Source: Fimicolochytrium jonesii (lineage: Eukaryota). Taken from it: a DNA stretch of 64,000 nt. Of this stretch, positions 1 through 64,000 are shown piece after piece. The notes under the pieces were generated by a model. It was not told where the DNA came from, ran no database searches, and was given only the letters and a program-made list of their open reading frames with translations. The stretch covers positions 310,001 through 374,000 of the forward strand of contig NW_026515697.1 of assembly GCF_025526975.1 (NCBI RefSeq). The letters run 5' to 3'. Position 1 is the stretch's first letter, and every line of letters starts with the position of its first letter. A program made the translations under genes and the position numbers.

Positions 1-1691
1 TATCGCCCCGGTTCCCAGCAGCACCAAGCCGATGCCCTCTCCCGACGCTCCGAACATGAGCTAAAGGAGGGGGAAGAAGCGTTCTGCTCCCAGGCGACCA
101 CAATTCTGACTCCCGAACGCCTTCGACTCGCCGCGGCCTACCTCACACCCATGGATACTACGCTGGTTGACAAGATTAAGGCCGCCCAGGCCTCTGACCC
201 CCTCGCTAAGACCATCCGCAAAGAGCTCAAGATACCCCTTGCCCAACGGACGAAACCCAAGATCGTATCAAGCGGTTCTCAGATGAAGATGGGATCCTGC
301 TGCACGATAACCTTGTCTATGTCCCCACCAATGAGCTCCGAGCTGAAGTCTGCCACGACATGCACAATGCACCCCTAGTCGGCCACTTTGGGATGTCCAA
401 GACGCTCGAACTTGCCTCCCGCAACTACTGGTGGCCCAGCCAGTGGCGCTTCGTCAAGGCCTACGTCAAGTCCTGCGATATCTGTAGCCAAGCGAAATCC
501 AGTCGACACAAACCGTATGGCGTACTCCAGCCCAACATATCCCTACCCGCCCTTGGGAATCTTGGTCCCTGGACTTTATCACCGGTCTGCCTCCCGTTGA
601 TGGGTACGACTCCATCCTGAACGTCAACTGTCGCCTCACCAAGATGGCCCACTTCATCGCCTGCAGCGAGTCAAAATCCGCCGAACCCACCGCCGACCTA
701 GTCTTCCACAATATCATCCATCTCCACGGCCTCCCCGACGACATCATCTCTGACTGAGGACCCTAGTTCAAGTCCCGTTTCTGGCGTCGACTTCTCAAAC
801 TCCTTGGGGCGAAAGCCAACATCTCCTTGGCCTTCTACCCCCAGAGCGACGGCCAGACGGAACGCACCAACCAGACCCTGGAGCAGTATCTCCAATGCTT
901 TTGCAACCACCAACAGGACAAATGGAAACGGCTTCTGTCGTCCGCCGAGTTCGCCTACAAAAACACCCACCAGTCCGCTTCCCAGACCACCCCCTTCTAC
1001 GCAAACAAGGGTCTCCACCCCCGCTTCAGTTTCGCTGCCTCTGCTACCTCCGAATCCGTCAACCCCGCCGCTGAAGCCCACGCTAAACAAATCAGGGGAG
1101 TCCACGAACAGCTCGTCCTTGAGCTCAAGGAAGCGCAAGATCGAATGAAGCGCTACGCCGATGCTAAGCGAATTCCTGGACCGGACTTCAAGCCTGCTGA
1201 CCACGTCTGGCTCCTCCGCAAAAACCTCCAGACAACCCGGCCCTCTCAGAAACTCGACCATCGCAAGATTGGGCCATTTCCCATTGTTGAAAAGATCAAT
1301 CCAGTCGCCTACCGGCTCAAGCTCCTGCCTACGTACAAAATCCACGATGTCTTCCATGTCTCGCTCCTCGAACCCCGCTTCACCATCCCCAAACGACACG
1401 AACCCGAACCCGCGGCCCCAGAGACCGTTGAGGGTCGAGAAGAGTGGGTTGTCGAAGCCATCCTTGACTCTCGCATCCATCGTCGTCGCCTTCAGTACTT
1501 GGTCAAATGGCAGGGCTGGCCTGACTCCGAGAACACCTGGGAGCCCGTGGAACACCTCACCCATACCGACTGCACTCCTCAAGGACTTCCACAGCGCGTA
1601 CCCCAACAAGCCTTCCTCTGTCCCCGGTGCCCCTCCTCCGCGACCACACCAAACTCGGCGCCGCCGCCGCCGCCGCTAAAGAGAGGGGTGA
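1..1691 (+). mobile_element. Ty3/Gypsy chromovirus (Gy1, Tf1/sushi-like): degenerate 3' part of pol (RNase H end, integrase, chromodomain) plus PPT
   Basis: HNAPLVGHFG..CDIC zinc-binding motif, FYPQSDGQTERTNQ integrase core, GPF motif, chromodomain EEWVVEAILDSR..YLVKWQGWPDSENTWEP. Broken by stops and frameshifts. Purine tract aaagagagggg just before the LTR. Confidence 0.95.
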
Positions 1692-2236
1692 TTTTATGGT
1701 CGACGCGGCCATACCATAAGCTTACCCACTGACAGCCGCCAATGTGAACCACCAATGTCAAACGCCAATGTCAATGTCAATGTCAGTGTCAGTGTCAATG
1801 TCAGTGTCAATGTCAATGTCAATGCCACTCCCCCTCTCTCCTCTCATTTCGCCAATCCTTCCGCAATATTGCCGCTCCTCCTCTCTCCTCTCATTTCGCC
1901 AATCCCCCCTCGGCTTCTCCGCATCCCCCACCACTTCTCCATAGCCAGCAGCTGTAGCAATGCTCTCTACGCTCGCCTCGCAAGCTCTAGGAGCATAGCT
2001 GGCGCCCCCCCCAGTCCCCTGTTGTTGTTGTTGTTCTCTGGCCTGCTGGGTTGCCTATCTATAAATAGCCGGCCTGTCTTCGTCCATTCCCTTCCTCCCC
2101 AGCAGATCAACACCAGTTCTTCTCATCTCTTGTTCTAGTCCTTGTCTCTTGTTTCGCCAATACAATCTCTTGTCGCCCATCGCTCTCGCCTTGTCTTCTC
2201 TACTTCGCTTCCGCCTCAGTCGTCGAGATCATAACA
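1692..2236 (+). repeat. Gy1 LTR shared by two tandem elements
   Basis: Matches 22272-22813 and, inverted, 3208-3682 and 30185-30735. Ends CATAACA; 5' TG decayed to TT. PPT upstream and primer site plus gag downstream. Contains a (GTCAAT/GTCAGT)n array and TATAAATA at 2060. Confidence 0.93.
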
Positions 2237-3207
2237 GTTTGATCTGCTCCAACACTGCGAAGTTCAGAACCCGTCCAGCCCTGCATCTGCCACACCTTCT
2301 CGCCATGTCCCAATCCCCATCCATACCTTTCACCGCCAAGCAATGGAATGATATGTGCCAAGCCATTGCCGCCTTGCAAAGCCAAAACGCCAACTTGCAG
2401 GCCAACCTAGCGCAAGCCCAAGCCAACGCACGAGCTGCCCAGAATATTGAGGCCCAGGTCCAAGCCGATGCGTACACCCGTCCTCAAGTCACCAACCCTG
2501 CTCCCGGAGCTCTGGAGCCAAGAATCGGCTCGCCTGAGAAGTTTGATGGTACCCGCAGCAAATTCCGTGGGTGGTTGAACAACATCCGGTTGATGTTTGC
2601 TCTCCAGCCCGACCGCTACCCCAGCGACATCATCAAGATCCAAACGATTGGGACCCACCTCACCGGCACTGCGCAAGCCTGGATGGCGCCCCTAGTCGAA
2701 CGCCAGATCACAGCCTTCAGAACTTCGATAGTTTTATCGGTCAGATGCAATCTGTCTTCGGGGACAGCGACAGGGTCCGCACCTCCGAGAACAAGCTCCA
2801 GAACCTTCGCCAAACCCGTGCAGCCACCGAGTACGTTGCTGAGTTCCGCCAGCTACAATGCGATGTCTCCTGGAATGACCAGGCCCTGATTGCTACCTTC
2901 CGCCGTGGCCTCAAAGAGGACGTCAAGGATCTGATGCTCACGATGCCTCCTGCCGCCACCATTGATACGGTGATGGAGCAGGCTATCCAGTGCGATAACC
3001 GAGTGTTTGAGCGCCGCCTGGAACGAAACAGAACCCGCCAGACCTTCCCAGTTCCCCATGCCTCGTTTATCACTACCACCACTGTCGACCACAGCAAGCC
3101 CATGCAGATTGACGCCGCTCGTCCCCGCGGCCCTCTGAGCCCCCAGGAACGCCAGCGCCGCATTTCCAACAACCTCTGCCTCTACTGCGGTGGCGCAGGG
3201 CACATTG
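2237..3207 (+). mobile_element. Gy1 primer-binding region and frameshifted gag, truncated in the CCHC knuckle
   Basis: EPRIGSPEKFDGTRSKFRG; LQNLRQ..FRRGL retrotransposon gag; CLYCGGAGH cut by the inverted LTR. Homologous to 16355-17281. Confidence 0.92.
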
Positions 3208-3682
3208 TGTTATGATCTCGACGACTGAGGCGGAAGCGAAGTAGAGAAGACAAGGCGAGAGCGATGGGCGACAAGCGATTGTATTGGCGAAACAAGAGAC
3301 AAGGAGGGCCGGCCATTTATAGATAGGGAACCCAGCAGGCCAGAGAACAACAACAACAAGAGGGGACTGGGGGGGCGCCAGCTATGCTCCTAGAGCGTGC
3401 GTGGCGAGCGTAGAGAGCATTGCTACAGCTGCTGGCTATGGAGAAGTAGTGGGGGGTGTGGAGAAGCCGAGGGGAGATTGGCGAAATGAGAGGAGAGAGG
3501 AGGAGTGGCAATATTGCGGGAGGATTGGCAAAATGAGAGGAGAGAGGAGAAGTGGCATTGACATTGACATTGACACTGACATTGACACTGACATTGACAT
3601 TGACATTGGCGTTTGACATTGGCGGTTGACATTGGCGGCTGTCAGTAGGTAAGCTTATGGTATCGGCGCGTCGTCCATAATA
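3208..3682 (-). repeat. Gy1 LTR, inverted, with internal deletion
   Basis: Reverse complement of 1692-2236, lacking the segment after the TATA box. Flanks cattg/gcaag do not form a TSD. Confidence 0.93.
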
Positions 3683-4964
3683 GCAAGTACAGGAAGTTGT
3701 CAAGAAAGCGGTTGCCAAAATTGCATCGCAAATGGCCAAGGTGCAGATTAACAATGGCCAGTCCCCAGGAGGACCACCAAGGATCGGAGACGGAAAGTGT
3801 TACGCCTGCGGAGGCGACCACTTCAAGGACAACGTGGATCGCGAGACGGGGAGACCAGTATGCCCCAACAAACAAAGCCCCGAGGCGGGAAATGCCAATG
3901 CTGAGAAGCGGCATTTTACCCGCCAGGGCTAGGAGCCGAGAGCCTCCTAGTCCTGGAACCAACGGCTCTTGAGCAGGAAGACCCCGGAGAATCGCTGCCT
4001 CAAGACCAGGATGAAAGCCTGACCTTTCCTGCTCGGTCACCATCAGACCCGAGAAGAGGCAGTGATTCCGACTCCGAAAGCGACTGGGGGACGCGCGGAG
4101 AAATAACAACAGCTGACAAATCGTTACAACCCCAACACCTGTCCAAGTTGGGAGAAGAAAAACCCGACTCGGAGGACCCTGACCAAACACGCTACCCGTC
4201 TCCGCCACCCGAAAAGGAACTCTACTTGATCAACCTGGTTGACAAGAATGATTGGCAATTGCACCGGGACATCTTCCAGCAACTCGATGACGGACCCTGG
4301 GGAGGCCCACACAGCCACACTGTGGACCTCTTCGCCACAAAGCAGAACGCTCAAGTTTCAAGGTACTGCTCGGTCGACCAGACGGACACCAATGCAATTG
4401 CCCACGACGCCTTCAAGATTCGCTGGGACGCTGAGAATTGCTGGGCCAATCCCCCTTGGCTCGCCATTCAACAAGTGCTTGACAAGGTCGTCACGAACGG
4501 AGCGACCATTACGCTGATTACCCCCGTATGGTGAGAAGCTTCATGGTACCTTCAGCTCCTCACGCTCCTCATCGACTATCCGAAATTGCTGAACCACGAA
4601 CGAGACCTCTTTGCCAAGGGCGGCTTCTGTGAACACGATGAAGGTGTTTACGGGCTCCCACCCTGGGAACACACCGCAGCATGGAGAATCTCCGGTGACT
4701 CTGCTGCCATTCACCACTTCCGAGACCGGTTGCGCCAAGCGTGGACCTTCAAGACCGGCCCCCGCCATGTCAAGCGCCTGCCATTCCAAGACTGCTACGC
4801 AGGGACTCTGTCCTTTCTACGCGATCCGTTCCGGACAATCCTCTCCATCCGTCGATGCCCAACAGCAACAGCGGACAACAAAGGGGAGGAGGACGCCAAG
4901 GCGATGGCAATTGACACGGCCATATCGGAAGCACACAAGAAGGGTTCACTGGAAGAGATACTGC
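3683..4964 (+). mobile_element. Retroelement fragment: zinc-knuckle-like motif followed by a DIRS-type (Dam-like) N6-adenine methyltransferase domain; continues at 11414-11555
   Basis: CYACGGDHFK. DKNDWQLHRDIFQQL..GP..VDLFATKQN..DAF..W..WANPPW..VLDKV..LITPVW*EASW follows the DIRS MT pattern, with NPPW at 4448-4459. The reading frame resumes after the Co1 insertion (EEILL|LEKTVKPQKCK). Confidence 0.75.
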
Positions 4965-5209
4965 TGTTGGAGGTATCATCCTCCCGAGTCCCCGGTTAGG
5001 GTTCCCGTAGTTTATTTCCTCACGTGACTCCCCTCCTGCTTACGCCACGCTTCCGCGTATGGGACTTCACTCTTTTCTTCCCATTCGGACCTTGCGTCCT
5101 CTTTACACTTAAGACTTTTCTACACAAGACAATACATACTTCACAGTACTACATCACAAAACATGGAGTTCGCTCAGTCATCTGCTTCCTCTGCCGACTT
5201 TTGCTAAGT
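4965..5209 (+). repeat. Co1 5' LTR (TGTTGG...CTAAGT)
   Basis: Direct repeat of 11169-11413; immediately followed by the PBS. Confidence 0.95.
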
Positions 5210-8200
5210 GGTTATGAGCCCTGGCTTCGCCCGCAACTAGCGGACGTTCCAGGATGAAGAACTCACGGTCTCCAGTCACCGCTCTCTTAGTAAAGCACCA
5301 GGCCACCTAAAGATTCAACAACCCAACCTCAGAAGGGCTACGCAGCTGCAGTGACAGCCGGCAAGCCCTCTGCTCAGCCTACGCGGTCCCAAGGAGGAGC
5401 TCTCCTGGGCCCACTACCTGCGGCTACTAGAGGAGGAGGAAAGAAAGTTGAACAACCCCCTGTTAAGAGTTCTGAATCTATTAATCAGCGCTCTGGCATT
5501 GACTCACGTACTCCGCTTAATCAAGGCGTAGCCCGTCATGCCAACTTACGCAGTGAACCAACACCTACCCCGCCTTACAAAATGCCTGGTGAATTTGTGG
5601 ATGAGAAGAAGAGGAAAGAGGAACTTTCTGCTACTATTGCAGAATGGAAAGACGTAACCACGCCATATGTGGATGCGCCTGAATCACGCGGACATACCGG
5701 GACCGACCCCTTCCTGATGGATTCCATTCAGAAAGAACCTATGTCTGTCAAGCAGGAAGAGGAGATGCTTCAAATGAAGGATCAAATAGCCACCCTGACT
5801 GGATTGGTTACCTCATTCTTGAATTCGGGTCGAGTGCCACAACAAGGCGGACCTACCGTCCCCTCCGTGAACCCGCTCGCTCAGTTGCCTGTGAACAGCA
5901 CTCGATCTCAATATTCGACTAGCCCTGTCCAGGGAAATGTGCCATATATGACCTCTGTGTCGCCGGCACCCCATGCGCCTCCTCAGCGCGCTATGGCCTA
6001 CTCCGTCCCATATGCTTATAAAGCCCCGGAACGGCATCCTTACTTTCAAACCCGTTCTCAAAGCCCTCCTTTCGCTGAAATTCCACACGAAAGTGCATCT
6101 GTGAGACCTGTTACTCCTGTAACACCCCGTACGGCCGGCAAATCAGCTTCCAAAGTCTTCATCAACACTACCCTTAGTAAACTCAGCACCTACAACGGCG
6201 ACCCCAATGTTACCAAGCTTCAAGGGTTCCTTGATCACATCGACGTGATTATGAAGTACCAGATGATTTTGCCTTCCGAATGCGTAGACTTTGTCGTCAA
6301 CGCGCTCACTGGACCAGCTCTCCAGTGGTGGAAAAGCCTGCCTGAAAACGGCGCTTCTCCATAATTTCATGCCACGATATTCAAGACGCCTATGGACTGC
6401 CCCCGCAACTCGGATTACGCTCCGCGATGTTGAGGCGCTTCATTCACCGGACTCATCCGCCGCAAGTTCTTCACAGACTGCGCGCTCTGAAGCCCAAGTC
6501 AATTAACCATCAAGGTTTAACTGAATTCGTCGCCCAGTTCAACCTTTTGGCTGGACAACTCCCCGGGCTCCGGGAATACGTGCTCTGTGCCGACTTCCTT
6601 CAAGCCCTTCCTAAGAATCTTAGTACCCTGATCACTGCTCAGGCTCAGTACGACAATAGACTTGGTCCTTCTCAAGAAGCCGTGATTCGTATAGCAGCCC
6701 AGCTCAACGAGAAGACCCCGAGTACGCCTCAGTTGGGCGCATCCGCTGCCCACGTTACTTCCGCTCTTCCTCAGAAGAAGAAGAACAAATCCAAGACTTC
6801 CGGCTCTAGAGGCAACCCCTCTACCCAATTCTCATCTCATGACGCAACCAAGAAGCCTCCCCAGTGCAAATACTGCCAAAGGGACGGCCACAAGTCGGAA
6901 AACTGCTTTATTTACAAAGCTGTTAAGGATATCATGGACATGAACATGAAAACCAAGCAGGACGCACCCGCTGCAGCCTCTATGGCTTATGCCATGCACG
7001 TTCAAGTCCAACCACCCAACCACGACGTCCGCCTCTTCAAGGCGAACGTGGATTCCGGTTGTACGGATCATATGACCCCCTATATCAAGGATCTAGATCC
7101 ATCTTCTCTTCAAGACTACCAACGCCTTATTAGACTCGCGGATTCGACTACCATTACCTCTCAAAAGAAGGGTACCGTACTTATCCAACCTACGTCCGGC
7201 GGCAACGTTCTCACTCTTTGCGATGTTCTATTGGTTCCCAGTCTTGCCCAGCCGCTTATATGCGTTGCTAAACGCACTGATAACGGCGTCACCGTCTCCT
7301 TTCACCCCACCGACGTCGTTACGTTCAACACCGACCGACATTTACTCGCGATGGGAATGCGCGAAGGCGACGCGTACTATTTAGAAGGACGGGTTACTAC
7401 CACAAGCCCAATGCACATGCACTGGTCGCTTCCATAACCCCCCAATTTCTGCATCAACGTCTTGGACACCCTGAAAACCACATTCTCCCGGTTATGCCTA
7501 AGATAGTAGAGGATTGGCCTTCAGTGGGGGCTACGCCAGACTCCGGCGCACGCTGCGATCCATGCGCTCTCGGCAAAGCTAGCCGCCTTACCTTCCCTAA
7601 ATCGACATCCCAGCCACACAAACGCGGCGAGCTGATCCACAGCGATTTACAAGGTCCATTTCAGATTCACGGCATCGGCGGAGAGCGCTACAGTATCACG
7701 TTCCTCGACGACGGCTACGATTTCGCCCGTACCTACTCCATCAAGGACAAGGAGGCATCCACTATTACCGCAAGGTTTATGATCTTCCATAAGTGGCTCA
7801 AGAATTAAATTGGCGTCTCCCTCAAGATCCTGCGTACGGATAGGGGAGGAGAATACACTGGCGCGCTCACGTCGTATCTACACAAAAATGGGATTACCCA
7901 TGAGTCTACTGTCGCGTATTCTAGTCAACAAAACGGAAAAGCAGAGCGCCTCAATCGGACGTTGCTGGACCGCGTATGCGCGATCTTCGCGGACACTCAC
8001 CTTCTCCGCAAGCTCTGGCCGTACATCCTGGAGGCTGTCTCGTACCTGCACGACCTCTACCCGCATTCAGTTGCATCCCCGGACGCCAAATCGCGCTCCG
8101 AATTCCTTACCGGTCGCCGCCCAAGCATCGCGCATCTGCGCAAGCTCCGATGTCTCACGTACACTGTCATTCCACCCAAGGGCCGGCACAAGATGGCAAA

Positions 8201-8393
8201 TCGTGCTACCAAGACGTACCTAGTGGCCTATGCTCACCAACAAGGCACCAAAGGTTACTATGTCTGGGATCTAGTTCGCGACACTGTCGCCGTCTCACGT
8301 GACGTTCGTTTCGACAAATCTACTGGACTCCCTGAGCACCTTCGTCAAGATCCTGCTCTCCTAGATCTTCTAGAAGATGCTCCCACCTTGCAA

Positions 8394-8543
8394 GAGGAGT
8401 TCTTTATCGAACACATCCTTTCCGAAAGTCAACGCCGCGGCAAGAACGTCCAAAAGGAATACCTCGTCAAGTGGGTTGGTTTTACTACCCCTACCTGGCA
8501 ACCACGCTCTGATCTCATTGAGACTGAAGGATTGGATATCTGG
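8394..8543 (+). other. Chromodomain inside Co1 pol, between integrase and RT
   Basis: EEFFIEHILSESQRRGKNVQKEYLVKWVGFTTPTWQPRSDLIETEGLDIW. In frame with integrase and the start of RT in ORF 7962-9449; also present in the second copy at about 27365-27515 (-). Confidence 0.9.
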
Positions 8544-10242
8544 GAGTCTCGTCCAGACGCTTTCAATGCCCAAACCATTGAGGCCCTCTCGAACGCCTTC
8601 AACGCGCGTACCAAAGACACGCCTCAATCCGTCACTATGACCTGGCGACAAGCAATGACCTCCCCTCAATCAGCTGACTTCAAGCTCGCAGCTAATGAAG
8701 AGTTCCAAGCCCTAGTTGATAACGGGACTTGGGAGCTCATACCCCGTCCGCGAAATCAGCGCGTACTCGGTAGTACTTGGGTACTTCGTCAAATCTTCAA
8801 TCCGGACGGTACTTTCAAGAAATTCAAGGGCCGCGGCGTAGTTCAAAGTTTTCGTCTATCCAAGGGTATTGATTCTAACAACACCTACGCTCCAACCCTA
8901 CCCATGTCAGTTCTTCGCCTTTTCCTCTCCATAACCGTCTCTCTTGGTATGGAAATCCATCAACTCGACGTCCCCAACGCGTTCTTACGCAGCGATATCA
9001 ACGGACCCGTCTATGTTGAACAATTTTCAAGGCTACAAAGATCCGCAGAAACCGCGCGCAGACTGGGTATACCTCCTACCCAAAGCTCTATACGGTCTGA
9101 AGCAGTCTCCGCTTCTCTGGTACCGTACTCTTCGCGAAACCCTCAGTTCTCTCGGCTTTACCCCGTTAAAAACTGCCCTTGCGTCTTCTATTGCTACGCG
9201 ACCACGACGCGCACTCTGGACGCCCTCCAGATGTTCCTTATCTATGTGGACGATTTCATCGCCTGCTGCTTTCCCGTACACATCAAACAAGTGAAAGGTG
9301 AACTATGTTCTCATTTCAACTGTACAGATCTTGGTCCCATCAAGAACTGCCTGGGTCTAGTCTTCGATTACCAGCTCTCGCCGTCAGGGAACCAACTCAA
9401 AATCAGCAATGTTACCTATATTGACGGTTTACTCGAACGATTTGGATAACAAAACGCTACCCCGGTCTCTACGCCGTGCGCTGTCTCTGCGCGTACCCGA
9501 CCAGCCTCCGCAAGCCCCCCTTTTCATAGCAAACTTCTCTACCAGGAAGCAGTGGGGGCCCTCACGTGGGCATCCATTACCTGGCGCTGGGATATTTCAA
9601 CTGCCGTCGGCTTCGTCGCACGTCAAGTCTCAGCTCCTACTCAAGCCGACTGGAATGATGTACTTCGCATCATCCGCTACCTTAAAGGAACCCGCACCTT
9701 CGAGCTTACCTACAAGTCCGGTCATTCAGATCACGCTGGACTTCGCGTCTATACAGACGCCTCCTACGCAGACGATGTTAACGACCGCAAATCTACCGCG
9801 GGCATCGCCAGCTTCTTCAACGGCCAGCTTATCTACTGGAAAAGCACCAAGCAGAAGTGCGTAGCTCTCAGCTCCACGGAAGCTGAGTATATCGCCGCAT
9901 CCCTCGGTTACAACGAGGTCATCTGGCTCCGCTTGATCATCGCGGAGGTCTTCGGCGACGAATACGGCAACATCAAGGACCCCACGCCACACCACATCGA
10001 CAATCAGAGCGCCCGCAAGATTGCCAACTCCATGGCTATTACTCAGCGCTCCAAACACATCGACGTACGCTACCACAAGCTACGCAACGGCGTGGCGAAG
10101 AAAGACGTCGTACTCCTCGACACCGCGACGCAGGAACAACTGGCTGATTACTTTACAAAGCCCTTTCCTCCCAAAACACATACAAAGTTTATTCAAGCAA
10201 TTCAAGAAGGACGTGTCGCTAGCAATGGACAGCCGGCGACGA

Positions 10243-10905
10243 CTACGTCCGAATGAGACATACGGAACGCCCATACCGGGACGGCTTCAGGGCACTACAT
10301 ACGACTGCGGCTCCTCCTCCACCAGGCGGACCCCCTGGACCGCCTCCCCCGCCGTTTCCGTCACCGTCTCCATCCTCACTCGAAGACGAATCATCCATGT
10401 GCTTTCGCAAGTACTGGAGTCGCTTCACCATCTTGTCTCGCTCCCGACTCTCGACCGCATCACTGCGGCGCTTCGCCTCTTTCATCTTTTCTTTCGATAT
10501 GCCGCCTTTTGCCTTATATTGCGACTCCGAGACTGCCTTACGTCCAAGGTAGTCTGCCTCCTCCATCAATGCCTCGAACGACCCCTTCTTTCGCTTCGAT
10601 CGATCCAGTTTCGCCTTTGTAAACGCCAGGTGCTTCGCATGGTTCTCATGGTTATCCTTGCGGTACCTCAACATCGATACCTCCGTCGCCAATCGAAGAG
10701 CTTCTCTAACTCGGGCTTTCGACATCAAAGAGTCGCTTGCGGACGCTGCGGACGATGCGCGCGTAGAGCGCGTAGTCGGACGTGAGGGTCCCGGAGGAAT
10801 TGCAGCTGGAGGGGCTGCGGACGCTCCCGTCTTACGGGCCGTTTGCTTCTTCTTGCCGTCGCCGCTCTTCTTGCCACTCTCGCCGTTCTTGCCTCCGTTT
10901 GCCAT
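10243..10905 (-). CDS. Antisense accessory ORF of Co1 (220 aa; basic, helical, Ser/Gly/Pro-rich tail; function unknown)
   Basis: Uninterrupted ATG-started ORF between the pol end and the 3' LTR; aacaATGG start context; TATAAAA on the minus strand at 10999-11005. Confidence 0.6.
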   Translation of the reverse strand: MANGGKNGESGKKSGDGKKKQTARKTGASAAPPAAIPPGPSRPTTRSTRASSAASASDSLMSKARVREALRLATEVSMLRYRKDNHENHAKHLAFTKAKLDRSKRKKGSFEALMEEADYLGRKAVSESQYKAKGGISKEKMKEAKRRSDAVESRERDKMVKRLQYLRKHMDDSSSSEDGDGDGNGGGGGPGGPPGGGGAAVVCSALKPSRYGRSVCLIRT

Positions 10906-11168
10906 TGTTTCTCGTCTCGTGTGGTAGTCTGGGATACGGTAGCTGAGTATGGGGAATGTTGGTCTTACCTCTCTGGGGCGACTGACAGCTGTCTCTTGTT
11001 TTATACTCTTGGCGTTTCCCCCCTTCTTTCATTTTACTCTTTCATTTCTTTCATTTTAGTCATAGCTATTCACCCGACGTCCGCCCGCTTTTCGCGTACG
11101 GCCGCACCATTGTACTCATTGTTTAGATTTATCTTTCACTTAGATAGACTAGTGAGTTTGAGTGGGGG

Positions 11169-11413
11169 TGTTGGAGGTATCATCCTCCCGAGTTCCCGGT
11201 TAGGGTTCCCATAGTTTATTTCCTCACGTGACTCCCATCCCGCTTACGCTACGCTTCCGCGTACGGGACTTCCCTCTTTTCTTCCCTTTCGGACCTCGCG
11301 TCCTCTTTACACTTCAGACTTTTCTACACAAGATAATACATACTTCACAGTACTACATCACACAACATAGAGTTCGCTCAGTCATCTGCTTCCTCTGCCG
11401 ACTACTGCTAAGT
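11169..11413 (+). repeat. Co1 3' LTR
   Basis: Direct repeat of 4965-5209, preceded by the PPT. Confidence 0.95.
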
Positions 11414-11555
11414 AATGCTTCTGGAGAAGACAGTCAAGCCACAGAAATGCAAGGCATTGAAGAGAGAATTCCTCGACAGCCTTGTCTGAAAACAAGTCGG
11501 AACGGATGAGTACGATCCCAAGGCGCAATTCTTCCTGAAAGACTTGACGATAGTC

Positions 11556-11890
11556 ACTAAAGAAGTTCGTTGGCTCAATGGTTGCGTACATCCATTGCCC
11601 GACAACTTGTATTAGGCAAGGTGCGATACAGCACACCCGTTGCATTCACAGCTGGGACACCCGCTGCCGGTAGCATGTGGCGTGGATGGCAAACACCATT
11701 GAATGAGAATGGTGTGCAAGCGTCACTACCCACGACGGTCTTCTGGAAAGCTTTCCTGAATGACACACTATTCTGACGTCGAGTTGGCAAACCATGGCTT
11801 TCAGCGAAAAAGCCATGGCTTTTTGCATGGTTATTTGGACTGACAACGACAAGTACAGTAAGGATTGCGCTGGGTGCGATCCCGGGACCC
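11556..11890 (+). mobile_element. Fragment of the Gy4 3' region
   Basis: Reverse-complement similarity to about 25895-26225 and 50570-50830. Confidence 0.8.
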
Positions 11891-11989
11891 GTGGTTTAAG
11901 AGCAACTGACATTATCACGCATCTTGCTGCTTCCTTCTCCAGAAAAAAATGAGCTTCCTCGTTTTCGACGCCGAGCGCTGGACACGCAA

Positions 11990-12128
11990 GGGCAACGCAT
12001 GAGCACCACGCCATTGGAATTGGCCTCCAAGTGCATATGAGTTCGCAGACGTGTGAAGCCTGGCATGGGTAGGGGTTTGGTGAGCGCATGAGCCAGCATC
12101 TCCTTTGTTGGGCAGAACTGGACAATAA
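11990..12128 (-). mobile_element. Co2-like RNase H C-terminal fragment
   Basis: VQFCPTKEMLAHALTKPLPMPGFTRLR, homologous to 41660-41750. Confidence 0.8.
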
Positions 12129-12737
12129 TATTGAGATAGCATCAAGATACGGCACTTAGAAGGCTCTGCAAGACTCAGGACGCGTCTTGGGAGGCTCTGA
12201 AGATGTCTGGACCATTTCCCAGACATCCAGGCGTCAGCACTGCGCTTTCATGATGTTCTCAGAGCTCATGGCGGTCAGTAGTGCCCGTATGGAGCTGTGA
12301 TCGGGTTGTAGTAGCTAGATTGGGTTTTATTAAGCTTGTGGAAGCCTGTAGCACCTTCCGCGGGCTCCGCGGACTTGGCAGACGTCCATGGGGGCATCAG
12401 CAGGCTACACAGACTTGGCAAAACCTTACCAACCTTAACTGCGGCACTCAGAGACGCCTTCCGCGTTCTGAGGGGGTCTCAGAGGGTGCTTTGGACGCCC
12501 CAGCACATAGCTAAATCCCCAAGAAAGAAGCCCCATATTCGTATAAAAGGCAGACCTGTTGCCCATCCCCTCTCTTCACTTTATCCTCTTCAATACACTA
12601 CTTTCTATCGCACTACTCTAGCTACACTACTGCTTCTACATCACAACACTGCCCTTTGGGCAGCTACGTCCCGCAGTCATCGGCGAACCTGTCTTAGTGA
12701 CCTCTCAGATACACCTATATCAGCTAAGGTTTCAATA
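12129..12737 (+). repeat. Co2 LTR (TATTGA...TCAATA)
   Basis: Matches 44372-44948 and, inverted, 41008-41615. Confidence 0.92.
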
Positions 12738-13150
12738 CACGTCGGCAACTTAAGCATCTCGAAATTGCGGACGTAGCAATCATCACAGAATAAACCTCTG
12801 TAACTCACAGTTTGCCATCCATACCTTACTCTTTCGGTATATCAACATCTTGAGAATATTCGTTCATCGGTCGACACGTAGTCGACATAAACGCGTGTTT
12901 ACTAGTAGCCAATTACTAACGCATTTGCGGATCGGAAATCTACCCCAGTAATCCGATGCACTTCAAACCTCGGAAACCCCGTAGAGCACACTGACTTGAA
13001 GACTTGTGAAAGTTTCAAAGTGATTCGACCTACGGATACGGGCACAGTGAATTTTGGGGATTTTGCAGGGAAAATCTATGCCCAAATTTTGATTATTGCA
13101 TATGGCATATACCTAATTCAAAACCTAGTTGTTTGTGCGTATTTGAGGTA
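12738..13150. repeat. Non-coding AT-richer repeat, inverted copy at 40330-41007; possible DNA-transposon end
   Basis: Near-identical reverse complement of 40706-41007 joined to 40330-40445 (internal deletion). Both copies end at GAGGTA against different flanks. Confidence 0.6.
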
Positions 13151-15069
13151 GGTAGTAAACGTAGGGGCGTACTCTGCCATAGTAAAGGCAATGGCGTTGG
13201 CAGCTCCAGTACCGTCTGTTCCAGCTGCTACAGCCGGGACAGTGAGAGACACGAGGAAGTTGCTGTGAGACGTAACAAACTCTTCGATCTTTTTGGCAGC
13301 TTTGGCGCCATCGTATTCGACGAGCTTGTTTTTGCGAGCGTCCATAAGAAGTCTGAAACGTTCGGCTCGTTGGGTGTCTTGAGTAACGGCGCACTCCCGA
13401 TTAGCAAAAGCAGCTGCGACAGCCACAACGATAGATGAGTCTGTGCGTCCATTCTTGCTTGTGAACGAGTGTACGGGTGACGTCCGGTAGAGGGGCGACG
13501 CTGACGGGCAATGTCTTGATGATGCTAGCAGTATGTGGGGCTACCATGTAACGTCAGAGGAAACGTAGACGATATTGGGCCCTTCTGAGAGGGCTGAGAG
13601 CAGTGTATTGTAGTGAAAAAAAAAAGTAAGAAGCTCTTCGCAGCGGCCGCTCGACTGACAGCTTTATATATGGGCTGCGAGTGGGGCTTGCGTGGCTTCA
13701 GTGAGGCTTGGCGCCTTATGTAATGTATCACCGAGAGCTTGGGTGGCCAGCCCGGGTCTCGGATCAAGTAGAAGTAAAGAGATATAATATGAAATACAAG
13801 TGAAGATGAGATATCCCCGACACCTCCCTAAGATCCTGAGGAGGGCGCCGAATAAATAAGAGGTGAACTACAAGGGATATGTGAAGAAACGGAGAGCTCA
13901 TGTTCATTTTAAAGTGTTGACGCACTTGTTCATTTTATAGTGTTGACGCACTGTGTGATGTGTGTGTTTCAGGCAAATGCGTCCCTAAGCCGACGTCGTG
14001 TGTGATGTGTGTGTATAAGGTCGGTTCTTGCGTCGCCGCATGTGATGTGATGTAGTTTACGTCGCTATTGTCAGCGGTGTGAATGATAGTGAGCGGTTTT
14101 TGCGGCGTCGCGCGTGTGATGTGATATCAGATGCCCTATGCTGTTCGTCTCCGTATCCACAAAGATTGTGGGTGAGCTTTTCGCCATCGTTTGTAGGCAG
14201 GCGTGTAGCGAAGTGCGGATTCGGGTTCCCAAGTAGGGTCAGGATACCCGAGCCATTTGACTAATAGATTTCGTACGGCGCGTCGCTCGTGGAAGATATC
14301 TTCTGCAACCCATTCAGGTTGTCCGCGTTCTTCGATTGGTGGAGGAGGTTGTGGAACTGCACGATGCGGATATTGCTCTCCGCGATGGGGTCGTAAAATA
14401 TCGACGTGAAAGACGGGCCAGATGCCGCTGATCTTCGATGGTGATAAGTCAAGTTCGTAAGTATCAGGATGTGCTCCCAGTGCAATGATTTTGAATGGTC
14501 CGATCCACGTAGCTGAGTATCAAAGTTCTCTTCGTGCGTCTACTTCTAGGTTGATTCCTTGTCGGTTCAGATCGACGAGGCCGCCAATTTTGTATGCGAT
14601 TGGCGTTCGACCTTTGTCGTGTTGACGTGCGAATTGATCTTGCGATCTCTGAAGGTTTTCGCGTACGATACGGGCGATGTCTTCCTGCCCTTTCTTGAAG
14701 AGTTTGATTTCGTTTTGATCTACAGCTTTTTTTTTTGAGTTCTTGTCCTTCGAGTGTTGGATTCCAACCCGGGAGGATTGGAGAGCTTCCGAGATCTACT
14801 TCAAATGGCGATAAACCTTCATATTCCTCCCTCGGAGCGGTATTGTATGCGAATTCAATTAAAGGCAATAGTTTCTTCCAATTGCTTTTGTCGTAGTTGA
14901 GGTATTGCTTCCAAATCCCTCTCAGGGTTTGGATGGCTCGCTCAACTTTGCCAACGCTTTGCTGATGACAAGCCGTAGCGAATTCGTGTTTTAAACCGAG
15001 GAGAATGTCGAATGCAAGGAAGAAGTCGGAAAGTGCGCAAGGTTCGCGATCCGTAACGAAGACTTTTGG
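13151..15069 (-). mobile_element. Gy3 Gypsy: integrase/chromodomain, PPT, LTR (13547-13822), PBS and gag start in a tandem arrangement
   Basis: VTDRE..HQQSVGKVERAIQ..EFAYN integrase. LTR TGTCGG...GTTACA on the minus strand, followed by PBS TGGTAGCCCCAC (tRNA-iMet-like) and gag-like LVEYDGAK..IEEFV. Confidence 0.88.
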
Positions 15070-15627
15070 CCGCAAAAACCGCTCACTATCATTCACACCG
15101 CTGACAATAGCGACGTAAACTACATCACATCACATGCGGCGACGCAAGAACCGACCTTATACACACACATCACACACGACGTCGGCTTAGGGACGCATTT
15201 GCCTGAAACACACACATCACACAGTGCGTCAACACTATAAAATGAACAAGTGCGTCAACACTTTAAAATGAACATGAGCTCTCCCTCTCTTCACATATCC
15301 CTTGTAGTTCACCTCTTATTTATTTGGCGCCCTCCTCAGGATCTGAGGGAGGTGTCGGGGATATCTCATCTTCACTTGTATTTCATATTATATCTCTTTT
15401 CTTCTACTTGATCCGAGACCTGGGCTGGCCACCCGAGCTATCGGTGATACATTACATAAGACGCCAAGCCTCACTGAAGCCACGCAAGCCCCACTGGCAG
15501 CCCATATATAAAGCTGTCAGTCGAGCAGCCGCTGCGAAGAGCTTCTTACTTTTTTCTTCACTACAATACACTGCTCTCAGCCCTCTCAGAAGGGCCCAAT
15601 ACCGTCTACGATTCCTCTGACGTTACA
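15070..15627 (+). repeat. Gy3 3' UTR plus LTR (15353-15627); inverted repeat of 13547-14105
   Basis: Reverse-complement match over about 560 bp. Confidence 0.92.
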
Positions 15628-16302
15628 AAGTCCCTTACCAACGTCAACAGCCCTTTCGTTGACGTGGACAATGGCAAACTACTTACACTCCTCGTCAACG
15701 TCCAACGACTCCTTGTCCCCTTTGTAATAAAATGGGACATTGGAGAGTTGAATGCTGGTCAAATCCCAAAAATTGACAGCAAGGCTCGCAAACCCAGAAC
15801 CGACGCGGCGGTTTTCGACAGCACGGTCGTGGCGCTCAAACTCCGCAGCGCAGTCGTCAACCTAATCAACAACAAGGTTCAGCCAATCAGGTTGATGCTG
15901 GGTCACGCATTACGGAAATTCTCGATGACGCCGTCAACTCAGCGATTACTAACAATGCTACTACAAATCAATCTTCAAATTTTTTCCAAGGTCGATAGAG
16001 CCCCTCGGTAGCTCTGCTCGGCCTACAACATACGATCCTACCGATAAACCTGCCTTCGAACCACTGTCTGCTGGACTCTGGGTCTCTCATTGTTGCATCG
16101 GAAACAAGTTTGCTTGTGTTCTCTTCGATAGCGGCGCAACTGGGTTATTCCTTGACAAGAAATTTGTTGAAAAGCACAAATTTCCCAACAAACATATCGA
16201 ACAGAGCAGATATGGCTGGCCGACAAGGAATCATACATGATTCTTGACACGATCGTTTCGGAACAGTTACATCTATGGGATTTCGAATCTCAGTTGCTGG
16301 TA
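15628..16302 (+). mobile_element. Gypsy (probably Gy3) gag C-terminus and first half of the protease; continues at 21551
   Basis: Manual translation: CPLCNKMGHWRVEC at about 15714-15755 and VLFDSGATGLFLDKKFVEKH at about 16117-16177. Neither appears in the ORF track. Confidence 0.85.
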
Positions 16303-16354
16303 TGTTTGATCTGCTCAACAACCCCCAGCCGCTGTACCTCCACGCCAAATCACC

Positions 16355-17281
16355 ATGTCCGACGCCCTTCCCCTCACGGCCGAAGCCTGGCAAGCCATGT
16401 GCAATGCGATTGACGAACTTCGAGCACAGAATACCACCCTACAAGCCGAACTAGCGCAAACCCAGACCACTGCCCCTGCCACCCACGCCCCCGAACCCAA
16501 AATCAGTCTCCCAGACAAATTTGATGGCACCCGAAGCAAGTTTCGTGGGTTCCTCAACCAGATCCGGCTCATGTTCGCCCTCCAACCCAGGCGCTACCCC
16601 AACGATCAGACCAAGATACGAACTATTGGCACCTACCTCACTGGCACCGCCAAGGCCTGGCTGGCGCCCCTTGTCGAACAAGACCATCATTCCCTTACAA
16701 ACCTGGATGATTTCATCCAGCAAATGCAAGCAGTCTTTGGAGACAGCGACAGGATCCGCACATCCGAAAACAAGCTCCAGAACCTTCGACAAACCCGTGC
16801 AGCAACAGAGTATGTAGCTGAATTCCGACAGCTGCAATGCGATGTGTCGTGGAATGACCAGGCATTGATTGCCACCTTCCGTCGCGGCCTCAAAGAAGAC
16901 GTCAAGGACTTAATGCTCACGATGCCCCCTACCGCCTCAATCGACACCGTGATGGAACAGGCCATCCAATGTGACAACCGATTGTTTGAGCGCCGTCTAG
17001 AGCGAAGCAGGAACCGACAGCCATATGTGCCAGTTACCACTAGCCCCACCCTCATGAGCCCCGACAACCGCCCAGACGACCCTATGATCATTGACGCTGC
17101 TCGTCCGCGAGGACCCCTCACACTGCTAGAGCGCCAACACCGCATCACAAACAAACTTTGCCTCTACTGTGGTAAACCCGGCCACATAGCCAAACTCTGC
17201 CCGAACAAGATACGCACGGCAAATGTTGCGGTTAAGGAACCTGCACCCATCCAGGATTTTGCCCAAGTCCAGCTGCAGTAA
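16355..17281 (+). CDS. gag: Gy1 Gag (308 aa, intact) with CCHC knuckle
   Basis: EPKISLPDKFDGTRSKFRGFL...CLYCGKPGHIAKLCP. Confidence 0.92.
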   Translation: MSDALPLTAEAWQAMCNAIDELRAQNTTLQAELAQTQTTAPATHAPEPKISLPDKFDGTRSKFRGFLNQIRLMFALQPRRYPNDQTKIRTIGTYLTGTAKAWLAPLVEQDHHSLTNLDDFIQQMQAVFGDSDRIRTSENKLQNLRQTRAATEYVAEFRQLQCDVSWNDQALIATFRRGLKEDVKDLMLTMPPTASIDTVMEQAIQCDNRLFERRLERSRNRQPYVPVTTSPTLMSPDNRPDDPMIIDAARPRGPLTLLERQHRITNKLCLYCGKPGHIAKLCPNKIRTANVAVKEPAPIQDFAQVQLQ

Positions 17282-17317
17282 AGGCCGAGCAGCTGGGCAA
17301 CACCTGTCCTGGGCCTT
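17254..17317 (+). promoter_or_regulatory. Predicted -1 ribosomal frameshift signal (G GAT TTT plus pseudoknot)
   Basis: Heptamer at 17254-17260 is in gag phase. 6-nt spacer; stem 17267-17276/17289-17298; loop AAGGCC pairs with GGCCTT at 17312-17317. The -1 frame is open into the protease ORF. Confidence 0.8.
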
Positions 17318-20300
17318 CTCACCACGCAAGTACTGCCAAGGGAGAAGCCACAAAACCTTGCTCCGATCCTGGCATCTCCAGCAACACCCTTCTCCTGACC
17401 ACCAACAATGTCAATCTCCTATCTGAGATACCCTCACCCATGCGGACTTTGGGCCCATCCTCACCATTCGAGTACCCTGTTACCCTGCAGATATCGGCCC
17501 AGCGAGCTCCAGTTCAGCTTTCAGCACTACTCGACACCGGTGCGATGTCGTGCTTCATCGACGAAAGTTATGCCCGCAAGCACCGCATCCCACTTGTCAA
17601 GAAGGAGGACCCCATTGCGCTTGAACTGGTTGACGGACGTCCCAGCCATGCGGGCTCCATTACCCATCACACCCAACCTTTGGGCATGTGGGTCAACGAC
17701 CATTTTGAGGAGGTGGTATTCCATGTGACATGTTCCCCGCATGCGCCAATCATCCTGGGGCTTCCCTGGTTTGAGCTCCATGATGTGGAGCTCCACTGGA
17801 AGACTCGCACTCTTTGCGTCCGCTGCCATTGCGGTTTTGGACAATACGCCTCCTGGGATGCCCTGCCAACAGAACCTAGCCCGAAGCCCTCAAAAACCCC
17901 TGAACCTCTGATCCGTATCCATCAAGACGAGATTTCAGTCTCCCTAGCCCAGACACCCAACACACTGGACCCAGCACCCACACCGATCCACGTATCGTTT
18001 ATCAGCGCCCCAGCTTTCCGTGTGGCGGCAAGGCATGACCAGGCATTCATTGCCTACGCCAATCCGACCAAGTCAGATTCCCAAGCCCTGGCGACCACTC
18101 CTCCAAAAGATCCAAAGGCCATCATTCCTGAAGAATACCAAGATTTTGCGGACGTCTTCGCCAAGAAGAACGCGGATACCCTCCCAGAGCACTGACCCTA
18201 CGACTGTCCCATCGACTTAGAAGAGGGCAAACAGCCACCGTTCGGCCCGATCTATAGTCTCAGCGAGCCTGAAATGCAGGCACTCTGTGACTACCTTGAA
18301 GAGAACCTAGCTAAGGGGTTCATCAAGCACTCCAAGTCTCCCGCCGGTGCCCCAGTCCTCTTTGTCAAGAAAAAGGACGGTTCCCTCCGTCTGTGCGTCG
18401 ACTATCGTGGACTCAACAATATCACCATCAAGAATCGCTATCCCTTGCCCTTGATTAACAGCATTATGGATCGTCTTCGAGGGGCACGCCGGCTCACCAA
18501 GATTGACCTCCAGGGAGCCTACAACCTTCTTCGGATCCGGCCAGGGGATGAATGGAAGACAGCGTTCCGATGTCGCTACGGCCTATTCGAGTATAATGTC
18601 ATGCCGTTTGGGCTCACCAATGCCCCTGGAGTATTCCAACACCTCATGAACAACATATTCCGTGACATTCTCGACGTTTTTGTTGTGGTCTACCTTGACG
18701 ACATTCTGATCTTCTCAAAAAACCCAGAAGACCACCCCAACCACGTCCGAGAGGTGCTCTCACGACTCCGCCAGCACGGGCTGTATGCGAAACCGGAAAA
18801 ATGCGAATTCAACCGTGACTCTGTTGAGTTCCTGGGGTTTATCATCTCCCAGCAAGGCATTTCCATGGACCCAAAGAAGACGGCTGCCATGACCGAATGG
18901 GAACCCCCGACGAATGTCAAAGGCATCCAGCGCTTCCTTGGTTTTGCCAACTTCTACCGGCGATTCATCAAAGGGTACTCTGCGATCGTTGCACCCCTGA
19001 CCACGCTCACTTGCAAAGACTTGCCATTCAAATGGACCCACGCTGCACACCTAGCTTTTGAAACCCTCAAGAAAGCCTTCACCTCCGCACCTATCCTGAC
19101 TCACCCCGACCCTCACAAGCCCTTCATTGTCGAATCCGATGCCTCCGACTTTGCCCTTGGCGCCGTCCTCCTTCAACCCGATGACACAGATCAACTCCAC
19201 CCCGTGGCCTTTCACTCCCGCAAATTTACTCCTGAGGAAATCAACTATGAGATCTACGACAAGGAACTCCTGGCTATCCAAGACTCATTTGCTCAATGGC
19301 GACACCACCTCATTGGTGCCCGCCACAAGGTCATTGTTTACTGTGACCACAAGAACCTCCAGTACTTCATGACTACCCGTACCCTCAACCGCCGCCAATC
19401 CCGCTGGTCAATCTTCTTTGCTGATTTCGACTTTGTCATCACATACCGCCCTGGTACCCAGCAACACCAAGCTGACGCCCTCTCTCGTCGCTCTGAATAC
19501 GAGCTAAGGGAGGGGGAAGAAGCATTCCGCTCCCAGGAAACCACGATCCTCACCACCATCCGGCGACAGCTTAGGGCCCCCATTGCCCAGCAATCTCAAG
19601 AAGACCAAGAACGGATAAAGCGATTCTCCGAGGAAAATGGGGTTCTGCTGTACGACAACCTTGTCTACGTCCCCACCAACAAGCTCCGTGCTGAGATCTG
19701 CCGGGACATGCATGACACGCGTTTGGCAGGACACTACGGCATGTCAAAGACCCTGGAGCTCATTCACGCAACTACTGGTGGCCTAGCCAGTGGCGTTTTG
19801 TCAAGTCCTACATCAGGTCCTGCGACGTATGTGCTCAAGCCAATACCAGCAGACACAAGCCCTACGGTCTCCTCCAACCCCTGCAGGTCCCTGACCGCCC
19901 CTGGGGGTCAGTTTCCATGGACTTCATCACGGATCTACCCGCCAGTGATGGGGTTGATTCTGTGCTCGTTGTCATCTGCCGGTTCACCAAGATGGCGCAC
20001 TTTGTACCGTGCAGGAAAACTGCCACCGCTGAGTCAACTGCAGATCTGATCTGGCACCATGTCATCCGGCTCCATGGACTCCCCGACGATATTGTATCTG
20101 ACCGTGGCCCACAGTTCAACTCCCACTTCTGGAAACGTCTCTTCGCTCTCCTGGGAACCAAGGTCAACCTCTCATCGGCGTTCCATCCCCAGAGCGATGG
20201 ACAAACCGAGCGGACCAATCAGATTCTTGAGCAATACCTTTGCTGCTTTTGCAACTATCAACAAGATAACTGGAAGGAACTCTTGTCTTCTGCTGAGTTC

Positions 20301-20963
20301 TCTTACAATAAAACCATCCACTCCGCCACCCAGACAACCCCCTTCTACGCCAACTATGGGTTCCATCCTCGATTCAGTCTGGCTTCCGCGACCACAACCG
20401 AATCCCTTAATCCTGCAGCCGAAGCTCGTGCCAACCATCTCAAGGAAATCCATGAACAGCTTGCCACTGAGCTCAAGGAGGCCCAAGGACGCATGAAGCG
20501 CTTTGCCGATGCTAAGAGGGCACCTGGCCCAGACATGAAACCCGGGGACAGTGTCTGGCTCTTACAGCGGAATCTCAAGACTCTCCGACCTTCCCAGAAA
20601 CTTGATCACCGTAAGATTGGCCCCTTCACAATCACGGAGAAGATCAACTCGGTCACATATCGCCTCAAGCTTCCCCCATCCTACAAAATTCACAACGTCT
20701 TCCATGTCTCCCTTCTTGAACCACGTTTCACCATTCCGGAGCGAACTGAGCCAGAACCCACCCCACCAGAAGAAGTCGAAGGACAGGAGGAATGGATTGT
20801 GGAAGACATTCTTGACTCCCGTATTCGACGAACGCACCTTCAGTACCTCATCAAGTGGCAGGGTTGGCCAAGCTCGGAGAACACATGGGAGCCAGTGGAA
20901 CACCTTGCCCGATGTCAAGAGCTTGTTGCCCAGTTCCACCAAAAGTACCCCGACAAACCATGA
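17254..20963 (+). pseudogene. pol: Gy1 pol (PR-RT-RH-IN-chromodomain) with a nonsense codon at 18193 and a frameshift near 19765
   Basis: ORFs 17440-18195, 18274-20049 and 19917-20963 are consecutive pieces of one polyprotein. Confidence 0.93.
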
Positions 20964-21550
20964 CCAAAGCCTGCCAACATCAAAACAACATCCGGACGCC
21001 GTGGCCAAAGGAGGGGGTGATGTTATGGACGACGCGTCCATACCATGCGCTTACCTCATGACAGCATCCCGACAGTCAGTCAATGTCAATTCCCTGTCAA
21101 AACCTGACATCTGCCAAACCTCGCAGCCGCACGCAGCCGCGCTACCCCACACCTGCTACTGCCTTCATTTCTCCACGCAGCCGCACGTAGCCACACCTCC
21201 CAACACTCGGCGCTTACAAACCCTTCTCCATACTTCCCCACGTACCCGCCCACAGCCTCAGCGTAGCCACCCCATCCCCAGTCTTCTGTTTCTCTGCTTC
21301 CCCACCCTTGGCGCTTCTCTTGGCTTCCCTCTCATTCCGTACCCTTCTGCTTCCCCACGCTTCCCCAGCCTTCCCAGAAAAACATAAATAGCCGCCTCCC
21401 CTGAGCTCCCCACTTCCTGATCCCCCAGCAGATCAACACCAGTTCTTCCTAATCTTGTTCTAGTTCTTGTTTCGGTCTGAATACCATTACCTGTCAACAA
21501 CCTGCACCACAAGTCGCCTCTATTTCCATCGGCTCCGCCCATTCATAACA

Positions 21551-22271
21551 GTAGCTTTTCTTAGTTGGACAACTTCCCTGGCTAGTCAGAAATCTGGCTT
21601 ACGACGCTATAATTGGAATGCCTTTCTGGCGTTTCTTTAATTACGCTGAACAATTCTCGATGAGTACCTTACCTATCGTTTGCTGGACCAATTACGGCCC
21701 TATACCAAACGCACCGCATTCTGTCACCATCAAATGCAAAAGAACTTCAAGAAATTGGGAAGACGTCGAATACATCCCAGAACACAACAATCCTTATTTC
21801 GATGAACAGAGAGATCTGGTCTATGACAAGAGACCCGTTCGACCTGTTCGGATCATCAAACCTGTGGATACTCGTCCTCTACAAGCCGCACCTCATCATG
21901 TATCTCAATTCGCTCAAGCCAATGCCCTTCGCAATCCTCAAGTGATAGAACTGACTTCCAAGCGATTCAATAAGGCTTGGCGACGGAACAAGTTTGAAAA
22001 AGACACGGTCTGTTGCCTAGCTCTTAACAAAATACCGGACGCTCCTCAAGAACTTGAAGGAAACCCTGGACATCTTAAAAATATCCTAGAAAAATACGTC
22101 AATACGCTCTTCAAGGAACCGGAAGGTCTACCCCCTGATCCTGGAGAGGATAACTTCAAGATCGAACTCACTGAAGGTGCTGAACCCGTTTGGCAACCTC
22201 TTCGTCACATGAACAAAGAAGAACTAGCCGAACTCAAGAAACGAATCACTTTGATGCTCACAAAAGGATGA
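21551..22271 (+). mobile_element. Continuation of the Gypsy split at 16302: second half of the protease and RT N-terminus
   Basis: AYDAIIGMPFW, then LFKEPEGLPP..FKIEL..EELAELKKRI. Confidence 0.85.
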
Positions 22272-22957
22272 TGTTATGGACGACGCGCCCATACCATAAG
22301 CTTACCTCATGACAGCACACAGACAGCCACACAGACAGCCGCCAATGTCAAACGCCAATGTCAATGTCAGTGTCAATGTCAGTGTCAATGCCAATGTCAA
22401 TGTCACTCCCCCTCTCTCCTCTCATTTCGCCAATCCTCCCGCAATATCGCCGCTCCTCCTCTCTCCTCTCATTTTGCCAATCCCCCCTCGGCTTCTCCAC
22501 ATCCCCCACCACTTCTCCATAGCCAGCAGCTGTAGCAATGCTCTCTACGCTCGCCTCGCAAGCTCTAGGAGCATAGCTGGCGCCCCCCCAGTCCCCTGTT
22601 GTTGTTGTTGTTCTCTGGCCTGCTGGGTTGCCTATCTATAAATAGCCGGCCTCTCTTCGTCCATTCCCTTCCTCCCCAGCAGATCAACACCAGTTCTTCT
22701 CATCTCTTGTTCTAGTCCTTGTCTCTTGTTTCGCCAATACAATCTCTTGTCGCCCATCGCTCTCGCCTTGTCTTCTGTACTTCGCTTCCGCCTCAGTCGT
22801 CGAGATCATAACAATGAACCGCCGCCAAACCCGCTGGTCGATATTTTTCTCGGATTTTGACTTTGTCATTACCTATTGCCCTGGTTCCCAGCAGCACCAG
22901 AGGGTGCCCTCTCCGACGCTCCGAACATGAGCTAAAACAGGGGAAAGAAGCGTTCCG
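22272..22957 (+). mobile_element. Gy1 LTR (22272-22813) joined directly to a Gy1 RNase H fragment
   Basis: TGTTATGG...CATAACA followed by [20 protein letters not shown], matching 19387-19450 and 1-85. Confidence 0.92.
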
Positions 22958-25491
22958 TGTAACGTCAGAGGAAACGTAGACGATATCGGGCCCTTCCGAG
23001 AGGGCTGAGAGTAGTGTATTGTAGTGAAGAAAAAAGTCAGAGGCTCTTCGCAGCGGCCGCTCGACTGACAGCTTTATATATGGGCTGCCAGTGGGGCTTG
23101 CGTGGCTTCAGTGAGGCTTGACGCCTCATGTAATGTATCACCGAGAGCTCGGGTGGCCAGCCCGGGTCTCGGATCAAGTAGAAGTAAAGAGATATAATAT
23201 GAAATACAAGTGAAGATGAGATATCCCCGACACCTCCCTCAGATCCTGAGGAGGGCGCCGAATAAACAGAGGTGAACTACAAGGGATATGTGAAGAAAGG
23301 GAGAGCTCATGTTCATTTTAAAGTGTTGACGCACTTGTTCATTTTATAGTGTTGACGCACTCTGTGATGTGTGTGTTTGAGGCAAAGGCATCCCTAAGCC
23401 GACGTCGTGTATGATGTGTATGTGTAAGGTCGGTTCTTGCGTCACCGCACGTGATATGAGGTAATTTATGTCACTATTGTCAGCGGTGTGATGGATAGTG
23501 AGCGGTTCTTGCGGCGTCGCGCGTGTGATGTGATATGAGATGCTCTATGCTGTTCGTCTCCGTATCCACAATCATTGTGAATGAGCTTTTCGCCATTGTT
23601 TGCAGGCAGGCGTATAGCGAAGTGCGGATGCGGGTTCCCACGTAGGATCAGGATAACCAAGCCTTTTGACTAGAAGATTTCGTATGGCGCGTCGCTCGTC
23701 GGTGATATCTTCTACATCCCATTAAGGTTGTCCGCGTTCTTCGATTGGTGGAGGAGGTTGTGGAACTGCACGTTGCGGATATTGCTCTTTGCAATGTGGT
23801 CGTAAAATATCGACGTGAAAGACGGGCCAGATGCCGCTGATCTTCAATGGTGATAAATCGAGTTTGTAGGTATCAGGATGTGCTCCCAGTGCGATGATTT
23901 CTTCCTTGTCCTCTTCGTGCGTCTACTTCTAGGTTGATTCCTTGTCGATTTAGATCGACGAGGTCGCCGACCTTGTATGCGATTGGCGTTTGACCTTTGT
24001 CGTGTTGATGTGCAAATTGATCTTGCAATCCCTTAAGGTTTTCGCGTACGATACGCGCGATGTCTTCCTGCCCTTTCTTGAAGAGTTCAATTTCGTTTCG
24101 ATCTACAGCTCAAAGTTTGAGTTCTTGTCCTTCGAGTGTTGGATTCCAACCTGGGAGGATTGGAGAGCGTCCGAGATCTACTTTGAATGGCGATAAACCT
24201 TCATATTCCTCCCTCGGAGCGGTATTGTATGCGAATTTGATTAAAGGCAATAAGTTCTTCTGATTGCTCTTGTCGTAGTTGAGGTATTGCTTCCAAATCC
24301 TTTTCAGGGTTTGGATGGCTCGCTCTACTTTGCCGTCAGTTTGCTGATGACGAGCCGTAGCGAATTCGTGTTTTACACCGAGGAGAATGTCGAATGCAAG
24401 GAAGAAGTCGGAAAGTGCGCGAGGTTCGCGATCCGTAACGAAGACTTTTGGTGTACTGACATGTTTCCAAACATGATCTAGAAAGACTTGGGCTAGTTCG
24501 CGTCCAGTAACTGTCTTCTTGATTGGTGTCAGAATCACATGTCTGGAAAAGTAATCAATGCAGGAGAGACAAGAGTTTGTTTCATCTACTTTGAAAATGT
24601 CGAATCCGATCGTGTGCCATTTTCCAAAAGGTATAGGAGGAGGTCAAAGAAATCCGCATCGACGATAGCCAGGTTTGAATTGTCGACAGGATTTGCAAGT
24701 TCCAACATATTTGATGACGTTGGAGCGTACAGTAGGCCAGTAATAGTCCGTAAGAAATCTCGCGAGAGTCTTCTTAACACCGAGATGTCCTCCGGTGGCT
24801 AGTTTGTCATGAAATATCCCTGAAATCTTCGGGCGAATGTTCTCAGGAACGTATAAATGTCCTTCGTGTCGTACTAATCCATTTTCGAACGTATAACGGA
24901 GTTCTTTCGAAGTTTTCTTGTGTTGTGGCTTTCGAGAAATTTCATCGAGATAATCCATATATGGATCTTGGCGTAGCGCATTGTTCCATTCTTCTTCTGC
25001 GCAGGTAGGTGAGTTTTGTGGATCGTCTGTCGTAGCATTGGAGGAAGGTTCATTGACAAGCATGTGGCTGATCTGCGTATGCATGTCAAGGCGTTGTTGA
25101 CAATCTACACACCGAGGGGCATAGATTGGATTGCGGGAGAGCATGTCGGCGATATGATTCCATCGTCCAGGTAAGTACTGGATGTCGAAATCATACTCTT
25201 GTAACTTCTCCACCCAATTGGCTTGTCTTCTGCTCAAATGGGGTTGCGTTTGGATGAAGTCGAGTCCCTTGTGATTGCTAAAACATCGGAAGTAACGACC
25301 GATGAGATATGGTCGATTGGCGACCAACATCTTGACAAGAGCTAAAAGCTCCTATTTGTGCGTAGGATATCAAGTTTCTGCGTCCTTCATCTTTTTGGAA
25401 AAGAAGACCACAGGCCGGAGCCGAGGTAACTTCTTCCATTGTCTGACGAGAGTAGACAGATTCGTAGGGATTGTTTCATCGCCAGAAGGTT
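22958..25491 (-). mobile_element. Gy3 3' half: RNase H, integrase, chromodomain, PPT and 3' LTR (22958-23232)
   Basis: NHKGL..LSRRQANW..ADMLSR; HDKLATGGHLG..CKSC; HQQTDGKVERA; WDVEDITDER..LVKRLGYPDPTWEP. Confidence 0.92.
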
Positions 25492-27281
25492 TGTGATGTG
25501 GACTACCTTCCACACGGGTTGTATAACAGATGTCCGTATACAATAACTACTTTGCTGTAAGGTATTGTAGACGGACTGGGTGTTCGTCGGCTCTGCTATG
25601 CGATATGTAGTAAAAGAACTACTTGTTGTGCATAGGAACGTGCGACAAGCACTGTTAAAGTACCCATGAGGTCGGAGTCCACTGGAGAACACTGTCTGCA
25701 AAGACCTTTCCTTGGACAGCGAAAGGTCTTTCGCTGATCTCGGGAACATGTTTCACTTAGACAGCGATACATGTTCCGCTGACATGTCATTCTCCACCGG
25801 ACACTCCACATTACACCCCCCCCCTCCCCCCCCCCCCCCCAGATTCTACGACACGAACCTGCCCAGCAAGCTCAAGCAGAGTAGAATATGAAGGTGTGCG
25901 GGATCGCACCCAGCGCAATCCTTCCTGGTCCTTGTCGTCGTCAGTCCAAATAACCAAAGTTGTGCAGCGAATACCCATGGTTATGCAGCAAAGTAACCAT
26001 GGTTCTGCAACTGGAGTAGTGTGGCGTTCAGGAAAGCTTTCTAGAAGACCGTCCTGGGTAGCGACGCTTGCAAACCATTCTAAATTAATGGTATTTGCCA
26101 TCCACGCTACGTGCTACCGGCAGCGGATATCCCAGCGGTGAATGCAACAGGTGTGCTTTGTATCGCACGTTGCCTAATAGAAGTTGTCGGGCAATGGATG
26201 TACACAACCATCGAGCCAACGAAGCTCTGTCGTTCAGAGTCAACGCCTATGTGTATCTCCGGGCATACACACCATTGAGTCTTCAGGAGTGATCAGTTCC
26301 TGCTTACTCATTATGGACGGCAGCCGTAAACGCATTTACCCTATGCGGATGCCGTTTACCATCAAGGGGTCGTGTTAACACTCGTTTTGTGTAGCACGTT
26401 GCAATCCCTTTCACAGCTTTGACTTATGTCCAAAGATATCGTGAACGAGAACTTCTCTACTCGATTACAACGATATCCGATGTTTTATTGGACAGAAGGT
26501 CCCCTCCGGCTACAGATCATTCATGGCCTCCAGCGAACCGTGCACTCATGCGTCGCAGAGCCTCAGGTCCCTTAGAGCGCTTCCGCTTTCGCTTATCTGA
26601 ATTCTACTTCACCATGGACCAAGATGAAGTCATCTAACGCAGCGCAGTCTTTCACTCGCTCATGCGTTTCCCATGTCGTCTGCTCAGATGGGTAACCAAC
26701 TCACTGAACGAGATACTCAGGTTTTCCATGGACCAACCTACGTCCGATAATCTTATCGACATAGTATTCTTCCTTGCCTTCGACCTGGACGCGCCCTGGG
26801 TTAAAGTCCTCTACATCGTCGATGCGCAGCGGATCTGAGGTCGGCTCGTGCCATGGCTTCAAGATATCCGTATGGAAGACCGGATAGAGAGCGCCCATCA
26901 AAGCTGGCAGCTCTAACTCGTACGTTTCCGGGTGTGGTCCTTCCTTCTTCACAATGAAGGGTCCCGGCCAGCTCTGTCTAAACTTGAGCGGCTTCTTATT
27001 GAAAGCAGGGATCGTTATCCCGTCGCTGTTCAACAGGACTTTATCTCCTGGACGAAAGCTCTGTACACAACGTCCACGATCGTGATACTTTGCTTGTTTG
27101 TCCTGGGCTTCCCGCAGTTTCTGCTGCACTATGAGTTCAATGGATCGGTATGCCTCAGCACGCTTCTCCATCTGTTTGCTGAGCTCACGTCGTGACTTAT
27201 GCAAGAATGGGATCGACGTATCGCCCATACGTTGCAACACCTTTGCGTCAACTTGCCAATGCATTGGCGCCTGCGGAATTC
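25492..27281 (-). mobile_element. Gy4 3' part: integrase tail, chromodomain, about 820-nt 3' region, poly-G PPT and 3' LTR (25492-25815)
   Basis: WPGPF..VFHTDILKPW..EEYYVDKIIGRR..EYLVQ. LTR bounded by the inverted termini TGTGATGTGG/CCACATTACA and repeated at 50197-50504. Confidence 0.88.
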
Positions 27282-28783
27282 TGAGGCGTGTCTTCGGTGC
27301 GCGCGTTGAAGGCGTTCGAGAGGGCTTCAATGGTTCGGGCGTTGAAAGCGTCTGGACGAGACTCCCAGATATCCAACGCTTCAGTCTCAATGAGTTCAGA
27401 GCGTGGTTGCCAGGTAGGGGTAGTAAAACCAACCCACTTGACAAGGTATTCCTTTTGGACGTTCTTGCCGCGGCGTTGACTTTCGGAAAGGATGTGTTCG
27501 ATAGGGATCTTCTCTTGCGAGGTGGGAGCATCTTCTAGAAGATCTAGGAGAGCAGGATCTTGACAAAGGTGCTCAGGGAGTCCAGTAGATTCTTCGAAAC
27601 AAACGTCACGTGAGACGGCGACAGTGACGCGTACTGGATCCCAGACATAGTAACCTTTGGTGCCTTGTTGGCCTACTAGGTACGTCTTGGTAGCACGATT
27701 TGCCATCCTGTCCCGGCCCTTGGGTGGAACAACAGTATACGTGAGGCATCCGAGCTTGCGCAGATGCGCGATGCTCGGGCAGCGACCGGTAAGGAATTTG
27801 GAGCGCGATTTGGCGTCCAAGGATGCAACTGAATGCGGGTAGAGGTTGTGTAGGTAAGACAAAGCCTTCAGGATGTACGGCCAGAGCCTGCGGGGAAGGT
27901 GAGTGTCCGCGAAGATGGCGCGTACGCGGTCCAGCAACGTCCGATTGAGGCGCTCTGCTTTTCCGTTTTGTTGACTAGAATACGCGACAGTAGACTCATG
28001 GGTAATCCCATTGTTGTGTGAATACGACGTGAGCGCGCAGTGTATTCCCCTCCCCTATCCGTACGTAGGATCTTGAGGGAGACGCCAGTTTGATTCTTGA
28101 GCCACTTATGAAAGATCATAAACCTTGCGGTAATAGTGGATGCCTCCTTGTCCTTGATGGAGTAGGTATGGGCGAAATTGGAGCCGTCGTCGAGGAACGC
28201 GCGACTGTAGCGCTCTCCGTCCATGTCATGGATCCAAAATGGACCTTGTAAATCGCTGTGAATCAGCTCGCCGGGTTTGTGTGGCGGGGATGTCGATTTA
28301 GGGAAGGTAAGGCGGGTAGCTTTGCGGAGATGTAATAATGCTAGGTCCGTTGCCAGTGGCTAGCTCTGTCTCCGCTCGATGTATTGAAAGAATTCTAGAG
28401 TTTCTACCTTCCGGGGCGCCGCCCGAAGGCTTTTCTTCCCTTCGGGAGTCACCCCAGAGCGTAGAACTCCAATATAATCTACGCTACACGTGATCTCATG
28501 CCCTACGCGCTTCCCCGCACTAAGGTGACACCTGCAGCACCTCATTACACCCCCCTTAGAGCCAAGTGTCACTCCGACACCGACCCCACCTGTCAGTCGC
28601 TCCCCGCTGTCACTTGATGTGGAGCTGACACAGGTGTCGGCCATGAGGAGTGCGCATGGCTCTGCTGGAGCGGCTGGCGTCACCGGTGGTCACCACGGTG
28701 GCAATCAGATCCACGCCGAAATGAGGTAGAGATGATTTGGCCGCAGCTGGTCGTGGGGCGCTATAGTCCTTGTCCCTGCGGCA

Positions 28784-28790
28784 TATAAAA
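28784..28790 (+). promoter_or_regulatory. TATA box of the antisense RING gene
   Basis: GCATATAAAAGG in GC-rich context, 108 nt upstream of the ATG at 28892. Confidence 0.6.
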
Positions 28791-28891
28791 GGAAGGCAGT
28801 AGTCCCCTCGGCACCTTTCCGCCAGTCCCCGGACTTACAATTCTTGCTCCCAATCTTGTAACCTCTCACCGTCGCCGTTCTCCTCATCACT

Positions 28892-29649
28892 ATGGCCAGC
28901 GTAGCTCCTCCTGCCAAGCCCACTGCTGCCGGCCCGTCATCGGGCAAGAAGAAAGTAGGCGATGGCCCCACTAAAGGGGACAGTCTGAAGAAGGCTCTCA
29001 GCGACAGCAAGTGGGGAGTCCACGGAGGTTGCCCAATTGACCGAACTTACGTGGTTTGACCAATTCTATCCCAGGACACCCCCAAGGTGCACTCGGACAG
29101 TACCCCGGGGCCCCCGGCTCCACCGGCCCGTCTTACGTGTTGGAACTGCAACACGTACCGCCCCCGCAAGATGTTCCTCTTGGCGTGCCAGCACATTATA
29201 TGCTGGCCTTGCATACTCCCGCTCTGTGATGACACCGTAAGGAACCGCATGTCGTGGGTGGTTCCCGTGGGGTGACTGACAGCTCACGTCTCTTCCCGAC
29301 AGACCGACACGCCCGTTGGGGAGTTCACGTGTGGCTACGTGGACAGTTTCGGGGAGGAGTGTGAAGCGCCGCTCTTCTGCGAGGCGCTACCCTGCACCTG
29401 TGTGTGGCCCGACTGCGATTGTCTGGCCGAGGACGTGCGGGTCTTCCCCTGCCACCACATCCAGTGTATGGGGCATGTCCGCGCGTAAGTACAACAGTCG
29501 TGAATTTTTGACAGGTCCCGCCACTGACGTGACGCGCTCCCTCTAGCCAGATGAACGTCCAGCAGTTCGTCCCGCTGCGTTGTGGCATGGGGACCGCCTG
29601 CCACGGCTCACGTTGCCAATGGTCTTTCGCCAAACAGGCTGGTATTTAG
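28892..29649 (+). CDS. Spliced gene, predicted 169-aa tandem RING-like zinc-finger protein; exons 28892-28954, 29075-29236, 29303-29484, 29547-29649
   Basis: Introns GTAGGC..TTGAC..CCCAG (120 nt), GTAAGG..CTGAC..GACAG (66 nt), GTAAGT..CTGAC..TCTAG (62 nt). Splicing removes every stop and yields C-x2-C-x12-C-x-H-x2-C-x2-C-x17-C-x9-C, then C-x4-C-x11-C-x-H-x2-C-x2-H-x14-C-x5-C. The intron 1 donor is the least certain. Confidence 0.8.
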
Positions 29650-29736
29650 CCTGGCGTTGTCGTTCTTCTTTCTTGTATATATTTTGTTGAATTTGATCTC
29701 TTCGGAGCGTTTCCCTTTGGTACTTCATCGATCGTC

Positions 29737-29984
29737 CTGAGCCCTGGTGCCTCGCCCCCGCTTGCATCCTAGGCCTTAGTACATACCCGCCCGCATGAGC
29801 CCTGACACCTTGCTTGCCCGCTCGCATAGGCCCTGGTACCCTGTACCCGCCCGCATCCTAGGCCTTGGTATTGCATACCCGCCCGAATGAGCCCTGACAC
29901 CTCGCTTGCCCGCTCGCACAGGCCCTGGTACCTCGTACCCGCCCGCATCATAGGCCCTGGTACTACGTACCCGCCCGCATGAGT
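29737..29984. repeat. Degenerate tandem repeat, about 30-nt unit (GCCCTGGTAC..TACCCGCCCGCAT), about 8 copies
   Basis: Visible periodic CCCGCCCGCAT/CCCGCTCGCA and GGCCCTGG/GAGCCCTGA motifs. Confidence 0.85.
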
Positions 29985-30184
29985 CTGTGATGGTAATGAT
30001 CATTTCGGACAGTAGAAACTCTGTTTTGATGTATGTACAAGGTTCAGATACGTTTACGGCGACGAGAGACTGCCGCTCTCTCCTTTGCCTTGGTCTCCCA
30101 AGTCTCCTGGCGCTTGGCGGCTTGCTTTCGGACATATCACTTGTGGGCCGAGGTGTCACGGACGTGTCGGAGTGGCCCCCAGGT

Positions 30185-30735
30185 TGTTATGATCTCCACG
30201 ACTGAGGCGGAAGCAAAGTAGAGAAGACAAGGCGAGAGTGATAGGCGACAAGGGATTCCAATGGCGAAACAAGAAACAAGGACTAGAACAGGAGATGAGA
30301 AGAACTGGTGTTGATCTGCTGGGGAGGAAGGGAATGGACGAAGAGAGGCCGGCGATTTATAGGTAGACAACCCAGGAGATCAAAGGACAACAACAACAAG
30401 AGGGGACTGGGGGGGCGCCAGCTATGCTCCTAGAGCGGGCGTGGCGAGCGTAGAGAGCATTGCTAACAGCTGCCGGCTATGAAGAAGTGGTGGGGGATGT
30501 GGAGAAGCCGAGGGGGGATTAGCAAAATGATAGGAGAGAGGAGGAGCGGCGATATTGCGGGAGGATTGGCGAAATGAGAGGAGAGAGGGGAAGTGACATT
30601 GACATTGACATTGACACTGACATTGACACTGACATTGACACTGACATTGACATTGACATTGGTGTATGACATTGGCGGTTGACATTGGCGGCTGTCAGTA
30701 GGTAAGCTTATGGTATGGGCGCGTCGTCCATAACA
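30185..30735 (-). repeat. Gy1 solo LTR inserted in the Gy2 chromodomain
   Basis: Complete TG..CA LTR with perfect TSD CAGGT at 30180-30184 and 30736-30740. Removing it restores FLVKWAGYDVSQNTWGPLRHVRDT. Confidence 0.96.
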
Positions 30736-33700
30736 CAGGTGTTCTGGGACACGTCATAGCCGGCCCATTTGACCAGGAACATCTCGGTGTTGCCTACCCA
30801 CTTGGAGTCGAGGATGTCTTCAACTTGGTGTTCGAGTTTGCCGTTGACTTCCTCCGGGGGGGGTGGTGCGTCCACTTTTCGGTATGAGCTGTTCTCCGGA
30901 GGGTTGTACCTGCGTAGGATGTTGACGTGGAACACCGGCTGTAGTCTACTGAACTCATGGGAGAGCTCCAGCTCGTAGGTGTCCGGGTGGGGCCCTTTTC
31001 CGCTGACGGGGAAGGGCCCGATCCATAGCGCGGACAGCTTCTTGTTTCGGGCCAAGATACTCTTGATCTGGATGCCTTCGCGGTTCAGCAGGACCTGATC
31101 GCCTACTACAAACGCGTCCATATTCTTGTTCCTGTCGTAGTATCTTGCCTGCCTGTCCTGGGCCTCTCGGAGTCTGTGCTGAACGATGCGGCTCACCTCA
31201 GTCAGTTGCTGCATGCGCTCCTCAATGCACTTTCGATTGCCCTGTTTCAGTTGCGGTGTTGGGTCGCTGGTACCCCATTGGTCTGGTACCTTTGGGATGT
31301 ACCCGATGTCGATCTCGCACGGGGACATGCCCGTGAAGGTCTGGGGCGTCCTGTTGTAGTCGTACTCGAGGAGGCAAAGCATCTCGCGCCAGTTCGAGCC
31401 GGTGTAGTTCAGGTAGGGGACCATCATCTTCTTGATTGTCTTGATCACGTTCTTTGTCTTGCCGTCGGTCTGATGGTGGTGTGCCGACGAGAGTTCCTGC
31501 TCTACGCCGGCGCACTCCAGGAGGTGCTTCCAAAAGGCGCCGGTCCATTTGGTGTCCCGATCGCTGATGATCGTGTGGGGCATGCCCGTGATGCAGAAGG
31601 CCTGGTCGAATAATAGCTGGGCGAGTTCCTTTGCCGTCGCCTTGGCATGGGTCTCGGAGAGGATTACGCGGCTGAATAAGAGTCCACCAGGATGAGGACA
31701 GCTCCCTTGTCCATGACGGACTTGTCTCCCGCTTCCCCCCCCCCCCCCCCCCCCCCTTAGAGTTCGTCGTGGGGAAGTAGATGTCCAAGCCGACGCAACG
31801 CCAGCGCTCGTCGGGGACCGGAATGCTGCGTAGGAGCCCGAAGTTGGAAGCCTGCTTGCTGCGTTGGCAGTCGGGGAAAGTCCGGACGTACTGATGGACC
31901 TCACGCTCGAGGTGGGGCCAGTAGTAGAGCGCAAGGAGTTTGGCGACGGTGCGCTGGACACCCGAGTGGCCGCCGTTGGCCAGGGAGTCGTGATAGAACC
32001 TGAGGACGGGGCCCCGAAGGCCCTCGGGGACATAGCGGCGGCCATGGTACAAAATCAAGCCGCGGTCGTCGCGCGTGAGGCGGCGGGCAAAACCCAAAAG
32101 GGTAGAGGGGTCGTCGGGGTTTGTCGCGGTGGTCTGCAGGTGGGCGAGGGTGTCCTTGCAGAACTTGTCATCGTCGAGCGCAGTGAGCCACTCGGCGTCG
32201 GTAGGGAGGCGGCCGGTGATGTCCGGTAGAGGTGTCCCGGTGACAATGGAGAACACTTCGACCTTCCTCTGACAGCTTGCGCTCTTCAGGGCGAACAGCG
32301 GGGTGCGGCTGAGTATGTCGGCGATGTGATTGAACTCGCCGGGGAGGTATTCGATAGTGAAGTCGTAGTCCTGAAGAAACTCCACCCAGCCGGCCTGGGG
32401 CCGGGAGAGATGAGGCTGATTCTGGAGGTATATGAGGGATTTGTGGTCGACAAATGCACGGAATTGGCGACCGATGAGGTAGTGGCGGTTAGCGCGGATC
32501 ACTTTGACAAATGCGAGGAGCTCCTGTTCGTGCACGGGGTATCGGGTTTCGGCCGGAGCCATCTTGCGTGAGTACTAGGAGATGACGCGGAGGCGCGGAA
32601 GGTTATTGAGGCCCTTTTTCGTGGTGGGCAGTGGATTCGGCATGGGAAAGTTGCCGTCCGTGCCCTGACCAATCCAGGCCCCTACGGCGAAGCCCGACGC
32701 GTCAGAGAAGTCGTAGGGGAACTTATCGGGGTCGAAGAACGCCAGGCAACGGGGATCGGCTGCGCGCGCCTTGATGGTGTTGAATGCTGCTTGTTCCTCG
32801 GCGCCCCACTGCCACGGGCGGGTGCCGGATTGAAGGTTGGTCAGTGGGAGGGCTGTGTCAGCATAATGCGGAATGTATTCCTTGACATAGTTGACTAGCC
32901 CCATGAAGGAGAGGAGCTCGAGGGCGCTGGTGGGTTTGGGTCGAGCGCGGATAGCCTCGACCTTGGAAGGGGCGATGGAAAGGCCATCCTTACCGACCAT
33001 TTACCCGCAGAACTCGACCTGGTCCACTGCCCACTGACATTTGGACGGTTTCACGTGGAGGCGGTGAGCCGAGAGGGTCTTGAGCACTTCGGTGACATGC
33101 CCGGTGTGTGAGTCCATGTCAGGGCTGAAAATAAGGATGTCGTCAAGGTAAGAGATGAGGTATGAATCGTACTTGTCACCCAGGAGTTTGTTCGTGAGGC
33201 GTTGGAATGTCGCGGGCGCGTTCGTCAGCCCAAAGGGTAATACGTTGTACTGGAAGTGGCCGAAGCGCGTCCGGAAGGCAGTCTTCTCACGGTCTTCCTC
33301 CCGGATGAGAATGCAGTGGTAGGCATCGCGGATGTCGATAGCGGTGAAGACCTTCATGCCGACGAGGCAGTCCCAAAGCTTGTTGAGGTTCGGGAGGGGC
33401 GTGGCGTCCTTATGGGTCATCTTGTTGAAGGCCCGGTAGTTGATGCAGCAGCGGAGGCCACCGTCCTTCTTCGGGGCAAACAGCACAGGTGCCCCCCAGG
33501 GGCTCTTAGAGTGGGAGATGCACCCGCGGGATGATAGGCGCTCAAGTTGCTGCCGTAGCTCGTCGAGTTCATCGGGGGCCAAGTGGTGGAGTGGGAGCAT
33601 GACAGGCTTGGAGCCGAGCTTCAGATTGATGCTGAAGTTGTCGTTGCCGCGGTCCAGCGGGAGGCCGGTCTGTTTGGTGAAGAGGGTATCTGTAAACTGT

Positions 33701-36700
33701 TCCAACATCGGGCGAAGAGGGTGGTCGGCGGCGACCGATCTGAGGGGATCCTCCGGGGTGGTATCCGGAGGGGTGGCCGTTGCCTTTCGGTTCGTCAGGA
33801 ACGCACTTTTCTTCGCCTCGACCGTGCGAACGAAGTTAGCCTTGGCTTCGGCGACGTCCGCGAGGGCGTCGTCTGTGGCCAGGTCCACCTCCGTGTCCGT
33901 TCGTGAGACCCATGCGGTACAGACCTCGGTGGTTTTATCCCTCTTGATCGCTCGCTTGAATTGTTTGGCCGTGAGGAAGCCCCCCTCATTTAAGGCCGCG
34001 CGCTTTGGGTAGAAACGGCGGGGGCAAGGGCCCGTATGAGGTTCGAGTAACCGGGCCGCGCAAGCGCTGGGTTGTTGCCATCGGCGGGTGGTGGGTTTAG
34101 CTCGGAAAGTTAGTACGGTTGCGTTATCCTCAAATTGAAGCACCAGGAACCCGTTGTCGCGCCATAAGCGTATGAGGTCAAGGTCCAAGATGTAGGGTAG
34201 CCCTAGGATAACATCCGCGCGGATTGAGGCCACAACGAACGGGACCCGAGGGGTCTTATGAGGTATTTGTTCCTCCGTGAAGACGGACAGGTCGGCACAA
34301 ATCATCCGCGTGGCGCCGTATGATCCGGCTTTGTCACCCCAGCGACCTCGAGGGGCGTGGGACAGTCGTACGTGTTAAGATCATGGCGTTGGGCAAATGA
34401 GTCACTGATGAGCATGGTATTGCAACCAGTGTCTATGAGGATGCGACATAATATGCCGCCGACACGTCCATGGACCATGAACGTGTGCTTGTCAATGACG
34501 GGCCCGGGGCGGTATTCCGGAATGATGTCCTGCAGTCGGGGTCCGGTAGGTCCCTCGGGTTGTCTGGACGCTGAGGCGCTCGGGCGGTCAGGCCCTGGGG
34601 AGACAATCCTGACTGTCAACGGAGTATGCGGGGCTCGGGGGCTCCTCCGCGGCCGAATGGAACTCGTCGTTGTCATCGTCAAAGGCCTCGGCGGGCGCCG
34701 CCGAGATCTTGAGTCGGTCCGGGTTCTTAGGGCATGCTCGGGCGTAGTGGTCCTTGCTGCTGCAAGTTTGACATTCGCCTCGCTGAGTTTTCCTCTCCTT
34801 CCCAAGGGGTACTCGGTTGGAGTTGAAGGTGCGGGGCGTATTGCGCTTGTGGCGAGCCTGGGCCAAAGTGGCCGTTGCGGGTTGGATCTGTTTGCCGTCT
34901 TCCGAAATGCGGGCGATCCGTCGGCATAACCCCTGATGCTGAAGGCCCTCTGGGCGGCTTGCTGGAGGGTCTTGATGGAAATGTCTTCGTCCTCATTGCC
35001 CTGTTGTAGGATGAACTGGTAACACTGCTCACGGATGCAACGTCCGACCTGGTGGAAGGTCAGCCTGTTCAGGAAGTAGTCACGTTCCTGTTGTGCCGTG
35101 AGATGTTCCTTTTTGGGGAGGATAGCGATCTGTGTGGTCAGTGCGTTGAAGGCCGAAACGTAGTCTGACATGCTGTCTTTGAACTTCAGGGCGGCCAGTT
35201 TCGCCTCGACCAAGCTACGGAGGTTGGTGGGGTAGAACCTGCGCCTGAGTGCCTTCAGGAACCGTTCCCGGGTGGCGGGAGGCTCTCCGGAGCGAGCCTC
35301 GAGCTTCCACCGCTCAGCGGCGTCTCCCGACAAGTGGGCTACGAAGTGTTTCACGTCCCCGTCCTCCGTTCTGAATTCGGTGGCTTCCAGATAGCGTAGG
35401 TGGGCGTCAACGAACTCGTCCAGTTTGGCGACCATGTCTTTACCATTAGCCTTACCATTGAACTTGGTCAGCATCTTAGCCAAGGTGGTTCGGAACTCCT
35501 TCTCGGCGGCCGCCTTGCGCTTACGCTCTTCGCTAGCCGCCAAATGGGCCTCGCGGCTAACTCGTACTCCAGCGAAGGGGCTGTCATCTGGGCGGTCCCT
35601 CTCCAGGCGCTCGAATCGCTGCTGGAGTTGGGCGTTGGTGTTGGCCAGCTGGGCTAGGATTTGGAGGATTGTTGCCTGTCCGTTCTCCTGTTGGGCTGGG
35701 GTACGGCTCCTGCGCCGCATGGGGGAGCGGCTTCGGGTCCTTGCCGGGGAGCGGCTGCGGTAGCGGCTTGCTGAGCGGCTCCTTCGACGGGGGGGGAGAT
35801 GCTCCTGCGACCTCATCGTCCGCGCCTGTATCGCTCTGGCATCCGATTCCGGCGTCGGGGTTCCGGGCTTCGACGTCGACGAGATGAGCGTGAGCGGGAG
35901 TGCCTCCTTCCAGGTGGCGACCACGGGGGTGACCCCCTGCGCCTGTGCAAGGGGCGGTTACGCTCTGCGGGGCCGTTGCCTTGGCGTTGGTCGCCGTCGA
36001 GCCGTTGCGCCCTTCGATGCGGGTGTTCAAATGGGTCAAGCTCTAAGCGGTCATTGTTAACTACCGCATAGCTGACGGCGGTATTAGCACTCGCCTAAGA
36101 GTTGCTCATCGTAGGTTGCCGGAGAGATCTTGAAGGGTGGTGCTACCATGTAATAATGCTTGGTCCGTTGCCAGAGGCTAGCTCTGTCTCCGCTCGATGT
36201 ATTGAAAGAATTCTAGAGTTTCTACCTCCCGGGGCGCCGCCCGAAGGCTTTTCTTCCCTTCGGGAGTCACCCCAGAGCGTAGAACTCCAATATAATCTAC
36301 GCTACACGTGATCTCATGCCCTACGCGCTTCCCCGCACTAAGGTGCCACCTGCAGCACCTCATTACACGAGGGCGCATGGATTGCAGCGTGCGCCGGAGT
36401 CCGGCGTAGCCCCCACTGAAGGCCAATCCTCTACTATCTTAGGCATAACCGGGAGAATGTGGTTTCCAGGTTGTCCAAGACGTTGATGCAGAAGTTGGGG
36501 GGTTCTTGAGAAGGAGTAAGTCTATCGTCGTACTGAGCCTGAGCAGTGATCAGGGTACTAAGATCCTCAGGAAGGGCTTGAAGGAAGTCGGCACAGAGCA
36601 CATATTCCGGGAGCCCGGGGAGTTGTCCAGCCAAAAGGTTGAACTGGGCAACAAATTTGGTTAAACCTTGATGGTTAATTGACTTGGGCTTCAGAGCGCG

Positions 36701-38207
36701 CAGTCTGTGAAGAACTTGCGGCGGATGAGTCCGGTGAATGAAGCGCCTCAACATCGCGGAGCGTAATCCGAGTTGCGGGGGCTGTCCATAGGCGTCTTGA
36801 ATATCGTGGCATGAAATTATGGAGAAGCGCCGTTTTCAGGCAGGCTTTTCCACCACTGGAGAGCTGGTCCAGTGAGCGCGTTGACGACAAAGTCTACGCA
36901 TTCGGAAGGCAAAATCATCTGGTACTTCATAATCACGTCGATGTGATCAAGGAACCCTTGAAGCTTGGTAACATTGGGGTCGCCGTTGTAGGTGCTGAGT
37001 TTACTAAGGGTAGTGTTGATGAAGACTTTGGAAGCTGATTTGCCGGCCGTACGGGGTGTTACAGGAGTAACAGGTCTCACAGATGCACTTTCGTGTGGAA
37101 TTTCAGCGAAAGGAGGGCTTTGAGAACGGGTTTGAAAGTAAGGATGCCGTTCCGGGGCTTTATAAGCATATGGGACGGAGTAGGCCATAGCGCGCTGAGG
37201 AGGCGCATGGGGTGCCGGCGACACAGAGGTCATATATGGCACATTTCCCTGGACAGGGCTAGTCGAATATTGAGATCGAGTGCTGTTCACAGGCAACTGA
37301 GCGAGCGGGTTCACGGAGGGGACGGTAGGTCCGCCTTGTTGTGGCACTCGACCCGAATTCAAGAATGAGGTAACCAATCCAGTCAGGGTGGCTATTTGAT
37401 CCTTCATTTGAAGCATCTCCTCTTCCTGCTTGACAGACATAGGTTCTTTCTGAATGGAATCCATCAGGAAGGGGTCGGTCCGCGTGATTCAGGCGCATCC
37501 ACATACGGCGTGGTTGCGTCTTTCCATTCTGCGATAGTAGCAGAAAGTCCCTCCTTCCTCTTCTTCTGGTCCACAAATCCACCAGGCATTTTGTAAGGCG
37601 GGGTAGGTGTTGGTTCACTGCGTAAGTCGGCATGACGGGCTACGCCTTGATTAAGCGGAGTACGTGAGTCAATGCCAGAGCGCTGATTAATAGATTCAGG
37701 ACTCTTAACAGGGGGTTGTTCAACTTTCTTTCCTCCTCCTCTAGTAGCCGCAGGTAGTGGGCCCAGGAGAGCTCCTCCTTGGGACCGCGTAGGCTGAGCA
37801 GAGGGCTTGCCGGCTGTCACTGCAGCTGCGTAGCCCTTCTGAGGTTGGGTTGTTGAATCTTTAGGTGGCCTGGTGCTTTACTAAGAGAGCGGTGACTGGA
37901 GACCGTGAGTTCTTTATCCTGGAACGTCCGCTAGTTGCGGGCGAAGCCAGGGCTCATAACCACTTAGCAGTAGTCGGCAGAGGAAGCAGATGACTGAGCG
38001 ATCTCTATGTAGTGTGCAATGCTGTACTGTGAAGTATGTAGTGTCTTGTGCAGAAAAGTCTGAAGTGTAAAGAGGACGCGAGGTCCGAAGGGGAAGAAAA
38101 GAGTGGAGTCCCTACGTGGAAGCGTGGCGTAAGCGGGAGGGGAGTCAAGTGAGGAAATAAACTACGGGCACCCTAACCGGGGACTTGGGAGGATGATACC
38201 TCCAACA

Positions 38208-40329
38208 GAGTCTTCCCGTTCAGGCATCGCCGCCTTGAATCGTTTAGACTTCTTTTGGGTGTCAAGGACCGCAGATGGGCCGCATTACAGGACGACTGGG
38301 ATTCCCATTTCCTAGTTACTGGTCTGGCAGCCAGGGTGTGTTCAACTTCCTCTGCACGGAAGCGTAGAACAGGAATCTCGTCTTCTATGTGCTCGAAACG
38401 AACATCGTCAAGCATATAGATCCATGACAATCCGAGAATAACATCTACCCGCAGAGGAGCAACCACAAATGGAAGCTGTCCTCTCGAATAATGTCGTCCA
38501 TCTCCCCACAAATGTAGATCGCCACAAAATAACTTCTTGGCGTTGGATGTATGGCCGTTGTTGCCCCAGGCGACATCAATGGGCATTTTAGGGTTAGAGG
38601 TTTGGAAACCATGTTCCGACACCCATCCCTGATGTACCATCAGCGTTGTGCATCCCGTATCAATCAGAATGCGACAAAACTTGCCATTCAACTTGCCATG
38701 AACCACAAATGCCCATCGTGCGATTACCGCATTGGGTTGCAGTTGCAGTGCTCCAGGCCTAGTCTTCAGAACGGTTTCAGTGTCGTCTGGCCGGCACAAG
38801 CGCGCCCCCGCAGCAGACGTATTGCTACAGTCAACAAGTATACCATCAGCGGACTCAGGGTGTATCGCCTCAAGTTCCTCGTCAATGGACACCATTGCAC
38901 AATGAGACGAATAAACGGTGTCTTTATTAAACGTCTCTACCGAAAACTCTTTTTCTGACCAGCGTCCCAATGTGGCTTATCTTTAGTCTCGTCTGACTTC
39001 TTATCCTTCTTCATTGTAGGACAATCTTGCGCACGATGACCCATCTCGCTACAATCGAAACACTTCATGTGCAAGAGGTCTGGGAGTGCGTAAGGTTTAG
39101 TAGCTTCCGCCTTCTTAGCTTTCCCCCCCTTCTTGCCTGCAGTACCCGCGGCAGAAGAGACATTAGCATTTTTAGGCGCACTACTACCAGAAGTAACCCC
39201 TTAATCGTTTGCGTCGGTGCCCTTCTCGGTGAGACGACGTACAGCAAACAAACTGAGCGCACGATCCATCGAGCAAATCAATGGAAATGCAAGCAGAGGG
39301 TGTTGCTCCCTATAATCAACCATCGTATGCAACAACGACTGGCCGATCTCGTAGCCGAAGGTGTTGGTCTTATCGTGAGTAAGACCGCGAAGAAACACGT
39401 CATTCAAATCGTCAGGGGTGATAACCCCCAGGTTGCGCTGTGCCTCGGCAACGGTACGTTTGAACTCCATCACTTACAAATCCATCGACTTATGAAAAGT
39501 CATTCGGTGCAGAGCGTTGAGCGCATTTGTTTTCGCGTTCGTAGGATAGAAGGCTAACTTGAAAGCCGTTTCAAAATCCTCTTTCCGCATGTCAAGCCTG
39601 CATGCGGTGTCAAACCAGGTACATGCGTCGCCTTCGAGCGAGCTAGATACCTTCTGCATGTACTTAAAGTCGTCAACCGGAAGACAAAAAGTAACCATGA
39701 AGTCCGTATGCTTGTGCAAAAACGTGTCGACAAAAGCGGCCTCGTGCTGTTTGCCATTAAACGGATGCTGCGAGATCCATGTACCATGGTGTCTATGCTG
39801 CTTGATATAGAACAGGTCCACCACCCCATCCTGCAGCACATCACGTCGCATTGCGGAGTCACGCTCCAACGTAGCTTGCAGACGATCCTGTGGAGCCTGA
39901 TGATCCTCGGGATGTTGATCGCAAACTTCTGCTCGAGCGGCAGCCGCAGCAGCCCTCATTCGGGCATTAAGCTTCTTGATGGAGATCGTGGACATAGCCG
40001 TAGCAGGCGGGTTACCAGCAGGAGGTGGAGGAAGTCCACCAACCTGGATACCCTCCATTGGAAAAGGTCCTGTCGTTCGAGGAGGAAGAGGAAGGCAAAC
40101 TTCAACAAGAGGTTCATCAACCGACATTTCCGGCTCCTCAACGATCTCATCAATACCAGCTGTACCCCCAGGAGTAGTTTCCTCACTCCTGGTAACTGTA
40201 CTACCCGGTGATGTACTCATGACGACCTTCTGGCCAGTGTAATCTCGTTTTCAGGTCAAATAACCTCAAACAACGACGAATACGTCCCCAATGCGGACAG
40301 AAGTACTCCGTTGATGCTGTTTAGCTCAG
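38208..40329 (-). mobile_element. Gypsy gag plus protease (probably the 5' half of Gy4)
   Basis: SSLEGDACTWF..FKLAFYPTN gag; CFDCSEMGHRAQDC at about 39024-39066; RILIDTGCT..DVILGLSW protease. Same strand as 25492-27281. Confidence 0.88.
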
Positions 40330-41007
40330 TACCTCAAGCAAATACACACAAACAACTAGGTTTCGAATTAGGTATATGCCATATGCAATAACCAAAATTC
40401 GGGCATAGATTTTCCCCGAAAAATCCCCAAAATCCACCGTGTCCGATGTCAGCGGGTTTCGGTTACGTTGATCCTAGACTGGATCTGTTTAAAGAGGCCT
40501 TTGAGAGAATCAAGAAGAAACCCTAACGGCTTAGCTTCGTCCCAAAACTGAGAGACTTTTGCTATCCGTCTGTTTTCGCTTAAGTACCAAATTAACGACA
40601 AAGGTGATGACGGATAACTTGTTTTGCAGTGATTAAAAAATCCCAAAACATTTGCTATACGGAGGTTATAGTGGCAACGATTTAGCGTGTTTTTCGATAT
40701 CTCCGTATCTGTAGGTCGAATCACTTTGAAACTTTCCCAAGTCTTCAAGCTCAGTGTGCTCTACGGGGTTTCCGAGGTTTGAAGTGCATCGGATGACTGG
40801 GGTAGATTTCTGATCCGCGAACGGGTTACTAATTGGCTACTAGTAAACACGCGTTTATGTCGACTACGTGTCGACCGATGAACGAATATTCTCAAGATGT
40901 TGATATACCGAAAGAGTAAGGTATGGATGGCAAACTGTGAGTTACAGAGGTTTATTCTGTGATGATTGCTACGTCCGCAATTTCGAGATGCTTAAGTTGC
41001 CGACGTG
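40330..41007. repeat. Longer copy of the non-coding repeat at 12738-13150
   Basis: Inverted match sharing the same Co2 LTR junction (CACGT). Confidence 0.65.
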
Positions 41008-43106
41008 TATTGAAACCTTAGCTGATATAGGTGTATCTGAGAGGTCACTAAGACAGGTTCGCCGATGACTGCGGGACGTAGCTGCCCAAAGGGCAGTGTT
41101 GTGATGTAGAAGCAGTAGTGTAGCTAAATTAGTGCGATAGAAAGTAGTGTATTGAAGAGGATAAAGTGAAGAGAGGGGATGGGCAACAGGTCCGCCTTGT
41201 ATACGAATCTGGGGCTTCTTTCTTCCGGATTTAGCTATGTGCTGGGGCGTCCAAAGCACCCTCTGAGACCCCCTCAGAACGCCCAAGGCGTCTCTGAGTG
41301 CCGCAGTTAAGGTGGGTAAGGTTTTGCCAAGTCTGTGTAGCCTGCTGATGCCCCCATGGACGTCTGCCAAGTCCGCGGAGCCTGCGGAAGGTGCTACAGG
41401 CTTCCACAAGCTCAATAGCACCCAATCTAGCTACCACAACCCGATCACAGCTCCATACGGGCACTACTGACCGCCATGAGCTCTAAGAACATCATGAAAG
41501 CGCAGTGCTGATGCCTGGATGTCTGGGAAACGGTCCAGACATCTTCAGAGCCTTCCAAGACGCGTCCTAAGTCTGCAGAGCCTTCTAAGTGCCGCACCTT
41601 GATGCTATCTCAATACTCCCTCTCACTTGAAGGCTCTGCAGCCTCTAAGTGCATCGCAGCTCTCAGACGTGTGAAGTCTGGCATGGGGAGGGGCTTGGTG
41701 GGCGCATCAGCTATCATCTCTTTTGTTGGGCAGTATTGGAGGATAACTGTCTTGTGTGCGCCTTGTTCACGAATGAAGTGGTATCAGATGTCGATGTGCT
41801 TGGTTTGTGCATGGTGAACTGGGTTTGTGGCGAGTGCCATAGCTCCTTGGTTGTCTTCCCAGATGACTGTGGGGTCTTGGACGAGTCCTGTCTTGTCCTG
41901 ATGCATGCTCAGTTCTCTGAGTAGACATCTGAGCCACATGGCTTCTTTACAGGCGTCTGTAAGTGCCATGTACTCGCCTTCAGTGGAGGAGAGTGCTGTA
42001 GTGCGTTGTTTGCGTGATTTCCAGCTTACAGGACCGTCGAAGGTGAAGAGGTACCTTGTGGCTGATCTTCGAGTTTCTGGGCAGCCTCCCCAGTCTGAGT
42101 CTGACCATCCCACGAGTTTGGGGGTTCCTTGGACGGCTTCCAGTCGAAGTTGGTAGTGTTTGGTTGTCTTGAGATACGCCAGAATGCGTTTAGCAGGTTT
42201 CCAATGTCCTTTGCCTGGATTGGCTAAGAACTGGCTCACAGCTCCAACTGCTTGGGCTATGGCTGGTCTTGTGCCGATCATTGCGTAGATCAGACTGTCT
42301 ACAATGGCTCGATAGGGCTTGTTCTGCATCTCTGCAGTCTCTTCAGGCGTTTGAGGTGCCATTTCCTTTGTCAGAGGGCTTCCCACGACGCTGGGAGTTG
42401 ATACAGGCTTGCAATCGGTCATCCCATATGTTTCAAGGCATTTCCAATGTACCCAGTCTAGTTGAGCGCCAGGAGTCGTTTGGCTCGGTCTCGAGTGACT
42501 AGGAGACCCAGGAAGTAGTGCAGGGCACCTAGATCACGCATTTCGTACGCCTTCTGAAGTTCCTTGGCCTTGAAGCTGTCAAGATCGAGTCTCTTGTTGC
42601 TCAAAAGTATGAGATCGTCCACATAAAGGATCAGGATGAGTAGCCAGTCGTCAAAGAACCTGATATAGACGCAATGGTCTGAATCAAGACGAGTGAAGCC
42701 TTTCTCAACGAGAGTGCCATGGATTTCGATGTTCCATTCCCTGGGGGCTTGTTTAAGACCATAGAGTGTCTTCTTGAGTTTAAGCACAAGATGCTCTTCT
42801 CCTGGCTTGATTTAGCCTGGTGGCTGCTTCATATAGATCTGCTCACTGAGTGTCGGGTTCTGGAATATGGTCGATACGTCCATTTCATCCATTTCGAGGT
42901 CCTGAGCTGCTCCCCACGACAGGAGTAGCCAAATGGTGTCGAACTTGGCTACTGGGGCAAAAGTCTCATTGTAGGCACCTTCCTCTTCTTGTGAGAAGCC
43001 TTGGGTGACTAGTCTGGCCTTGTAGCGTTCGATACTGCCATCAGCATTCGTCCTGATCTTGTAAATTCACTTGCAGCCGACAAGGTTGCGATCTTTGGGT
43101 GCTGGA
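41008..43106 (-). mobile_element. Co2 3' part: RT, RNase H, PPT and 3' LTR (41008-41615)
   Basis: LYGLKQAPREW, LYVDD, WSDSDWGG, SSTEGEY, KHIDI. PPT gagagggag abuts TATTGAG. Confidence 0.93.
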
Positions 43107-43363
43107 CTGGGCTAGTTCGCGTCCAGTGATTGTCTTCTTGATCGGTGTCAGAATCACATGTCTGGAAAGGTAATCAATGCAGACGAGACGAGAGTTTGTT
43201 TCATCTACTTCGAAAATGTTGAATCCGACCGTGTGCCATCTTCCAAAAGGTATAGGAAGGGGTCGAACAAATCCGTATCGACGATGACCAGGTTTGAATT
43301 GTTGACAGGATTTGCAAGTTCCCACGTATTTAATAACGTCGGAGCGTACGGTAGGCCAGTAAT
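43107..43363 (-). mobile_element. Gy3 integrase fragment
   Basis: Matches 24486-24745. Confidence 0.88.
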
Positions 43364-44371
43364 AGAATGGCTCCAGGACTACAAGACGCTGGAAACCGAG
43401 ATCCAGGTCCAGCTTGCTGACAGCCGGTCAGTCCTAGCCATCGGAACAGGCTCCATCTCGATCAGAACGCCCGGGGAGCACGCTGGCACCCTTCAAAACG
43501 TCTGGTTCGTTCCCAAACTCGAAGAGAACCTCATCTCAGTAGCCCAGCTGACTGAGAACGGAGCACAGGTCGAGTTCTCGAGTGCAGAGTGCACAACCAA
43601 GACCAATGACGGTGATCTCACCTTCAGAGCTCTCAAGGAGAACGGTCTGTACACCATGACAGCCGAGGTTTTCCCTGAACATGCGTACTCAGCAGGAGCA
43701 CTTTGTAGCACACCCTTTCATATCTGGCATCAGAGACTCGGTCATCTGAATACCCAAGACATCCAGAAGCTCACCAACGGCTACCAACGTCACATCAGAG
43801 TCACCGGACATCCTGATGGCCACATCTGCGAAGTCTGCTCGCTCTCCAAGCAGTCCAGAGCTCTTTTCCCGAAGAAAAAAGCTTCCCGAGCCACAGACGT
43901 CCTGGCACTCGTCCACACTGATCTCTGTGGCCCCAAGGGGATGTCTACCTTTTGGGGATGTACCTACTTCGCATCAAGGATTGATGCCAAGTCCAGAATC
44001 GTCTGGGTCAACCTCCTGCGCAAGAAAAGCGATACCTTTGATGCCTGGGAGGAATACAAGGCTCTTATGGAGAAACAGACCGGGAGATCAATCAAAGTCC
44101 TCAGATCGGACAAAGGAGGCGAATACAAATCCATCCAATTCGCCCTTGCACTCAGAAAGACTAGAATCCAACCCCAGCGCGCTGCTACCGACACCCCACA
44201 GCGAAGCGGAGTAGCGGAACATATGAATCGAACTCTGGTCGAATTGGCACGCTGCCTGCTCACCCAGGCTGGTCTCGGACAGGAATACTGGGGAGAAGCT
44301 CTGCTTGCAGCTGTCCACATTTGAAATCATTGCCCTACGGCTGCCCTAGACAACTTCAAGACGCCGTATGA
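43364..44371 (+). mobile_element. Co2 fragment: protease end, GAG-pre-integrase and integrase core
   Basis: WHQRLGH..CEVC, VHTDLCGP, LRSDKGGEY; matches 46143-47150. Confidence 0.92.
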
Positions 44372-47300
44372 TATTGAGATAGCATCAAGATGCGGCACTT
44401 AGAAGGCTCTGCAAGACTTGGGACGCGTCTGGGGAGGCTCTGAAGATGTCTGGACCGTTTCCCAGACATCCAGGCATCAGCACTGCGCTTTCATGATGTT
44501 CTTAGAGCTCATGGCGGTCAGTAGTGCCCGTATGGAGCTGTGATCGGGTTGTAGTAGCTAGATTGGGTTTTATTGAGCTTGTGGAAGCCTGTAGCACCTT
44601 CCGCGGGCTCCGCGGACTTGGCAGACGTCCATGGGGGCATCAGCAGGCTACACAGACTTGGCAAAACCTGACCAACCTTAACTGGGGCACTCAGAGACGC
44701 CTTGGGCGTTCTGAAGGGGTCTCAGAGGGTGCTTTGGACGCACCAGCACATAGCTAAATCCCCAAGAAAGAAGCCCTAGATCCGTATAAAAGGCAGACCT
44801 GTTGCCCATCCCCTGTCTTCGATTTATCCTCTTCAATACACTATGTTCCACATCACAACACTGCCCTTTGGGCAGCTATGTCCCTCAGTCATCGGCGAAC
44901 CAGTCTTAGTGACCTCCGAGATACACCTATATCAGCTAAGGTTCAGTACGTTATGAGCCCTGAGCTTTATCATCACTAAAACGGTGTTCGCCAATCCCAT
45001 TCAAGACGTTTCCAACCCCCGACGGACGCTCCCTACGCCCTACTCTCGACAAATCCCTCCAAAACCACGAATTTCCGACCGAAAAACGCGCCAAAGTGCT
45101 CAACTCGACAAGATACGCACTGCTTGACACCCAAAACGCGTCCAACAATACAGCATCATCCAAAAAACGCGTCCACACACCCGAAACAGACGACTTTAGC
45201 TCGAACACTCAATGGCTGGAGACTCAGAGACTTCGAAACTTATGGTGGATAAGTTCACAGGGGAGAACTATCATCTATGGAAGTTTAGGATGATGATGAT
45301 GTTGAAGGGGAAGGGACTTTGGGTGGCAGTGGAAGCTGGGACAAAGGAGAAGGAAGGAGCTACGGCTACAGCAAGCTCGTCGCAGGGAAAGGGGGCAGAA
45401 GGGGAAGAGGAGGAGTTGATGGAGAGGAAGGACAAGAGGGCTTTAACATACATCTGCCTCAGTCTGAACAACACGCAGCTTATGCATGTGCATACAGCTC
45501 AGACGGCTTGGGAAGCCTGGTCTAAGCTAGCTGTGGTGCACAAACGAACGGGGCTCGCCAGCAAGCTCTTCCTTTGTCGAAAGTTCCTTACCATCACTAT
45601 GGACGAGTCTGACTCGATCACAAACCACATCAACAATGTCAGACAGCTTGCACAACAGCTGGAGGCTATCGGCGCACCAGTACCCGAAGACGATATCATG
45701 ACGACCTTGATATACAGCTTACCAAACAGCTACAAACAAGTCATCACGAGCCTCGAAAGCAGGGCAGATGACTTAGACGTGGAGTTCTTGACGGCCAGAC
45801 TTCTGAATGAAGAGCTAGGCGCAAGGAGAACTCGAAACCAGTCAGATCGACTGGAAACGCCTTCGTTGGGGACGGGGGACACCAGCAGGAGGCTGGGGGT
45901 TCAGCCAGGTTCGCCAGGAAGAAGGGAAAGTGCCATCGCTGTGGTATTGATGGGCACTGGAAGAATGAGTGCAAGAAGCTCAAACGAGAGCTAGCACAAG
46001 CCAACAATGCAAATCGAGCCAAACCACACCAGGCCAGCCAGGGAACCGGGTTCCTCTTCATGGCAGCTATGAAACGCACGGAAGTCAGCCCAGGGTGCTG
46101 GATTATCGACTCAGGAGCCTCCTCACACATGACACACGTCAGGGAATGGCTCCAGGACTACAAGACGCTGGAAACTGAGATTCAAGTCCAGCTAGCTGAT
46201 AACCGGTCAGTCCTAGCCATCGGAACAGGCTCCATCTCGATTAGAACACAAGGAAAGCACGCTGGCACCCTTTGAAACGTCTGGTTTGTTCCCAATCTGG
46301 AAAAGAACCTCATCTCAGTAGCCCAGCTGACTGAGAACGGAGCACAAGTTGAGTTTTCGAGTGCAGAATGCACAATCAAGACCAGGGACGGCGCTCTCGC
46401 CTTCAGAGCTCTCAAGGACAACGGCCTGTACACCATGACAGCCCAGGCTACCCCTGAACACGCCTACTCAGCAGGAGCACCTCGTAGCACACCCTTTCAT
46501 ATCTGGCATCAGAGACTCGGGCATCTGAATGCCCAAGACGTCCAGAAGCTCACCAACGGCTACCAACGCAACATCAGAGTCACCGGGCACCCTGATGGCC
46601 ACATCTGCGAAGTCTGCGCGCTCTCCAAGCAATTCAGAGCTCCCTTTCCAAAGAAACAAGCTGCCAGAGCCACAGAAGTACTGGCACTCGTCCACACTGA
46701 CCTCTGTGGCCCCATGAGGACGTCTAACTTTGGGGGATGTACTTACTTCGCATCATGGATTGATGACAAGTCCAGAATCATCTGGGTCAAGCTCCTACGC
46801 AAGAAAAGCGATACCTTTAATGCATGGGAGGATTACAAGGCACTTATGGAGAAACAGACTGGGAAATCCATCAAAGTCCTCAGATCAGACAAAGGAGGCG
46901 AATACGAATCCCTCCAGTTCGCCCTCGCACTCAGAAAGGCTGGAATCCAACATCAGCGCGCTGCTACCGACACCCGACAGCAGAACGGAGTAGCGGAACG
47001 TATGAATCGGACTTTAGTTGAAATGGCACGCTGCCTACTCACCCAGGCTGGTCATGGACACGAGTACTGGGGAGAACCGCTGCTTGCAGCTGTCCACATT
47101 AGAAATCGCTGCCCTACGGTTGCCCTAGACAACTCCAAGACGCCATACGAAGCCTTCTTTGGTCGCAAACCCATCCTCCTTCATCTCAGAGTATTTGGAT
47201 GCATAGCCTATGCTATGGTACTCAAGAAAAACCGAGGAAAACTGGACAACAAAGCCAAGAAGTGCCTCTTTCTAGGCTATAGCTCTTCCAGCAAAGCCTG

Positions 47301-49157
47301 GAGGCTCCAGTCACTCGAACCCGATGATCAGGGCGCCATTATCGAATCAAGAGACGTCCAGTTCAATGAAAACAAGTTCTACAACAGCCTGGACAACGAA
47401 GATACACATGAAGACACGTCAGACCGCTCCTATGACAGCTTAGCTAGCTTTGAATTCGATCCTGAGCCTGACAACATCGTTTCACACGCACCCAAGCCCA
47501 CAGACACCCCCGAATTACGCCCGCACGCTGCAGGGGAGGATTCTGAGCTCCGTGACGCATCTCGCAACCCACAACCTGACACCGATCAATGGGCAGAGGC
47601 CCCAGAGGACCTAGACGACCAGGAAGACCAGGAAGATGACGACTAGGTGCACTACGGACGCATCACACGCTCCCAGAGCACTCAAATACGCCAAAGCAAC
47701 CTTGCCTATGCCCTGGCTACCGAAGTACTGCACACAGAGCCCAAAACCCTCAAGCAAGCCCTAAACTCCAATGACTCAGCCAAGTGGAAGGAAGCCGTGG
47801 ATGCTGGATACGCATGTCTTGTCAAGAACGGCACCTGGGAGCTCTGTCCAGCACCCAAAGATCGCAACCTTGTCGGATGCAAGTGGATTCACAGGATCAA
47901 GACGAATGCTGATGGCAGTATCGAACGCTACAAGGCCAGACTAGTCGCCCAAGGCTTCTCACAAGAAGAGGGACTTGACTACAACGAGACATTCGCACCA
48001 GTGGCCAAGTTCGACACCATTTGGCTACTCCTGTTGTGGGGAGCAGCTCAGGACCTCGAAATGGACCAAATGGACATGTCCACCGCATTCCTGAACCCGA
48101 CACTCAGTGAGGAGATCTATATGAAGCAGCCACCGGGCTGCATCAAGCCAGGAGAAGAGCATCTCGTGCTTAAACTCAAGAAGACACTCTATGGTCTTAA
48201 ACAAGCCCCCAGGGAATGGAACATCGAAATCCATGGCACTCTCGTTGAGAAAGGCTTCACTCGTCTTGATTCAGACCATTGCGTCTATATCAGGTTCTTT
48301 GAGGACTGGCTACTCATCCTGATCCTTTATGTGGACGATCTCATACTTTTGAGCAACAAGAGACTCGATCTTGACAGCTTCAAGGCCAAGGAACTTCAGA
48401 AGGCGTACGAAATGCGTGATCTAGGTGCCCTGCACTACTTCCTGGGTCTCCTAGTCACTCGAGACCGAGCCAAACGACTCCTGGCGCTCAACTAGACTGG
48501 GTACATTGGAAATGCCTTGAAACATATGGGATGACCGATTGCAAGCCTGTATCAACTCCCAGCGTCGTGGGAAGCCCTCTCACAAAGTCACAAGGGAAAT
48601 GGCACCTCAAACGCCTGAACAGACTGCAGAGATGCAGATCAAGCCCTATCGAGCCATTGTAGACAGTCTGATCTACGCAATGATCGGCACAAGACCAGAC
48701 ATAGCGCAACCAGTTGGAGCTGTGAGCTAGTTCTTCATCAATCCAGGCAAAGGACACCGGGCTATATCAAGATGACCAAACACCACCAACTTCGACTGGG
48801 AGCGGGCCAAGGAACCCCCAAACTCGTGGAATGGTCAGACTCAGACTGAGGAGGCTGCCCAGACACTCGAAGATCGACCACCAGATACCTCTTCACCTTC
48901 GGCGGTCCAGTAAGCTGGAAATCACGCAAACAACGCACTACAGCACTCTCCTCCAGCGAAGGCGAAAACATGGCACTCACTGACGCCTGTAAAGAAGCCA
49001 TGTGGCTCAGCCCTCTACTCAGAGAACTGAGCACGCACCAAGACAAGACAGAACTCGTCCAAACTCATCTTGAAAGACAACCAAGGAGCTATGGCACTCG
49101 CCACAAACCTAGTTCACCATGCACAAACCAAGCACATCGACATCAGATACCACTTAA
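44372..49157 (+). mobile_element. Co2 near-complete degenerate Copia lacking its 3' end (5' LTR 44372-44948)
   Basis: PBS (C)GTTATGAGCCC; gag KFTGENYHLWKFRM; CHRCGIDGHWKNEC; WIIDSGASSHM; integrase; RT YKARLVAQG/YVDD; RNase H up to KHIDIRYH. Confidence 0.95.
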
Positions 49158-49159
49158 TT

Positions 49160-50196
49160 GATGCCCCATGGGCGTCTGCCAAGTTGGCGGAAGGTGCTAC
49201 ACGCTACCACAAGCTCAGTCGAGCCCAATCTAGCTACTACACCGTGATCACAGCTCCATACGGGCACTGCTGACCGCTATGAGCTCTAAGAACATCATGA
49301 AAGCGCAGTGCTGACGCCTGGATGTCTGGGAAACGGTCCAGACATCTTCAGAGCCTCCCAAGACGCGTCCTAAGTCTTGCAGAGCCTTCTAAGTGCCGCA
49401 TCTTGATGCTGTTTTAATAGGCAGCAGCGCGCTGGTGTTGGATTCCAGCCTTTCTGAGGGCAAGGCCGAGTTTGGTAGATCCATATTCAGGTCCTTTGTC
49501 AGATCTGAGGACTTTGATTGACTTCCCGGTCTGCTTCTCTATAAGGGCCTTGTACTCTTCCCATGCATCAAAGGTGTCGCTTTTCTTGTTGAGGAGCTTG
49601 ACTTGTCATCTGGGGTTGTGGACTTCTGGACTTGTCATTGGTGAATGATGCAAAATAGGTGCAGCCCCCAAAGGTAGACGTCCTCATAGGCTCGCAGAGG
49701 TCAGCGTGGACGAGTGCCAGTACTTCTGTGGCTCGGGCAGCTTGTTTCTTCGGAAAGGGAGCTCTGGATTGCTTGGAGAGCGCGCAGACTTCGCAGATGT
49801 GGCCATCAGGGTGCCCGGTGACTCTGATGTTGCGTTGGTAGCAGTTGGTGAGCTTCTGAACATCTTGGGCATTCAGATGACCAAGTCTCTGATGCTAGAT
49901 ACGAAAAGGAGTGCTGCAAAGTGCTCCTGATGAGTGGGCGTGCGCAGTGATAGCTTGAGCCTTCATGGTGTAGAGACCATTCTCTTTGAAAGGTCTGAAA
50001 GTGAGAGCCCCATCTTTGGTCTTGATTGTGCACTCTGCACTCAAGAACTCGACTTGTGCTCCATTCTGAGCCCGCTGAGCTACTAAGATGAGGTTCTTTC
50101 TGAGTTAGGGAACGAACCAAACGTTTTGAAGGGTGTCAGCTTGCTCCCTGTGTGTTCTGATGGTAATGAAGCCCGTTCCGATGGCCAGAACTGACC
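49160..50196 (-). mobile_element. Co2 partial LTR (49160-49419) joined to a diverged Co2 protease/integrase fragment
   Basis: Reverse-complement matches to 44372-44640 and 46205-46965. Confidence 0.88.
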
Positions 50197-50910
50197 TGTG
50201 ATATGGACCACCATCCACACGGGTTCTATAACTGATGCTCGTATACAATAGCTACTTTGCTGTAAGGTATTGTAGACGGACTGGGTGTTTGCTATTTGTC
50301 ATGCAGGAAAATAGTTACTTCTTGTGAAAAGGAACGCGTAACAAGCACTGTTAAAGTACCCGTGAGGCTGGAGTCCACTGGAGAACACTCTTGAGACGCG
50401 TAGGCCAGATACACCTGTGTATCCACAGAATATACAGGTCTATTCTGCGAGGCCTGTCTCGCAGATGTGTGGTTCTCCAACTAGACCGGACAACCCACAT
50501 TACACCCCCCCCCAGATTCTACGATGCGAACCTACTCCAGCAAGCTCATACAAAGTGGAATATGAAGGTGTCCGGGATCGCACCCAGCGCCATCCTTAAA
50601 TGGTCCTCCTCGTTGGTCCAAAAAACCATGGTTCTGCAGCGGAAAGCTTCCCAGATGACCGTTGTGGGTAGCAACGTTTGCAAACCATTCTGGTTCAATG
50701 GTAATTGCCATCCACGCTACCTGCTACCAGCAGCGGGCATCCCAGCTGTGAATGCAACAGTTGTGCTTTGTATCACAAGTTCCCTAATACAAGTTGTCAG
50801 GCAACGGATGTACGCAACCATTGACCCAACAAAGCTCTGTTGTTCAGAGTCAACGCCTATGTGTACCTCCAGGCATACACACCACCGAGTCTCCAGGAGT
50901 GATCAGTTCC
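50197..50910 (-). mobile_element. Gy4 3' LTR (50197-50504) plus part of the 3' region
   Basis: Diverged direct repeat of 25492-26300. Confidence 0.87.
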
Positions 50911-51112
50911 TGTTGGAGGGATCATCCTCCCGAGTCCCCAGTTAGGGTTCCCATAGTTTATTTCCCCACGTGACTTCCCTCCCGCTTACGCCACGCTTCC
51001 GCGTATGGGACTTCACCCTTTTCTTCCCTTTCGGACCTCGCGTCCTCTTTCTACAAAAGACTTCAATACATACTTCACAGTACTCCATCTCACACAACAT
51101 AGAGTTCGCTCA
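50911..51112 (+). repeat. Co1 LTR, 3'-truncated
   Basis: TGTTGGAGG start; matches 4965-5176. Confidence 0.9.
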
Positions 51113-52150
51113 TCTTGTTGGCCCATCTTTACTTCCGTGAGGTATGGCGCCATACAGGTACTGCAGCTGTGATCGTCGGAGATCGAGATCCACGCTTCCT
51201 GGCAGACTTCTGGAAGGCGTTTCAATCGTTGTTGGGCTCTAAGCAGAGCTTGAGCACGGCACAACATCAACAGACGGACGGAAAGGTCGAACGGTGTATC
51301 TCTATCTTGAAGAAGATGATTAAACCGTACCTTAATGTAACAGGAGACGATTGGATTGACAAACTGCCAATGTTGGAGTTTGCCTACAACCGTACGCAGA
51401 ACAGGACCCTTCATTGTGAAGAAGGAAGGACCACACCCGGAAACGTACGAGTCAGAGCTGCCAGCTTTGATGGGCGCTTTATACCCGGTCTTCCATACGG
51501 ATATCTTGAAGCCTTGGCACAAGCTGACTTCAGATCCGCTGCGCATCGACAATGTAGAGGACTCTAACCCAGGGCCCTTCCAGGTCAAAGGCGAGGAAGA
51601 ATACTATGTCGATAGATTATCGGACGTAGGTTGGTCCATGGAAAACCTGAGTATCTTGTTCAGTGAGTTGGTTACCCTTCTGAGCAGACGACATGGGAAA
51701 CGCATGAGCGAGTGAAAGACTGCGCTGCGTTAGATGACTTCATCTTGGTCCATGGTGAAGTAGAATTCAGATAAGCGAAAGCGGAAGCGCTCTAAGCGAC
51801 CTGAGGCTCTGCGACGCATGAGTGCACGGTTGGCTGGAGGCCATGAATGATCTGTAGCCGGATGGGACCTTCTGTCCAATAAAACATCGGATATCACTGC
51901 AATCAAGCAGAGAAGCTCTTGTTCACGATATCGTTGGACATAAGTCAAAAGCTGTGAAAGGGATTGCAACATGCTACACAAAACGAGTGTTAACACGACC
52001 CCTTGATGGTAAACGACATCCGCATTGGGTAAATGCGTTTACGGCCGCCGCCCATAATGAGTAAGCAGGAACTGATCACTCCTGGAGACTTGGTGGTGTA
52101 AATGCCCGGAGGTACACATAGGCGTTGACTCTGAACGACAGAGCTTTGTT
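51113..52150 (+). mobile_element. Gy4 integrase (internally deleted), chromodomain and 3' region
   Basis: IVGDRDPRF..HQQTDGKVER..EFAYN; inverted match to 26218-26965. Confidence 0.88.
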
Positions 52151-53999
52151 TGTTGGAGGTATCATCCTCCCGAGTCCCCGGTTAGGGTTCCCGTAGTTTA
52201 TTTCCTCACGTGAGTCCCCTCCCGCTTACGCCACGCTTCCACGTAGGGACTCCACTCTTTTCTTCCCCTTCGGACCTCGCGTCCTCTTTACACTTTAGAC
52301 TTTTCTGCACAAGACACTACATACTTCACAGTACAGCATTGCACACTACATAGAGATCGCTCAGTCATCTGCTTCCTCTGCCGACTACTGCTAAGTGGTT
52401 ATGAGCCCTGGCTTCGCCCGCAACTAGCGGACGTTCCAGGATAAAGAACTCACGGTCTCCAGTCACCGCTCTCTTAGTAAAGCACCAGGCCACCTAAAGA
52501 TTCAACAACCCAACCTCAGAAGGGCTACGCAGCTGCAGTGACAGCCAGCAAGCCCTCTGCTCAGCCTACCCGGTCCCAAGGAGGAGCTCTCCTGGGCCCA
52601 CTACCTGCGGCTACTAGAGGAGGAGGAAAGAAAGTTGAACAACCCCCTGTTGAGAGTTCTGAATCTATTAATCAGCGCTCTGGCATTGACTCACGTACTC
52701 CGCTTAATCAAGGCGTAGCCCGTCATGCCGACTTACGCAGTGAACCTACACCTACCCCGCCTTACAAAATGCCTGGTGAATTTGTGGATGAGAAGAAGAG
52801 GAAAGAGGAACTTTCTGCTACCATTGCAGAATGGAAAGACGTAACCACGCCATATGTGGATGCGCCTGAATCACGCAGACATGCCGGAACCGACCCCTTC
52901 CTGATGGATTCCATTCAGGAAGAACCTATGCCTGTCAAGCAGGAAGAGGAGATGCTTCAAATGAAGGATCAAATAGCCACTCTGACTGGATTGGTTACCT
53001 TGTTCTTGAATTCGGGCCGAGCGCCACAACAAGGTGGACCTACCGTCCCTCCGTGAACCCGCTTGCTCAGTCGCTTGTGAACAGCACTCGCTCTCAGTAT
53101 TCGACTAGCCCTATCCAGGCAAACGTGCCATATATGACCTCTGTGTCGCCGGCACCCCATGCGCCTCCTCAGCGCGCTATGGCCTACTCCGTCCCATACG
53201 CTTATAAAGCCCCGGAACAGCATCCTTACTTTCAACCTCGTTCTCAAGTCCCTGCTTTCGCTGAAATTCCTCAAGAAAGTGAACCTTTGAGACCAGTTAC
53301 TCCTGTAACGTCCCCTACGGCCGGCAAATCACCTTCCAAGGTCTTCGTTAATAGTACCCTCAGAAAACTTGGCACCTACAATGGTGAAGCCATTGTTGCC
53401 AAGCTACAAGTGTTCATTGATCACGTCGACGTGATTATGAAGTATCAGATGATTTCACCTTCCGAATGCGTAGACTTTGTCGTCAACGCGCTCACTGGAC
53501 CAGCTCTCCAGTGGTGGAAAAGCCTGCCTGAAAACGGCGCTTCTCCATAATTTCATGCCACGATATTCAAGACGCCTATGGACAGCCCCCGCAACTCGGA
53601 TTACGCTCCGCGATGTTGAGGCGCTTCATTCACCGGACTCATCCGCCGCAAGTTCTTCACAGACTGCGCGCTCTGAAGCCCAAGTCAATTAACCATCAAG
53701 GTTTAACCAAATTTGTTGCCCAGTTCAACCTTTTGGCTGGACAACTCCCCGGGCTCCCGGAATATGTGCTCTGTGCCGACTTCCTTCAAGCCCTTCCTGA
53801 GGATCTTAGTACCCTGATCACTGCTCAGGCTCAGTACAACGATAGACTTACTCCTTCTCAAGAACCCCCCAACTTCTGCATCAACGTCTTGGACAACCTG
53901 GAAACCACATTCTCCCGGTTATGCCTAAGATAGTAGAGGATTGGCCTTCAGTGGCGGCTACGCCGGACTCCGGCGCACGCTGCAATCCATGCGCTCTCG
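52151..53999 (+). mobile_element. Co1 copy 3 (5' LTR 52151-52396, PBS, gag, same internal deletion as copy 2)
   Basis: Inverted match to 36368-38207. Confidence 0.93.
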
Positions 54000-56645
54000 T
54001 GTAATGAGGTGCTGCAGGTGGCACCTTAGTGCGGGGAAGCGCGTAGGGCATGAGATCACGTGTAGCGTAGATTATATTGGAGTTCTACGCTCTGGGGTGA
54101 CTCCCGAAGGGAAGAAAAGCCTTCGGGCGGCGCCCCGGGAGGTAGAAACTCTAGAATTCTTTCAATACATCGAGCGGAGACAGAGCTAGCCTCTGGCAAC
54201 GGACCAAGCATTATTACATGGTAGCACCACCCTTCAAGATCTCTCCGGCAACCTACGATGAGCAACTCTTAGGCGAGTGCTAATACCGCCGTCAGCTATG
54301 CGGTAGTTAACAATGACCGCTTAGAGCTTGACCCATTTGAACACCCGCATCGAAGGGCGCAACGGCTCGACGGCGACCAACGCCAAGGCAACGGCCCCGC
54401 AGAGCGTAACCGCCCCTTGCACAGGCGCAGGGGGTCACCCCCGTGGTCGCCACCTGGAAGGAGGCACTCCCGCTCACGCTCATCTCGTCGACGTCGAAGC
54501 CCGGAACCCCGACGCCGGAATCGGATGCCAGAGCGATACAGGCGCGGACGATGAGGTCGCAGGAGCATCTCCCCCCCCGTCGAAGGAGCCGCTCAGCAAG
54601 CCGCTACCGCAGCCGCTCCCCGGCAAGGACCCGAAGCCGCTCCCCCATGCGGCGCAGGAGCCGTACCCCAGCCCAACAGGAGAACGGACAGGCAACAATC
54701 CTCCAAATCCTAGCCCAGCTGGCCAACACCAACGCCCAACTCCAGCAGCGATTCGAGCGCCTGGAGAGGGACCGCCCAGATGACAGCCCCTTCGCTGGAG
54801 TACGTGTTAGCCGCGAGGACCATTTGGCGGCTAGCGAAGAGCGTAAGCGCAAGGCGGCCGCCGAGAAGGAGTTCCGAACCACCTTGGCTAAGATGCTGAC
54901 CAAGTTCAATGGTAAGGCTAATGGTAAAGACATGGTCGCCAAACTGGACGAGTTCGTTGACGCCCACCTACGCTATCTGGAAGCCACCGAATTCAGAACG
55001 GAGGACGGGGACGTGAAACACTTCGTAGCCCACTTGTCGGGAGACGCCGCTGAGCGGTGGAAGCTCGAGGCTCGCTCCGGAGAGCCTCCCGCCACCCGGG
55101 AACGGTTCCTGAAGGCACTCAGGCGCAGGTTCTACCCCACCAACCTCCGTAGCTTGATCAAGGCGAAACTGGCCGCCCTGAAGTTCAAAGACAGCATGTC
55201 AGACTACGTTTCGGCCTTCAACGCACTGACCACACAGATCGCTATCCTCCCCAAAAAGGAACATCTCACGGCACAACAGGAACGTGACTACTTCCTGAAC
55301 AGGCTGACCTTCCACCAGGTCGGACGTTGCATCCGTGAGCAGTGTTACCAGTTCATCCTACAACAGGGCAATGAGGACGAAGACATTTCCATCAAGACCC
55401 TCCAGCAAGCCGCCCAGAGGGCCTTCAGCATCAGGGGTTATGCCGACGGATCGCCCGCATTTCGGAAGACGGCAAACAGATCCAACCCGCAACGGCCACT
55501 TTGGCCCAGGCTCGCCACAAGCGCAATACGCCCCGCACCTTCAACTCCAACCGAGTACCCCTTGGGAAGGAGAGGAAAACTCAGCGAGGCGAATGTCAAA
55601 CTTGCAGCAGCAAGGACCACTACGCCCGAGCATGCCCTAAGAACCCGGACCGACTCAAGATCTCGGCGGCGCCCGCCGAGGCCTTTGACGATGACAACGA
55701 CGAGTTCCATTCGGCCGCGGAGGAGCCCCCGAGCCCCGCATACTCCGTTGACAGTCAGGATTGTCTCCCCAGGGCCTGACCGCCCGAGCGCCTCAGCGTC
55801 CAGACAACCCGAGGGACCTACCGGACCCCGACTGCAGGACATCATTCCGGAATACCGCCCCGGGCCCGTCATTGACAAGCACACGTTCATGGTCCATGGA
55901 CGTGTCGGCGGCATATTATGTCGCATCCTCATAGACACTGGTTGCAATACCATGCTCATCAGTGACTCATTTGCCCAACGCCATGATCTTAACACGTACG
56001 ACTGTCCCACGCCCCTCGAGGTCGCTGGGGTGACAAAGCCGGATCATACGGCGCCACGCGGATGATTTGTGCCGACCTGTCCGTCTTCACGGAGGAACAA
56101 ATACCTCATAAGACCCCTCGGGTCCCGTTCGTTGTGGCCTCAATCCGCGCGGATGTTATCCTAGGGCTACCCTACATCTTGGACCTAAACCTCATACGCT
56201 TATGGCGCGACAACAGGTTCCTGGTGCTTCAATTTGAGGATAACGCAACCGTACTAACTTTCCGAGCTAAACCCACCACCCGCCGATGGCAACAACCCAG
56301 CGCTTGCGCGGCCCGGTTACTCGAACCTCATACGGGCCCTTGCCCCCGCCGTTTCTACCCAAAGCGCGCGGCCTTAAATGAGGGGGGCTTCCTCACGGCC
56401 AAACAATTCAAGCGAGCGATCAAGAGGGATAAAACCACCGAGGTCTGTACCGCATGGGTCTCACGAACGGACACGGAGGTGGACCTGGCCACAGACGACG
56501 CCCTCGCGGACGTCGCCGAAGCCAAGGCTAACTTCGTTCGCACGGTCGAGGCGAAGAAAAGTGCGTTCCTGACGAACCGAAAGGCAACGGCCACCCCTCC
56601 GGATACCACCCCGGAGGATCCCCTCGGATCGGTCGCCGCCGACCA
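54000..56645 (+). mobile_element. Gy2 5' half (LTR 54000-54218, PBS, gag, protease); duplicate of 33722-36367
   Basis: Near-identical ORF translations (540-aa ORFs 34302-35924 and 54443-56065) and the same insertion site in Co1. Confidence 0.95.
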
Positions 56646-56800
56646 TAGCTGAGGTGGTGAAGATGTTGGCGTGCATTTCGCCATCACCGCTTCGTCGCTG
56701 GCTTCAATACTCAAGCTTGCGGCTCCAAAACGCGCGGTGCGCTTTGTGAAACGGTCATCGAAATCCATATGGGGTGCACACAGCTCTTTGTCCACTGACT

Positions 56801-57425
56801 GTACTTTCAAACCCGTTCTCAAAGCCCTCCTTTCGCTGAAATTCCACACGAAAGTGCATCTGTGAGACCTGTTACTCCCGTAACACCCCGTACGGCCGGC
56901 AAATCAGCTTCCAAAGTCTTCATCAACACTACCCTTAGTAAACTCGGCACCTACAACGGCGACCCCAATGTTACCAAGCTTCAAGGGTTCCTTGATCACA
57001 TCGACGTGATTATGAAGTACCAGATGATTTTGCCTTCCGAATGCGTAGACTTTGTCATCAACGCACTCACTGGATCTGCTATCCAGTGGTAGAAAAGCCT
57101 TCGCGAAGCCGACCGCTCCTCCATTATTTCATGGCACGATATTCAAGATGTCTATGGACTGCCTCCTCGACTCAGACTATGCTCCGCGATGTTAAGGCGC
57201 TTCATTCCCCGCACTCATTTGCCGCAAGTTCTTAACAGACTGCGCGCATTGAAGCCCAGGTCTGTTAACCATCAAGGTTTAACCAAATTCGTCGCCCAGT
57301 TCAACCTTTTGGCTGGACAACTCCTTGGGCTCCTGGAATACATGCTCTGTGCCGATTTCCTTCAAGCTCTACCCAAGAATTTGAGTACCTTGGTCACTGC
57401 CCAGGAACAATACGAGGATAATCTT
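56801..57425 (+). mobile_element. Co1 gag fragment
   Basis: Matches about 6040-6665. Confidence 0.9.
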
Positions 57426-58720
57426 CGTCTTTAGAGAAAACGGACGGAGGTGTCCGTTTCCAGTAGTGATGTGATAGAAATGGCTATAGCGAGAGTAAAC
57501 AAGAGACAGCTGTACAGCCTTCCCCATACCCTGGAGTCTCTTCATATGGCACCACCAACGCCGAGGACTACATGGGTGGGATGCCTTGCGATATGCAATC
57601 TTGCTGCAGGAAAGCTGTTGGAAACGCACGATACCAGAGTATCAGCCACAGCAGCGGCGTTTGGACCGGGTATGTGAAGCTCGGATCTATTCTCCATGTA
57701 GTAAAGGTTGACAGTTATATCAAGGTGCGCCCTCCCTGTCGCTAGGATCGCCAATAGTCGAACGTAGCATTCGACCATGAAGGTGAACACTTCCGGGTCC
57801 CCATGTTGTCCTGCTATGGTCAAAGCTGCACTCAGGAGGTTGCAGGACTGGTGTCCCCCTTGAGAGTCGCCGCTGAAGCTGTTCATGTTGTTCTTGTTTG
57901 TTTCACGTGAGACACTGAAGGTACCAAAGTATGTTTCTATCTTGATGCATTACAACGAAAAAAAAAAATGTGACCCGCAAACGCACTTAGCTACAATCAC
58001 CTCCGGACTGCAATCCAGACATGCAACTAACTGATACAGCTCGGGTTCGATATCTGCCCTTCTGTTTTCAATGGTGAGTCAGTGTATGAAAGGGGATGGC
58101 CCAACCGCACAGCGTTTGGGGATACTGAGAGCGCGGTGGCAGGGGTAGCTGCATTGACTACCCATGCTTTCCCTGCTGCAAGGATCTCGTTCGGAACCAG
58201 CAGCACGATGTGGCCTGCGGGAACATAGCAGTAGCGTTGGCCCGATGGCACGGCGTATCCTGGCAAGTTAGCTGTTGACACAGTATCTGACGGTGGGACA
58301 GACATGGCTCTCAGCTCGTTTGAAATGGATCAATGGGTGCACGATTCTGAGAAAGGGCACCTTTCCCGTCACTATTTTTCAAACATAACAAGTCCGCCCA
58401 ATCAATGTCATACATAAGTGAGCTATCGCATCCGTATGGTTTCTTTGCGTAGGGCTCGACATAATCAAGGGGGTTATAGTGGTCTCATGCTGTGATCCAG
58501 TCGAACGAAAGGATCCAACGACAGCAAGAAAGCGCGCATCATCTGCCAGTAGAGTGGTTCACTGCAAATGCATAGGATTCGTACTCATATCGATCAATCA
58601 CAGCAGCTGTGCAGCTTCTACCGTCCAGCTCGCATCGCAAGGGTTACTATTTCGTAGCCCAGCGCCCTCTTCTCAAACACATGGAAAACGCGAAAACCGG
58701 TAGGATGCAGACCGACTCCC

Positions 58721-60182
58721 CTAGGCCAGCGAGTGCCGCTGGTATGGTATGCGCTCTCCGCCCAATGGAGTGAAGGCACCTGCGGCTAGCAGAACTGCGA
58801 CCACGTTGTAGACAAAGGCCCAAGAGAAGTTCGCTATGATGGTACGCCGGGCGCGTTTGGGAATGATTAGCGTGTCAGGAACTGCTAGCGTTCTTGGTTG
58901 GAGGAGGATCACATCCGCGGTGCTCAACGCTAAGTCTGTTCCTGAGCCAAAGGCAATACCAACATTCGCTTGCGCTAAAGCAGGAGCATCATTGGATCCA
59001 TCTCCCACAAATGCCACACGGTGTCCTCTCTGTTGAAAGGCTTTCAGGCGCGTCAGTTTGTCTGCTGGGGGGCAACCGTCAACGCAGGTCGAAGCATCAA
59101 GTCCTGAAGATACCGGTTAATAGGAGAGCAGCGTTGTGCAAGAAGTACATGTATGGCTATACCTATCGCTGTAGCTATTTGTTCGACGCTCTCAATGTGA
59201 TCCCCACTGAGAATGCGGACTTCAATCCCCACAGACAACAAGAAGTGAACCGCCTGCTTTGCGTCAGGGCGGAGTAGATCTTTGAGGCCATACATGGCAA
59301 CGAGGGTCCCGTCAACAGACACCGCTACCACTACGATCAGTATGTTACTCTGATGATGTCCTACAGCGTCCAAACGAAAGCGACCTACAACAGTCCTCAC
59401 TCACCTGAGCATCCACTTTGCTGGGCATGCAATAGAGCCGATTGCATGCGGGGACAAGCCGCGCCCTGAGTCACCCATGAACGTCGGCCGAGCTGAACCA
59501 CGGAGCCGTTCACGAGACCCTCAATGCCCAATCCAGGTATGCTTGATACCCCCGAGACGGTGGGAGGTTTTCCACGCCTTACATTCTCCAGTTGGTTGGC
59601 AACTGCACGCGCAAGCACATGCTCGCTCAAAGACGCGATGGCATGTACAGTACAGTAGATGCCACTTCTTCCCGCCCGAGACTTTGTCCGTAGAACTCCT
59701 CCACGATGGTGAACTGTCCAGTGGTGAGAGTCCCCGTCTTATCGAAAACGACCATATTGATAGAAGCAGCCGTCTCAAGACTTGTGCCATTCTTCAAAAG
59801 AATCCCACGTAGTGCGGACACCCCCGCCGCTATCACGATGACCGTCGGAACAGTTGAAAGGGTTGCATCTTTTAGCATCTACGCCCTGGGGGCCAATGAA
59901 GAGTAGCTTAGCGTACCTAGCCCCACCGCACATGGGCATGAAACAATAAGAACAGCAATGGCATACAACAACGCCTCGATAGCAGGCGAGCGTCCTCCCA
60001 CAGTGTGTCCGGACAATCCTACTCCCAGCCATACAGAGAACACTGTGCCAGCATTGACGAGAACAGCTGGTGTGAAAGGCAGGAGGAGAATCACTTCTGC
60101 TTCGAGCCGTGCGGTGGGACACACAATGCACGAACAATTTTTGCTGCCGAATCGCGTGCTGTTGCTGTGTCCGGCAGGTCAT
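58721..60182 (-). pseudogene. Heavy-metal (Cu/Cd-type) P1B-ATPase pseudogene, C-terminal half
   Basis: [45 protein letters not shown] and WAFVYN occur in the right order but across at least five broken ORFs. Confidence 0.9.
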
Positions 60183-60286
60183 GTAGAGGAATTACATTCT
60201 GCTAAAACTCGGGGTTGAGGTTAAGGTTGATATTAGTCTTAGCTTACTTCCTAGGAATGTGTAATAGCTGGTTGCCTGTTTGGGTT

Positions 60287-60650
60287 TTAGCAGAATGCTG
60301 ACGGGAAGTGCATCGGCCAGTCCCATGGGCACACACAGCAGCTAGCCCCAATTCTTCTCAACATATTGAAGAGCCTCCCAATGATGCTGGACTCCATGCC
60401 CGCTAGACCAGTCTTGGACCCGGTGTGTGATAGGTCCTGGCACGGGAACCCGGCGATCAGCAGCTCGACGCCCCTGCCGACGCCGACGCGGGGAGGGCTC
60501 AACGTCGCACATGGCAGTTTGCTCTTGTGGAATCTCAGCTTCCTGGGACAGCCGTCGCTGCCACCGACACACGTCCAAGCTGGACCCTCTAGAGCGCACC
60601 TGAAGCTTCCGATACCACAGGAATGATCGTAGAACATACTGCTGAGCATT
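60287..60650 (-). pseudogene. C5-cytosine DNA methyltransferase, N-terminal half only
   Basis: Motif I-like YDHSCGIGSFRCAL and catalytic motif IV LLIAGFPCQDLSHTG..GLAG..S. No ENV (motif VI) or later motifs before the stop. Confidence 0.75.
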
Positions 60651-61357
60651 GTATTGTTCTCGCCAACTTTGACCTCGCTGTTGAGGAAGTCATCAAGACA
60701 TCGGTGAATGCCATTGTACTGTATTTCTCCACCACTGTGTCCCCAACTTGGAGATCCTCCCGCGGCCCGAGAGCGTATTTGACGTTCAGGCGCTCCACTC
60801 CGTAAGTATGTTCCGCTGCAGCAGACAGACCAGTCTCTGCGGACAACGTTCTCGTCTTTTGTCGGCCTCGCCAACCCGGTTTCTATCCCCGTCCAAAGAT
60901 GTGGTCCGCCTCACCAAATGGCAACAACCAAACAATATGCAAGCACCCGCTTCCCGAGTTCAGGATCAACGTCGGTATCAAAGCGGATGGCGAAGACGAG
61001 TAACTTGTAAGTACTAAGCAGCGCGTCGGATGCATCCCTTCCGAGCTTTCGGTTGCTTTTGTTTCCGGGCGTTTGAGACCACCCCGAGAAGGTGGCTTCA
61101 TACTGTAGGCATCTGCAATGTATCCTCTTCTTTTGGCAACAACCACGATAATCGACCGCTTTTCCTTCTCGAACCTTCGCTCGCCATCCGCTCAATCGGA
61201 GACTCGCCTTGTCTTCTAGAGGAGAGCTACGAACTGATATAAGGTACTGCCGACAGGGCTTCCCTCTCTGAATTTGGAATGTTGGCTGTGCACACGGACC
61301 CAGGGAAAAGCAGCTTTCAAACGACCGGACCCAACCTCCAACAACTGACTGTCGGAA

Positions 61358-63272
61358 ATGCCCAAAGGAAAGGCCACAATTTTCCGCTGCACCTATCCTG
61401 AGTGCAATAAGAAACCGTACAGCAGGGAAGACGCTCTCAAACGACATATGAAAACACACAGCAGTGGTCCACCCTCCTTCAAATGCCCCGTCGAAGGCTG
61501 TTCCAGTGCCTTCTCCCGGAAAGATGTCCTGAAGGAACACGAGGCGAGACACAATGGCGACCGGTATGAGCTCGGAGTGCTCCGCCAGCTTCCGGTCCCT
61601 CAGCACACTATGGCGGCACAAGCTGACCCACACAGGAGAGAAGAACCATATGTGCGATCAGTGCGGGAATTCCTTTTTAACACAAAGTGACCTTAAATCT
61701 CACAAGAAGAGTCATGAACCTTCGCCCTACCCGTGCACCGAACCCGGCTGTAAGCATAGTTTCCGCACCGAAAAATCCTTAGCAGACCACCTTCCTATCC
61801 ATGGGCCACGCCAGATACCGTGTCCGAACGCAGGATGCGGGTTCAAGGGGACGACTCAGGGAAATGTGGACCGCCACTCCAGGGATTGCGCTGTCGGAAC
61901 GAATACTGCTCGGGTCCTGAAACGCCGATGCGAAGTATGCCATAGAAAGCGTATGATTCCCCAAGGGAAGACAACATGCAACCAGCACTCCCCGCCGCGA
62001 ACCTGCATTGAATGCCACGAACCGGCCGAGAAAGGAAGAATCTATGAAATTTTTGATGCTGACTGGTGTCGCTGCAAGAAGCAACAATGCCTGCCGAGAG
62101 AGCCCTGCACGATATGCGGTCTCGAATGTGTTATAAAGCTACGAAGCCCTAGAATATGTGTCCTATGTTACGACAAATCGGACCTGCAACCTAAACGCGA
62201 GTGCATCGAATGCGGCGAAAACAAGAAAATCATAGCGAAAGATCTTTGCATGGGTTGCAATCGTATCATCCGCGATTCCGGTCGAAAACGAGCCGTTTGT
62301 GGCGGCAGGTGCGGTGTAGAAGAAGAGCAGATCATTGTCGCCGCCGGAATGTGCGCCCTCTGCTACAAACATCGCGAAGTCACCCCGCCAGCATTCAAGT
62401 CGGATCTATCAAGTTTGCGTGATCGGCTGAAGAACCGCGATGATATGATCTTACTGGATTGTGAGACTTTGCATCACCCTGGACCGCTAACAGACAAATC
62501 GCCGCAAACATTGATTCAGTTCGCACTGCTATACAAAGCAGAAAGGTTAGAAGTCATCATCGACCACGGGAACGGGTTGGGGCAGGTCGAGCGATTGAAC
62601 CTACTGCGCGCCATGGTCCGGCCTCCACGCCAAGAAATGGGCTGGAATCACGTCGAGATGAACCTAAAGACGCTTTGCAATGTTCTCGATGTCAAACTTC
62701 GGGAGTTCCCGAGCAAGTCGGACGTTGAAGCATTTGAAGCGGCTTTGAAGGAGCTGGATAGTCGTTTGGCAGAAAAAGGCAGGTCTCCTACGGACGCGAT
62801 CGATGAGTTGGAACTGTGGATGAACATCCCTATTGAAAACGGTACGTGGCGGCGGAAAATGGGTCCACGCACCAATCGGCTAACAGCGTATCTCAATTCA
62901 CAAGGTCACAATACGATATGTTATTGGGCCGCCACACACTTTGATCAAATCAGCCTAGACAATTGGTATCAGAGCGTCACGGACGAACCCGTCTCGAGAT
63001 GGCATTACGATAAAAGTATACTTCCAAATGTGCAGCGAAGTATAGAGAAGAAAGGAGAGAACAGAGGCTCTGCAGCGCTTCATTCGCTTTACATTTCTTT
63101 GGTGGATCCTACGCGCAAAATACCTGTTTCAATGCGATGGCATACGGCGTTGGCGGATTGCTTGATCATGAAGGCAGTGCTGAACGAGCTTTGGAAGATC
63201 TGTGGGGATACACAACCGGGGCAAAGGAACATGTCGCAGACGAAGTTAAAACAGTGGTGGAAGTTGACATAA
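61358..63272 (+). CDS. C2H2 zinc-finger array plus CxxC repeats plus DEDDh 3'-5' exonuclease; one frameshift near 61570
   Basis: Five C2H2 fingers and one C2HC finger (HTGEKN linker); about five CxxC-x11-17-CxxC/H units; ExoI LLDCET, ExoII HFD, ExoIII HTALAD. Adding 2 nt at TATGAG|C restores YECSEC and fuses the two ORFs. Confidence 0.8.
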
Positions 63273-64000
63273 AGTTAGGGACAAGGGACGTTTTTTTCTA
63301 TCTGGACAGTGTTATTTAATCAATAGACCTATTAGGCTGTGTGTAGCTTTGGATAGGTGACGTGAAAGAAGGCCGCTGTCGTAAGTGGGTCGTCACATTC
63401 TGCTTTTATGGAGACCGCTTCGCTCAGAAGGATAGCTCTGCCAGACGCCCTCGGCATCTTCAAGACGTGCCGACGAGTGGACGGCCTCCGCACACACCTC
63501 AAATGAGCTCGAACCTGAGCACGTCCAGCGCTTCGAGCAGGCAAAAACCCAAATTCTAAGCTGGCCACTGTCGGCTTCGGTAAATCAGCTTGGGGTGTTG
63601 CTTTTGGCTGAAAAGCGAAACCTTCCCCCGCCTGTAAGTTTTTCCTTCCTCTTTGTGGTCAGCCAGCAAAGCAATGTCAGCTATCTGCCGTTGTCCATCA
63701 GTCCCAACATGAACAGTCCTGATCCGTCAATAAGTGCGATTTTGTGTAGCATACGATAACGAGCGGCGGTCCCGACCAATACAGGTTTGCAAAGGGCATA
63801 AACAGTGTTCAAAGAAATTGTTTCGTACGGCCACATGCTATATACATGAACTAAAACATACGTTGACAATGTCTTCCTGAATACTGGAAACGGTGGGGTT
63901 CAGATAGTGAACGTCGCGGGCAACCCGAGCCGCTCCCCACGAAAGCAACAACACGCCCACAGCCTGCGACTTCCACCTCCCTGTCCACAGTGCCTTGGCC

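Follow-up and report, generated by a model that had tools for sequence, protein, structure and literature searches.

A compact, predicted spliced gene that is very likely real lies antisense to gag-pol in the 3′ region of Gy2, a Gypsy chromovirus in the 64,000-nt stretch of DNA analyzed here (the window). Its signals, on the plus strand between the Gy2 pol end and its polypurine tract (PPT), are a TATA box, a start codon (ATG), and three introns of GT-AG type. "RING-like zinc protein" is a fair label for the predicted product, and we tentatively favor a ubiquitin-pathway role for it, possibly as a ligase or as a decoy that binds E2, with a chromatin or silencing factor as its target. The antisense placement is already known from other elements; the tandem RING-like cargo with introns is new within the literature searched, as far as our searches reach.

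The Host Element Gy2

The whole window is a nest of retrotransposons. Gy2 is an 8-kb Gypsy chromovirus on the minus strand, inserted in a Copia-type host element and bounded by a 5′ LTR at 36149–36367 and a 3′ LTR at 28331–28549; the 3′ LTR (219 nt, TGTAAT...ATTACA) differs from the 5′ LTR at 4 of 219 positions, a divergence of 1.8%. A primer-binding-site-like sequence, TGGTAGCACCAC (36137–36148, minus strand), adjoins the 5′ LTR, and the PPT, AAGGGGGG (28550–28557, minus strand), abuts the 3′ LTR. The insertion target is TCTCG, and the flanks, CCTCG and TCTCC, each carry one mismatch against the empty site, which was taken from another copy of the Copia-type host element. Gy2 thus has the structure of a Ty3/Gypsy element (two TG...CA LTRs, primer-binding site, PPT, and 5-nt target duplication), and its domain order in Pfam, PR-RT-RH-INT with a C-terminal chromodomain, is that of a Ty3/Gypsy chromovirus; Chromo (PF00385) scored 30.6 bits against a cut-off of 25.1, and SH3_Tf2-1, Integrase_H2C2, RT_RNaseH, and RVT_1 likewise exceeded their cut-offs.

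The gag-pol region (30736–35957, minus strand) spans Ty3 capsid, protease, RT, RNase H, integrase, SH3, and chromodomain, and it is broken, as a sequence-only reading of this DNA had held: in-frame stops lie at 33003 and 32577, the frame changes at a C22 run (31735–31756), and a solo LTR of a different Gypsy family (30185–30735, minus strand; 5-nt target duplication ACCTG) sits inside the chromodomain. A further frame change at the gag/pol junction may be programmed. The tail of pol past the chromodomain break (30044–30184, minus strand) contains a first in-frame stop at ~30137 and a second at ~30044, and between this pol end and the antisense gene is a tandem array (29741–29983) of 2.7 copies with a 92-nt period and ~31-nt subunits.

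Six protein relatives of the Gy2 integrase were found, the best a metagenome protein (61% identity); the two that carry an organism name, at 54 and 50% identity, come from the chytrid Powellomyces hirtus. A search of viral contigs found none. With the short candidate introns of an ATPase-like region described below, these matches make a chytrid fungus the likely host. Within the window, a second Gy2 copy (53999–56645; 99.7% identical) comprises the 5′ part only and ends in the protease region, and the 3′ region with the antisense gene is present as a single copy. An inverted duplication pairs 52151–56645 with 33722–38207 and covers the 5′ parts of both the Copia-type element and Gy2; its Gy2 portion is 99.7% identical, and the nested Copia/Gy2 junction was therefore copied after insertion.

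Model of the Antisense Gene

The TATA box (TATAAAA, 28784–28790, plus strand) is one of 12 TATAAA[AT] sites in the window, at least seven of which lie within LTR-type repeats. It is 108 nt upstream of the ATG at 28892, the sole ATG on the plus strand of 28781–28960, and puts the promoter ~230 nt inside the PPT, much like the promoter of a Copia antisense unit described below. Predicted exon 1 (28892–28954, plus strand as are all that follow; 63 nt) encodes 21 Pro/Ala- and Lys-rich residues, including a KKK cluster that is a possible nuclear localization signal, and may reach 29017. After predicted intron 1 (28955–29074; 120 nt, GTAGGC...TTGAC...CAG, with an in-frame TGA in the branch point), predicted exon 2 (29075–29236; 162 nt) encodes a Pro-rich linker and ligands 1–6 of a first putative zinc module. 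Predicted intron 2 (29237–29302; 66 nt, GTAAGG...CTGAC/CTCAC...CAG, with an in-frame TGA) precedes predicted exon 3 (29303–29484; 182 nt), with ligands 7–8 of module 1 and 1–6 of module 2, and predicted intron 3 (29485–29546; 62 nt, GTAAGT...CTGAC...TAG), which shifts the frame, precedes predicted exon 4 (29547–29649; 103 nt), with ligands 7–8 of module 2, the extra residues H155 and C159, and the stop codon. A T-rich region beyond (29650–29740; GC 0.42) is a probable 3′ UTR. The predicted spliced CDS of 510 nt encodes 169 residues, among them 18 Cys and 6 His, plus the stop, and retention of any one intron would truncate the frame at 55, 87, or 136 residues. All coordinates proposed earlier for the TATA box, ATG, and three GT-AG introns were recovered in the sequence, as was the stop-free frame of 169 residues, and each module is indeed completed across a splice junction, with ligands 1–6 in one exon and 7–8 in the next.

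The donor of intron 1 is uncertain: with a weak in-frame alternative, GTCCAC at 29018, the intron would be 57 nt and the predicted N-terminus may be longer by 21 residues. The first 63 nt of intron 1 have a coding look, with a GC3 of 0.67 vs 0.42 in the remainder. The zinc modules are unchanged by the choice of donor. Alternative acceptors at 29550 and 29282 were rejected, the former truncating the frame at 136 residues and the latter shifting it. A two-intron model of 174 residues ending at 29546 passed the scan rules given below and was not preferred; it cannot complete module 2 because it stops before exon 4.

Sequencing run X1 yielded one 181-nt contig at this locus (29065–29245; depth 3, one difference), which reaches 9–10 letters into each flanking intron and, by a 31-letter rule, bridges no junction. 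The contig has T to C at 29204, turning the Trp66 codon, which lies between the fifth and sixth ligands of module 1, into Arg; with a single contig of depth 3, an error or a different copy could account for the change. Over 44001–64000, the same run gave only one unrelated piece, partly adapter-bearing.

Chance, Codon Composition, and Decay

Scan rules requiring an ATG, at least three introns (GT[AG][AG]G donor, branch point, and YAG), and at least 150 residues returned the antisense gene as the sole three-intron model on both strands of the window. Among 824 resampled windows, one model was returned without a TATA box and none with it, a null that is flattering because the rules were framed after the signals had been seen. 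None of 3,000 dinucleotide shuffles held the six-ligand motif or two C-x-H-x2-C-x2-[CH] motifs. The GC content of the antisense CDS is 0.58, 0.55, and 0.76 at first, second, and third codon positions; the GC3 excess was reached by 0 of 10,000 shuffles and the synonymous-codon score, a weaker test, by 67 of 10,000. The GC3 value compares with 0.68 in Gy2 gag and 0.79 in each of RT, RNase H, and integrase, and exceeds that of all six non-Gy2 ORFs tested (0.55–0.64); the match to Gy2 gag-pol suggests long residence in the Gy2 lineage. The surroundings of the antisense gene showed no conspicuous terminal inverted repeat or target duplication of the kind left by a nested insertion.

The sequence-only reading had also set an intact antisense ORF against a broken gag-pol, a contrast that turned out to be uninformative, because neutral decay at the LTR divergence of 1.8% predicts the same: the expected number of stops is 1.55 in gag-pol (two observed) and 0.17 in the antisense CDS, which would be intact by chance without selection with P = 0.84. 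Intactness through selection was rejected as an argument on this figure.

Two RING-Like Modules in the Predicted Protein

Eight ligands per module were assigned by the analyst's choice, with C72, C101, C106, C115, H126, H155, and C159 as spare Cys/His. Module 1 is C43-x2-C46-x12-C59-x-H61-x2-C64-x2-C67-x17-C85-x9-C95, and module 2 is C108-x4-C113-x11-C125-x-H127-x2-C130-x2-H133-x14-C148-x5-C154; ligands 3–6 of both have RING spacing (x1, x2, x2). The RING-HC consensus is C-x2-C-x(9-39)-C-x(1-3)-H-x(2-3)-C-x2-C-x(4-48)-C-x2-C, and widened variants exist. Ligands 1–6 of module 1 fit this consensus and its last pair is spaced x9, not x2, and module 2 has a first pair of x4, His as ligand 6, and a last pair of x5; the strict pattern is found in neither module.

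Pfam scans used exon pieces and intron read-through, and the RING matches cover only ligands 1–6 of module 1. Five families, all RING, matched the exon 2 piece, the best being zf-RING_5 (E = 3e-5; 24.3 bits, below the gathering cut-off of 27.9) and the other four weaker. Six of the seven PDB matches of this piece are RING proteins (five BRE1A/B and one PCGF5), and the RINGs of BRE1A/B are the top matches of module 1 (E = 0.021–0.048, the best, to BRE1B, over 30 residues). The module 2 piece had no RING match in Pfam, and its five PDB matches are C2H2-finger proteins, of which the best, ZAP1, is weak (E = 0.018). The earlier proposal of two RING-like modules was supported for module 1, and module 2 has RING spacing without a RING match. 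Recent duplication of one module from the other is unsupported, their mutual similarity (E = 0.16) not being significant, and a single-sequence AlphaFold2 model (no alignment) of the intron 2 read-through, at pLDDT 32, was uninformative.

RING surfaces that contact E2 have a hydrophobic residue in loop 1, a helix Trp/Leu, a Pro after ligand 7, and a basic linchpin. In module 1, an Asn separates the first two ligands, ligand 7 is followed by Gly rather than Pro, and ligand 8 by Glu rather than Arg/Lys; Leu71, at the helix position, is the sole fit. Module 2 likewise lacks the Pro after ligand 7 and a basic linchpin after ligand 8. Nor is the RING1-IBR-RING2 triad of RBR E3 ligases present, as there are two short modules in 169 residues and no IBR match in Pfam. 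From its sequence, the predicted product thus appears to fail two tests applied to the label "canonical RING E3." We consider a C3HC4 cross-brace RING likely for module 1, its last loop widened in a way that we take to resemble RBR RING1, and a diverged second RING possible for module 2.

Searches reaching close relatives found no homologue of exon 3 among longer proteins, none of the exon 2–3 read-through, and none of the antisense gene in metagenome contigs, viral contigs, or phages. In prokaryote genomes, one of 27 candidates (L011) aligned over 12 residues on intron-derived letters and was rejected as chance. An integrase alignment search, from which 10 loci of 229 candidates were fetched (25–33% identity), led to distant Gypsy loci with no RING-like motif and no tblastn match better than E = 1.4 among the 10.

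Relation to Known Antisense and Accessory Genes

Antisense ORFs between pol and the 3′ LTR (aORF-3R) are a described class, found in plants and in the fungal element Boty (PMC7264820), and include maize Grande gene23, rice RIRE2, Retand TRP28, and PvRetro13 (PMC7264820, PMC11963269). Most antisense ORFs of LTR retrotransposons are described as encoding proteins without a recognizable domain, their function being open (PMC7264820). The Gy2 gene, a predicted coding region between pol and the 3′ LTR and antisense to gag-pol, fits this class in its placement, and it is like the described members in position, orientation, a tandem array in the region, and a basic, possibly nuclear product; antisense ORFs are combined with tandem arrays in Retand elements (PMC11963269). 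The Grande antisense gene has its own internal promoter and a nuclear product (PMC7264820), and the counterpart of that promoter in the Gy2 gene is a predicted TATA box. The aORF-3R hosts compared here are plant elements, with Grande, RIRE2, and Retand in non-chromovirus lineages, unlike Gy2, and their products are TRP28, SMC-like, or unknown proteins; no RING is named among them in the available text. Additionally, the word "intron" is absent from the available text of the Retand paper (PMC11963269), whereas the Gy2 gene model has three. The antisense arrangement singled out by the sequence-only reading is real but less surprising than that reading implied, as the aORF-3R class as described includes fungi (PMC7264820). 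By its layout, the Gy2 gene may work like this known class of antisense accessory genes.

A closer counterpart by host and element type is Boty, a chromodomain Gypsy element with the antisense gene brtn (PMC4227169, PMC8365987, PMC5987419). Known from Botrytis and Sclerotinia, brtn resembles the Gy2 gene in its antisense orientation and 3′ placement within a fungal chromodomain Gypsy element; it differs, by the published descriptions on which this comparison rests, in its ascomycete host and in that BRTN has no stated function or RING. The brtn gene is reportedly multi-exon. In retroviruses, HTLV-1 hbz and HTLV-2/3/4 aph are antisense genes, hbz being spliced and accessory (PMC10186651). They are like the Gy2 gene in being spliced antisense genes in the 3′ part of an LTR retroelement and encode nuclear accessory proteins, but are described as driven by the 3′ LTR of a retrovirus, in contrast to the internal TATA box of Gy2, and as having bZIP or other folds, not RING.

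With RING E3 domains (C3HC4; BRE1/RNF20/40 nearest in the PDB), module 1 has the spacing of ligands 1–6 in common, whereas the Gy2 product differs in its sub-cut-off Pfam scores, in last pairs of x9 and x5 instead of x2, and in having no coiled coil, IBR, RING2, or substrate-binding domain. The planarian giant Gypsy elements Burro/GYPSM1 contain RING-annotated (AIR1) and ubiquitination-related domains, for which meddling with the host has been proposed (PMC6431247); as described, these sit in a sense polyprotein of 4,873 residues, whereas the RING-like motifs of Gy2 would be encoded by a separate, predicted spliced antisense gene. Capture of host domains as extra ORFs by LTR elements and anti-silencing by VANC have both been described (PMC9289625, PMC13547354), and VANC of MuDR/VANDAL is a transposon accessory factor with a proposed origin as a captured host chromatin protein (PMC13547354). 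The Gy2 product would be a functional analog only, the anti-silencing activity of VANC being established and that of Gy2 putative, and VANC belongs to a DNA transposon and, in the available text, has no RING or ubiquitin mechanism.

No comparable RING gene is present in the available text of PMC11728184, PMC10799480, PMC3248453, PMC5408684, or PMC2864245, and the literature searched, which consisted of main texts and included few subscription papers, yielded no RING-encoding antisense gene in an LTR retrotransposon. A supplementary listing of fungal elements with additional ORFs (PMC2864245) may be relevant to how new the Gy2 gene is.

Possible Function and Alternative Readings

From the position, signals, and open spliced frame present in the sequence as a starting step, the plus strand would be transcribed from the internal TATA promoter and the transcript spliced. 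The introns would survive copying because the genomic RNA carries them reversed, invisible to the spliceosome, as expected from established splicing logic for passage through reverse transcription; no intron signal of comparable kind was found on the minus strand of 28550–30200. The predicted product may be imported into the nucleus by its Lys cluster, would form zinc-bound RING-like folds, and most likely would bind an E2 or a host ligase. Acting as an E3 or as an E2-binding decoy, it could then ubiquitinate or titrate a chromatin or silencing factor, and the gene would likely be a long-resident accessory gene that acts in the nucleus to the benefit of Gy2. Both E3 activity and anti-silencing are putative, and H2B ubiquitination is one idea suggested by the statistically weak resemblance to BRE1.

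Two readings accept the gene and part with its proposed role. The product may be a zinc-binding nuclear regulator or scaffold with no ubiquitin chemistry, tuning Gy2 transcription or RNA handling like Grande GENE23, Retand TRP28, or HTLV-1 HBZ, which would fit the sub-threshold RING scores, the non-canonical E2-contact positions, the C2H2 fingers that are the best PDB matches of module 2, the spare Cys/His, and the nuclear regulatory roles proposed for described antisense products; however, every one of the five Pfam families matching module 1 is RING and the C-x-H-x2-C-x2-[CH] core is present twice, and we regard this reading as somewhat unlikely. Alternatively, a host RING gene could have been captured antisense, with its introns, by one Gy2 lineage, as a passenger useless to the element. 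The antisense gene is seen in a single copy, its short introns are similar to those of the host (~55–60-nt candidates in an ATPase gene), gene capture by LTR elements is documented, and neutral decay explains the intact frame; against capture, the codon composition fits Gy2 and not the neighboring ORFs, searches reaching close relatives found no cellular parent, and the compact promoter, ~230 nt inward of the PPT, has a position similar to that in the Copia unit. We consider such a passenger unlikely.

A coincidental run of splice-like signals and Cys-rich frames in non-coding 3′ sequence is a very improbable source of the model. Neither transcript, homologue, nor fold was obtained, and the scan rules were post hoc, as this explanation would have it, but the resampled windows gave the single model without a TATA box and none with one, the motif and GC3-excess shuffles gave none, and the scan, motif, and GC3 signals are largely independent. 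A ubiquitin-pathway role remains our tentative preference. Its most specific form, in which a chytrid chromovirus family encodes a spliced antisense tandem-RING ligase that alters or eliminates a chromatin factor of the host (by BRE1-like H2B ubiquitination, for example, or by destruction of a silencing protein) and so keeps a heterochromatin-targeting element expressed, is doubtful.

The RING-like motifs give an antisense accessory gene directly testable biochemistry, namely zinc binding, E2 binding, and ubiquitination. If the product were an active anti-silencing ligase, it would account for the continued activity of a chromodomain-targeted element in heterochromatin and have counterparts in the accessory ligases of viruses; the chytrid tandem-RING ligase, if true, would give an LTR retrotransposon an anti-silencing system that works through ubiquitin. 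No exon of the antisense gene is longer than 61 codons, and ORF-based transposon annotation misses such genes for that reason.

Other Features of the Window

The Copia-type element at 4965–11413 has an antisense unit in its 3′ region (10243–11005, minus strand), with a TATA box at 11005, an ATG at 10905, and an intronless Lys/Arg-rich ORF of 220 residues (10243–10905) that had no Pfam match. Its layout, TATA-ATG-ORF with a basic N-terminus, is parallel to that of the Gy2 gene, and antisense accessory genes may be a strategy common to Gypsy and Copia elements in this genome. Matches unusual for Copia were found in this Copia-type element (5294–9449, plus strand, and 27251–28054, minus strand): a chromodomain-like one inside pol, flanked by integrase SH3 and RT (E = 2e-4 to 9e-4, below cut-off), and a Ty3-capsid-like one in gag. 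Another chromovirus family, a second Gypsy family, is present through its ~800-nt 3′ region, in three diverged copies at 25825–26700, 50513–50910, and 11566–11884. One copy has an antisense open frame of 196 residues, but the region was rejected as a coding analog for want of a synonymous bias specific to that frame.

An ORF at 3905–4534 (plus strand) that adjoins an LTR of a third Gypsy family matched Dam (N6-adenine methyltransferase; E = 3e-5, below cut-off), and PF05869 was also found in a distant pol relative (P0005). At 60287–63272, a C5 DNA-methylase fragment (minus strand, E = 2e-5) lies head to head with an ORF that is long, apparently free of introns, and has C2H2 fingers, Cys-rich repeats, and, by eye, a C-terminal DEDD exonuclease look; this pair may be virus- or transposon-derived. 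A heavy-metal P-type ATPase-like region at 57500–60250 (minus strand) retains DKTGTLT and GDGSND motifs and is apparently interrupted, with candidate introns of ~55–60 nt near 58–60 kb.
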